Assembly: GCF_030144855.1 (NCBI RefSeq)
Contig: NW_026779567.1
Location: 1-64,000, forward strand
Reading direction: 5' to 3'
DNA length: 64,000 nucleotides
Source of the DNA: Hypanus sabinus
Lineage: Eukaryota
Positions within the stretch are counted from its first letter, which is position 1. Each line of letters starts with the position of its first letter. The position numbers and the translations under genes are program-made. The notes below the pieces were generated by a model that saw only the letters and a list, made by a program, of their open reading frames with translations, was not told the origin of the DNA and searched no databases. Positions 1 through 64,000 of this stretch are shown piece after piece.

Positions 1-99
1 GTGAACTCCCCGGAGCATGACAAGGTGGGTTAACTGAATGAGTCTCTTCACACACACGGAGCAGGTGAACGGCCGCTTCCCAGTGCGAAGCTGTTGGTG
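1..99 (-). pseudogene. Degenerate C2H2 (Kruppel-type) zinc-finger fragment, continues beyond the left edge
   Basis: Minus strand translates HQQLRTGKRPFTCSVCVKRLIQLTHLVMLRGVH: a TGxRPF linker plus CxxC, with the first His of the finger replaced by Leu. Confidence 0.7.
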
Positions 100-849
100 T
101 ATCTGCGATGAATGACGTCAAACGGCTATCAACGTCATGGCAATGGATCAAGTCAGATCACGGACATGGACACGTGGTCGTTCCCTCCTTGTAGCGGGTG
201 GGGCGCTGTGTTCTCTAGCATCTGCAGCTCAAAACATGTTGGAGGAAAAATACTTCATCTTCTAACTGGCCACAGTTCCGGCATGAGGCACAATATCAAA
301 CTCTCTGCTTCTCTCTCTGTATCAAAATGGATCATTCCTCTCCTTCATTAGTCTGTGACTTGGCTCTGTTTGTCTGTCTCCTTCGCATTCTGAGCATGTG
401 CCACACACCTACTCAGATCACATTTTATATACACGGCTGTGACTGGAGACTTTCTGATTATTATGTCCCTCCCGGCATTTGACAGTAGTAAACTCAGAGT
501 CAGCAATGGTATTGAACATCGGGAGTAGGTGATTAGGCTTCTTCGTTGGAGATCAATAAACTGCCGGTAGTGTGTGTCTGGATGAGTGGGTCGTTTTCAG
601 ACTGGAAGGAGGAAGCGTTTGGAATACCCCAGAGATCAGTCCCTAGCCACAGTTGTTCACAGTTTAATGTCCTGGCGGAGGCAGCGAGCTGTGAGATGTC
701 CCAGTCTGCTGGTGACGCAAGGAGAGTGGAGTTGGGGGAGGAGAGGCGATTCACATGCAATTTCGTAGCTTTGCAATGTGTACAGAGTGCACTGTGGGGC
801 TGCAGTGGCGGGTTCCAATCTGCTAATTACATTTGCTGGCTGCACTACA

Positions 850-985
850 TTGAATCCAAATAACGAGGAAGCGCATAGAGTAGAAGACATTACCCCGACA
901 CAGTGGTGTCAAGAAAACAACCTCTCCCTCATTGTGACAAAAACAAAGGAGCTGGCTGTGGATTACAGGAGGAATGGAGACTGGG
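850..985 (+). mobile_element. Rex1/Babar-type LINE RT fragment
   Basis: ORF 778..1017 contains WCQENNLSLIVTKTKELAVDYRR, the 'WC..N.L.LN..KTKE..VDFR' RT motif. Confidence 0.6.
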
Positions 986-1485
986 AACAAATTCAACATT
1001 TCCAAGTCTGTTATTGACACAAATGCACATTTTAATATTGATCATGACACAATGTATTTTTTTATATTGTTAATGACATAAAGAATATTTATAGATTTTT
1101 ACTGACAGAGAATCGTATTATTTGTGTTCCGTGTGTTATCTGAATGTACTTGTCTGTGATGCTGACACAAGTCAGTATTTCTCTGTACCTGTACCTTCCC
1201 GTACTTGAGCACTTGGCAATAAATTCAAGAGGACCTGAGAAATATCAGTGAGATTTGATTGGTGACGATCATCTTGGCGGCTCGGTAGGTCGAATGTATG
1301 AGACAGTGAGTACACTGTTAAATGCAAAACCCTGAACAGTGTTGAGGATCAGAGGGATCTCAGACTCCAAGTTCATCGCTCCCTGAAAGAGGCTGCACAG
1401 ATTGATCGGTTATGAAGGCAAATAGCATGGTTGTCTTTATTAGTTGAAGCATTGAGTTCAAAAGTCGGGAAGTTGTGTTGCAGCC

Positions 1486-2480
1486 GTTCCGAGCCTGCGG
1501 TCGTACTGCGACTGTTTCTTTAAGAGCGCCGGCGTGAGGAGGCGGGACTATGACGTCAGTCACAGGCTGACAGCGCTGACTGTGGACTGAACCATCAGAG
1601 AGAGAGAGAGCGATCTGCAGNNNNNNNNNNNNNNNNNNNNNNNNNNNNNNNNNNNNNNNNNNNNNNNNNNNNNNNNNNNNNNNNNNNNNNNNNNNNNNNN
1701 NNNNNNNNNNNNNNNNNNNNNNNNNNNNNNNNNNNNNNNNNNNNNNNNNNNNNNNNNNNNNNNNNNNNNNNNNNNNNNNNNNNNNNNNNNNNNNNNNNNN
1801 NNNNNNNNNNNNNNNNNNNNNNNNNNNNNNNNNNNNNNNNNNNNNNNNNNNNNNNNNNNNNNNNNNNNNNNNNNNNNNNNNNNNNNNNNNNNNNNNNNNN
1901 NNNNNNNNNNNNNNNNNNNNNNNNNNNNNNNNNNNNNNNNNNNNNTGCCCGCAAGAGAGCGTTGATCATCGGTACGGAACCACAACGAATGTGTGTGGCT
2001 GTCACTTCGTATAATCCATAACAGTGGATTTGGGAATATCTTGTATTAACCCTTGCCTGGGTATGTTGTGTGGTAACCCCGGGAAGACGGTATTCCTGTG
2101 ACAGGTCACTTTCGCTGATAACTCGTATCTGGACGGATTCAGCGGATAAGAACTTCGTCGACGGTTATTTTGAATTAACGGCCTTTTCTCTACGTTTCAC
2201 CCTGGATTACAAATATCTCTGTCCCATCATTTATTCCGTGGATTACTGAACTTTCCTGCTTTACCATCTCAAGACTCTAAGCTTTGTTCCCTCACGCTCG
2301 ATAGTCTGTGAGATACATTTACACATATATACACATAACACTGTTAACTTTCATTTATTTCATAAAGTTACTATATTATAAGTAGATACTAATAAAGAGA
2401 GTGGTTTTAACATCAAAACCAAACTCCAGTGTGAACTCTATTGCTGCTGGTTCGTTTCTAAAACGTTACAGTTCGTGACA
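1486..2480 (+). mobile_element. Probable solo LTR (spans the assembly gap)
   Basis: Interrupts a CR1 copy; has AATAAA near 2391, ends ...GTTCGTGACA, and has a CpG-rich 5' part with TGACGTCA. No clean TSD seen. Confidence 0.55.
1621..1945. other. Assembly gap (N run)
   Basis: Run of N. Confidence 1.
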
Positions 2481-2679
2481 CGGTTTCATAAAACTAGTTA
2501 GACCACATCTGGAGTGTTTTATACAGTTCTGGTTGCCCCCATTCTCGGAATGATATCGGGGCTTTGGACAGGGCGCGGAAGAGGTTTAACAGGATACCGC
2601 CTGGATTAGAGGGCATGAGCTATAACGAGAGGCTGGACAAACTTGTGTTGTTTTCTCCAGAGCGGCGCAGGCTGGGGTG

Positions 2680-3270
2680 AGCTTTGTGTCATCCACAAAC
2701 ATGGAGATGCTGCATTTAATTCCCTCGTCTAAATCATTACTGTATATTGCAAACAACTGGGGTCCCCGCACTGAGCCTTGCGGTACCCCACTAGTCACTG
2801 CTTGACATTCTGAAAGGGTTCCGTTTATTCCCACGCTTTGCTTCCTGTCTGCCAACCAATTCTCTATCCATATGAATACCATACACCCAATACGGTGTGC
2901 TTTAAGCTTGCACACTAATCTCCTGTGTGGGACCTTGTCAAAAGCCTTTTGAAAATACAAATATACAGCATCCACTGGCTCTCCCCTATCCACTCTACTA
3001 GTTACATCCTCAAAAAATTCTATAGATTCGTCAGACATGACTTTGTCCGATGATTTCACCGCTTTCCAAATGTGCTGTTAGCACATCTTTGATAACTGAC
3101 TATAGCATTTTCCCCACCACCGAAGTCAGACTAGCCGGTCTATAATTCCCGGGTTTCTCTCTCCCTCCTTCCTTATAAAGTGGGGTTACGTTTGCCACCC
3201 TCCAATTCTCAGAAACTAATCCAGAATCTAAAGAGTTTTATTTCTTCGGCTACTTTATAAGTCATTGATT
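2680..3270 (-). mobile_element. CR1 LINE ORF2 RT fragment
   Basis: VDAVYLYFQKAFDKVPH...VTSGVPQGSV...MFVDDTK motifs in ORF 2586..3059. Confidence 0.9.
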
Positions 3271-3965
3271 GGCAATGATGCCCATTGTCAATCAGCCCAT
3301 CCATTCTTCCATGACCAACATTTTCAAGCAGCTCAGCACCCTCTCCCTGGCAGCCTTCTTCAGACAGTTTTTTCACTCCCTCCCTGGTGAACGTTTTATA
3401 TCCTTGCTTTGTTTTCTCCCCAGAGACCATTTTCAATCAGGGGGTCTCTGGAATGAAAGACTCTCTTGACCACCGTCCACTGGAATTCAAGGACTGTTTA
3501 TAAGAAATAATAAATATACCGCCAACAACAGAGACATTCTTACAACCTCACCTCCAGATTCTGTGAGTTATTACTCCAAGTGTTGTGGAGGGAGAATCCA
3601 GAGACTGGGAAACATGCTCAGTAAAACTCCAGGTGTGTAGACAGATGAGGAACCACCCCTGGTAAATTTCACTGTTTGCCATATGAATCCAGGAACCATG
3701 TGTGGTAAAACTTCCAGTGAGAGGGATACAGAAACTAAAAACTGCTCACACTTATCCTTCCTCTTCAGAAAGGAGTTTCTGAGACGGGGAGAGGGACGCG
3801 ATACTGTGAGACTGGCCTCCCTCAGCCTGGAGGTGAGACTGTGCTGTGCCACTGTGAGGAGCTCAGGACAACTGTTGCAGTGAATGTGGTTCATGGGGCA
3901 GCAGTAACCTCAGGTCACTATGCATCAAATACAACTCAAGTCAGACATCAAGACAGGAAGATTAA

Positions 3966-3971
3966 TTTATT
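3966..3971 (-). promoter_or_regulatory. Candidate polyadenylation signal (AATAAA) of the NLR gene
   Basis: TTTATT on the + strand, ~480 bp downstream of the NLR stop codon. Confidence 0.45.
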
Positions 3972-4452
3972 TTATCATGTCAAATATGTATTAAACAACA
4001 TGTGTCCTACCGGTTTGGGGGATTAAATAAGCTGCTGCCGATTCACTGAGAGTCACTCACAATAAACTGACCAGTGACAACGAGTGACAGGTTGAATAAT
4101 CACTCCCGTTTCTCATCGTCATTCTGCATCGGGGAACTGATGATTATAAAATCACACATCAGGGAAGAGTCTGAGATTGCTGCAGATCCAGGGTCACCGT
4201 CGAGGTATTATATCGGCCAGACTCCCAACCCTCGGTGTGTAATTCCCAAGGGTCCCCCTGGCGAAACCTGCACCCGGACATCCAGCGAAAGCTGTGCCGC
4301 CGCACGGAATGTGGGACTACGTGTCTGCAGATCACTTCTGTCATCGCCGAGGCATTGTCTGGAGCCAGGGTCCATTACAACCATCGGGAGTTAAATCTAC
4401 AGGGCTGCCATTAAAGGGGAGGGTAAAATCTTTCCATCCCACAAGCAGATGT

Positions 4453-4540
4453 TCACAGGTTCACGTCCAGTCCAGGTCTGCGTTCCTGCAGAGACCTCAG
4501 TTCCTCCTTTCCATTCCAACTGAACTGATTGTACCGCAGC
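4453..4540 (-). CDS. NLR terminal exon 11
   Basis: Acceptor tctgtttcag|G; encodes LRYNQFSWNGKEELRSLQERRPGLDVNL* with TGA at 4453-4455. Confidence 0.85.
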
Positions 4541-4852
4541 CTGAAACAGATGGACGATTCAGCGAAATAAACAGCTTATAAAACAGTATCAGTAACAGGG
4601 ACTGGGGTTAATCGACTGTGGGTATACCCGCACCATAGGGACCGCAGTGCTTCAAGAAGTCCTCACCACCTTCTCAAAGGCAACTGTGGATGAGCAATAA
4701 ATCCTGGCTCAGCTGGTGACGCCCACATTCCACATCCCGTAAATGTATAAATTTTTAAAAAGTTTTTCAACAACACTCATAGACAAGTATCGGCAGATAT
4801 CTCGCGGATCTGCAGATATTTTACCACACTGAATATTAATACAAACACTCAC

Positions 4853-5020
4853 TCAATCCGCTCCAGATTCGGGAGGGTCTCTATGAGGCGGCAGAGAGCG
4901 GGAGCAGATCGGTCTTTGAGTGAGTTCCATCCGAGGTTTAGCCCTGTCAGTGACCAGTTCATACTGAGAGCGGAGACGAGATCATCAGCACCGGAATCTG
5001 TGAGACCAACACCCCGCAGC
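4853..5020 (-). CDS. NLR LRR exon 10 (168 bp)
   Basis: ctccag| ... |gtgagt; LRGVGLTDSGADDLVSALSMNWSLTGLNLGWNSLKDRSAPALCRLIETLPNLERI. Confidence 0.9.
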
Positions 5021-5154
5021 CTGGAGATGAGAGAATGAGAGTGAAAGACACAGCGACAAGAGACGATATCAGTAACACTATTACTGATCACATTAATGTT
5101 CAGTGTCAAACACCCGGAGAATGTAAGCACAATCTCCCACAGTTTGGTACTTAC

Positions 5155-5325
5155 TGCAGTGTCTGTATTTTACATTCCGGGTTCCTCAGAGCTGCAGACA
5201 CCAGTTTCACTCCTGAATCTCCCAGTTTATTTCCATTCAGGTTCAGCTGCATCAGTGACCTGTTTGTATTGAGAGCGGAGGCGAGATATTCCGCACCAGC
5301 GTCTCCGAGACCAACATCGTCCAGG
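5155..5325 (-). CDS. NLR LRR exon 9 (171 bp)
   Basis: ctccag| ... |gtaagt; LDDVGLGDAGAEYLASALNTNRSLMQLNLNGNKLGDSGVKLVSAALRNPECKIQTL. Confidence 0.9.
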
Positions 5326-5449
5326 CTGGAGATGAGAGTGAGTGAGGGTGAAGGATGTAGAGAGATAGTGGACGGTACAGATCCCTAGTGTTTATCAGCA
5401 ACACAATCACTGATCACATTAATATTCAGTGTCAGGCAACCAGTGACTA

Positions 5450-5850
5450 TGAATGAATGAATGATCTTTATTGTCATTATACATAGATACAATGAATCTC
5501 TGTTTGGCTTCCTCTCAGGCAATTAAGTAAAGCGGTAGATAAAAACAAGACTGTAATAGAAAAACAGTATTAACTAGATAAGTAGCAGTAAATAAGTTGC
5601 TGCAGCACCGGAATATCACAATAATGCACAAAGTGCCTCTATTGCAAGTATTTGAGTCCTTGTGTGTGCATGTGCGTGCTCACAGTTTCAGTCATTATTC
5701 TGTGGGAGTGGTGTGATGGAGGCCACTGCTCCGGGGTAGAAGCTGTTCCTCAGTCTATTTATTCTGGCTTTTAGTGTTCTGGACCTTTTTCTGGAAGGCA
5801 GCTGGTCAAACAGGGAGGGGCCGGGAAGTGTGGTATCTCTGGTGTCACTA
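5450..5850 (-). mobile_element. LINE 3'-end fragment inserted in an LRR intron
   Basis: (GAAT)n tail and TTTATT at 5451-5472. This intron is 545 bp, against ~130-155 bp for its paralogous neighbours. Confidence 0.55.
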
Positions 5851-5870
5851 CCTCCCAGTCTGATACTTAC

Positions 5871-6041
5871 TCCAGTTTCTGTATCTTACACTCTGCATTT
5901 CCCAGAGCCGCAGACACCAGTTTCACTCCAGAATCTCCCAGTTCATTCCGACTCAGGTCCAGTTCCATCAGGGATCGGTTAGTACTGAGGGAAGAGGAGA
6001 GATCCTCGGCACCAGAATCTGTGAGACTGACCTCCCTTAGC
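5871..6041 (-). CDS. NLR LRR exon 8 (171 bp)
   Basis: ctgaag| ... |gtaagt; LREVSLTDSGAEDLSSSLSTNRSLMELDLSRNELGDSGVKLVSAALGNAECKIQKL. Confidence 0.85.
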
Positions 6042-6195
6042 CTTCAGATGAGAGAGAGTGAGAGTGACAGACACAGAGAGAAAGGAGACGGTACAAATCC
6101 CCAGTGTTTATCGAAACACATTTACTGATCACATTCACGGTCAGTGTCAGACACCCTGTGACTATAACCACAATCTCCCACGGTCTGGTACTTAC

Positions 6196-6366
6196 CCCAG
6201 TTTCTGTGTTTTACACTCTGGGTTCCTCAGAGCCGCAGACACCAGTTTCACCCCTGAATCTCCCAGTTCATTACCACTCAGGTTCAGAACTGTCAGTGAC
6301 CGGTTTGTACTGAGTGCGGAGATGAGACCCTCAGCACCAGAATTGGTGATACCCACGTGGTTTAGC
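6196..6366 (-). CDS. NLR LRR exon 7 (171 bp)
   Basis: ctccag| ... |gtaagt; LNHVGITNSGAEGLISALSTNRSLTVLNLSGNELGDSGVKLVSAALRNPECKTQKL. Confidence 0.9.
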
Positions 6367-6495
6367 CTGGAGATGAGAGAGAGTGAGGGGCAGGACACAG
6401 AGAGACAGGAGATGGTACTGACAACTGATCATATTAATGTTCAGTGTCAGACACCCAGTGACGGTAAACACAATCTCCCACAGTCTGGTACTTAC

Positions 6496-6582
6496 CACAG
6501 TTTCTGTATTTTACACTCCGGGTTCATCAGAGCCGCAGACACCAGTTCCACTCCTGAATCTCCCAGTTCATTCCACCCAAGT
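6496..6582 (-). CDS. NLR LRR exon 6 (87 bp)
   Basis: gtttag| ... |gtaagt; LGWNELGDSGVELVSAALMNPECKIQKL. Confidence 0.88.
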
Positions 6583-6919
6583 CTAAACTCAAACAGACAA
6601 TTTGATGAATCAAGTGATTCCAACGGTGGGTCTGAGGGATTTTCATCACTTGGAGATATGAGGAAACATTAAAACCTCTGATAAATCACTGATCGGAATT
6701 GCTCAGCTCCAGGTTAGTCACCGAATGTTAGTAATTTAGTCTGACGGTCTGTCCCTGTAAACTTACCACATTTTGTTTCCCACAACGAGGAGTTGTGGCT
6801 GGGAAAATGTCCAGAGGTGATGGTGAAAGTGACTCCACCAGAGTAAAAGCACTGGAACAGATAGATAACAAAGGAAACGGGATGATCGAGGAAGAGATTC
6901 AACAGGAGTGAAAGGATAT

Positions 6920-7400
6920 GGGGAAAGTGAGATCCCCTTGGGAGAAAAGGGGTTGGGGGGCATGGGATCCCTCAGGAGGAAGGGGAATTGGGACAGAGAT
7001 CACTCAGGATGATGGGGGATTGGAAAGAATCCTCTAGCAGAAGGGGTGAGGGAGAGAGATCCCAGTGGTGGAAGGGAATGGGGAAAGAAATCCCTCAGCA
7101 GGAAGGAGGATCGGGAGGGAGATCCCTCAGGAGAAAGGGGTATTTGGAAGGAGATCCCTCAGGAGGAAAAGGGGATGGGGAGAGATATCTCTCAGGAGGA
7201 AGTGGGATGGGGAGGGAGATCTCTTAAAAGGAATGGGGGATGAGGCTGAGAGATCCCAACAGGAAGAAGAGGTAGAGAAATAGATCACACAGAAGTAAGG
7301 CGGATGGGGAAGAGAGATCCTAAAAGGAAGAACGTGACGAGGGAAGTGATATCCCACAGGAGGATGGGAGATGGGGTACGGAGATCCCTTAGGAGGATAG
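6920..7400 (+). repeat. Degenerate purine-rich minisatellite, ~30-bp unit
   Basis: GAGATCCCTCAGGAGGA..GGGGA-like units recur about every 30 bp, roughly 15 copies. Confidence 0.8.
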
Positions 7401-7424
7401 TAATCAGAAAAGATGATCTGCAGT

Positions 7425-8140
7425 TCAACTCAGTAAGACAAAGGAGATGTTGACATACCTTAGGAAGACCAGACCTTCACGGCTCCCTGTTACTACTGAT
7501 GGTGAGAACGTGGATGTGGTGAGGACAAGAGCCTGGATGACAGACTCGAGTGGAGAGCCAACACATGGCTGGGTACAAGAAAGGAAAGAGTTGCCTCGAC
7601 TTCCTGAGGAGATAGCGTTCATTTGTCGCATGCAGGCCTCTCCTTCACATGTTCTACCAGTCTGGTGTCACTAGTATAATCTCTTATATATGGTGTTCTG
7701 GAGAATGGCATCACCGCGGGTGATGCCAACAGGATCAATAAACTGAACAGAAATGCTGACAGTGTTATAGGAGTCAGACTAGACACATGGAGGCTGTGGT
7801 AGAACAAAGGACCCTTCGGAAAATCCTGGCAGTTCTGGGCAATGTTTCTCCATCTCTGCATGTCACCTTGGCTGAATATAGGGGTACTCTGAGTACTAGA
7901 CTAAGACAACTATGCTGTTCCAAAAAGCGCTATATGAGGTCATCTTTACCCTCGGTCATTAGACTCTATAATAAGTCAATCTATAGCCGGGGATGTGATT
8001 ACTCTCTCCTGTTAGACTGTTTCAGTTGTTTAATTTTTATTCTTTTCTGCTTCTCTTCTCATATTTGTATACTTACATGTTTGTGCACTTCTAATGCCAC
8101 TGTAACACTGTAATTCCCTTTTAGATCAATGAAGTATCTG
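7425..8140 (+). mobile_element. Rex1/Babar-type LINE 3' fragment
   Basis: LSKTKEML.., 'RLRQLCCSKKRYMRSSLPSVIRLYN', then a poly(A)-signal-like and microsatellite-like tail. Confidence 0.65.
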
Positions 8141-8706
8141 TCTCTCTGTCCCACTAGGGAGGTGATCTGGACGTATATTGCACGGGAAAGGTTGTCCTGA
8201 ACTGAGGCCCACAATCGGAGAGGAGATGGCCACGTGAAGTCTGGGTATATAGTGGTAAAGAGCAAAATGACCCAGGTGGAGTTATGGTGAAGGTCACACA
8301 TGGGAAGGGGGAGACAATCGCTTTCACTGGGACAGCACACTGACCTTCCAGGGGAAGTGGGTGTAAGTCTCCAAACCACCTGCTGCAATCAGTGTTGGTC
8401 TGGGTGACAGAAACAGTGACATGGGCTTTGTCAATGGACGTGTCACAGGCAGCAAAAACACTGCCATCCCTGTCATTTACGACCATTAAACTAATGGCCA
8501 TTGTTCACTGATCTGATGAAGTCTAACATCCCCTCACAAAGAAACCACAGAACCTTCCTGACTTTGGGGAATTACTGACAGATCCCCTGCTCATTTGACA
8601 GAGTTCTTTACTATCTGATTCACTACAGTTTCATGCAAATTCCTTAACATTGAAATAACACAATGGAACAGTATCGCAGTACAGAATGAGAGACAAATCA
8701 AGTTAC

Positions 8707-10429
8707 CTCAACTCCTGGCACTTGTGCAGCCCGGGCCCCAGCCGCTGGTTTCCTTCACACTGAATGTGGCAGTCCAAAAGGTCGAGATGTTTTATTGTAT
8801 CACAGATTCCGATGGCATGAGACAGGACCGCGCAGTCAATCGGGGTCAGTAACATTCGACTGAATGAAAGTGTTTCCACAGATCCCAGTATGGCCTGAGC
8901 CAGCCCACGATTTTGAGACTCAAACAGGTAGTGTAATGTGTTCAGGAGGCTCCTTTTACCAGCTTCGCTCCTCGTGTTACCACTCTGGCGTTTAACCTCC
9001 TCCCTCACCCAGTCAATCACCCGGCAGCTTGTTTGATGAGGAAATGGACCCAGAAACTCCTCCAGGCCCCGAGCTGTCAGTGGGGAGGAGAGACCAGCAA
9101 TAAAACGGAGAAATACCTCAAATCGCCCATCTGTCGTCTTGTGGGCTTCAGTGAGAAATTTCAGGATATCTCCGGGATGTATAGTCAGGAATTGTGCAAC
9201 TGCAGCTATAAACTCTTGGATGGTGAGGTGTGGGAATGTGTACACCTCGCACCGGCCAGAATCCTCCCTCTCCAAAAGCTCCATCAAGAACCCGGACAGG
9301 AACTGGGAAGGCTGCAGATTGTACTTGATCAAATCTCCATCTGTAAACACAATCTTCTCGGACACTCCTCTGAAGGCCATCTGACCAACCCTGAGTAACA
9401 CTTCATGGGGGTTCTCGATCTCTCGGCCGTGGTTTTTCAGGATGTTGTAAATATAGTAGGAGTACAGTTGGGTGATGGTCTTGGGAACTTTCTGCGGGTC
9501 CCTGACATTTTGTGTGAAGAAGGGGCTCAATGCCAGAGCGAGGATCCAGCAGTAGGAGGGGTTGTAGCTCATGGTGTACAGGATCTCGTTCTCCTGCATG
9601 TATTTGAAAACAGCTGCAGCCACCGTCTGATCTTCAAAATGCCTGATGAAATATTGCTACCGTTCCTCACCAACAAATCCCAGGATTTCAGCCCAGACAC
9701 TGATCTCAGCCTTTTCCAATAAATGTAACGCAGTGGGGCGGGTGGTCACCAGCACTGAACACCCTGGGAGCAGCTTGCCCTGGATTAAACTGTACACAAT
9801 GTCAGACACTTCACACCAGCACTCGGGATCTGGGCACTGGTGCTTGCGTTCTGTGTCTCTCTGACTGTCAGCAAAATCGATTCTGTGCTTGAATTCATCC
9901 AAACCATCAAATATAAACAGCAATCTCTTTGGGTTCTTCCAGACCTCTCTCAGGATATTCCCAAAGTAAGGATACTGATCCAGAATCAGTTCCATCAGGC
10001 TTGTTTGACGGTTAATGGAGTTTAAATCCCGGAATTTGAAACTGAACACAAACTGGAATTGTTGGTATATTTTCCCTGTGGCCCAGTCGTAAACAATTTT
10101 TTGTACCATCGTTGTTTTCCCGATCCCCGGGGCTCCAGCCACTGCTGCCGAGCTCCCAGATTTGGAGTTACTGCTCTGGAACAATGTTTCAGTCCCGAGT
10201 TTTTCCAGCTCTCCACGGAGATATTTCTCTCTCCACTCCTCGTGGTCTCTGCCTCTTGCCAGCAGCTCATGTTCCACCAGTGTCCGATCTCGAACAGTAG
10301 AAATGACCGTGAGCTCAGCGTATCGATCAACCAGTTGGAAAACCTTCACCTTCTCCCTCATCAGGATTGTGCTCACTCTCAGTGTTTCAGTTTGTGCCCG
10401 CAGAGCCTCCTTGTGTTTCTGTTGAGCAT
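8707..10429 (-). CDS. NLR large exon 5: FISNA-like, NACHT (NBD, HD1, WHD, HD2) and first LRR; contains a premature TAG
   Basis: ORFs 9657..10472 and 8703..9623 are in the same frame. Motifs YAELTVI..EHELL, GAPGIGKTT, FDGLDE, VLVTTRP, YTFPHLTIQEF, NTLHYLFESQN. Acceptor cattgaag|AT, donor AG|gtaact. Confidence 0.95.
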
Positions 10430-11291
10430 CTTCAATGGGAACAGACAGTGGACAAACTTTTAGATGCCTCAATTCAGAACTCAGTATTTAAGTACTCAAG
10501 AATTAGTTCAAAGCTATTTCATTAATTGGATTCATCAATGGAGGCTCGTACAGTAAATTCAATTAACAGACTCCTGACTGGATAGAGAGGCCTGGTCCAG
10601 ATAAACACCAGATCATCACATTTCCAGATTAATTGTGGTGTGAAGATGCGTATTGCCCTGGTAGTTTACTGACCCCCGACTGTCCTGTACTGGAAAACAA
10701 CGATTACCCAGAGCTATCTTCGTTCCTGTGGAGGAACTTTGAAAGCCCGATGTTTGATATGGAGATGGAGAAAAGGGTTGTGGGCATTCCGTCAAAGGAA
10801 CAGGCCTGGTAACCACAGCTCCCCCTCATACCGTCACTGATTCAAAGCACAAAGTATATTTGTTGATTAGCTCCTGCACTGTGGGTGGGAGTTGTTGGGG
10901 GAGAAAATGTCACTGTCTTGCTCAGGGGATTGAGATAGTCAGCATCTTGACAGAGAATGCAGACAATCCCCCCCCCACCCCCTATCATCACAGATGCTGC
11001 TCAGCTTACTGAGTTCCTCCAGAAAATGGTTCGAGATGCAGATCTGCAGTCTGGTGTCTCCGAAAGTGTCCATGTTGCAAATACTCAAAAGATTCAAGAT
11101 TGAAGATACACAAGTGAAAAGGGGAAGGAAATAATTGTTATTCTGGATCTGATGTAGCACAGGAAACTCAGATAAAGAACACAATGGAAAACACAATAAA
11201 TATAAATATATACGGTACAGGAGTCACTCTGAACTCAGGTGGTGGTGGTGGAGTGGGGGTTGTCAGTTATGGAGAGGAGGCTTAGTCTGTG

Positions 11292-11864
11292 TGATGAAGG
11301 GAAAGGTAAACTTAGGTAGAAGGATAGGTAGATGGGGGAATGGATTAAGGGGTATGATTAGCTTATGAACAATAGTCTTATAGGTACCTTATGTTACTGA
11401 TCAGTCAGAAAGGAACTCCACCCGGCAACAGGTGACGCACTAGGCATGTTCGGTAAAAGTGCTTAGCATAACTAAATATGGGTATGGTATGATTGAATGG
11501 ACATCTTAAGGCATAACTAAATATGGGACATCATGTTCGAGAGCAGGGGGAAATGTCAGGGGGAGTTACCAATATGAGCAAGTTTGGCTGCATCCAGGCT
11601 GGCCTTGGCAAGAATAATTATAACTAACCAATAATGATTTTACATCTAATTGTATCTTAGCATGAGATTGAAATTATTCTAAAACTGTATTAACTCAAGT
11701 AATTATAATATTTCCTGTAATGATTGCTGTTATAAATTGTGTGGAATTGTGTTCGGGGGAGGTCAGTGTCTCTTTGGGAGAACATCTGTAACTCCCCCCA
11801 TATTATGGTTTTATTGAATTCATGGTACCTTGCGTTATTGCATCGGGTCGATCCGCCTTTGACA
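11292..11864 (+). mobile_element. Probable ERV-type solo LTR in NLR intron 4
   Basis: ~570 bp with TG...CA ends (TGATGAAGGG...CCTTTGACA) and TATAAA near 11732; interrupts LINE-like flanking sequence. TSD not clear. Confidence 0.5.
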
Positions 11865-12479
11865 GTTGGAGGTGTTGATCAGTCTTACTGCTTGGGAAAA
11901 GTTACTGAATTTGAGTCTGGTTGCCCGTCTGTTAATGCTATGTAGTCTGCCCCCTCACCGGAGAGGGGCAAACTGCCCATACCAGGATAGGTGGTAACCC
12001 TCCTGATGCTGCTGGCCCTTTTCCGGAGCCTTTCTGTATGTACGTCCCTGATAGAAGGTAGGCTGGGGGTGCCGGTGATGCACTGGGCAGTTTTGACAAC
12101 CCGTTGTAGGGCCTTTCAGTCCGCCACAGATATGCAGCATGTTGGCCTGTCCTCTGCAGCACAGCTGTAGAAGGACTGGAGTGTAGATGTGAGTACAGAT
12201 CAGACAACTTCTGTGGAAAGGGGAGAAAGGGGAGATGCTACCGGTCTGTGACTTGAAATACAAGTTTGAAAACCATGCCGATTACAGGTCGGGTGGTGTA
12301 GAAGAGAGCAGAGACAGAGGAACTTTGGTAGCAGGTGGTTCAGGATTTCAGCTGTCACAGGTCCTGCTTAGAACATAGAACAGCACAGGAATAGGCCCTT
12401 CGGCCCACAACATTGATGCCAGCATAATGCCACATTAAACTCGGATGTTTAAACATTCAACCCGTTTAGATTACAGTCT

Positions 12480-14290
12480 GTAGTATCGTTCCTTTTACCA
12501 AAATGCATTATCATATGCTTTCCAACAATGTAGTCCATCTGCCAGGTTTTGTCCATTCTTCTAATTTGTCTAAGTCTTGCTGCAATCGCATTGCTCCCTC
12601 AGAAATACCGATCCCTCCACCTATCTTCGTATGATCTGTAACCTTTGCCACAAAACCATCAGTTCCATGATCTAAATCATTAACAAACAATTTGAAAAGT
12701 AGCGGACCCAATACTGACCCCTGAGGAAAGCCGGCAGCCAACCAGAAAAGATTCCTTTTATTCCCACTTGCTGCCCCCTGCCTGTCGGCCATTCCGCTGT
12801 CCATGCCAGTATCTTTCCTGTAACGCCGTTGGAGTTTATCTTGTTAAGCAGCCTCATGTATGGCAACATATCAAACGCCTTCTGAAATCCAAGTAAACGA
12901 GATCCTCTGCCTCTCCTTTGTACACCCTGCTTCGTATTTATTCAATGAACTCTAGCAAATTCGTAAAGCAAGATTTGCCTTCATATAAATTATCTTGATT
13001 TTGACTTATTTTATCATTAGGCTCTAAATACCTCGAAACCTGAACATTAATAATTGAATGGAATTGACTTTATTTCTTACATCCTTCACATACATGAGGA
13101 GTAAAAATCGTTACGTTACGTCTCCATCTAAATTTGCAATCAGAGTAAACATAGCAATCCGTATGTGCAATCCCAGAAATTTAAAATAATTTATAGTCTC
13201 CAACAGTTTCCCAATCACTTCGGTTAGGCTAACTGGCCTATAGTTTCACAAACAAGAGAAAATCTGCAGATGCTGGAAATCCAAGCAACACACACAGACT
13301 GTTGGAGGAACTCAGCAGGCCAGGCAGCATCTATGGGACAGTTGACGTTTTGGGCCGAGATCCGTCAGCGGGACTGGAGGTAAAAGGCTGAGGAGAAGAT
13401 TTGAAAGCTGGGGTGGGGGGAGGAGAGAAATGTCAGGCGATAGGTGAAACTTGGATGGGAAGGGATGAAGCAAAGCGCTAGGAAGTTGATTCTTGATAGA
13501 GACAGAAGGCCCTGGAAGAAAGGTGGCAAGGAGATAACACGAGAGAAGTACGAGGGCATGGGGAACGGTGAAGGGGGAGCGGAAGCTTCACTGGAAGATT
13601 GAGAAATCGATATTCATGCCATCAGGTTGGAGGCTACCCAAACGGAACATAAGGTGGTGTTCCTCCAACCTGAGTGTGACCTTATCCCGAGATTGGAAGA
13701 GGCCATTGATTGACATATTGGAATGGGAATGGGAAGTGGAAATAAAATGGGTGGCCTCTGGAGATCCCGTTTGTTCTGGCGGACACAGCGTAGATGCTCG
13801 GTCTCACAGTCTACGTCGTGTCTCACCGATGTACAAGAGGCCACACCGAGATCATCTACCCCTCCCTCTGGTGTTCTCCCCACCCCCTTTTTTTCCTTTT
13901 CTCCATGGCCTTCTGTCTCTTTCATTAAACAACCTCCCAGCTCTTCGCTCATCCCTCCCCTTCAAAGTTTCACCTACCACCTGGCGTTTCTCTCTCCCCC
14001 CCCACCCCCGCCCTCCACCTTTCAACCCGACTCCTCAGCGTTTTATCTCCAGTCCCACCGGATTTTCTCAGGCCGAAACGTTGACTGCATTTTCTCCATA
14101 GATGCTGTCTGGTCTGTTGAGTTTCTCCATCATTTTCTGTGTGTTTGCCGATAATTTCAATTCTTTCGCTTTCTTCATGTTTTTTGTTGCCTTTTGTTAG
14201 ATTTTAAAAGTTTCCCAATCAACTAAGTTCCCACTCACTTTCGCTACATTATATTGCATTTCCTTTTCATTTATGCAGTCCCTAGATTCC
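12480..14290 (-). mobile_element. CR1 LINE ORF2 fragments (interrupted by Penelope)
   Basis: PQGSVLGPLLF...AKVTDHTKIGG...LQQDLDKLEEW in ORF 12511..12804. Confidence 0.8.
13249..14150 (-). mobile_element. Penelope-like element: GIY-YIG C-terminus with an inverted pseudo-LTR
   Basis: 13590-13850 minus gives frameshifted GLLYIGETRRRL..EHLR..VRLEEHHLMFRLGSLQPDGMNIDFSI. Termini are inverted copies. Imperfect TSD ATAGTTTCA/ATAATTTCA. Confidence 0.8.
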
Positions 14291-14544
14291 TCCTAGGGGT
14301 TCATTTACATTCATCTCCCTAATAAATCTGATCTCACAGTCTGTCAGGACCATAATAGAGGTGTGTGGGATCTCACAGTGTGTCAGGACCCTGTGTGGGC
14401 TCCTGACCCTGTGTATGTGTGGGGTCTCCATTCAATGTATTCGGCTGTGATGGGGAGCGTAGTAAAACAGTGATTGTGGACATACTTACTTTAGAGAATG
14501 TGACAGTGGCAGAAATTATGTTCTTCAATAATCAGTCGATACTC

Positions 14545-14705
14545 TGTCTGGCTGAAGCTGAGGTGAGGACGACCCTGACCAGAGTCAACCCATCCAGAAC
14601 TGCAGGGCCCGATAATATACCAGGTGGGGTTCTGAAAGACTGGGCAGCCCAGCTAACTGAGTTGCTGACAGATATATTCAACATCTCTCTGGAACAGTCC
14701 ATATT
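14545..14705 (+). mobile_element. Rex1/Babar LINE RT N-terminal fragment
   Basis: EVRTTLTRVNPSRTAGPDNIPGGVLKDWAAQLTELLTDIFNISL. Confidence 0.75.
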
Positions 14706-15979
14706 TCACAGTTGTGTCTGCTCTCTCGGCAAACAACTTGAGGAAAAGTGAAGAACAGGGTTGCAGCAATTTACCAAATCCATGGTGCAGGGAAACTGAG
14801 GGGTTTCATTGACCGGATGTGAACTGGAACAGCATTAACAGTGGTGACAGGGACTTGAGTAGTTTGTAAGCTTCTATCAATGGACCCATATTTAAATTAT
14901 CGTCTTTGCGATTTGTTTGTGTAAATGAGAGAGACTGAACCAGGGTTCTGTCCAGGATTCCTTATATTTCTATTAAAAGTTTCTAATAATCAGATAAAAC
15001 ATGAGCTGATGCAATATTAATATGTTTTGTGATATTTGTCTTTCCTACGCTCTTTCCTCTGTTAAATGTGCAGTTGGGTGATCTAACTCAGTCTGCAGTG
15101 ATGAAGCCTCACAATCTCTGAGCCCATGCACTGCCCCGGGCTCCGTTTTCACAGACAAGACGGGCTTATGGATGTAGTGAAGTTTCCAATCCAAATGGTC
15201 ACAATATAACTAATTGCAATACTATTTATAGATATTTTCAGTCCTTTGCAATTTTCTTGCCGCGATCCCACAACCCTGGGTTTCCCTGTCCTAATTCCCA
15301 TTTCTCACCCTCCCACAGTGTCCATCACACAACACCGGCAGACAGGAATTTCAGCTTCTGTGGACTGAGCTGAGGAATATGTCCCCCAGTCTCACCCTCT
15401 GTTATACTGTAGCAGTGATTGTACTAGGGAGTGTATATGTGAACACAGTGTGTTCATATGCTACTCTGTGGTTGAACAGACCAGTTGGGATGTTACCCGG
15501 TTTTCTAATTAAAGTGATGCTATTATTACTATTCTGTGACTGGAATTTCAGTGACACCCAACTCTAAGAAACGATAATCTGCAGGAACCGGGGGATTTTA
15601 GAAACTGGTTAAGGGTGAGGCTGTTCAGGAGGGGCACTGGCTGACAAGGGAAGGTTTTGACTTTTTGGTGTGAGGAAATATAAGTTGTTTATGTTTTTTT
15701 CCTTTCTCCAGATCGCCCCCTTCTCCACTCAGACTCCGGTGGAGAGATCTGTATTTGCAGGCCCCAGAGCGGTCTGACCACTTTCCTCAAACTCGGCAGA
15801 TCTCTGTCCCTTTACTCAAATGTCCTTTAAAAACTCTCCCTCTACCAAACACGTTTCCCTGTGCTCTCTGTGCTCCCTGTCACAGTGCCAACATTTACAT
15901 GGTCAGATCCGCATGGCGGAACAACTTAGAGGCCCTGCCCAAATTACAACCGCTGGTGGAGACAGAGGTCAAGTTTCAA

Positions 15980-16550
15980 CTTGATGAACTCTGCTTAGGC
16001 CTTGTCTGGACCAGTGCGTAACACTCTGATCACCCCACTACCGGAGGGATTGTGACGCTTTAGAGAGGGAGCAGAAGAGGTTTACCAGGATACTGCCTGG
16101 TTCAGAGGGCGTGTGCTATCATGAGAGGCAGGATAAAATTAGTTTGTTTTCCCTGGATCATCAGAGGCTGAGGGAAGCTCAGACACAGGTAGACAACATT
16201 ATGGGAGGCATAGATAGAGTAGACAGAGAGAATTGGTTTGTCGCGGTTGAAATGTCTAATACCAGAGGGAATACTTTGAAGTTGAGAGTGTGCAGAATGA
16301 ATGGGGATGTCAGGGATAATCAGAGAGTCGTGGTTGCCTGGAACACATTGCCCTGTAAGATGATAGAGGCAAATTATTAAAAGCTTTTAAGAGACGTTTG
16401 GACAGGCACATGGATGTAAGAAGGATGGAGGCATAGGGACATGGTGTAGGAGGGATAGGTTAGTGATTGATATGTTTGATTTACATCTTAGCTCTTTCGG
16501 AACAATATTATTTGCCTTATGGCTTATTCCAGTGTTATAATCTTCAATGT
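15980..16550 (+). mobile_element. CR1 LINE 3' end
   Basis: LFSLDHQRLREA...SNTRGNTLKL...QRVVVAWNTLP. Confidence 0.8.
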
Positions 16551-16569
16551 TCAAAGCACATTCACTTAC

Positions 16570-16635
16570 CTTTCAGCTCACTGAGAACCTCTTGTAAAAG
16601 TTGACCGGGATTTGGTCGATGGGAGGGATCACAAC
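16570..16635 (-). CDS. NLR exon 4 (66-bp linker)
   Basis: aatcag| ... |gtaagt; phase 1-1; CDPSHRPNPGQLLQEVLSELK. Confidence 0.75.
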
Positions 16636-16734
16636 CTGATTGAATTTAAACAAATTGAGGAAATCATTTTCGTAAAATTGTAAAGTGAGCTGTGTTGCGA
16701 TCCAAATTTAAATTAATGTCTGATGTTATCTCAC

Positions 16735-16906
16735 CATATATCTGTATTTCCTTCAGTATTTTGTCCAAATTTGGGACACCAATCCGCATTTTCACAAAGG
16801 TTTCCCACATCACCCTCTGGGCACGGGAGCCTTTCTCCATCACCAGGCTCAGGAGGAGTTTAGAACTGTCCGCCCGCTCTCCCTTATCAGCGAGATCAGA
16901 GATTTT
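16735..16906 (-). CDS. NLR exon 3 (death-fold/CARD-like, C-terminal half)
   Basis: cttcacag| ... |gtgaga; KISDLADKGERADSSKLLLSLVMEKGSRAQRVMWETFVKMRIGVPNLDKILKEIQIY. The LL.LV..KG..A...F pattern is CARD-like. Confidence 0.82.
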
Positions 16907-17818
16907 CTGTGAAGAGTAACGGTGAACATATTGGGGACTGACAGATTCACACAGAGAATGAGAAGTAAATGATGTGCTGTGTAACGGGATCAGACTGAGC
17001 AGTCACCCGGACGGGTGCTGAACCTGCCTGGACATGGACTGTACATTCTGAGTACAAAGCACAGGGAGGGACATTCACCGTGAACCTGGTCCACCAGTCA
17101 ATGAGATCCTGGCTGGTCTGTGACCGCTTCATTGACGTGGCTCCAAATCCATAAATAACTCCTCACTGGATTTGACGGTGTAAAACAGAAATCATAAAAT
17201 AACGATCACAGATGAAGAAATAAAACAGGAGGGTTTTTACAACGGAGTGGACAATCGCAGGGAAGTTGCACAAAAGGTGATATGATTCATCTCCTCAATC
17301 TGCCAGTGATAGCGGATTACTGGCTGACACTTGACACCTTTCCTTTGCCTTTTCCAGTGGAGGTTTATTCTGTGATTACACATTACAACAGTGCAGTATT
17401 CCCCGATCCACACAGTTTGGAGTTGCAGATCGTAACACAATCATCTCCACCCAGAACAGGGCACACTCGAGCTCCTCTGGCACCCACAGGTGATGCCCTG
17501 GTTCTCACTGACATCCTGCCGCCATGCTGCATGTTATTCCCAAACCGAAACCTCCCGTCATACTTCCATTTCATACTGTAAGCACACACAACTGTTACTT
17601 GCTCAACTCACTCTGAACACTGAGCAGCTACCCAGCAGTCCACGTGGTCTCTTCACCCCTTTCTATCACTGGTTCAGATTCACATGTGTGCGATTGCATG
17701 TACAGTATTTGTTTCCCAGTTGTTCTTTTGTCTAATTTAATATCCGATGAGTCAGAGCTCCAACACCCATCAGTCCTGTGATGTGTGAAAATTCAAACCC
17801 ATTCCCCCTTCCACTCAC

Positions 17819-17985
17819 CCGATGTTCCTCTCCACTGAACTGATTATCGGCCGTTAACGCCAGACTCACTCCGTGCACCCCTCCTTCCATCGCCAGCTCC
17901 AGCCTGTCCCGGTAGAAGTCCGTCAACTGCAGCAGCTGGAAATCGTCCCAGCTTGCCAGGAGCTCGCTGATCACTGAGCACGGGA
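17819..17985 (-). CDS. NLR exon 2 (death-fold/CARD-like, N-terminal half)
   Basis: cttcacag| ... |gtgagt; PCSVISELLASWDDFQLLQLTDFYRDRLELAMEGGVHGVSLALTADNQFSGEEHR. Confidence 0.82.
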
Positions 17986-18835
17986 CTGTGAAGCACAATG
18001 GGGAAATTAAATAAATTACTGACGCCATATTGGGCAGTAACTTTCTCTCTGGAAACTAAAGACCACCAAACTCAGTCCAAAATATGCATATGCAGGTGGG
18101 GAGGTGGTAGGAGGAATGGGCTTGTGGTGGTGCCAGGGGCATAGGAGAGGGTATAGTTCCATGTGTTGAAGCTGCTCTTTCGTGTCCCCGGGAATATACC
18201 GCTCTGTTTGGAAAGGAATCTGCTTATTCCTGAGAATATAGTAAGCCATCACCATCACTCTCCTGGTACTGCCCATCACCACCGCTTTGCTCTGGTTGGC
18301 TGTCTGCCTGCCTGGTCAAGCCCTTCCTTGGAAAATCTCTGGAGAAACTCACAAAATGCTGGAGGTACTCAGCATGTCATGCAGCATCTATGGTGGAGAA
18401 TAAACGGTCAAAATTGCAGGCCAAGGCCCTTCATCGGACTGGAAATAAGGGGACAGAAATTCTAGGTATTGCCACATTACTTTCTATTCCTTGCGGTCCT
18501 AATCCAAAACTTCAAATGTTTATTCTTCTCCACGGATGCTGCCTGACCTACTGAGTTTTGCGAATATATTATGTGTCTTCTCATTGCCCAAATATTTCAG
18601 CATCTGGAGAATGTCTTGTCTTCTGGAGTAACCCGCTATTTTAATGGGCATCACAATCTGCTAGAGGAGCAGGAGCAGACGGTAACTGTACTCCTTCCAC
18701 ATGTGTCTGTGATTCCCCCGGAGATGTTAACTTCTCTCCCATCTCTCTGCTCAGTTTTGTGAAATGCCGCTATGAATTAAACCCAGACGCAGACTCAGCA
18801 GAGTATTTATAAATTAAAATAATTCGACAACATGC

Positions 18836-18896
18836 CCGTGTCCTTTCCCGATGGTGACTTCACTGGATCTCCTCCACTGCTCGGAGCTTGACTCAT
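18836..18896 (-). CDS. NLR first coding exon (MSQAPSSGGDPVKSPSGKDT) with a GC donor
   Basis: Acceptor tgttacag| at 18928; AAAATGA start at 18896; phase-1 end ACGG|gcatgt matches the phase of exon 2. Confidence 0.6.
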
Positions 18897-20109
18897 TTTG
18901 AGGACAGGTGTGATCAGTTTTTGATGCTCTGTAACAAACAAAAAGTGGGTCAGATATTAATTGGGGTTTAAAGGAGTACCCCGTTTTGTTTTTAAACAGA
19001 GTCAAACACCTCCAAACATCTTGGACCTGTCCACTGAAGCCTTGACAGGGCCTGGTCCACCTGCGCCCATCCACCCACAGTCTCACAATGTCCATTTCCA
19101 CTCCCTCCATGGACTGTACACTGGACCAGGTTTCTCCAGGGTATCTTCTCGCTATATTGCAGGCAATTCGCTTTTAGGAACCAGTCTTGTATCCTGGACT
19201 GGCAGTGATGTGTCAATGGAATGACAAGCCAGACTGAGCAGAGAGCGCCCACTGCTTTGGTCCTCCTACCACTGGTGGCGCTATGGAGAGTAATGGACAG
19301 CTGTTACAGCAGTGTGGGGTGAATCATTTCTGCTGACCAAAGGGACATCTACTCCTCTCGTCACTGAATTATACAGATTTCTCAGTCATACCTGATTCTC
19401 ACCCTTTCAGTTTAACATCCCCTGGCATTGACACCTATGGCAATACACGGGTTGAGTCTATACAGAGACACTCTGACATCCCAAACAATGTAATGCCACA
19501 TATACCATTACAACATCTTGTCCTGAACCACCACATTTTCTCTGGCAGGACTTTAAGACCATTATTATCACATAAACTCGGTCACGATTTCTTTGACCAT
19601 ATCACCTATTATCAGACAATTACATGGCACCTTGTTAAGCACAATGTAGACCCACAATATATCCGAAACAGCAAGTTTGGAAAAGAATATTTGACATATA
19701 TAAAACAAAATGCTGGAATTATTCAACAAGACATACAGTATGTGAATATTTCAGGTGGAAGCCCCTGTATCAGAAACGCAAAGGGAATCAGTTATACATT
19801 TGTTCTTTATTCTGTGCGGTACACAGCTGGGGACTGACGGAAGTCATCTCTGTTGTTATTATTATCTCAAACACGCTGGACTTATACTTGGGTATACTTC
19901 AGTTTCATCGCTTCAAGATTGTATGTTTGCTGATTGCTAAGAAAGGATTGAGTACATATCACCGACATTTGCAACAATCATCGCTGGAGCTGAGAGGACG
20001 CCATAACAAATCCGTGGCGTACCAGGCAACGCACATTAGTTTGGTTAGAATTCACTGCCGCATCCTCAACAGATGTTTCTCAATCAGCCGATCATTTAAA
20101 ATATTCTGA

Positions 20110-21650
20110 TGTAATTAATGAATACTTTGCTTCATTATTCACAGGTGAAAAGGACCTTGGACGTTGTGGGGATGACTTACAGTGGACTGAAACACTTGAG
20201 TACATAGACTTTAAGAAAGAGGATGTGCTGGGGCTTTTGAAATTCATCAAGTTTGATAAGTTGCCGGGACTGGATGAGATATACGCCAGGCTACTACGGG
20301 AACCAAGGGAGGAGATTACTGAGCCTCTGGTGATGATCTTTTCATCATCAATAGGGATGGGAGAATTACCAGAGGATTGAAGGTTGCAAATCTTGTCCCC
20401 TTGTTCAAGACGTGGAATAGAGATAACCCAGGAAATTATAGACCAGTGAGTCTTACTTCAGTTGTGGACAAGTTTTGGAGAAGATCCTGAGAGGGTTTAT
20501 GAACATTTGGACAGGCATAATCTGATTAGGGATAGTCAGCATAGCTTTGCCGAGGGCAGGTCATGCTTTATGAACCTGATTGAGTTCTTTGAGGATGTAA
20601 AAAAACACATTGATGAAGGTAGAGCAGTGAAAGTACTGTATATGGATTTCATTAAGAGGTTAGCTGAGGTTTCCCATTGAAAGCTCATTCAGAAAATAAT
20701 GAGTATGTAATCCAAGGAGACATTGCTTTGTGAATCCAGAACAGGCATGCACACAGAAGGCAAAGGACGGTTGTAGATGGTTTGTATTCTGCATGAATGA
20801 TGGTGACAAATAGTGTTCACCCATTCTCTTTGTGATTTTTACAAATGACTTGGATGAGAAAGTTGAAGGATGGGTTAGTAAGTTTGCTGATGACACAAAA
20901 GTTGGGAGTGTTGTGGATCGTCTGCAGGGTTGTCAGATATTACAGTGCAATTTCGATAGGATGCAGAACTGGGCAGAGAAGTGGCAGATGGAGTTCAATA
21001 CTGAGAAGCGTGAAGTGGGTCAGTTCGGTAGTTAAAATTTGAAGACAGTAAATATTAATGGTAAGACGCTTGGCAAAGTGAAGGATCAGTAAGATCTTGG
21101 GTTCTGTGTCGATAGAACACCTAAAGCTGCTGCCCACGGTGACAGTGTTGTTAAGAAATCATATGGTGTGTTGACATTCATCAGCCATGGGATTGAGTTC
21201 AAGAGCGTGAGGTAATGTTACAGCTATATATGACCTTGATTACACTCCTTTTGGGGGGTACTGTGTTCACTTCTGGTCACCTCTCTACAGGAAACAGTAT
21301 GGATGCTATAGAGAGCGCATAGAGGATATTTACAAGGATGTTGACTGGATTGGGGAGCATGTCTGATAAGAATAGTTTGAGTGAACTTCGCCTTTTCTCC
21401 TTGAAGCAACGCAGGATGAGATGTGGCCTGACAGAGATGCATAAGATGAGGGATTTGTTGCATCGATAGCCAGAGGCTTTTTCCCAGTGTTGAAATGGAT
21501 AAAAAGAGGGAGCATAGTATTAATGTGCTTGGAGGTAAGTGCAAGGAAGATGTCAGGGGTAAGTTTTTTTTAACATTGTTTGGTGGGTGTGTGGGAAGCA
21601 CTGGCAGTGACGATGGGAGAGGCGGATACAACAGGTACATAGCACGTATC
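20110..21650 (+). mobile_element. CR1 LINE ORF2 (degraded); 3' tail resumes at ~22670-22750
   Basis: NYRPVSLTS, SQHSFAEGRSCFMNLIEFFEDV, SKFADDTKVG, WAEKWQMEFN. Confidence 0.9.
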
Positions 21651-21658
21651 AAAATAAA

Positions 21659-22378
21659 GGGCATGGTCCGGATCCGTTCCCCTTTAAATTTAGTTTGGTT
21701 GCATTATAATCCGGACCATTGACTCCTCATTCGCTTCTAATCCCGTTTCACGTGTCCCTTGAGCTTGGCCATTAGGGTAATTTACATTTGACCCAAACCG
21801 GCAGCTTATAAGCCCCTCGTTTTAGCTGTTCGGGGCGAGAGCGTTATGAAGCATTAGCAAGTCACCGTCGCCGCCACAGGTCAGGGTTATCCACCCCCAC
21901 ATTGCAGTGCCGGAAATTCGCCTTCCTTCGCCAGGGTGGGTCCGGGCAAGCTCAACTGCCAGGGGTGAGTTTGAAGGTGGGAGTCCTGGCTCGATGTTCC
22001 GTGTCCAGCCCTCGAAGAACAGTCCCGGCTCGATACCTGACCTGAAAGCGGAGTCCTGGCTCGGTGTGTCAGGTCCAAGTGTCCACGTCTCTGGCTGGGG
22101 CGATTCAAGGCCCTAGTTTCCAGGCCCAAGGTCCGCGGCAATCCAAGTTCCCTGTCTCCAAGCCCAGGGTCCCAGTCATGGCCGCGACGATCCACGTCCC
22201 CAGTTTCCAGGTCCGCGGTCCCTAGCTTCCTAGCCCAAAGTTCGTGTTCCCCTTGACCTACTCGATTTCCCGTTTCTCTGTGTAGCGAGCAATAAACGCT
22301 ATTTTATTGAACCAAAAGAGACGTGTTTGTGTCCAGCTTGTGGGTCCTCTCCCAGCACCCTTGCCCTCACCTTGTAAA
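21659..22378 (+). mobile_element. Probable Gypsy-type solo LTR
   Basis: Interrupts CR1; TATAA near 21808, internal short GC-rich repeats, AATAAA at 22291, decayed TGTAACA-like end. Confidence 0.5.
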
Positions 22379-22749
22379 AAAACCTGGGGGGAAGGTGGAA
22401 AACCAATCCTGATCGAAAAGTGCTTTTACAACAGATTTGAAACTTTCCACTGCCTCCGCTGACAAATTATTTTTTCGTATAAAGGGTAGAATAGCATTGG
22501 TCTTCTTGTGGTGGGGTGGAACGTGCAAGTCCTGCATTTTTTTATATCACCCACAAGACAGAAACAGGAGTACGTTTCAACAGATGCTGTCCGACCTGCT
22601 GAGTTCCTGTAGCTTGTATGTATGTGTTGATTTGACCACAGCATCTGCAGTATACTTTGTTTAATTTCTAGTGTAGGTTACATGGTCAGCACAACAATGT
22701 GGTCTGAAGATTGGCCTGTTATGTGCTGAAGATTTCTATTCCTATGTTC

Positions 22750-23900
22750 TTTACATTTGACCTACCGAGGTGCCAAAGATGGCCATCACTAATCTAATCT
22801 CACTGAGTTATCTCAGGTCCTGTTGAATTTATTGCCAAGTGAGCAAGTACAGTAAGTACAGGTACAGAGAAACGCTGGTGTGTAGCAGGATTGCAAGCAA
22901 GTACATTCAGATAACACACAGAACAGCGACTATACAATTCTGTGTCACTAACAATATGAAAGTACAGTCTGCCAGAGTTTGCCCCCAACGTGGAGAATAT
23001 CTTTACTCATCACCATCCTGGGCTCAGACGAGCCACTCATGTCCCTTCCCCATTGTTAATGGGCTCCGTCCCCCATCCTACTCCTTGATCACCTCTCGGA
23101 CTCCAACCTATCCAACCTCTCACACCACATTTATTCCCTTTGCCTCCTCCTGCTGGGATCACTCCCTCCCCAGGGAAGCCATCATCAACCGATGGGCTGA
23201 GCAGTCTCCTCACAATTCTCAGCGATACATCAGACACTGGCCACAGGAGATACTTCAGAATCATCCTCAACTTGCCTTGGAGGAAAATGGATATAATTTA
23301 AAATGCTGGACATCAGAATTGTTCCGCTTTGTCGGTGAGTACCACCCGGGAGCGGGAGTCGATATCAGTGGGGGTAATGCCCTCTCGGCTGGTCTGCCTC
23401 TACTATTGGGTGCAACTAGTGATTGACATCTCTTCGCATGGGAAGAATGCAATTCCTCTGTTGACTATGGAGTGGGATGGGTTGGTCAGGTAATTGTTAG
23501 CTTAGCAGGTAAAGTTCAACTGTCTCAGCGCCAGTGTGACGAAAGGAACTGAAGACGGGACGTAAGGCATGTGGTGGCGCAGATGGGCGTCAGATCCAGT
23601 TGTGGGGAACCCATACGTGACATTAGGCATATAGGCTGCAAACTGTTGCCAGATCCCAGTGTGGTGTCGCAGAGAGACGTCTCGTGTGAGTGAGAGCTTG
23701 TTTTCAAAAGCTGTTCAATGAACTTTTTTTTTAAAGATTTCAGTGGAAAAAAGAAGGAGAATTAACAGGATTCATCACTGAAGCCAGTGTTGTGTTAGGG
23801 AACGTCCCCTGCTATGTGCCGGCTTCCCCATGTTGTTGATGGAGTGGGCAGTGTGGCCTCTTTTTGAGTTGGGTCCCCAAACCTCAGATGTTTCTGGTGA
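22750..23900. repeat. Segmental-duplication module copy (homologous to 51830-52020, 53700-54480 and 28500-29200)
   Basis: Shared strings such as GATACATCAGAC.C.GGCC.CAGGAGA, TTGTTCCGC, GCCCTCTCGGCT, TTCATCACTGAA.CCAGTGTTGTG. Confidence 0.75.
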
Positions 23901-23939
23901 GGACTTACCAGTGTGATCTGATCTGAGGTGGTTCAGTCA

Positions 23940-24385
23940 GTACAGTATCACCCCTTTTGACAGAGTCCACAACAAAGGTATAATCAGCAAACATATACAG
24001 TAGTGGAGCTGGGCACAGTCACAGGTGTAAAGCGAGTAGAGCAGGGAACTAAGTACACATTCCTGTGGTACTCTGGTACTGATGGAGTTTGTGGTGGAGA
24101 TGTTTTTGCGGATCTGAACTGAGTGGGGTCTACAAGGGAGGAAATCCAGGATCCAGCTGCACAAGGAGGTGTTGAGGTCAGATCTTGGAGTTTACTGATT
24201 AGTTTTGAGGGGATGATGATTTTAAAGGTACTCTGATAATTTTTACTTTGAACTCCCTCAACATCCCTTATGAGGTAAATGACATTGAGCTGCAGATCCA
24301 GTTCCTTAACGCATTCTCTGAGGAGTTGCAGCTTGGTGCACCTGGTGCAGACGTGGTTATCTAGGAGGTTGGAGGTCTGCCACAA
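23940..24385 (-). mobile_element. Rex1-type RT fragment plus CR1 ORF1 fragment
   Basis: CSWILDFL..R...VPQECVLSSLLYSLYTCDC; and HVCTRCTKLQLLRECVKELDLQL. Confidence 0.7.
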
Positions 24386-24749
24386 TCTTCAACAATTTCT
24401 CTTTTTTATTTTAATTAATGCACAAACACTGACTGATTTCAAGATGTTTGTGACGTTCTGAACAGACTTTGCAATGCCCATGTTCATTAGTCTTTTCTTC
24501 ATTCCATACAGTCAGAGTTCACCACAAAAAAAAATCATGCAACTGTCCTTTGTCGGCTGTCAATGAACACGTGGCTCACCAAAAACAAAAAAAAAAGGCA
24601 GATAACAAAGCTCTTCATTGTAAACTGTGAGTTTAATCATTACCAAGAGTAATGCGGCTGAATTCATAACAATGAAAATAAAGTTGTAATGCCTCCTTTT
24701 ACCCTGCTTCGTGCTGCATTTAATTCAACCTGTGCTGGTAATGCTTCTC

Positions 24750-25620
24750 CCGGCTCACTGCCCCCGGGGCCGAGGGTCCTCTCCCAATCCCGACTTCGCA
24801 GACAATCCCAACGCAGAATGGAAAGGAAGCTGCAGTCCAACGAGGAACAGTGAGCATGCGGATATTGGTTGTTATATCATCAGTGCCGGGGTGGGGGTGC
24901 GGTGAGCAGGAGTGAAATCAAACCCACTGCGGGACACAGGATCCTGGGACTGCCCAGCATCGGACCTCCTCACTCGGGACTGGTCTCAATACTCAGATGT
25001 GTACACCTTTCTGAGAAGCTCAGAAAAATAGAAAAGGCTAAATTCTCACATAAATGGGTAATACACCCAGAAACATTGACTGTATTTCGGCAGGCCATAA
25101 GAGTGGAATGGAGTCAAGAAAAGCATATTCCCCACCCACAACGAAAGGACGTGACGGATGTAGATCTCACTGCCTTGTCCAAACGGGCGAGAGAAGGGTT
25201 TGCTTCCAGCATCAACGCCTCATCTCCACCCCTCCCGAATAGCAGAACAAAAGGGGCTGAACGGCAGCTCATCCCAGGCGGTCCGGTGTGAAGGTCCCGG
25301 GACCCCGGCAGGTTCCGTCCAGGAAGCGGGGCGAAGGCCCCCAGTTCGAGAGTGTTAACGGGACTCCCTGCCCAGCATCAGACCTCCTCACTCGGGACTG
25401 GTCTCAATACTCAACGATGTGAACTTTATGCCTTTGCCATGCAGTCAGTGATCCAACCCCCGGCTCCTTCACCCAGGAGCGAGGGGCTTGTCGCGATCCC
25501 GAAACTGCAGATCATCGGCCGCCGAGCCGCTTCAACAATGAATGCAATAGAAACCACCGTCCATCTGGGAATATGAGCATGGCAATGTGATCAATGCGTC
25601 ATCAGAGTGGTCTAGGGACT
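24750..25620 (-). promoter_or_regulatory. Two decayed copies of a CpG-rich promoter/first-exon module
   Basis: Homologous to 52060-52620 (CGGC.GCTCATC.CAG.CGGT.CGGTGTGAAGGTC; CTCGGGAC.GG.T.CA.TACTCA; TGAGCATG). Confidence 0.5.
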
Positions 25621-27384
25621 GCCCAGGGTAGTCTGCTTTTGGATGGACTGGCTGCAGTGTCTCATTGTTCAGGATTTTCATAAACGACAGTTTTATTGAT
25701 GTAAACTGGAATTGCCAGCAGGGAAATCACAGATTGCACCAGGTAACAGAACACCTCTCGTCCTTGGTCTTTGTCTCCTGAGTAACTGAACACTTTGACA
25801 ATGTCGACTGTAGGTAGCCCTTACTCTGACAGTGAGTGAATAATTCAGAACGCAGATCACTGAGAGGAATTATGTTTGTTGGCCATTAAAGTTTGCCCAG
25901 GGTGGTATGGATGGAGTTGATGTGGAGTTCGGGGTGCCACAGTGAAGGAACCGGACAGCCGAACGCTCTGGCCACGGATGATGCCGCGGCGAACCTCCTG
26001 CAAAACCCATGCGCGGTGTCACCGGCGGTACAGTACTCTTGTTCGGGTGCCGGTGAGGAAGGGGCTTATCTCGAGTCTGTGTAAATCGAGGGCCGTTTGC
26101 AAAGAGAAATGATCCGGATCGAGCTCTGCTGGACAGCTAGAAGTTTCGGGCTCTCCAGTCTTGTAGCCCCGATTTTAGTTTTGCGCCTGAGCCGGGATTG
26201 TGGGATCAGTTAGTTCTGTGTCCCCTCGCTGGGAAGGTGGATGTGGGTGAAGGGAATAAGTCTACGTGTATGGGTCTGGGCTGAATGGTGGGAAGGATGT
26301 GGGGCGATTGGCAGGGTAGAGGGAGGGTGGGATACTGGGCGTATCAGATGCTGCGTGACTCGGGCAGAATGGGCACTTGGCCAATTAAGTTGTGAACAAG
26401 GGAGGATTTGGTCCATTGGATCAGACAGCTCAGCTCGTGTGTCCTTTCAGGAAGCAACACTACTTTCTTCATATTAGTTACTGTCTAATCTAGTTGTTAA
26501 TTTTGTGTTTGTTACTGAGCCCCAGAGTCTGGGACATCTGTCACCGTCATTGTCAGCGAGTGCAGATTGGGAAGGGCTAGTAGGTGTCAGGACACGGAGA
26601 ATTACAGCCTTGTGTGAGATATAAATGTCCTCACAGTGGGTTCAGCATATCTGGAGTTGAAGAAAATGGGATCTTGTCCTACGCAATGATCACATTTCCT
26701 GCAGGCTAACAGGAATAAAATGTTTTTAACACAAAATTGAATGCAAACTGCTGGAAACACGGTACATCAGATTGGATGTGTGGAAAAAGAAACTGTAGAA
26801 GACCCTGTGTCAGAACTGGAACTGTCCAAGATGTTGCCCGATCTGCTGAACGTTTCCAGCATTTTCTCTTTTTACTTTAAATGATGCACAATTATTGACT
26901 GAGTACACGATGTTTGTGATGAACAAAGTCGCACGAATGTAAGTTTTCCCTTCAGTCCAATACAGGGTTAATACAGTCCTCCCTACATACTCCCCAACTC
27001 ACTATCAATCTGTTACTTCTACTCCCGAGGCCACTAACTCCCCCTGAGGGGAATTGAACACAGAGAGGAAAATGCGCACCACTCTTTGCTGATCCTGTGG
27101 TTGTTCCTGCCACGGAGAACGTGACTCTCCAAACATGACCAAAACAGAAAATAACAGACTCAACTTTAAACGCTGAGAGTCTCCGTCTGACAAAGATTAA
27201 CACAGCGGTCATTTGTTAACATTGAAACTAAAATTGTAATGGCTGTCTTTACCCTGCCTCGTGCTGTATTGAATAAATCATCTGGTAATTTCAGGTAACA
27301 AACACTGATTTCAGAAATAACTCAGAGAGACAAAATACTTCACAATTAAGACAACGGTAGAAGAGAGACTGTTGATGTTTATCA

Positions 27385-27900
27385 TTGTGGTGATGGGATA
27401 CGGGCTGGACTGAGGTTGAACAGATGACTGCTAAATACCACTGAGGTGGTGAGATACAGGCTGGACAGAGATTGAACAAGATGGGAAGGGGATAAGCAGA
27501 TGGAAGCAGATGGGAAAGCAATCAAGGATGGTCACTGATGCTCCCCCAGTAATACACAGAGACTACATTAATAGTAGGTACTTGGTCATTCTAAAATGAC
27601 CAAGATAGAACAACAGGGGATTTGGCAAATACCCTTCTCCCTCAACCAAATGTTATTAACGCACCATGGAAAGTATCCCGTCCAAATACCTGACACCTCC
27701 ATCTGGCTACTGCTCTGCCCATGACTGCAAGGAACAGTGGAGAGCTGTGGACACAGCTGAGTATATCATAGAAACCAACCAACCCTCCACGGCCTCTGGC
27801 GACACTTCCCACCGCCTCAGTAAAACAGGCCTTGTACTCAAAAATCACCACAACCTGGGACATTCTCACCTCACACATTCCCCATCGGGGGTGAACTACA
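27385..27900. repeat. Duplicated block, direct paralog of 48100-48620
   Basis: Both share GGACTGAGGTTGA..., GGCTGGACAGAG.TTGAACAAGATGGG and ATTCTAAAATGACCAAG, followed by the same LINE remnant. Confidence 0.75.
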
Positions 27901-30900
27901 AAACCCTTAAAGCATGTACCACCAGGCTCAAGGACGGTTTCCATTCTGCTGTTATAAGCAAACTGAATGCCCCCAGTGTGATAAGATGGAAAGCTCACTA
28001 CACTGTGTTACTTGAAGTAACCTGACACTTTCTGCACTGCTCCAGAGAAAACAACACAAGTTTGTCCAACCTCTCAATATAGCTCATGCCCTCTAATCCA
28101 GGCAATATCCTGGTAATCCTCTTCTCACCCTCTCCAAACCCCAGACTCGGGCGATCAGAACAGTATGAAATGCTCCAGGTGTAGTCTAACAGACTGGAAA
28201 TGTTCAATTTCCTCTCTCAGCCAAATTGTTGACACAGTTGACTGGATCCGAACTGTCCCTACAACACACATTTTTTGACATCCTGAAGGCCAACAAAGGT
28301 CTGGTTATTCCTTCTCTTTAAACACACAGACAACAGGAACAGGAGCAGGCCACTCGGCCCTTCTAGCTTGCCCTGTCATTCAATAAGACGCTAGTCCAGT
28401 CCACCCTTGCCCCCCCCCCCCAACACTACTCCAATCCCCACGTTTCCTGGACCATTGGCCCCGTTTGCAGGTCAACAGTGTGCCGGTTTTTGTCCCCAAT
28501 GAGGTGAATCCCTCTGCTCGCCACCACCATGGGCTCAGACATTTCCACAGATGAGTCCCATCTGCCCCCTCTCACACCATCTTTATTCTTTCAATAAAAT
28601 CCCCCCTGTCTCCCTCCTTGTTCTTATGGGATACCTCCCTCCCCGTGGAGACAAAATCAGGCTGATGGGCCGAATGGTCTCCTCCTACCTCTCAGTGATA
28701 CATCAAACTCCGGCCACAGGAGACGCTTCGCAAACTCCCCCACTTCCCTCGGAGGGAAATGAAAATAAGTCAAAAATCGGGACATTCACTATGAGGTTTG
28801 TTCCGCTTTGACGGGGAGTTGGTGGGGGGAGGAGATATTGATCAGCAGAGATAACGCTCCTTTGGCTACTCCGCCTCCGCTTGGGTGTAACCAGTAATGA
28901 CCTCTCTTTGCGTCAAGGTGAATTACACGGCTTGTGAATACTCCGTGAGAGTGCCATTGGAGGAGAAGTTACTGATTAGTACTTCAGCCATTAACTCGTC
29001 TCTGCGCGAGCTGGGTAGCGAGTGTATGATACCGCACATTTGACGACAGATCTCGGTGTGGGGGGAGGGACACTTGTGCTTTAAAATACTTGAATGGATG
29101 TTTAATTTGATTTCCAAAGGAAAACAAAATCAATCATGGGAATCGCCCGGCTGAACTATCTTACTTGTTGAGTGGGCAGTGTGCTGTTTGTCTCGAGTTG
29201 GGTCACAAAATCCCAGTTTTTTGGGGGAGGATCTTCCAGGCTGATGCTGTTTCCTATCGTTTTAACTGGTGCAGTATCTTGTTGTTCAGTATTTTGAAAA
29301 ACAACTGTTTACCAATGCAAACCAGAAACGCCAGCCAGGTCTGCACATCGTGTATTAGACAACAGAAGACTTCTCAGTCCTGCAGCGTTTAAGTCCTAAA
29401 ATCCAGGGGAGCATTCAGTCAGCTGATCGCTGAGAGGAATTACGCTTCTTGATTGTTAAGGTTTTCCCAAAGTCGGATGGATGGAGTTGATGTAGAAGCC
29501 GGGAGTGTCGCAGAGAAAGGGCCGGACAGCCGAGCCCACATCTTGTCTCTCCGGCTTCCGACCAATGTGGGGACGTCCGGCCACTGGGGGCTCCGCGGAG
29601 ATCTCTTCTTAATTTCCCAGGAATATTCTGACAGTGTGGGTATGATTTCAATATCCATCGTTCCTTTCTCCTAATTTCATCTTATTCTGCACTCTGCCCC
29701 ACACGCGGTACCTCCCTGTTCTTTCGTAACCATGGCAATGCGTGAATTGCAAGAAGAACTCAGCAGTCCTGGTAGCATCCGTGGATAGAAACAGTCGACG
29801 TACCGGGTCGGAAACTTAATCAGGAAAGGAAGGGGGAAGGGCCAGATGATTGATTGATTAGGGAGGCGTCGGTCGTGGTTCTGATGGACTCGGGGCTGTG
29901 TTTCTGCAGCTGCCTGTCCGCGCTCATTCCTCACAAAAGAGTGGTCTTTCTACTGAAATTAAATCCAATTTATCCACCAACTCACTCTCATTCGGGAATG
30001 GGCAAATTCGCTTTGACCCTTTCTCTTGCAAGGAAAACGATAAAGCCCATAAACTGATATAGGATGCTGTAACCGGATGGCGTTCAGTGCGGTCCCGGGT
30101 AACCACAGTCTGACTTCCCGGGTGAGCGACAATGGATCTGGCCCGGTGTGCTTAACCTGCACGGACAGTTCAGACTGAGATAAGGCATGAATTGACATTT
30201 TCCGGCACCAATGGGAACCAAATAACTCGCACATCACCTGATGACAGATGTCTGGCAGATGACGGGTGCGCAAGATTTCCCAAATCGTCTCAGTGTGAGC
30301 CTGGGGGCGCGAGCGTTACGAGCTCTGCGAGAGAGCGCGTGTCGGGCAGTGGGCGGGGCGGGGCGGTGAGCCGGAGCCACGACAGCCCCAGGGAGCTTGC
30401 AATGGGGTTAACAGGGAACTCTCTCTGTCCGATACCGTGCTGTCCAGCACTCCAAGTTAGTCAACAGTTCGATCCCCTAACGCAGCTGGGGCACATAAAT
30501 AACGCACAAAGCTGGACGTAAATAATTAATGTTTGATTTCAGTTCAAATACATAAATAAAATAGTACCTTCCTTCGCATACAGTCATTACAACGGCTAAC
30601 ATTAAATAAATCCTCAGACCTTCTCTAGTCAAGATATCCATACGCTTAATGGACCACACGAACCCTTGTGATTGCTACAGATCATTGAATCATGGGTGAT
30701 CAAATCTAAAGTGTCATTACTTATTCCCTCATATCCATCCCTGTAACACATCAAACCCACTGTTTATCAAGAATCCCGGGCTGAATCAGAATTACAGTTT
30801 TTTCTTCCACTGGCCATTCAGAAGAAGAGTTCAAATTGAACACAATCAACACAGGAACAATAGATGTATTCGTCTGAAATCAGAAACTATGGAAAGGGGA

Positions 30901-32106
30901 CAGGCGTTTGCTGTACAGAGCTCGCACCCTTGCTTTGAAACAGGTGGCCGTTGTTCTAGAGCTGATCATGATTTTTACCTAACCTGTGGAAAACGTAAAT
31001 CATGCCAGCAGGAAACAGTTGGAACGCAAAAGGCACCACAGCCAGTGGCTTAAAAAGAAACAAATATCTCCTTGATTGCTGATCCAATGCACAGACAAAT
31101 GGTTGACTGAAAATAAAGTTCTGCAATAAATATCAGAAGCGGAATTATTCTCACATTAATTCCCCAAGAATACTGTGTGTCGTTTCTTACAAATAGCTCC
31201 GCCCACCTCCCCGTACGGATCTCTCGTAACCATGGCAACACACGGGGTGCCGGGGGAATTCAGCAGGTCAGGCAGCATTTATGGATGGGTATAAACAATC
31301 GACGTCACGGACCGAGTCCCTTCATCAGGACTAGAATGGAAAGGGGAAGAGGGCAGAGCATCGACTGATTTGGAAAGTGCGGCTTGTTGTTCTGTGAGAC
31401 TCGGTGCTCAGGGTCTGCGAGCAAGCAGCAGCCTGTCCACGCACATTCCTCAGAACAGGGAGCGGCCGTTCTGCTGAAATCAAATCGAAACCGGTGCAGC
31501 AAAACACTGTCATTAAAATGTGAAGAAAGTTTAAGCCTTTCCACTACAGGTAAAAGACGCGATGTGAAGTACATTAGCTGGGGTCTCGAAGGTCGACGCT
31601 ACTTGCTTCTATTGATGATGCCTGGCCTGTAGAGTTCCTCCAGCATTTTGTGTGTGTGTTTCTGGGATTTCCAGCATCTGCTGATTTTCTCTTGTTTGAG
31701 AGAGATCGGTGACGGGTCACTGACCCGTGGTATATTTCTGTGTGCAAGCTGCAGCCTGTCCACAGGGCAGATCCTCTGCTGAAACTAAACAGAACAGTTC
31801 GACACTCCCCTTAAACTGCACCAAGTTGGCTTGATATTGTACTAAATTAATTCTGTTACAGAAAATAAAGCAATAAATACCCGATGGTAGGGAAAAGAAA
31901 GTTCCACAGTGTCTGCAATCTGAATGACTACTTGTTACAATTGCTAATAGACTTTGTGAGATTCTAGCATTTAATTTTACCTCAAACACCTATCATGTGT
32001 AGCTTTAATATCATAATTAGCAATTTAATTAAATGTTGCTCTGTGGCATTCTCCACTGCGACGTCCCGAACAGTAAAATCTCACAGTCGCTCTGTTATTC
32101 TGAGTA

Positions 32107-32241
32107 NNNNNNNNNNNNNNNNNNNNNNNNNNNNNNNNNNNNNNNNNNNNNNNNNNNNNNNNNNNNNNNNNNNNNNNNNNNNNNNNNNNNNNNNNNNNNN
32201 NNNNNNNNNNNNNNNNNNNNNNNNNNNNNNNNNNNNNNNNN
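32107..32241. other. Assembly gap (N run)
   Basis: Run of N. Confidence 1.
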
Positions 32242-32406
32242 CCTTGTCGCAGGGAATATTTTGGATATCACTAACCGTGCACAAGGTTCATCTGCACTGA
32301 CTCAGTGGAAACCGCCCTAGAAAATGTGTATGATTGAAGGTAACAAGGTCGCTTCCTTTAATGCATTTGGTCAATAATTAGTTCATTGATCTTGCCAGAA
32401 CTCCTC

Positions 32407-32730
32407 CCAGTCCCAACAAAAGCCGAGCCCCGCTGTGAACGCTCACTGATTTGCAGAATCGGAGACAGAATTTACCTCTGATGTTGAAACCGGTCGGAAT
32501 TTAGTTCTGTGTGGATTTCCAGTCCCGACAAAAGCCGAGCCCCGCTGTAAACTCTCAGTGATTTGCAGAATCGGAGACAGAATTTACCTCTGATGTTGAA
32601 ACCGGTCGGAGTTTAGTTCTGTGTGGATTTCCAGTCCCAACAAAAGCCGAGCCCCGCTGTAAACTCTCAGTGATTTGCAGAATCGGAGACAGAATTTACC
32701 TCTGATGTTGAAACCAGTCGGAGTTCAGTG
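32407..32730 (+). repeat. Tandem repeat, 112-bp unit, ~2.9 near-identical copies
   Basis: CCAGTCCC.ACAAAAGCCGAGCCCCGCTGT starts at 32407, 32519 and 32631. Confidence 0.95.
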
Positions 32731-33249
32731 CTGTCTGGATGACAAATCTGCCGACCATGCACCGAGAATTCAGCCGGTGCTGCTGCTCCCGGGACTATTC
32801 GGTTATGGAGAGTCAGTCGCTGATTACAGATAGACAGGTCCGGATGATCCGGGGTTAATGAGGCAGTCCGCAGTTCTGGTTGCACAGCTCCTCACCGGTC
32901 TGGTACAAGTCGGTCAGCGGGAGGAGAGGGGACTCGGACAAATGCAGCAAACACAGACAGAATTACAGAGGATGTGTGAACCTTCCCTCGCCGTCGCAAG
33001 TAGTTTCTGTCTGGACTTTCCATACAGATCTTACTTTTCCTCCTTATTCTCCTGTTGCAACCAGCTTCTCCATTTAATTCAGCCTGTCCCAGCTGTGAAT
33101 TTGATCCAGCCAGGTTCGGGCTCCACCCCCTTTGTCAACGGGGATATCCGCTGCAGGGCGAGTTTCAACTCAAACACTCCACACCCGTCACAGCTATTTC
33201 GAGGGCAATTATTTAAGACATGACGGAGCAGGATTAATGAAGGAGAAGT

Positions 33250-36020
33250 GGCGTTACCAGGCAGTGCTCTGTCAAAACAGACGGTAGAACTCAGCTAGCG
33301 AAGCAATATGTGTGAAACTGAGAAATAAGAAAGGTATGGCCACATTAATGCGGCTATATAAAAGACAGTCCAACAGCCCTAGCGATTTCGAGGAACAAAT
33401 TTGTAAGATCGCAGATTGTTGTAAGAAACTTAAGGTTGTTAACACTTGGTGATTTTAACTTTCCACATAATGACTTAGGAATCTCATACTGTAAATGGAC
33501 TAGGTGGGATAGAGTTTGTCATGTGTGTCGAAGAACTTCTCCTTCATCAGTACGCAGAAGTTCCAACAGTCAGCGTGCAATACTGACTCTTCCATTGAGG
33601 AATGGGGCAGGGCAGGGGGCAGAAGTTTGCGTATGGGAACACTTTGCATACAGTGAGCGCGATGCCCGTAATGTCCACGTAAATGTACAGAAAGTTAGGC
33701 CTGACCCGTGGGTTGAGATTCTAAATTCAAGAAGGCACAATTTTGATGGTATCGGAATGGATCTGGCAAGTGTGGATTGAGACACGCTGCTGCTTTGTGG
33801 CAAAAGTGTACTTGGAAGGTGTGAGGCCTTCAAAAACGAAATATTGAGACTACAAGCTTGCAAGTGTCTGGCAGAATGAAAGGTCAGGATAACAAGTGTA
33901 GAAACCTTGATATGCAAGTGTTCCTGAAGTGCCGGTTAAAAGAAGAAAGGTGGTGCATGGCAGAGATTGGCAAGTTGGATAGAATGAGGCCTTTATGCAG
34001 TGTAATACGTGCAGGAGAACGCTGAAGAAAGAAATAAGGGAGGCTAGAAGGCATGAAGTTCCTCTAATAGGCGAGGTGAAGGAGAATTATTGAGGATTCC
34101 ACAAACATGATCAGAACAAAAGGATTGCAAGGGATGCAACTGGAAGAGCAGAATGATAATCTGATGTAGCAGTATTTCAGTGGAGTAAGATATATTACCG
34201 TGTTATGAGAAAGGAGCTGGCCAAAGTAAATTGGAAGGAGCTGCTGACAGGGGTGTCAGCAGAATGGCAAAATGTGCGTTTCTGGAGAAAAGTGAGGAAG
34301 GCGCAGGACATGTGCATTCCAAAAATGAATAAATATTCAAATGGCAAACTAATACAGCCGTGGCTGCGAAGGGAAGTCAAAGCTATTGCAAAATCAAGAG
34401 AAAGGGCTCACAACAGAGCAAAATATTGGGAGGTTTTTTAAAAACTTACAGAAAGCGACGAAAAAAATCTTTAGAAGGGACAAAATATGAAAGCGAGCCA
34501 GCAAATAATATCAAAGTAGATAGTAAAAACTTTTCTTAAGTATGTTAAAAATAAAAGAGAAATGATAATGTAGTTGGTGACACAGTACACGATAATCCTG
34601 CCTGACGAACCTGGTGGAATTCTTTGAGAAGATAACAAGTAGGATGGATAAAGGGGATGCAGTGGATGTTGTATATTTGGACTTTCAGAAGAACTTTGAC
34701 AAGGTGCCACACACGAGGCTGCTTACCCAGTTAAGAGCCCCTAGTACAGAGGTCGGCAACCTGCGGCTCCAGAGCCACATGCGGCTCTTTGATCTCTGTG
34801 ATGCGGCTCCCCGTGGTTTGTTAGCTTTTGAAATGTAATTCAAAATTTGAAGATTATGGTGATCTTGTACAGTATGAAAACTTTGCTGAGACACCGTTTC
34901 CTGGCACATCCGAACCGGCTTACAATTAGCCACCGTTCCGACTAAGGGAGATAGCCTACGGGGGTTTGTGAGTATGTGTCTTTTGGAGCATCCGCGCCCA
35001 CGGGGACGGGTTGAGGGAGGCTTTAAAGCAAGGCTGTTTAGTTCGAATAAAGTTACCTTTGGCTGCAGTCTTTATTTTAGCGCTGCGTGTAGCGCTACAC
35101 CGCTACAACGTGTTTTTTATCGCTATTAATATACATCACAACTGCCAATGCCTGACACCCGCCAGTGCGCGCTTTCTTTTAATTCTTCGATCCAAGGTAG
35201 GCTACCTATGTAGTAACCTTCAACCCAACGTCTTTTTTTCGGAGTTCAAAATGTTTTTGTTGCATGCAGAAATGTAATTTCGTTTTCTCTGCAGGAGTTC
35301 ATCAATTTCAAAAATGCAACACATTATAGTTTGTTTATACATAGCATAAAGGCAAAAAAAACCCGTTGTATGCAGTGTTATTTCATTTTGTGGCTCCCAG
35401 TGTTTTCTTTTCTGAGGGAAATGGGTCCATATTGGCTCTTTTAGTGGTAAACGTTGCCGACCCCTGCCCTAGTATAACAGGAAAGGTACTAACACAGTTA
35501 GAGCATTGACTGATTGGTAGGAGGCAAGGAGTGGGAATAAAAGGGTCCTTTTCTGGTTGGCTGCCAGTGACCAGTGGTGTTCCGCAGGGCGTCGGTGTTG
35601 GCAGCTTTTCTTTTTCTGATGTACATTAACGATTTAGATGGTAGAATAGATGGTTTGCAGATGATACGAAGGTTGATGGAGCGGCAGGTAGAGTTCAGGA
35701 AACAGGTCTGATGCAGAAGGACTTAGAAATATTAGGAGAATGGGCAAGTAAGTGGGAAATGTTTGAAAATGCATGGTCGTGCAATTTAGTAGTAGAAATA
35801 TATGTGCGTACTATATTTTTATAACGCCGAGGGGAGAAAATCAAGGAATCTGAAATGCAGCTGGACTTGTGCAGAACCCCCAGAAGTTTACTTTGCATGT
35901 TCAGCCGGTATTGAAGAAGGTACAATGTTAGCATTTATTTCAAAAGGTCTAGAATACAAGAACAAGGATGTGCTTAACAAGGCCCGGGTGAGGCATCACT
36001 TTTAGTATTGTGAAGAGTTT
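33250..36020 (+). mobile_element. Several CR1 LINE fragments (endonuclease and RT)
   Basis: LGDFNFPHND; MRKELAKVNWKELL; EFFEKITSRMDKGDAVDVVYLDFQKNFDKVPH. Confidence 0.85.
34747..35466 (+). mobile_element. Non-autonomous hAT (Charlie-like) DNA transposon, 720 bp
   Basis: TIRs CAGAGGTCGGCAAC / GTTGCCGACCCCTG; perfect 8-bp TSD CCCTAGTA at 34739-34746 and 35467-35474; inserted in CR1. Confidence 0.93.
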
Positions 36021-36454
36021 ATTGCCACAAGAAACACCTTTGGCTTTGGTTAACGAGCGGGTTGTTGATTTACACTGCGCCTGAAAGATTTGAGAAATTT
36101 ATCTTTCTTAACAGACACCCATTCCAAATGGACAGAAAATGTGCAAATGTAAGGAGTGAGAGGTTGTTTGGAAATGGGCGCTATCGAGGGGGTGACGCAC
36201 GACCTTGAGATGGATGTCCTCACTGTTATTGGAGTGGCCATCGGGGAGGGAGAGACAGGGAAACTGACAATCTTCACTGCAGTTAACCTGGCTGTCAGGG
36301 GGGAATGATGGAGTGACTGAAAATTGGAACCAGTCAGGGAGTTATGTGGTAGGGAAAATGGGACCCAGGAAGGGAATGATTTCCAATTTAAAAATATTTA
36401 AGGGAGTGCAGGCCAAAGCGCTGATGACATTCGCAAACTGACAATGATCTACGG

Positions 36455-36735
36455 CAGGAAGAGTGAGTGGAGAAGACAGAGACTGTAGTGAATGGAGAGA
36501 GTTGGGGAGGAAAGAGAAATAGAGACAGAGAGGAGAGAGATTTGAAAAGGAAGAGAGAAAACAGAAATGAGTGGAGATTGGTGAGTGGAAGAGGGAGAGG
36601 GTGGAGGGAAGGAGGAGATAGACGGTGAGAGAGTGAAAGGGAACATGTTGAAGAGGGTGAGTGAAAGTGGGAGAGGGTGGTTACAGGTGGAGGCAGAGAG
36701 AAACAGAAAGCTGGGGGAGAGGGTGCAAGAGATTG
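36455..36735 (+). repeat. GA-rich low-complexity tract
   Basis: Mostly G/A on the + strand. Confidence 0.8.
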
Positions 36736-37234
36736 CGAAACAGTTAGCTTCAAGGAAAGTGTTTGCAGCGTGGGCTACTGAGACCTGGACTGGGCGTAGG
36801 GAACAGTGCAGAGGTACATACAACTCTGTGGGGTGTAGGCAAGGTAAATGCAAGCAGGCTTTTTCCACTTAAGTTGGGTGTCATTGGACCTATAGGTCAT
36901 GGGTTAAGTGTGACATGCAAGCTGAAATATATAAGGTGAATATAAGGGGAAACTCTTCGATCAGAGGGTGGTGAGAGTGGGAACTGATGGAAGTTGGATG
37001 TGGGTTTGACTTCCAATAACGAGATGCAAATGTACGGATTCATAGAGACGTACAACACAGAAACAGACTTCGGCCCATCTATTCTGTGAACAGGACTGCC
37101 TATTCGCATCGACCTGTCCCGGACCACAGCCGTCCATGCCCCTGCCATCCATGTGTCTATCCAACCTTCTCTGAAACGTTGAAAACGAGCTCATTTTCCT
37201 CTTCAGCTTTTCAACGTTCATCCGTCGCCCCTGA

Positions 37235-39470
37235 ACACTACAACACAGTACAGGCCCTTCAGCCCTCCATGGTGTGCCGACCCATATAATCCTTAAACAA
37301 AACAGTAAACCCACACTACCCATAACCCTCCATTTTTCTTTTATCCATATGCCTGTCCAAGAGGCTCTTAAATACCCTTAATGTTTTAGCCTCCACCACC
37401 ATCCCTGGTAATTCATTCCAGGCACATCCTCTGCGGAAAGAAGCTTACCCCTGATGTCTCCCCTAAACTTCCATTTCTTAATTTTTTTACATATGCCCTC
37501 TGGTGTTTGCTATTGGTGCCCTGGGAAACAGGTACTGACTATCCACCCTGTCTATGCCTCTCATAATCTTATAGACCTCTATCAAGTCCCCTCTCATCCT
37601 TCTACACTCCAAAGAGAAAAGTTCCAGCTCTGCTAACATTGCTTCATATGACTTGTTCTCCAATCCAGGCAACATCCTGGTAAATCTCCTCTGCACTCTC
37701 TCCATAGTTTCCACATACTTCCTATAATGAGGTGACCAGAATTGAACACAATAGTCTAAGTGCGGTCTCACCAGAGATTTGTAGAGTTTCAACATGACCA
37801 CTCTACTCTTGAACTCAATCCCCCTGTTGATGAAGCCTAGCAACCCATAGGCCTTCTTAACCGCCCCTATCAACCTGTACAGCGACCTTGAGGGATATAT
37901 GGATTTGAACCCCAAGGTCCCTTTGTTCATCCACACCATTAATCCTGTACTCAGTCTTCTGGTTAGTCCTTCCAAAATGCATCACCTCACACTTGCCCGA
38001 ATTGAATTCCATCTGCCATTTTTTGCCCAACTCTGCAGCCTGTCTATATCCTCTTGTAACCTTCGATCACCTACAGCTCCATCCACAACTCCTCCAATCT
38101 TCGATTCAGCCGCAAACTTACTCATCCATCCTTCCACCTCGACATCCAGGTTATTTATAAAAATCACAAATAGCATGGGTCCCAGGACATATCCCTGCGG
38201 CACTACACTAGTCATCGACCTCCAGGCAGAATACTTTCCTTCCACAACTACACTCTGCTTTCTTCCTTTAAGTCAATTTTTTATCTAAGCAGCCAAGGTT
38301 CTACTTATCCCACGCCTCATGACTTTCTGGATGAGTCTCTCATCAGGGACCTTGTCAAATGCTTTGCTATAGTCCATGTAGACCACAAACACTGTCCTAC
38401 CCTCATCCATTTCTTTTGTTAATCTTCAAAAAATTCAATCAGGCTCGTGAGGCATGATCTTCCTTTCACAAAGCCATGTTGACTATCCATGAGTAGACTG
38501 TACTTCTCCAAATGCTCGTAGATCCTATCCTTAAGAATACTTTCCAGTAGTTTGCAGACCACCGACATAAGACTCACCAGTCTATAGTTCCCAGGTTTCT
38601 CCTTATAACCTTTTTAAACAAGACAACTACTTTTGCCATTTCCAATCTTCTGGCAATTCCCCTGCAGTCAAAGAGGATACAAAGATCATAGCTAATGCTC
38701 CTGCGATCTCTTCTCTTAATTCCCACAACAACCTGGGGTGTATCATATCCGGCCCTGGGGATTTATCAATCTTAATGTTTTTAAGAAGATCCAGCACTAC
38801 TTCTTCCTTAATCTCCACATTGTCCAGCACACAGGCCTGCTCTACTTCGACCTCATCCAGATCAAGATCCTTTTCACTTGTGAATACTGAAGCAAAGTAT
38901 TCACTTAGGACCTCTCCAACCTCGTCCGCCTCCAGGTGCATGTTGTCCATGTTCCCACCTTCGTTCTCGTCATCCTCCTATTCTTCGCATACGCAGAGAA
39001 CGCCTTGGGGTTCTCCTTAATTCTACATGCCAAGGCCTTCTCATGCCCCCTTCGAGCTCTCCTAAGTCCTTTCTTTGGCTCCTGCCTGGCTACCCTATAT
39101 TTCTCATATGCTCCTCCTACTTCCTGTTTCTTATATCTAACATATGCTTCTGTTTTTCTCTTGACGAGTTGCCTCACATGTTTCGTCAGCCACGGTTCCC
39201 TTTTCCTACCATTTTTCCTTGCCTCAGTGGGACAAATCTATCCTGAACCCAGCACAAGTGTTCCCTAAACTTCTCCCACGTTACTTCTGTGCTTTCCCCT
39301 TTGAACATCTGTTTCCAATTTACTCTCGCTAGCTCCTGCCTCATCCCTTCAAAGTTAGCCCTTCCCCAGTTAAGCACTTTACCATTTTGTCTGATTTTAT
39401 CCCTTTCCACACCTATGCTGAAGCTAAGTGAGTTGTGGGCTCTCTCTCCAAAATGCTCCCCCACCAAGAG
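37235..39470 (-). mobile_element. CR1 LINE, ~2.2 kb 3' portion
   Basis: KSPGPDMIHPRLL, VPQGYVLGPMLF, YKSLVRPHLDYCVQFWSPH, RGDLIEVYKIMRG, then 3' UTR. Confidence 0.92.
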
Positions 39471-39529
39471 GTCAAGTCAATATATATCAAGACTACTCAT
39501 TTTAGTCTCGCCCAACCTCGGTGGACAAA

Positions 39530-39740
39530 TCAGCAGATGCTGGAAGTCAAACCAACAGGCACACAATGCAATTCCAATGTGAATTCCACACACTGGAACT
39601 CAACAGGCCAGGTCGCATTTATTGAAAAGAGTGAACATTTCAGGATCAGTCTTGATGAAGGATCTCGGCCCGAAACGTCGACAGCTTACATTGTGCATAG
39701 ATGCTGCCTGGCCTGAGGAGTTCCTCCAGAATTTGGTGTT
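39530..39740. mobile_element. Penelope-derived inverted-repeat element with a hammerhead-like motif
   Basis: Inverted arms; CAGTC TTGATGA A GGATCTCGGCCC GAAACGTC GACAG at 39647-39684. Confidence 0.65.
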
Positions 39741-39789
39741 GCTCAGTGGAAAAATCCTGCTTGCATTTGTCCTATACGTATGCCTCAGT

Positions 39790-42350
39790 ATTTATTATAC
39801 CTCTGTTAAATCCCCCTCTAAGCTTCGAGAATTAAAATGCCAACCTACCCTTCCTTCCTTACAACTCAGGTCCTCCAGATCCGACAAGGTCTTTTGAAAT
39901 TTCCTCTGGACTGCTTCAACCTGATTTATATCCTTCTTGTTAGCAGATGACCAAACCTGCGCACAGTACTCCCAGTCAGGCCTCAATGGCGTCTTATTCA
40001 ACTTCAACATTACGTCCTGTCTCCTGTAATCAGTACTTTGATTTATGAAAGCCAGTACGCAAAAGGCTTTCATTTCAACCCCTATACCTCTGCCAACATT
40101 TAAATGAACTAAGGACCCGTATTGCCAGATCCGTTTGTTCCACCGCACACCCCAGCGTACTGTTCACTGTGTAAATCCTACCCTGGGGGGTCCTACCGAA
40201 ATGCAGCACCTCGCACTTGTCTGCATTAAAATCCATCCACCAGTTGTACAGCTGGTCCAAATCCCACTGGAATTTAATAGACTTCCTTGTTGACCACTGG
40301 ACCCCTAATATTGGAGTCATCCGCAAATGTGCGGATCCAGTTAGCCACATTGTCATCCATATCAATGGTATAGATGTCAAGCAACAGCGGAACCGGCACG
40401 ATCCCTTTGGCACTCCACTAGTCACAGGCCTCCAGTCAGAGAGGCAATTACTTCCTCGCTTCTCCCACAAAGCTAATACTTAATACAATTTACTACCTCT
40501 CATTGAATGCCAAGCCACTGAACTTTATTGACCAGCATCCCATGCGGGACCTTGTCAAATATCTTGATAAAATCCATGCACATAACATCCACTTCTTTGC
40601 CTTCATCAACGTTCCTAGTAAATTGCCCTTAAAAAGCTATCATATTCATTCGACTTGACCTACAGGACGCAAAACTGTTCTGACTATCCGTAATCAGCCC
40701 CTGTCCATGCAAATACTCACAAAGCTGATAGTTTAGAATACCGTCCACTATCTTTCCCACCACTGATGTCAAGCTCACAGCAGCTTTCTTAAACAGCGGA
40801 ACAACATTACACATTACTCATCGACACGATGGGGCAAGTGACCTAATTCTGATCAATTATAGTATGGTCGTGTTCTTGAGTCAGAGAGGGTAATTAAATC
40901 AGCCAGAATGAAATGGCAGTGCCGACTCCATGGGGCAAATTCCTCAAATCTGCCCTTATACCTTATCACCTTATTCGCTATTCTCCAGTTTCCCGTTTCC
41001 TCACCCGCCGCTAATGGTGATTGAAACATTTCTGCTGGAGCCCGAGCAGTTTCTGCATCTGCCTTTTCAGAGGGAGCATCTTGGCAGGACCTGGGAGTTT
41101 GTCAACTGAATTTGCCTCAAGGCAGGAACATGTCCGTCTCTGTGATAAGTATATGGTCAATGAGCTGCTTCGCCTCTTCAGATTCTGCCTCCGTCTCCCG
41201 AATGTGATAACACCCACAGCTCCCGATAACAATTGGCTTCATGCACTGATGACCGTTCAGGATACAAATTTTGTCTCTTGCAATTATTTCGCTTTTTCCT
41301 TTTCTGAAATCCCCTTCGGATTCTAGTCATATCGTCTCCTTGGGCAACCCCGTGTCTTCTTTAACCTTCCTGATCTTTTCTTTAGTGTTCTCTTGCATCT
41401 CCCATACCCCAGAAGTACCTCACTTGTCCCTACCTGCCAATACCTGTTAAGCTACTTCATGTATTTCTTCAATGTCTGCAACAATATCTCTTGAAAAACA
41501 AAGTTCTCTAAACCTGTTACTTTACGTTTTATTCTGACAGGCACATACAAGCTCGCAACTCTCAAAATGTCACTTTTGAAGGCATCGCTTTCGCCAAGTA
41601 CACCACTGCCTGATAACAGCGTGTTGCAAAGCACAGTTCTCAAAGCCTTCTTAGATACCATCAAAATTGGCATTTTGATGCCAATTTTGACCCCACAAGC
41701 CAGACCGTTGCTTAACAATATTTACTTTTAAAATAACGGCATTGTGAACGCTAGGTGTTAAGATTTCGCCTACACAATCTTCTGTCACCAGCCGTGTCTC
41801 AGTATCTAATGAAGGAAACTTTTCTGAACATATTTAACAAACACTATCCAACCTAGGAATTTTGAGCATGGGAGGCCCAGTGAATGTGTGGAAAGTTAAA
41901 ATCAGCTACTTTCACAAAGTTATGTTTCATTATACAATCTGGGATCTCGCTATAAATACGTTCCTCGAAATGGCTCGGACTGCTGGGTGGTCCGTAATAT
42001 AGCCCCAGTAACGTGGTCCGACCTTTTCACCCTTAACGCCTCACTAGAGGAATTCTCCAGTCTGTTCTGATGGAGCACTGCCACGGTATTTTCCCGTGCC
42101 GGTAACGCGACCACTTCTCCTTTAACCACCCCCCCCCCCCTTCGCTCTGTGGTGTCTAAAACAACGGAACCCCGGAATATAGATCTGTCAATCCTGCCCC
42201 TGTCTCTCTAATGGCTACAATATTGTAAAACCTGTCGATTTATGTTCTGACCTTAAATGCCTTTTCTTCAATACTTCTTGCATTGAAATATATGAAGAAC
42301 TGGACATTAATCTCAACATTCTTTACTTCTTGATTCTTGACTTTGCCTGA
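39790..42350 (-). mobile_element. CR1 LINE fragments (two older copies)
   Basis: WRPVTSGVPKGS, FNADKCEVLHFGR, VSLTSVVGKI. Confidence 0.75.
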
Positions 42351-42689
42351 GGGCTTAACATCTGTTTGAGAAACTTGGATATGTACGTGGATGGGAGGGG
42401 TATGGAGAGCAGGTCAGTGGCAATCAGCACAATAATAATTTAACACGGAGACGGGAAGCAGTACACAAATAACCGGTGTGGAATACAGAGACTGAGAATC
42501 GTATGCGGTAAAATTCCCCGCTGTTGGATATGGAGACCAGAACCGCACGCGGTAAAACTCCTGGCCTGGAAACGTAATCCCACGGTGGATTTTGTCAGTG
42601 ACTGTGAACAGACATGATTAATGACATTGCAAATGGGGACTGAATAAATAGTTGGTCTAACAATTCTAATCAGTCACACCATCTACTTG

Positions 42690-42985
42690 CATTTCTCCCT
42701 CACTCCTGACTACTTACACTGTCTCCCTCACCACTCCCTCCTCCCAGTCCCTCTTCATCTTCCGGCCCTCTACTCCAGACTTCCCTTCTTGCTCACTGTC
42801 TCCCTGAACGTCACGCCTCTCCCTAATCCCTTCCTTATCATCGCCTCTCTCAATTATCTGTGCTTCCTCACCGCCTCTCTCTCCCTCCCCCTTCCCTATC
42901 CCTCTCAGTTACACCCCTACTCGACCAGTCTCCCACTCTCTTCCACCCCTGTCCTCGCTCTTTCCTTCTCTCTACTACTCTATCA
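42690..42985 (+). repeat. CT-rich low-complexity tract
   Basis: Pyrimidine-rich run. Confidence 0.75.
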
Positions 42986-43099
42986 TCAACAGCTCAACAG
43001 AGGACGCCATCTCCACGGCACTTCACTCTGCCCTGACCCACCTGGACAACCCCAACTCTCACGTCAGAATGCTTTTCATTGACTTTAGTAGCTGTTTGA

Positions 43100-43535
43100 A
43101 AGCAACAGCAGCCACACCCCGGGCAATGGCTACGACAAGCCGGCTAAACCAGGTGAGGGTAGCCGACGGGTCTCAAACGCGCAGTGAGATAGGGAGTTGT
43201 CTATCCCAGCACGAGAAGACAGACTCCAGCGGATAGAGCGTACGAGACCAATGGAAGGTCTAACGGTCAAAAAGGCGGTCTCTGCAAGCATTGTGGAACG
43301 TGCAGACTAGGACAAGACACAGAAGACATCCTGGTCAACCACTGTGCCTAGTCTCATCTCCGGACGTCTCGACTCTTGTCTTGCCACTAGATCCAGATGG
43401 GAATTGGGAAGTCAGAGTGAGGTTGATGCTGCACAGCTCTCCCTCATTTAAATCCAAATCATGCTCTAGTCTCGACACCATCATCATCATAATGGCATCG
43501 AGGTCTTCATTGACGATGACGATGGACGAACAACA
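43100..43535 (+). mobile_element. RTE-clade-related non-autonomous retroposon fragment
   Basis: GCCGGCTAAACCAGGTGAGGGTAGCCGACGGGTCTCAAAC, GCAGCTCTCCCTCATTTAAATCCAA and the end GGACGAACAAC resemble RTE-derived short elements as I recall them; not verified. Confidence 0.45.
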
Positions 43536-44039
43536 CGTCAGGCTCACTAGCAGCTCTCTGCGGCTTGCAGAGAGACACACTGAGAGTTGATTACATTATA
43601 CATTGTATCCTTGTTTGAATAAAGAGAGGAGGACTCACTGTTAAGGACAGGAATGAACATCTGTCTAGCACCCAATAAGCATTTTACCTTTTGTCTCTCT
43701 CCGTTAGTCGCTTGCCCAAGGCTGATCAAATATCTTGACGGGATTGGGTAGAATCTGTTGGAAGACTCGTATAAGTTAGACAAAATTTTACGAAGTGGAA
43801 AGGAGGCAGTATCAGTTAAATTTTGCTAAATGGGCAGCAGGCGGTACCGGGTAAATTTTATGACGTGGGCAAGAGGCAGATGTGCCAGGTAAATTTATCA
43901 ATTGTGCAGGAGGTTCCAGCCAGGTAAATTTATTAAGTGGGCAGGAAGTGCCAGTCTAGTAAATTTATCCGATTGTTAATTGAGCAGGAGGCTTTGTGCC
44001 GGGTAAAATAGTTAGGGAACATTGGTCAATTGCAGTTGA

Positions 44040-45676
44040 TTGATATGAGTGGGCCAGGAGCAGCCCGACACAATGTGTGAGAGTTTTCCAGAAAAGGAAA
44101 AAGTTTGCAGCGCTGAATAAGAAATTGAGGAACAAAATCTGGCCACTGGGGGGGAACCTGGGATATTACCTCGTGAGAACAAGCAGTAAATTTGATATGG
44201 AAAAAGAACTGTGAACAGAAATGGAAATTGTTGAAAAGGGAATGGAAGGAAAGGCAGATGCAAAGTGGAATAGTATATTATTCGCAAGTTGGTGGAATAA
44301 TGCATGTGACGAAGTGATAGAGGTACGTACTGCAGAAAGAACGCCAAAGGTTGGGAGAGGCTAACAGCGGAACGTGAACGGGTGGATGGGCGCCGAAAAC
44401 AAGAGCAGGAAAAAACAATATAAACAAACCAAAGCCATTCTAGATAAGACAGCAGGGCTGGAAAGTCAGTTTGAAGTTTGAACTGATAGGGAAACAAGGG
44501 ATCCTGAACCCATATCTGGCTGTCCTGACGAAGGGTCTCGGCCTGAAATGTCAACAGTGCCTCTCCCAATAGATGCTGCCTGGCCTGTTGTGTTCCACCA
44601 GCATTTTGTGTGTGTTGCTTGAATTTCCAGCATCTGCAGATTTCCTCGTGTCTGGCATCCCAACACTGTTTGAGGACAGTGACCATGATGAGGAGTGGGC
44701 ACCCACCGTTCTCCTCCACCTTGCCAGTAGCCAAGTGCAGCCAGTGCCCCGAAACATAATCCTCCCAGTACTCAGATACGGTGGCTGCCCGGGTAAAACA
44801 GCGGCATGTCTCTACACCCTGAGATCCAGAAAGGGAATACCAAGGATTATTCCGAGACAGGAAGGGAAGAATCCAAAAAAACTCCAGAGTTAATGGCTCT
44901 ACAAAGACAATTGCCCACCTGAATGCTGCCCAATCCATGAGCAGGAAAAGGAACAGCCCTCAGTGATTCCCGTGTTTGCACCCTGGAAGCCTCAAGAAAT
45001 GATAATGATCATGAATCAGGCCCCAGGTAGAAAAGAAAAACCAACACAGTTTGTTCAGTGTGTCCACAGTACTATACAAATGTGTAATGCCACTCCACAA
45101 GATTTATTCGGTCTCTGCTGCACGATTCTCCCAGCTGATGAGGGGTGGAACTGGAAGGCAGAATTGAGATACCAAACCTATCAGGAGTTACAGACGGGAA
45201 ACCATAATGAGAATGAACAGACAGACCAGATTATTCAAGCCTCCGAAAGGGCTCTCCAGCAACCCGTAAACATCACTAAAATACTTGAATCCAAACCTTA
45301 GCCTGGGGAATCAGGACCATTAGGAGCGACTTAGGGCCTGCTATGGCACTTTCGCAGGAGATCAAGCCTGTCATGGTGGAAATCCGTCCCCCCAGTTTAA
45401 AGCCTTACTGCTCCGATGCTTAACAACTAAGTTAGCCAACGTGATTAAAACAAATAATATGGATTGTGCTGACAATGACCGAAATCGAATGCGATGAGCT
45501 TTGACAAATTATTGGGACCCAACCTTCGAATCCCGATCAATCCTGAAGGGAACTCATACTAAAAGTGAATAGGTTCAGCGGGAAGAAGGACGCGAAGGGG
45601 CTACATCTGGAGATCAGAAATGGGAACAAAAACCCACCAAGGGACCGGTGGGGACAACAGCCCGCTTAGAAATTGA
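44040..45676 (+). pseudogene. gag: ERV gag (disrupted; Penelope fragment inserted at ~44520-44650)
   Basis: Matrix-like WPxGGTW and capsid-like PWKPQEMIMIMNQAP..F..T.QDL; stops and frameshifts. Confidence 0.7.
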
Positions 45677-46030
45677 CAAGCAAGGATGCTTCCAACCATG
45701 AGTATCACCCCTCAGGAAGAGCCCAATGTAGTATTGCAAGTTGCTGGAATTCCAATTCTGTTTCTGATTGATATGGGGGCAACCACAAACACTCTCAATC
45801 AGGAAATGGTATCCGAACAGGGATTCCAGCCATCAGCCACCACAATCCCTCTGTCTGGGTTCGAAGGCACAGAACGTACGTATTCACGTACCCAGCCACT
45901 GCAGGTGGAATTCCGGGGGGATCCGGTGTGAAGTTTCATTTACAGTCACCACCAGTCGGGGGTGTAATCTTCCAGGAAAAAAGCATGCCCTATCCTTTGA
46001 AACAAGAGATTCTGTGCATGGACAAGGGTA
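45677..46030 (+). pseudogene. pro: ERV aspartic protease (degenerate)
   Basis: EPNVVLQVAGIPILFLIDMGATTNTLN...LSGFEG; D-T-G is mutated to D-M-G. Confidence 0.8.
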
Positions 46031-46082
46031 TCACCCTGGAACTAGTGAACAGACGACATCTTCCCCAGTTTCTGACCACCCA

Positions 46083-46380
46083 ATGGTGGCACTTAATCTG
46101 GACTCAACTGCGTTTGCACCCCTTCTGGCAGTGGCCAACTATCATGTGACTCTGTGGTACGACCCTATGGGGTGCACAACTGAGGTAAGCCAATACTATG
46201 CACCCCTCGAGGACCATTAGATATCAGTCACAGTGATAGGAGAGGCTAGAGGAAGAGAGGGCAGTGCATTTCTGGCCAAAGTTCCGGATTTCCTTTGGCG
46301 ACAGAGAGGACTTGTGGTTCCCCATACCACCGTTTGGGTTCGTCCCAGGTTCAAGCCAAAGAGCCTCGGATTCCTCGCTT
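46083..46380 (+). pseudogene. ERV 2H phosphoesterase (CNPase/LigT-like) domain, one in-frame stop
   Basis: One frame reads YHVTLWYD...(TAG 46218-46220)...GREGSAFLAKV...VPHTTVWVRPRFKPKSLG, with two HxT motifs 60 codons apart. Confidence 0.7.
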
Positions 46381-46539
46381 AAACGTTGACAAAACAAGGG
46401 TTGACGAAACAGAACTTCCTAGACTGGGAAACATGCATCCTAGCCAGACTTGCAGGTGCCCAGCAGCGGAGAGGAATAACTGAGACTGAGTGATTTTGGA
46501 AGATCACTTTTCATTCCTGTGGAGTAGCCAGGAATTCAC

Positions 46540-46910
46540 CAGAGATAATCAATTTGGCTACAGCACTTGAGGAGCTGGCCACAATACTGCAGGGGCTCTG
46601 ACAGAAACACAGGCCCAAGTAACAGAAATATCCACTGAAATGATTGCAATCCAGCAAACAGTCGTACAGAATCATTTGGCTTTAGATTTTATCCTCACTG
46701 AGAAAGGGGGAACCTGTGCTATTAGTGACATAGAATGCTGCACTTATATCCCTAATGAGTCTACTAACATTACATCCCTCTCCAAGCACACTGCCAAGGA
46801 GATTGACAGCATCAAGTAAGTAGGGCAGGATTTACATGGGTTCACTGAAGGGTTGAAGACCTGTTAGGTAATATGTCGGGCATGATATTGCATTATGGCT
46901 CAATAGTTGT
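46540..46910 (+). pseudogene. env: ERV env transmembrane subunit fragment
   Basis: EMIAIQQTVVQNHLALDFILTEKGGTCAISDIECCTYIPNES: immunosuppressive domain plus CX6CC. Confidence 0.9.
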
Positions 46911-48944
46911 ACATAATGATCAAAAGGAAGGAATGATAATGTATGTAAAAGGGTTAACACTTTGCTAAGCAGGAGCAGCCTGTTTTTCTGAAAGAAACTG
47001 CTGATGATCAACAGATGTGCTAAGCCATGCTGAGCCGTATTTCTTCTCAATAGGGCTTCAAGATGCTTATCTCCTTGTGTACTCATGCACAGAGATAGGA
47101 CACAGCAGTCTGGTCTGTGTGTGTAAGCCATTATGACTATTTTGTAAATTGTCTTTAGGCGCTGTAAGCCCCGGGTAATTGGAATGAAGAGTTTGTACAT
47201 ATACAGTGTCTGAGTGACTTTATCCGGATTCGACTTCCACAGAATGAGACTGTTTTTAAAGGGCTGGACTGCTGGAAGCACATTACCAGACCTGCAGTGA
47301 TTACAACTGGATCTGACAGAGGCAAAACTGGTTCTGCTGGGCACATTCAGTCTCCCTCCATCTATTCCCTACCTTCCCTTTTACAGGTATGCAATCTCTA
47401 AAGGACCAGTGATTGAGTAAATGAGACTCACGAAACTTTCTCCTGACTGAATCACTGGAATCTCCAAGTCAGATGGGTTCTCTCCAGTTGATGCTCTCAA
47501 TCCTTGGGTTGGTTCACTTGTTGCTGTTCCCTCATCTTCAGTCGTGGTTTCCCACTGCCCGACAGCTTGATCCCCAAGGGCATTTTACTTGGATCTAATA
47601 CTGTGATATCCAACCTCACACAGTCACAGAGCTGCACCTGCCACTTACCCACCCTGAGAGTCTCACACATCATCCCCACGTCTCAGACTGGGGAGTGCAA
47701 TCCGGGATTTCCCCACAACCAATGTCCAGCTTCTCGAGATATCTTCTTCATTGCAGAAGGACAAGCAACCAGCCCCATCTATAGAAACACTAACCAAAGT
47801 CAAAGCCAAAACACCAACAGTTCCATATGCCTGGAATGTCGATCGCAGGATTAGAGCCCAAGCACCAACTCTCCCAGTACTCCTTGCTGCCAGTAAAATG
47901 CTACAGTGTGTCAGCCAGTCACTGTTCATAAACTAGTACCTCCACACCAATGCACAACACAACTGGTACCGGATGACCCTCTGGCATTCCAGCTAACAAA
48001 AACTGATTCTGGAAATAACTCAGCAAGGCCAAAGATGCAAAAGAACTCTTCACAATGAAGACAAAGGTTTAAAAGAAAGATTGCTGATATATAACATTGC
48101 AGAGGTGGGATACAGGGTGGACTGAGGTTGACCCAGATGGTTGATGTATATCACTGAAGTGGGAGTGAGGAGGCTGGACAGAGGTTGAACAAGATGGGCA
48201 GGGAATGAGCAGATGGAACCAGGTGGGAGAAGGGATCAAGGATAATCACTGATGAGCCTTCAGCAATACACAGATACTGAATTAACAGCATACACTACCA
48301 TATAGAAGATTCTAAAATGACCAAGTTAGAACAAACAACAAGAACTTTGCCATATATACTTTGATCCTCACCACATTTTTATCAACAAACCATAGCAACT
48401 TTCCTATCTAGACAGTTCAAGTTTTGCATGGTAACTGCTCTGCTCGTGACTGTGAGGAACTGCAGAGACCTTTGGATACAGATCAGCACATCACAGAAAC
48501 CATTCTCCCCCCTAGGCCTCCCAGTCCCTAGGTAAAGCAGGCAGTGAAATCAAAGATCCCCACAACCTGGGACGTTCTTCCTTCTCTCCCACCACAATTG
48601 GGGAGAAACAACAGCCATAAAGCTGAAGGAAGCGAGGGGAGTTGAGGGAAGTTAACGGGACTCAATGGCCAACATCAGATGTCCCAACAAAACTCAGAGG
48701 AAGCATCACCACTCATCCGGGGACAGTACGAACACACCACGTGATCTTGCACCAGATCTGCAGTAAGAAGCCTCAAGTGACCTGCTGACGGGACTTCCTT
48801 TTCAATTCTGTGGAAATAGACAGCCCGGACTCCTGGTTTGGATCATTGAATGCAGATGAAGAGAAGTCTACACATTTTTGACGAGCCCGGGTAACTGGGT
48901 ACTAAATGAGTAATTGGCCCTCAGTTCGGGACTCACGGCCAACA

Positions 48945-49180
48945 ACAGATCTCCTCGCTCCAGATTGGTCTCAATACTCACCGATGGGAAATTGATGTCT
49001 TTTGCCCGCAGACAGTGATCCCGACCAAGGAGGTGAGGACACTTTCCCGATCCAATAAAATAATCTACTTCAGCACTGACCAGAAAGGAAAACACCACCA
49101 ATCCAGAGGCAGTGATCATGCGCAAAGAGATTGTTACATCTGCGATTAAATGGGAGGGGAAATGGGATCACGTCTACCAT
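48945..49180 (-). promoter_or_regulatory. Decayed copy of the promoter/first-exon module
   Basis: TACTCACCGA.GGGAAATTG.TG..CCCGCAGA matches 52413-52450; retains the donor gtgagt, CATGCGC and GGGATCACGT. Confidence 0.5.
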
Positions 49181-49448
49181 CACCCGACAGAGCACTCCAG
49201 CTACCCAGAACTCTGTGGAAAGAAACAAAGTTGCCCCTCACATTCCCTCTCACCTTAATTGTAACAGACATTTCAACCCCCAAGAAAAACATAACATCTG
49301 TCTATCTATTCCTCTCATAATCTTATAAATGTCCAACCAGTCTCACCACAGCCTGTGCTGCTCTGGAGAAAGCAACACGTTTGTCCAACCTCTCGTTATA
49401 GTTCATGCCCTCTAATCTAGACATTCTCCTGTAAACCTCTTTTACACC

Positions 49449-49601
49449 CTCTACTATTATTATGACATTTCACATTCTTAAAATAGTGACCCTAACTAAC
49501 CTAAGACAGGGAATGTTTTCCAGGATTAAATGTCAGGAATTGTGAAAAACTGAGTTTAAATGTAATTGGCTACAGTGTGTGTAAACTTCAGACTTCAACT
49601 G
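49449..49601 (+). mobile_element. Right IR/DR end of a Sleeping Beauty/salmonid-type Tc1 element
   Basis: CCTAAGACAGGGAAT..GGATTAAATGTCAGGAATTGTGAAAAA.TGAGTTTAAATGTA.TTGGCTA..GTGT.TGTAAACTTC.GACTTCAACTG followed by TA. Confidence 0.85.
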
Positions 49602-49603
49602 TA

Positions 49604-50090
49604 GCCATTAACATGAAAAAGAAAATTTGCCAGTGTATCAAGCAGATAATTGGCAAATTTTCTGTTCTCATTGATGAATCAACAAGCATTAAGACCGCCC
49701 TAATAGTTTATTTGAATTGTGAAAGTGATAAGGCAGGTGATCCCCATTTTATGTTTTTAGATCTAATTGAATTGCCTGATCAGAAAGCTGCAAGTATTGC
49801 TAAGCATCGATTGATCTGTCTCAATAACCATGGGTTGATGACTGATACCTGTCGCTTTTGCTAGTGATGAGGTGAGCGTAATGCTTGGTGTCAAATCTGG
49901 TGTTGCTACAACTCTCAAGGAACATTACCCTGATGTGACGATTTGGCACTGTCTTAGTCACAGATTAGAACCTGCAGGAGATTATTCAGTGAGAGAAGTT
50001 CACAGAAAATAAAAATCATTTTTAAACATCTACAGACAAATTGTACTCTGTTTACAGTAGATTACCTCTGAACTGTCTGAATGTGCCTCT
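49604..50090 (+). mobile_element. hAT transposase fragment (ZNF862/KIAA1586-like type)
   Basis: FSVLIDEST...FLDLIEL...; then in another frame FASDEVSVMLGVKSGVATTLK...IWHCLSHRLE (CxxH). Confidence 0.8.
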
Positions 50091-50239
50091 CAGAATCAGA
50101 ATCAGGTTTATTATCACCAGCATGTGTCATGAAATGTGTTAACTTTGCAGCAGCAGTTCAATGCAAAGCATAATACAGAAGAGAACGCAAAATAAAACAA
50201 TAAAAATAAACAGCTAAATCAGTTACAGTATACGTATAT

Positions 50240-51200
50240 CTGGGACACTTGCTCATCGTTATTTTTATAAATTACCTAGATGAGGAAGTGAGGAATGGTT
50301 AGTAAATCTGCTGACGACACAAAGGTTGGGGGTGTTGTGGACAGTGTTGAGGGCTGTCAGAGTTTACAGCAGGGCTGAGAACTGGCAAATGGAGTTCAAC
50401 CCAGTTAAATGAAAAGTGATTCATTTTGTTAAGTCAAACATGATAGCAGAATATAGCATCAATGGTAAGACTTGGCAGTGCAGAGGATCAGAGGGATCTT
50501 GGGGTCTGAGTCCATAGGACACTCAAAGCTGCTACGCAGGTTGACACTGTGGTTAAGGCGATATACAGTGTGTCAACCTTCATCAATTGTGGGATAGAAT
50601 TCAGGAGCTGAGAGGTAAAGTGGCAACTATATAGGACCTTTGTCACACCCCACTGTGCTCAGTTCTGGTCGCCTCACTACAGGAATGATGTGGAAGCCTT
50701 AGAAAGGGTGCAGAGATTTACAAGGATGTTGCCTGGATTGGGGAGCATGCCTGATGGAAAAATGTTGAGTAAACTCGACCTTTTCTCCTTGGAGCAACAG
50801 AGGATGAGAGGTGACCTGTCAGAAGTGCATAAGATAATGAGTGGTAATGATCGTGTGGAAATTCAAGGGCTTTTTCCCAGGGCTGAAATTGTTGCCACAA
50901 GAGGGCACGGGTTTGAGGTGTTGGGGAGTAGGTACAGAGGGATGTCAGGGACAAGTCTTTTACTCAGAGAGTGGTGAGTGTGTGGAATGGGCTGCCGGCA
51001 ACGGTGGTGGAGGCGGATATGATAGGGTCTTTTAAGAGACTTTTGGATAGGTACCTGGAGACATCAGAGAAAAAAGGAGAAAAACTGGCTTAGAAAACTA
51101 GAGGGCTATTGGTAACCTTAGAAATTTCCAAGGTCAGGACATGTCGGCACAACTTTGTGGGCCAAAGTGCCTGTATTGTGCTGTAGGTTTTCTATGTTTC
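50240..51200 (+). mobile_element. CR1 LINE 3' portion
   Basis: SADDTKVGG, LERVQRFTRMLPGL, RMRGDLSEVHKIM, then 3' tail TTCTATGTT. Confidence 0.88.
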
Positions 51201-51429
51201 GGTGAATAGATTAAAATCATGCAAGAAACAGAAAAACTATATATTTTAAAAGTGAGGTAGTGTTTAGGGGTTCAATGCCCATTTAGCTATTGGATGGCAG
51301 AGGAGAAGAAACTGTTCCTGTATCACTGAGTGTGTGCCTTCAAGCTTCTGTACCTCTCTATCTGATAGTAACATTGACAAAAGGGCAAACCCTGGGTGCT
51401 GGAGGGCCTTAATAATGGACGCTGCCTTT

Positions 51430-52020
51430 CTCATCCTCTGGTAATCTTATAAACGTCTATCCAGTCTCACCCCTGCCGGCACGGCTCCAGAGAAAACTAA
51501 ACAATTTTGTCCAACCTCTCGTTATATCTCATGCCCTCTAATCCAGGCAATATCCTGGTAAACCTCTTCCACATCCTCTCCAAAGCCCCGACATCCTTCC
51601 GAAAATGAGGGCACTCTAGGTGTGGTCTAACTAGTTTTATAAAGCTGCAAAACAACTTCCCGACTTTTGAACTCAATGCTTCAACTAATAAAGACAACCA
51701 CGCCATTTGCCTTCTTAACCACCGGATCAATCTGTGCAGTCTCTTTCAGGGAGCGATGAACTTGGAGTCTGAGATCCCTCTGATCATCAACACTGTTCAG
51801 GGTTTTGCATTTAACAGGGTAGTGTCTTATACATTCGACCTACCGAGCTGCCGAGATGATCATCACTGATCAAATCTCAGTGAGATTTCTCAGATCCTGC
51901 TGAATTTGATGTCAAGTGCACGTACGGAGAAACACTGACTTGTAGTAGCATCACAAGCAAGAACATTCAGATAACACAGGGAACATAAATCATGTAATTC
52001 TCTGTCAGTAACAATATAGA
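51430..52020 (-). repeat. Inverted paralog of 1090-1485 + 2481-2670 (CR1 fragment plus unique flank)
   Basis: Reverse complement shares the CR1 junction and the flank (TTACTGACAGAGAAT, GTGTTATCTGAATGT, CTCGGTAGGTCGAATGTAT, AAATGCAAAACCCTGAACAGTGTTGA). Confidence 0.85.
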
Positions 52021-52379
52021 AACATGTTTTACGTCCTCCTGCTAATTGGACCAGAACAACAGGAGCTGAGCGGCGGCTCATCTCAGACGGTTCGGTGTGA
52101 AGGTCTCACAACCCGGACCGACCCCGGCAGATTCTGTGAAGGAAGCGAGGCGAGGCCGCCAGTTCGGGAAGGTTCATCCCCTCCCCCTTCAGGTTTCACC
52201 GATCGCCTTGTGCTTCTCTCCGCCTCCCAGTACCTTTTATTCTCCAGTCCTGCCGAAGGGTTTCGGCCGGTAACGTTGACTGTACTCTTTTCCTAGCTGT
52301 TACCCGGCTGGCTGAGTTCCTCCAGCATTTTGTGCCCGTTGCTCGCATTTCCCGCATCAGCAGATTTACTCACTACCCA

Positions 52380-52700
52380 CCGTCAGACCCCTCCGCTCGG
52401 GACCGGCTTCAGTACTCACCGAAGGGAAATTGCTGGTGTTGCCCCGCAGAGAATAATCCGTCCCGGCTCGCCGCCCCAGGAGGGAAGACCCCTCCCGATC
52501 CCGATCCCGATCCCGATCCCTCCGCCGACTCGCTTCCACAAAGGACGAAAAAACACAGAGCCAATCCCGGACTGAGCATGCGCGATGTGTATAACGCGTC
52601 ATCGGGTGGTGGGCGGGGCCTCGGAAACAAACCAGCTGGTGCTGCCGATCCGCGGTAAAACGGGATCACGTGACTTTATGTCTCCCACGTGACCCTATCT
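52380..52700 (-). promoter_or_regulatory. CpG-island promoter and first-exon-like module
   Basis: NRF1-like TGAGCATGCGCG at 52573, GC box GGGCGGGG at 52611, two CACGTGAC E-boxes (52667, 52686), minus-strand donor G|gtgagta at 52420, and (CCCGAT)4. Confidence 0.6.
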
Positions 52701-54129
52701 CTGCTTCTCAGTCCTCACACGCTGCCCGACCCACTGCCACATTTCTCACATTATTTCTCTATATTATTTTCATATTTACACCAGATACGTATTTAGTTTT
52801 TCTCTCCATATTTCCCCGATCCCTTTCCCTCCACCCCCAGGTCACAGAGGTCTCAGAGTTAGAGTTTCGATTCCCATCCGGGTCAAACACACAATTCAGA
52901 CCCACACAGGAAATGTGCAGGTTTCACTTAAATCAGTCTATGTTTATAAACACTAATTACTGTTCACATTCCTCTGGTCTCACTGGACAGGAACACTGAA
53001 ACATCAAGTGAGAAACAGGTGGGCCATTCCGCCCCTCTAACCCTCAACAAGCTGGCGGCTGGTCTCCCGTCTCAGTCACATGTTTCTGCGCGATCCTCAT
53101 TTCCTCGATCTCTTAGGTCTCCACACATCTGCCGGCCTCTGTTTTATGTGAGGACGATCACTGAGTCTTAAGCGCCCTCTGCGGTGGGGATTTACAGACA
53201 TTTACCACCCTCAGAGTGGAGACATTTCCCCTCATCTCAGTCCCGGTCAGTCCACCACAATTTTAAGAGACTGGGATCCCTGGTTCAACCGGTAATGATG
53301 TTGTGCTTTTCAACGTGTTCACCTCTCAGTCTTCGATTTTCTAAAACAAATCATTCTTCATATGATTATCCACCACTCCAGGGGTCAGTCTGGTGAATCT
53401 TCATTGCACTCTCTATAACAAATACTGTCTGAACACTTTGCTAATCCTCTATGGAATTAATTTCCATCTTCTGCAGCCCCGTGTTGCCTCAACCACTCCA
53501 TTTTGTTCTTTGGTCTGTATAACCCGTGCTAGTATGGGCAGAGGGATTTTACACCCTATTCCAGGCACAATCTCAACAAATCTCAAATAGTTGTCACTTT
53601 GCCCGGACCACTGGCCCCGCTTGCAGGGCAACAGTCTGCCAGAGTTTGCCCTCCATTGTGGTGAATCCCTTTGCTCGCCACCACCTTCTGCTGAGACATT
53701 TCCACAGATGAGCCCCTCCTGTCCCCACCGGGACAAACATCATGTCCGCCCCCTCTCACACCAGCTTCATCCTTTCAATTAAATACCCCTCTCGCTCCCT
53801 TCCCGGGGAACCGGCATCAAACTGACGGGCCGAGCGGTCTCCTCCTACCTCTCAGTGATACATCAGACTCCGGCCGCAGGAGACGCGTCACAAACGCCCC
53901 CAACTTCCCTCGGAAATGGAAATAAATCAGAAAGCGGCCATTTACTTTGGTATTTGTTCCGCCCTGACGGGAGATCGATGCTTGAGCAGGAAACGGTTTC
54001 AGCGGGGTAACGCCCTCTCGGCTTGTCCATCTTCGTTACTGGTTGTGACCAGTGATTGACATCGCTTCGCACCAATGGGAAAAGTGCAGCCCCTGAAGCT
54101 TTGGTTTTCCGCGGTGGGGGAGGGGTGGT

Positions 54130-54290
54130 CACGGGATGGGTAGCTCAGCCGTTAAACCGATAAAGCTCGAGCTCTCCAGCGCGTGGGTGACGTAAGACAC
54201 CACGCACGCGAGGGCAAGTCCCGGGGTGGGGAACCCACGTGTGACGTAAGGCGCGTGGATTCGCCTGTGTGACGTCACCTGTGGGGGAAG
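54130..54290. promoter_or_regulatory. CpG-rich cluster of three CRE/ATF sites
   Basis: TGACGTAA at 54188 and 54242, TGACGTCA at 54270, CACGTG at 54236. Confidence 0.45.
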
Positions 54291-54749
54291 TCTTGTAATT
54301 AAAAGCACCTTAATGGACGTTTCTGATGATTCCAGTGGGACAGCAACATTAATCACGGGTTTCATCACTGAATCCAGTGTTGTGAGATGTAAAGTCCCCT
54401 GTTATGTGTCCGGCTGTGCCGTGTTGTTGGTGGAGTGGGCAGCGTGGTGTTTGTCTCGATTCGGGTCACAACACCAGAATTGCCAGCGGGGTCCACACAC
54501 ACTGTATTAGTCAACAGAAAACCTCTCGTCCCTGCAGTCTTTGTCCCCCGGTAAACTCAACATCCGGACACTGTGGACCATAGATACCCCTTCCTCCCAG
54601 AGTCAGGGAATCACTCAGACAGCTGATCGCTGAGAGGAATTATATTTATTGGTCATTAAAGTTCCCCCAGATTCGTTTGGACGGATTTGATGTGGAGTTC
54701 AGGGTGTCACAGTGAAAGGGCCGGACGGCCGAACTCTCTCCGTGCTCCA

Positions 54750-55650
54750 AACATCCTTCCAGGTGAGGCGACATTTTACCTGTGAATCTTCCGGGGTCGC
54801 CCGTTGTGTACACTGCTCCCGATGCGGCCGCCTCTACACTGGTTACACCAACGCCTCTGCAGTTGTGCAGGGTAGGATTGTTTTTTGTGGGGGGGGGGGT
54901 GGATCGATGTTATTGTTCCCTTTTGTGCGGGAAGGTTGGGGTTTGGGGGTTGATGATCGGGATGGCGTTCTTGTTGATGTGGGGGGTGGGGTGGGAGTTT
55001 GATTTTTCTCTCTGAAAGACTCATGCTCTTTCTTTGTTTTGTGGTTCTCTGGAGAAAAATAAACGCAAGATAGATTGTTTTGATACAAGTTTGATAATAA
55101 ATTGAACTATCCGCTCCCAGCGGGACTTCCCGGTGTCCAAACATTTTCATTCCGATTCCCATTACCGTTCCCGTTCCGACGTGTTAACCCATCGCCTCCT
55201 CTTGTGCCAGTTTAAGGCCACCCTCAGCGTCCAGGATCTGCACCTTATATTCCGTATGGGTAGCCCTCCCCAAACCTGATGGCACGAATATCGATTTCTC
55301 CTTCCGGTGAACAAATCTCCCTCCCTCCCACTCCCTCTCTTCCTCTCTGACTTTTCACGTCCTCTCACGTGCTTAGCACGTCTGTCTGGGTCCACTGCTC
55401 CTATTCTCCACTCTCCTCTCCTAATGGATTCAATTTTCTTCTGCACTTGAGCTTTCCCATCTACCTGGCTTCACCTGTCACCATCCTGCCAGCCGTTTCC
55501 TCGATGTTATTGAGATATTTCCCTCATTCCATCTCAGTCCTGAAGGAGGGTTCAATTAGAAACGTCGACTATTGACTCTTTTCGATAGATGCTGCTGAGT
55601 TCCGCCTGCATTTTGTGTGATTTCCAGCATCTGCAGATTTTGCCGTGTTT
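54750..55650 (+). mobile_element. Penelope-like element 3' part (GIY-YIG), degraded
   Basis: SFQVRRHFTCESSGVARCVHCSRCGRLYTGYT; later FPVSKHFHS..HLIFRMG; terminus with a decayed hammerhead motif at ~55535-55572. Confidence 0.75.
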
Positions 55651-56059
55651 GTGAATTACCTCTCAGTTGGAGGGGTTGGGTGGAAGAGTGGATATGGCCG
55701 GTGCAGAGAGATCAACCGCACAGAGCCTCGACGTTGATTTTTTTCTCTTCGTTCCTGAATCGGAACTTCCCATCTTTGAGCTGGAAAGATGTCTATGAGA
55801 TTCCGATCTGCACCACAGTCGATGGGTGAAAAGGAAACTGACAGCATTACACAACGAGGAAGCTGACTGCAGAGAGAACCAATCCGTCAGGATTCCCCTC
55901 CCTGCTGACGGGTATTCTCTTTTTTCAGAACGCTTGGAACATGCGCCCGGAATTGTCCTGATCACCACAATAGAGTCAGGAAACCTTTCTCCTGCTCCAC
56001 TCTGATTCCTCTTGAGACAGGCACACGCGCTCTACTTGCATAAGGCCCTCCATGGACTA

Positions 56060-56436
56060 GATGCTGTGTGTCGAGCGAGGAGCCAGTCGGTTATCCAGTC
56101 GTTACGTGGAACAGACAGGTTAATCATTTCATCCAGACTATCCTTCTCGTTCCGGACTGCGAACTCACGTAGGAACCCTGCATTCAGTCCACACTGGAAG
56201 GCAGTGATGAGCGATCTCTGATGCAAACCCCTCTCTCCTGCAGTCGTGCGGGGTTTAACTGCCCCCGTAAAATGTCGAACAGGCTGAGTGAAGGTCCATC
56301 TGGAAGATAGACCATGTAAGCCAGTTTTTGCCCACCGTCACAAAGTCAACCAGGCTGGGCATGGAATGTCAGCTGGCATTTGGGAATAAACATCCTGCAA
56401 CAATCAGGATCAGCATCATATCCGCCTGGTTGTGAA
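56060..56436 (-). mobile_element. Ty3/Gypsy gag remnant
   Basis: PGGYDADPDCCRMFIPKCQLTFHAQP..KLAYMV; SLITAFQCGLN..EFAVRNEKDSLDEMINL. Confidence 0.6.
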
Positions 56437-56462
56437 ATATATATATATATATATATATATAT
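56437..56462 (+). repeat. (AT)n microsatellite
   Basis: About 13 AT units. Confidence 0.95.
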
Positions 56463-56635
56463 TGGCCCGAGTGCGGAGCAAGAGACACTGAAGCAGGTCG
56501 ATAGTTCACACACTTTATTGCGAACAGAGTTAGAGAAAAGAATAAACGCTACGCCAAACAGGGCCATTAACTAAAATTATCAAAAGGAAAATGAAGCCTA
56601 CAGTGTGGTTGAAAGGAATAACTTAATGTAAAATG

Positions 56636-56840
56636 AACAACAACACACACAAAATGCTGGTGGAACACAGCAGGCCAGGCAGCATCTATAAGGAGAAGCA
56701 CTGTCGGCGGTTCGGGCCGAGAACCTTCGTCAGGACAGGACCCTTCATCCTTATAGACGCTGCCTGGCCTGCTGTGTTCCACCTGCATTTTTTGTGTGTT
56801 GTTGTTTGTATTTCCTGCATCTGCAGATTTCCTTGTGTTT
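56636..56840. mobile_element. Penelope-derived palindromic (MITE-like) element
   Basis: ~55-bp inverted arms AACAACACACACAAAATGCTGGTGGAACACAGCAGGCCAGGCAGCATCTATAAGG flank a hammerhead-like core. Confidence 0.75.
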
Positions 56841-57179
56841 ACTAATATAAAATGAATATTGGGAGTCAGTTTCCTCAAACACTCCAATTTCTCAGGCAAG
56901 GCCGAAAGCAAGCAGGCAGCGATCACACTGAAATAATAATTAGTCAGGGGCTCTGTCACGACCACGGATTCAGCAGCGCAGCAGATACGGCAGTTGCGCT
57001 CGTGAGGATGCACGTGTCAGCTAATCATTATTTCATTGTGATAGCATTTAACTCAATTCTTTCTATCATAGTGCTCGACGCAGCCCCTGAGGCGGAACAG
57101 AACTGCATCCTGTGGAAGACCCGGATGAGCGGCGTGTCCAAGGTATCCTTAGCCACAATACACTGTATTAAATTGCAGG

Positions 57180-57860
57180 GAGATGGGAACCAGAATGCCA
57201 GATGTTGGGAAGACTGCAGACAGAGCAAAGAATCAAAAGTTGAGCATGGTGCGACTACTGACCCGAGCTGCATGTATTTCAGTACAGGAAGTAATGGAGG
57301 AAAGTTGTGTAACGAGCTGGAGATGAGGGAGCTGGTTGGGCAGACAGAGGCAACGTGTAGTGAGGAGAGGCTGTCGATAGGGCAAAATTGCAGTCAAAAA
57401 GATGCAACAGAAATGGTGGACAATATCGAAAAGCGTGCATACAGAAATGAAGATGTTACATTTGAATGGGGCAGTATACAGACTAAGGCAGATAAACTTG
57501 CAGTACAGTTGCCAATCGGAATGATGTTATTGGCGTCTCTGAGTAATCTAAAAGGGTGGATACAGGGCTGAACTGAATAGTGGCTGAAAAAAATAGCCTG
57601 GTGCTTAAAGTCCAAGGATACACGTTATATCAAAACAAAGCAGGAAGGCAGAGTGAGCGGGGTTGCTCTGTTGGTGAAAAATAAATCAAATTATCCGAAA
57701 GAGGAGGTATAGAGTTGGAAGACGCTGATTCTTTGCGAATAGAGGGGAGGAACTGCAAGGGTACAACGACAGTGATGGGAGTTGTATACAGACTCAAAAA
57801 CAGTGGTAAGAATTTGGCTTCCAAACTTCAAAGGGGGATAAAAAATGCTTGCCCAAGGAG
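57180..57860 (+). mobile_element. CR1 LINE ORF1/ORF2 junction fragment
   Basis: Endonuclease-like GGGVALLVKN and VMGVVYR motifs, degraded. Confidence 0.6.
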
Positions 57861-60800
57861 TGTCCCTTCTGGCACCTGGCTATCTTCCTCAGGAATTGGG
57901 CCTTAATCACCTCATTTTCTTCCCAATCATTCCCAGGTTCCGCTAACTGCAAACACGTGTTTTCTATCAGCACCTGCAGTGTCAAATACCTGTGACCACA
58001 AGGAGCTGCCAGTTTATTGGTCGACTCGTGTACGAGTAACCTCATTCCATGGTTCTTAGGACGATCAGTTCTAAGTCTAGCATCGTTTCTGAATACTCTA
58101 CGAAAGCCACGACTCCGGTTAAATACTCTCCTGGCACCAATTCCGCGCTTGCTACGACCGTAACGCCTCCCGACATGGCCTCCGCGCCCGAGTTCAGCAT
58201 TTGGGTTCGTTCCAGCACCACGTCCTTGCAACAGAACGAACTGGCTACGATGAACCCAGCGGACACGGATCCCGTACAACAGGCCCTGGCCAGCCAGGGC
58301 TAACTATTGTGCAACTACGACCAACTACTTCGGGAGATCACGGAAAACCTTGGGACGCTGACCACGAATGTACTGAAGGTCAGTGAACAAGCGAACCGGG
58401 TCTCCGCTTCTTTTTCTCCGTCCCCTCCAAGAATCCCGGTTACCCAAACTGCACCGCTCGGGATGGCTTCGCCCCCGGAATCAGCAAGACCATCCCCTCG
58501 AGAGCCGTATGTACCCGAGCCTGAACCATACACAGGGGACCTGGTTAGGGGCCGGGCCTTCCTGCTACAATGCTCCCTGGTTTTCGAGCCGCAGCCACGT
58601 ACCTACACTTCAGATAAATCAAAGATTGCGTACATCATGGGGCTGCTATGAGGGGATGGCTTGGCTTGGGCAACCGACCAGAGGCTTGTTCCTCCTCCTA
58701 TGTCGCTGAAATGAGCAAAGTCTTCGAACAGTCCATTCGCAGTAAGAACGCCGCCAAACGGCTGCTTACTGTTCATCAGGCTTCGCGAAGTGTGGCCAGG
58801 TATTCCACTGAGTTCCGGACCTTGGCCGCAGACTCTGGGTGGAATGACAAGGCCCTACGCGAGGTGTCCCGACAGGGCCTCTCGGACAAGATATCTCGGA
58901 CGAAACTCTCGGATGAATTTGCCGCGAGGGACGACACGGACTGTCCAGACTCTCTGATCTCACTAGTCATTCAATTAGATCATCGACTTTGAGAACATCT
59001 GAGAGAGAAGACCCGTTACTCCGCTCCTTGGTCCATCCCACGGTCCACCTTACCTTCTTCAACCAGCTCTAACCACTCTCCCACTTCCGTTCCTCGCAGA
59101 GCTCTCGATCCTACTGTTCCGGTGAGTCTGACGACACTCCCTTCAGCCCCCTTAGACTCGGATGCAGATCCCAGCTACTGTGAATTCCCAACGACAGTCT
59201 CTGTCCCGATCTGCGTTGGTGGATTCCGGTGCCGAGGACAACCTGCTGGATGAGGACATGGCCTCCCAGGCTGGAGTACCTAGCGAGCTGCTAACTACAC
59301 CCCTGAAGGTCGGGGCCTTGGATGGAAGACTGCTGGCTCGGGTGACCCACCGTACTCTTCCCCTGACCTTGATCCTATCCGGTAACCATCGAGAGGAGGT
59401 GCTATTCAGTCTCATTCGTTCACCTCAAGCTCCGGTAGTTCTAGGGTATCCATGGCTGACACAGATCTCACATCGACTAATCTACCGGGAGGATAGCCAA
59501 ATGGAGCCAGACTGAGACGTACTGAGAGACTTTATTAATCAGTTTGTATTCTTTTACATCAATGATACCCTGATATTTTCTGGCACCCCCCAAGACCACG
59601 TTCACCATGTCCGTCAAGTCCTCCGGAGACTGTGGGAAAAGCAATTATTTGAGAAGGCGAAGAAATGTGAGTTCCACCTTCCTTTGGTCAGCTTCCTGGG
59701 TTGTTTCATTGACAGGGGGCAGGTGAGAGCAGACCCCGAGAAGATCTGGGCAGTGGACGAATGGTCGAGGTCCACGACCCGCAAACGCCGTCAACAATTC
59801 CTGGGCTTTGCAAATTTCTACCGCCGATTTATCAGAGACTGCAGTCGAGTGGCGCCACCCCCTTACGCGGCTCAGCTCGCCTACTACCCCCTTCCGTTGG
59901 GACTCTGAAACTGACTCGGCATTAACCAACCTGAAGAGGCGTTTCATCCTGGTCCGTCCGGACACAGCCCGACAATTCATTGTCGACGTGGATGCTTCTG
60001 ACTCCGGGATACGCGCAGTCCTGTCCCAACGATCACGTTCGGGTGAAAAGCTTCTCCCCTGCGCCTTCTATTCTCGCCAACTGTCCCCCACTGAGTGGAA
60101 TTACGATGTGGGGAATCGGGAGCTCCTGGCAGTCAAACTAGTACAAGAAGAATGGAGGCACTGGCTGAAGGGGGCAGAAGAAAAGTTTGTGGTATGGACT
60201 GATCATAAGAACTAGGGGGTATATTCAGACCGCCAAACGTTTGAACACCCGCCAAGCCTGTTGGGCATTATTTTTCCGACGGTTCAAGTTTTCCCTCACA
60301 TACCACCCAGGGTCCAGGAACGGTAAGCCGGACGCGCTCTCCCGCCAATACAACTCCAAAGAGGACACTTCCAGCCCAGGGACTATCCTCCCACCATCCT
60401 GCATGGTTGCCACCCTCACTTGGGAGATCAAGTCGAAAGTAAAAGAAGCCCAATGGGATGACCCCGACCCCGGTAATGGACCCGGCGATCACCTGTATGG
60501 CCTCTGCTTCTTCAATGGGGGCACACGTCTCAGTTCGCCTGCCACCCCAGGAGTGATCGGACCCCAGCGCTCCTGAAAAAACACTTTCGGTGGCCATCCA
60601 TGGAGGCGTATACCCCTTCCTATGTCTTGGCATGTTCTATCTCTGCCTGGCGAAAAGCCTCTGAACGGCCACCTACGGGTTTACTTCGTCCTCTACCTGT
60701 CCCTGGTCATCCCTGGTCACACATCGCCGTAGACTTGGTCACCGGTCTACCATCTTCACATGAGATCACCACCATACTCACCAGGGTAGATCGATTCTCC

Positions 60801-62104
60801 AAGGCACATGGTAGCCCTCAATAAACTCCCTTCCTCCTAAGAAACCGCAAATCTCAACCACCACGCCTTTCCGCCTCCACGGAATCCCCGCAGACATCGT
60901 CTCCGATTGAGGTCCTCAGTTCATCTCACGGTATGGAAAGCCTTGGGTACAACGGTCAGCTTGTCATCCAGCTTCCACTCCCAGACGAACAGGCAGATGG
61001 AACGGGTCAACCAGGACCTGGAGGAGACACTGTGTAATTACGATTGTGTAATTGCACAACCCGTGGACTGGAAGCGACCACCTCCCGTGGGTTGAGTACG
61101 TCCACAACTCTGTAGTAAGCTCAGGCATTTGAAGGTCTCCATTTGAGTGTTCCCTGTGGTACAATCCCCGCTGTCCCCCGCGCAGTTAGAGGATATTGCA
61201 GTACCATCGGTTCAGGACCATATCGATCGGTGCTTTAAAGTGTGGGAGGAGACACTCACGGCCCTACTCAGATCAGCAAGACGTAATAAGAAGACAACTG
61301 ACCGTAACTGGACTTCGGTGCCCGAGTACCAACGAGGGCAGATGGTGTGGCTTTCATCCAGGGACATCCTGCTGAAGAACGAGCATAGGAAACTTGCCCC
61401 TTACTTCCTGGGACCATTCAAGGGCGAAAGTATGTCCGCCTAAAATTACCAAGATCCATGCGCATCCACCCAACTTTTCATGTTTCCCAGTTAACGGAGT
61501 TTCCGTCAGCCCCTTGTGTCCACCGGCTGAGACTCCCCCACCTGCCCGTATCGTCGATGACCATCTGGCATACACTGTCCGATGACAACTGGATGTGCGC
61601 CGTAGGGGCAGGGGTCTCCAATACCTGGTAGACTGGGAAGGGTATGGTCCAGAAGAACGTTCCTCCGCTCCTTCATCCTAGACCCATCCCTTTTCCAAGA
61701 TTTCTATCGGGAACATCCAGGCAGGCCTGGAGGTTCGCCTGGCAGCTCCCGTTAAGGGAGGGGTACTGTCATGGTCCCTTCTGGCAATCGCCCACCTGGC
61801 TATTTTCCTCAAGAATTGGGCCTCAGTCACCTCGTTTAGTTCCCAATCATTCCCAGGTTCCACTAACTGCAAACAACTACTTTCCATCAGCAAATGCAGT
61901 TTAAAAACCCTGTGAGCACAACTAGGAGCTGCCAGTACGTTGGTCGACTCCGGTGTAAGTAACCTCACTTCATGGTTCTTAGGACTGCCAGTTCTAGGTG
62001 TAGCATCAGTCCTGGAATAACGACTACGTTAATAACGACTCCCGACTCTGCCTCCGCATCCGTGCTCTGCACTTGGGTTCATCCACCGCCACGCCCGTGT
62101 AACA
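57861..62104 (+). mobile_element. Ty3/Gypsy chromovirus (Sushi-like) LTR retrotransposon, disrupted
   Basis: 5' LTR ~57861-58233 and 3' LTR 61767-62104 (TGTCA..TAACA) after PPT AAGGGAGGGG. gag PEPYTGD..FLLQC..KIAYIMGLL; protease LVDSGA; RT remnant FYIND; RNase [18 protein letters not shown]; integrase; chromodomain [15 protein letters not shown]. Confidence 0.93.
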
Positions 62105-62289
62105 CTCTTGCCTCGCTTTCACTCTTTATATATCTGAACAACATTTGATACCTGATATTTTTGTCTAACTTACCTTAATTTTTCATCTTGTCTCTCCTGT
62201 GTGTTTTTTTTTAACTAGTTGTCTCCTGTTGGTCATGTAAAAGCCTTCCAATCCTCTAACTTCCCACTATTTTCTTGCTATAGTATATC

Positions 62290-62527
62290 AAAAACAGAAA
62301 CAGCAGAAAATCTGTGGATGTTGGAAATCCAAGCAACACATATACAAAATACTGGAGGGAACTAGGAGGCCAGGCAGCATATAAGGGAAATAGTAAACAG
62401 TTGACGTTTCGGGCCGAGACCCGTCATCAGGATTGGGGAAAAATAAAGATGAGACGTCAGAGGAATACGTGTGGGGATGAAAGGGGTAGAATAAATGGCA
62501 AGTTATGTGTGAAACCGGGAGGGAGGA
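62290..62527 (-). mobile_element. Penelope terminus
   Basis: Same terminal sequence family as 13249-13500. Confidence 0.75.
62398..62435 (-). ncRNA. Minimal type I hammerhead ribozyme motif (Penelope-associated)
   Basis: Minus strand reads CAATC CUGAUGA C GGGUC-UC-GGCCC GAAAC GUC AACUG: catalytic core intact, stem I partly decayed. Confidence 0.6.
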
Positions 62528-62529
62528 GT

Positions 62530-63989
62530 ATTTTGTAAATATACACAAATTTAGAATTTGATGGCTGCAACACACTCAGCAAAAGTTGAGACAGAGTTAA
62601 AATAAGATTGAAAAGTGCACAGAATATTCAAGTAACACTGGTTTGTAAGATTCCACATTAAGCAGGCTAATTGGTAGCAAGTGAGGTACCATGACTGGGT
62701 ATAAAAGTAGCATCCATCGGAGGCTCAGTCTTTGCAAGCAAGGATGGGTCGTGGCTCATCCCTTTGTGCCAAAATTCATGAGAGAATTGTTAGTCAGTTC
62801 AAAAGGAACATTTCCCAACACAAGATTACAGAGAATTTAGGTCTTTCAACATCTACATTACATAATATTGTGAAAAGATTCAGAGAATTCAGAGACATCT
62901 CAGTACGTAAAGGGCAAGGTCGGAAACCACTGTTGAATGCGAGTGATCTTCGAGCCCTCAGGCGGCACTGCCTGAGAAACCGTCTTGTTACTGTGACAAT
63001 TATCGCCACCTGGGCTTGGGAGTACTTCGGTAAATATTTGTCACTTAACACAGTCCGTCGCTGCATCCAGAAATGCAACTTGAAACTTTATTACGCAAGG
63101 AGGAAGCCATATATCAACTCTATGCAGAAGCGCCGTCGAGTTCTCTGGGGCCGAGCTAATCTCAGGTGGACCGAATCTCAGACTATGGAACCATGTGCTG
63201 TGGTCAGATGAGTCCACATTTCAGCTAGTTTTCGGAAAAAAACAGGCATCGAGTTCTCCGTGCCAAAGATGAAAACGACCATCCTGATTGTTATCAGCGA
63301 AAGCTGCAAAAGCCAGCATCTGTGATGGTATGGGGGTGCATCAGTGTCCACGGCATGGGTGAATTGCATGTATGTGAAGGTACCATTGACTCTGAGGCGT
63401 ATATTAGGATTTTAGAGAGACATATGTTGCCTCAAGGCGGCTTCTCTTCCCGGGACATCCATGCTTATTTCAGCAGGACAATGCCAGAACACATTCAGCA
63501 TGGGCTACAACAGCGTGGCTTTGTAGACACAGAGTGCGTGTGCTTGACTGGCCTGCTGCCAGTCCACATCTATCTCCTATTGAAAATGTATGGCACATCA
63601 TGAAGAGGAGAATCAAACAACGGAGACCACGGACTGCTGAGCAGCTGAAGTCATATATCAAGCAAGAATAGACAAAATTTCCCATTGCAAATCTACTACA
63701 ATTAGTATCCTAAGTTCCAAAACGATTAAAAGGTGTTATTAAAAGGAAAGGTGCTGTAACACAATGGTAAACATGCCTCTGTCTTAACTTTTGTTGAGAG
63801 TGTTCCAGCCATCAAATTCTAAATTTATATCTATTTCCAAAATAAATTAAGTTGGTCAGTAAAACTATTGAAAATATTTTCTTTGTACTTTTGTCAGTTA
63901 AATAAACGTTTACGTGAATTAACATATCACAGATTTTTGTTTTTATTGCATTTTGGAAAATATCCCAACTTTTCTGGAAATGGGGTTTG
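62530..63989 (+). mobile_element. Tc1/mariner (DD34E-type, IR/DR) transposon; left TIR truncated
   Basis: 62547-62597 is the reverse complement of 63777-63826. Right end ...GGAAATGGGGTTTG is followed by TA. Confidence 0.93.
62744..63770 (+). pseudogene. Tc1 transposase pseudogene
   Basis: MGRGSSL..GQGRKP..ARRKPYIN; WSDES; VMVWGC; FQQDNA; WPAASPHLSPIENVW; frameshifts and stops. Confidence 0.9.
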
Positions 63990-64000
63990 TAGAAAAACCC

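What the first reader, a model, noticed from the sequence alone, without database searches (positions are those of the whole stretch)
46083..46380. Endogenous retrovirus carries a 2H phosphoesterase domain right after the protease
Seen: two in-frame motifs, YHVTL (His at 46143) and PHTTV (His at 46323), followed by PKSLG and split only by one TAG, so the ORF track misses them. Known: paired HxT/S motifs define the 2H phosphoesterase superfamily (CNPase, LigT, coronavirus NS2, rotavirus VP3 C-terminus), and such a domain has been noted between protease and RT in some teleost epsilon-like retroviruses. Inference: a chondrichthyan ERV lineage encodes a cyclic- or 2'-5'-nucleotide phosphodiesterase, possibly countering nucleotide-messenger immunity (2-5A, cGAMP) or processing tRNA primer ends. 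RT and integrase were deleted while this domain stayed.
Basis: partly seen in the sequence, partly recalled or inferred. Interest (0 to 1): 0.75.

Follow-up and report, generated by a model that had tools for sequence, protein, structure and literature searches.

The report
Dead retroviral CNPase domain, duplicated passenger
A broken endogenous retrovirus, likely of a shark or ray, carries right after its protease a two-histidine enzyme domain predicted to fold like the host enzyme CNPase; such domains are already known from fish retroviruses, and this copy is a decayed fragment that was multiplied along with the surrounding host DNA.

Summary
The motifs are real: His at 46143 and 46323, one TAG between them. 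A stop-free sister copy (66% identical) folds with pLDDT 88. It matches vertebrate CNPase (Z 13.8-14.2) far better than viral 2-5A or cGAMP phosphodiesterases (Z 5.3-7.0).

The domain lies between protease and RT in intact skate Pol proteins and in 29 of 33 RT-bearing ERV loci examined in this genome. In three such families it shows purifying selection (dN/dS 0.38-0.58).

'Domain stayed while RT was lost' shows no selection. The window copy is frameshifted, stopped and truncated. Its family shares host flanks, lacks LTR pairs, sits beside zinc-finger arrays and drifts near neutrally (0.83, interval 0.66-1.03): it is a passenger of segmental duplications. An older in-frame deletion removed only the RT core (present in 0 of 20 copies); RNase H (18) and integrase (16) remain.

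Fish-retroviral 2H/CNPase domains are already published, and this scan noted them in five other windows. The most likely activity is opening 2',3'-cyclic phosphates; this is untested.

The parts
43539..44079 (+). 5' non-coding part of the provirus (probable end of the 5' LTR and leader, with an AATAAA and a 35-bp tandem repeat); similarity to sister copies begins at 43539
   Evidence: blastn to sister loci, tandem repeat 43783-43969; LTR identity inferred, no LTR pair found
44080..45676 (+). gag remnant with stops and frameshifts, interrupted by a ~127-bp insertion at 44522-44648; ends at TGA 45674-45676, in frame with pro-pol
   Evidence: Pfam Gag_p24 E=0.0089 on 44894-45298; insertion absent from sisters; a stop at this place in all 15 sister copies matched by the pattern, of 20 examined (14 TGA, 1 TAA)
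45677..46075 (+). retroviral aspartic protease remnant (active-site Asp codon at 45770, reading D-M-G), broken by frameshifts
   Evidence: Pfam Asp_protease_2 E=3.7e-5, RVP E=0.011; three-frame reading
46076..46397 (+). CNPase-like 2H phosphoesterase domain, pseudogenised: H-V-T at 46143, H-T-T at 46323, frameshift near its start, TAG 46218-46220, TAA 46380-46382, C-terminal ~35 residues deleted
   Evidence: fold of sister copy L024
46398..46404 (+). deletion junction joining the 2H domain to env; about 1.9-3.3 kb of the sister copies (end of 2H, RT N-terminus, RNase H, integrase, start of env) is missing
   Evidence: blastn to L026, L028, L033, L034
46404..46915 (+). env remnant: gamma-type transmembrane subunit with a QNHLALD immunosuppressive-domain-like stretch and CX6CC
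   Evidence: Pfam TLV_coat E=5.3e-4 on 46571-46816; motif visible (motif names recalled)
46916..47550 (+). 3' non-coding part shared with sister copies (possible polypurine tract and 3' LTR remnant)
   Evidence: blastn 80-92% to sisters; no matching 5' repeat found
47563..54212 (+). host flank shared collinearly with other copies (79-93% identity), showing that the copies are segmental duplicates
33022..62691 (+). 29.7-kb block 99.0% identical to G000:C205 over the whole stretch fetched (recent duplicate or uncollapsed haplotype)

Best explanation
The segment is the broken remnant of a two-histidine phosphoesterase domain, predicted to fold like CNPase, lying right after the protease of an endogenous retrovirus; in working relatives it likely opens 2',3'-cyclic phosphates, while this copy likely survives only as a passenger of host segmental duplications. 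Shown: the motifs, the protease-2H-RT order in RT-bearing relatives, the lesions, the shared host flanks, near-neutral drift in this family and purifying selection in three RT-bearing families. Inferred working model for the ancestral virus: Gag-Pol is made by read-through of the gag stop, the protease cuts the ~145-residue domain out, and it is packaged with RT. There the two His-x-Thr motifs would hydrolyse 2',3'-cyclic phosphate to 2'-phosphate without metal, as CNPase does. This would heal nuclease-cut RNA ends (primer tRNA or genome) by freeing a 3'-OH, or remove 2',3'-cyclic nucleotides. Inferred history of this locus: an ancestor lost the RT core by an in-frame deletion, lay antisense to a C2H2 zinc-finger gene, and was duplicated with it many times. 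A later sub-lineage gained the frameshift, the TAG and further deletions and was duplicated again.
For: Fold: pLDDT 88, pTM 0.80. CNPase Z 13.8, 141 of 146 residues aligned, next family 7.2. CNPase 13.5-14.2, goldfish RICH 12.3, fungal RNA kinase (6u05) 11.9, rotavirus VP3 PDE at most 7.0. All 41 Foldseek PDB rows shown are CNPase, RICH or 6u05. The model has a helix (96-107) right after the second motif's strand and loop, where CNPase has its distinctive helix alpha7 (PMC4643303, passages; my reading of the element order, not a residue-level superposition). Family E's first motif reads LHCT, like host CNPase. Pfam 2H families are hit below cut-off by homologs: Acb1 10 of 25 members, 2_5_RNA_ligase2 3, LigT_PEase 2. 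Order: P0007 has RVP 15-107, 2H ~130-250, RVT_1 342-508, RNase H, rve; a 2H lies upstream of RT in 29 of 33 RT-bearing loci. Selection (kappa-corrected dN/dS, codon bootstrap): families C 0.58 (0.43-0.77), D 0.50 (0.36-0.72), E 0.38 (0.27-0.54), against RT 0.69 (C) and 0.57 (D); window family A 0.83 (0.66-1.03), with flat divergence by codon position. Duplication: no LTR pair in 20 of 20 9.9-kb loci or 7 of 7 30-kb stretches of family A. By contrast, distant direct repeats of 92-98% identity were seen in 8 of 16 RT-bearing 9.9-kb loci (7 of 8 from family E). Shared flanks; C2H2 motifs on the opposite strand 5-13 kb upstream in 6 of 7 stretches. RT core in 0 of 20 copies, RNase H 18, integrase 16.
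Against: No enzyme activity was tested, and a shared fold shows no substrate. There is no significant sequence-level match to host CNPase (hhalign probability 0.8%; no CNPase hit). The fold of the divergent family E failed (pLDDT 43), so the CNPase match rests on one model. That model is of sister copy L024, not of the window's own truncated product. Family A integrase gives dN/dS 0.69 (0.58-0.85), below 1, and without the kappa correction family A 2H gave 0.62 (0.49-0.78), so some selection early in family A is not excluded. The family A copies were picked by protein similarity, many for long open frames, which biases toward intact ones. Pairwise dN/dS ignores shared ancestry. The host has an expanded OAS cluster, so 2-5A exists as a possible substrate. 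No protease cleavage site was tested.
Confidence: 0.7

Rival explanations
1. The retroviral 2H domain is an antagonist of nucleotide-messenger immunity: it cleaves 2-5A or 2'3'-cGAMP in the infected cell or inside the particle, like coronavirus NS2, rotavirus VP3-CTD, Acb1 or poxvirus cGAMP PDE.
For: It belongs to the same superfamily. The best Pfam hits of homologs include Acb1 (E down to 7.8e-4). Host OAS genes are expanded: the same exon was hit at 7 places on C31 and 1 on C2157. PMC9503650 (passages) lists 2-5A antagonism as a proposed role of RNA-virus 2H domains.
Against: The structure is much closer to CNPase (Z 13.8) than to VP3 (6.5-7.0), Acb1 (6.1), NS2 (5.9) or penguinpox cGAMP PDE (5.3). 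The Acb1 Pfam scores are far below cut-off and in several members cover one motif only. A Pol-embedded enzyme is made in small amounts (established knowledge).
Confidence: 0.15
2. The domain works mainly without catalysis, as a captured copy of a host restriction factor: it competes with or decoys host CNPase at Gag assembly sites.
For: Host CNPase inhibits assembly of primate lentiviruses by binding Gag (PMC5434554, passage). The viral domain is CNPase-like. The best viral fold matches are proteins labelled envelope polyprotein of WEHV1 and WDSV, so the domain may occur outside Pol.
Against: The most conserved columns across five ERV families are the catalytic Thr, Pro-His and neighbours, which points to retained catalysis. 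No binding was tested.
Confidence: 0.07
3. Family A was a helper-dependent, RT-less retroelement that kept an open Gag-protease-2H-RNase H-integrase polyprotein and spread by retrotransposition in trans, with the 2H domain kept by selection.
For: The RT deletion is in frame at one junction (QYPL...FY..G.S readable in one frame in L022, L024, L027, L028, L033, L036). Integrase dN/dS is 0.69, interval below 1. At least 150 matches were scored of 752 candidates. Both motifs are intact in 11 of 18 copies.
Against: The copies share kilobases of non-viral flank and a neighbouring zinc-finger array and have no LTR pairs. 2H dN/dS does not differ from 1. Motif residues (14-16 of 18) are about as conserved as an average column (0.83). 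99 of 150 matches hold a stop (hand count). A short RT-less phase before the duplications remains possible.
Confidence: 0.08

Closest known systems
CNPase-encoding epsilon-like ERVs of ray-finned fish (Basta et al. 2009, not held; as summarised in PMC4977317, passage) and the 2H domain of walleye dermal sarcoma virus (Mazumder et al. 2002, not held; as cited in PMC9503650, passages)
   Same: A class I fish-type retrovirus carrying a 2H/CNPase-like domain; the top viral fold matches are WEHV1 (E 4e-7) and WDSV (E 6e-5) proteins.
   Different: The host here is likely a cartilaginous fish. The WDSV and WEHV1 matches are labelled envelope polyprotein (the matched region is not given), whereas here the domain is in Pol. 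This copy is a pseudogene in an RT-deleted, segmentally duplicated family. I could not read where Basta et al. place the domain.
Vertebrate CNPase catalytic domain (PDB 2xmi, 1woj; Pfam PF05881), goldfish RICH (2i3e), fungal RNA kinase entry 6u05
   Same: Fold over 141 of 146 residues, Z 13.8-14.2, rmsd 2.3-3.3; two H-x-T motifs; helix after the second motif; LHCT motif in family E.
   Different: About 145 versus ~210 residues; motif spacing 60-61 (CNPase H230-H309 is 79); 12-14% identity and no significant profile match; no N-terminal PNK-like domain; activity untested.
Viral 2H immune antagonists: rotavirus VP3-CTD, MHV NS2, phage Acb1, penguinpox cGAMP PDE
   Same: 2H fold, paired HxT motifs, small size, viral setting.
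   Different: Z only 5.3-7.0 with 102-111 residues aligned, below the level the tool calls distinctive.

Membership tests
2H phosphoesterase superfamily | Two H-x-T/S motifs, conserved | tested here: met
   Window His 46143 and 46323. Both motifs intact in 11 of 18 family A copies; in C 3 of 7, D 7 of 8 and E 6 of 8 copies with all four sites aligned (of 9, 10 and 8 hit); and in 8 of 14 database proteins by pattern, plus P0008 with a variant second motif.
2H phosphoesterase superfamily | Two-lobed 2H fold | tested here: met
   AF2 model of sister copy L024, pLDDT 88; the top 14 rows of the wide structural search are 2H proteins.
2H phosphoesterase superfamily | Intact, translatable domain at this locus | tested here: not met
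   Frameshift, TAG, TAA and C-terminal deletion: the window copy is a pseudogene of a member.
CNPase/RICH clade of 2H enzymes | Closest structural neighbour is the CNPase catalytic domain | tested here: met
   Z 13.8 versus 7.2; 13.5-14.2; Foldseek E 4e-5. One model only; the second fold failed.
CNPase/RICH clade of 2H enzymes | beta5-alpha7 loop and helix alpha7 after the second motif | tested here: inconclusive
   The model has strand 83-88, a loop, then helix 96-107, matching the description in PMC4643303; no residue-level superposition was available.
CNPase/RICH clade of 2H enzymes | Sequence match to PF05881 or host CNPase | tested here: inconclusive
   No PF05881 hit among 25 members; hhalign 0.8% against one host exon with a shallow profile; LHCT motif shared by family E and host CNPase.
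CNPase/RICH clade of 2H enzymes | Hydrolysis of 2',3'-cyclic phosphate to 2'-phosphate | not testable with these tools
   Needs an enzyme assay.
Viral 2-5A / cGAMP phosphodiesterases (VP3, NS2, Acb1, poxvirus PDE) | Closest structural kinship to these enzymes | tested here: not met
   All are listed and score Z 5.3-7.0, about 7 below CNPase.
Viral 2-5A / cGAMP phosphodiesterases (VP3, NS2, Acb1, poxvirus PDE) | Cleavage of 2',5'-linked or cyclic oligonucleotides | not testable with these tools
   Needs an enzyme assay.
Class I (gamma/epsilon-like) ERV | MLV-like RT/RNase H | tested here: met
   For the intact homolog P0007 the best solved matches are p80 RT/RNase H chains (E 5e-136), against 2e-53 for the foamy-type Pol chains. 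The window family itself has no RT core.
Class I (gamma/epsilon-like) ERV | Gamma-type TM (CX6CC) and in-frame gag-pol stop | tested here: met
   CAISDIECC and TLV_coat hit; in-frame stop before the protease in 15 of 20 sister copies matched.
Class I (gamma/epsilon-like) ERV | Placement with epsilonretroviruses on an RT tree | not tested
   No reference WDSV or SSSV sequences were available from the tools.
Independently inserted proviruses (family A) | Paired LTRs and unrelated flanks at each copy | tested here: not met
   No LTR pair in 20 loci and 7 extended stretches; flanks are shared.

The most novel reading that the evidence does not exclude
Aquatic class I retroviruses captured the catalytic domain of host CNPase early and have kept it under purifying selection across at least five ERV families in this genome. 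They would package it with RT as a dedicated RNA end-healing enzyme that rescues nuclease-cut primer tRNAs or genomes, an accessory step of reverse transcription never described for retroviruses. An in-frame RT-less derivative keeping 2H, RNase H and integrase then seeded a zinc-finger/NLR duplicon.
Probability: 0.2. Interest if true: 0.7.

Novelty: new member of a known kind. Interest (0 to 1): 0.3.

Why it matters
The locus itself is a dead fragment. The domain class is published but, as far as my searches found, untested. Three results sharpen the question: the fold points to CNPase rather than to 2-5A or cGAMP nucleases; the domain was under purifying selection as strong as RT in three RT-bearing families; and naturally open versions exist in public databases, so an in vitro substrate test is direct. 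The analysis also shows that copy number and apparent 'retention' of an ERV domain can come entirely from host segmental duplication.

Tried and rejected
- Pfam scan of the window product and of 14 family A copies: no 2H family, only a spurious yeast killer toxin hit.
- Word-index protein searches with P0001 and with alignment A2 found nothing; with the P0007 region, only two skate proteins.
- ESM Atlas: no hit of 0.9 or more.
- PDB sequence searches found no 2H protein.
- hhalign to a host CNPase exon was not significant.
- The fold of family E failed at pLDDT 43 and was not searched.
- Uncorrected Nei-Gojobori dN/dS suggested selection in family A. I set it aside because transition bias (kappa about 3) inflates dS; the corrected value and the shifted-frame controls are.
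- The motif count for families C and D had a bug (the first motif was counted twice) and was redone.
- RNase L: the PF06479 search gave two hits. One is IRE1 and the other looks alike by eye; absence of RNase L is not shown.
- That teleosts lack OAS is recalled only; the passages seen in PMC6307210 did not state it, so I do not use it.
- The 2H tree (16 rows, because one of 17 was lost to a duplicate name) leaves relations among the families open.
- The blastn search for an RT-bearing parent of family A found only 64-76% patches, so no parent was identified.
- LTR boundaries of family A could not be fixed.
- Mazumder 2002 and Basta 2009 are not held.
- Literature searches for a functional test or a shark/ray report of the domain listed none. 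The library lacks most subscription papers. No supplements were read; those of ERV surveys could list the domain.

Full report
1. Observation. Reading 46083-46380 with X at stops gives 99 residues with YHVTL and PHTTV in one frame, then PKSLG, and one TAG at codon 46. The His codons are at 46143 and 46323. Upstream lie a gag remnant (Gag_p24 E 0.0089) and a protease (Asp_protease_2 E 3.7e-5), and downstream an env TM remnant (TLV_coat E 5.3e-4). The motif pair is the only such pair in the window's six frames; shuffles gave 0.14 on average and at most 1. The copy is more broken than reported. The ATG at 46083 comes from a frameshift, two more frameshifts separate it from the protease, a TAA follows at 46380, and a deletion at 46398-46404 removes the domain's last ~35 residues and joins it to env.

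2. It is a 2H domain of the CNPase type. Pfam does not recognise the window product or 14 close copies. A profile of those 14 found 9 proteins among 1.84 billion. The four clusters with names are from Leucoraja, Amblyraja, Mobula and Scyliorhinus; the host of this window is therefore likely a cartilaginous fish (inference). P0007 is an unbroken protease-2H-RT-RNase H-integrase protein, with an MLV-type RT as its best solved relative. In a 25-member alignment of five ERV families and database proteins, the two Thr, the Pro before the second His and a few neighbours are the most conserved columns. Some members hit Acb1, 2_5_RNA_ligase2 and LigT_PEase below cut-off. A natural stop-free sister copy (L024, 66% identical to the window product) folded with pLDDT 88. 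Against 48,161 representative chains the best match is mouse CNPase (Z 13.8, 141 residues). Next come a bacterial CPDase 7.2, rotavirus VP3 6.5-6.7, Acb1 6.1, MHV ns2 5.9 and penguinpox cGAMP PDE 5.3. The second look ranks CNPase 13.5-14.2, RICH 12.3, 6u05 11.9 and VP3 at most 7.0. The top viral matches are WEHV1 and WDSV proteins labelled envelope polyprotein and an unnamed entry. Against this reading: there is no significant sequence match to host CNPase, and the fold of the divergent family E failed, so the CNPase assignment rests on one model, with the LHCT motif shared by family E and host CNPase as a hint.

3. Relatives in the same genome. Searching with an RT piece gave 150 scored matches. 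I examined the top 25 and 8 more chosen for long open frames; 29 of these 33 have a 2H upstream of RT, falling into families I call B, C, D and E. The four without it match only from the RT start onward. With correction for transition bias, 2H dN/dS is 0.58 (0.43-0.77) in C (9 copies), 0.50 (0.36-0.72) in D (10) and 0.38 (0.27-0.54) in E (8). RT gives 0.69 in C and 0.57 in D, and the +1 and +2 frames give 0.88-1.78. The domain was therefore functional in replicating viruses.

4. The window's own family (A) is a passenger. The search with the window product scored 150 of 752 candidates; 99 of the 150 hold a stop (hand count). I fetched 20 copies chosen for spread and long frames. None has the RT core, 18 keep RNase H and 16 keep integrase. 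The RT N-terminus runs in frame into RNase H at one junction in at least six copies. No LTR pair was found in these 20 loci or in 7 of them extended to 30 kb, whereas 8 of 16 RT-bearing 9.9-kb loci show distant direct repeats of 92-98% identity. Instead the copies share kilobases of collinear host flank on both sides, and 6 of 7 have C2H2 zinc-finger motifs on the opposite strand 5-13 kb upstream. The window is 99.0% identical to contig C205 over 29.7 kb and 96.8% to C828 over 19.5 kb, and shares 5-6 kb of downstream flank at about 91% with four other close copies; some near-identical contigs may be uncollapsed haplotypes. All 18 closest copies share the TAG although they differ by up to 27% in protein, so the broken form was multiplied. 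Family A 2H dN/dS is 0.83 (0.66-1.03), with nearly flat divergence by codon position (0.139, 0.149, 0.160). Caveats: integrase gives 0.69 (0.58-0.85), the uncorrected 2H value was 0.62, copy choice favoured intact ones, and pairwise counts ignore ancestry. A brief RT-less, helper-dependent phase before the duplications is not excluded.

5. Mechanism. Shown: position, conservation, selection in RT-bearing families. Predicted: the fold. Inferred: read-through of the gag stop (in-frame stop in 15 of 20 copies matched), release by the protease and packaging with RT. CNPase hydrolyses 2',3'-cyclic monophosphates to 2'-monophosphates (PMC4643303, abstract start and passages) and can replace the cyclic phosphodiesterase of yeast tRNA ligase (PMC5434554, passages). 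I therefore commit to cyclic-phosphate opening on RNA ends or nucleotides as the likeliest job (about 0.7). The 2-5A/cGAMP rival (0.15) stays open: the host has an expanded OAS cluster, and the RNase L search was inconclusive. A non-catalytic decoy role (0.07) draws on host CNPase blocking lentivirus assembly through Gag.

6. What is known. PMC9503650 (passages) states that 2H domains occur in certain retroviruses, naming fish retrovirus and WDSV and citing Mazumder 2002. PMC4977317 (passages) states that epsilon-like ERVs of ray-finned fish occasionally encode a CNPase, citing Basta 2009. Neither primary paper was held. PMC4422223 (first 10,000 of 14,366 characters) reports epsilon-like ERVs in elephant shark and does not mention this domain in the part read. 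PMC6001957 (passages) places epsilon-like viruses in nearly all jawed vertebrates; PMC8672886 (passages) has no occurrence of CNPase; PMC6307210 (passages) lists an elephant shark OAS. Searches listed no functional test and no shark or ray report. Five earlier notes of this scan describe the same domain in other genomes; I had reached the CNPase reading before looking, and they are not independent support.

7. Verdict. The feature is real, a new member of a known kind, and dead at this locus. The additions here are the selection contrast between RT-bearing families and the duplicated family, the in-frame RT-only deletion and the zinc-finger duplicon setting. Interest 0.3.

Noticed in passing
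window 8703-10487 (-): NLR-type gene piece: NACHT (E 1.7e-37), NOD2 winged helix and NLRC4 HD2, split by one in-frame stop near 9657. With the zinc-finger arrays this recalls the NLR/ZNF-rich arm of zebrafish chromosome 4 (recalled; one search gave a listing only).
   Followed up: no
window 1-105 (-) and L109 (G000:C700:64001-73900): End of a degenerate C2H2 zinc-finger array at the window's start and two C2H2 motifs beyond the window's end; window 1-2681 matches, inverted, DNA downstream of another family A copy.
   Followed up: partly
L021-L040 (e.g. L022:4746, L036:4675): Family A carries one in-frame deletion that fuses the RT N-terminus directly to RNase H, removing about 440 codons of the polymerase and connection region while keeping RNase H and integrase.
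   Followed up: yes
L057, L058, L062, L064, L076, L079: Several family D copies have their own internal deletions, jumping from about the YxDD region of RT to RNase H or integrase.
   Followed up: no
G000:C31:79.65-79.86 Mb (L110-L112): Tandem cluster of at least seven OAS genes, several nearly identical in score, so a recent expansion.
   Followed up: no
P0009 (Amblyraja radiata XP_032872110.1): A predicted protein that fuses an ERV 2H-RT piece to a long C2H2 array; probably a gene-model artefact, but it suggests that such ERVs also sit beside zinc-finger genes in skates.
   Followed up: no
BFVD matches Q9WHI8, A4GTG3, Q2VF30_1: The best viral fold matches are labelled envelope polyproteins of WEHV1 and WDSV, so the domain may occupy different polyproteins in different fish retroviruses; Q2VF30_1 has no name in the tool.
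   Followed up: no
window 59727-60212 (+), 62711-63208 (+), 2589-3077 (-), 49505-50012 (+): Other mobile-element remnants: an RT-RNase H connection domain, a Tc1-like transposase, an RT fragment, and a stretch that looks by eye like an hAT transposase without a Pfam hit.
   Followed up: no
window 32407-32740, 6966-7397, 43783-43969: Tandem repeats: three 112-bp units (95% match), a 32-bp purine-rich array, and a 35-bp array in the ERV leader.
   Followed up: no
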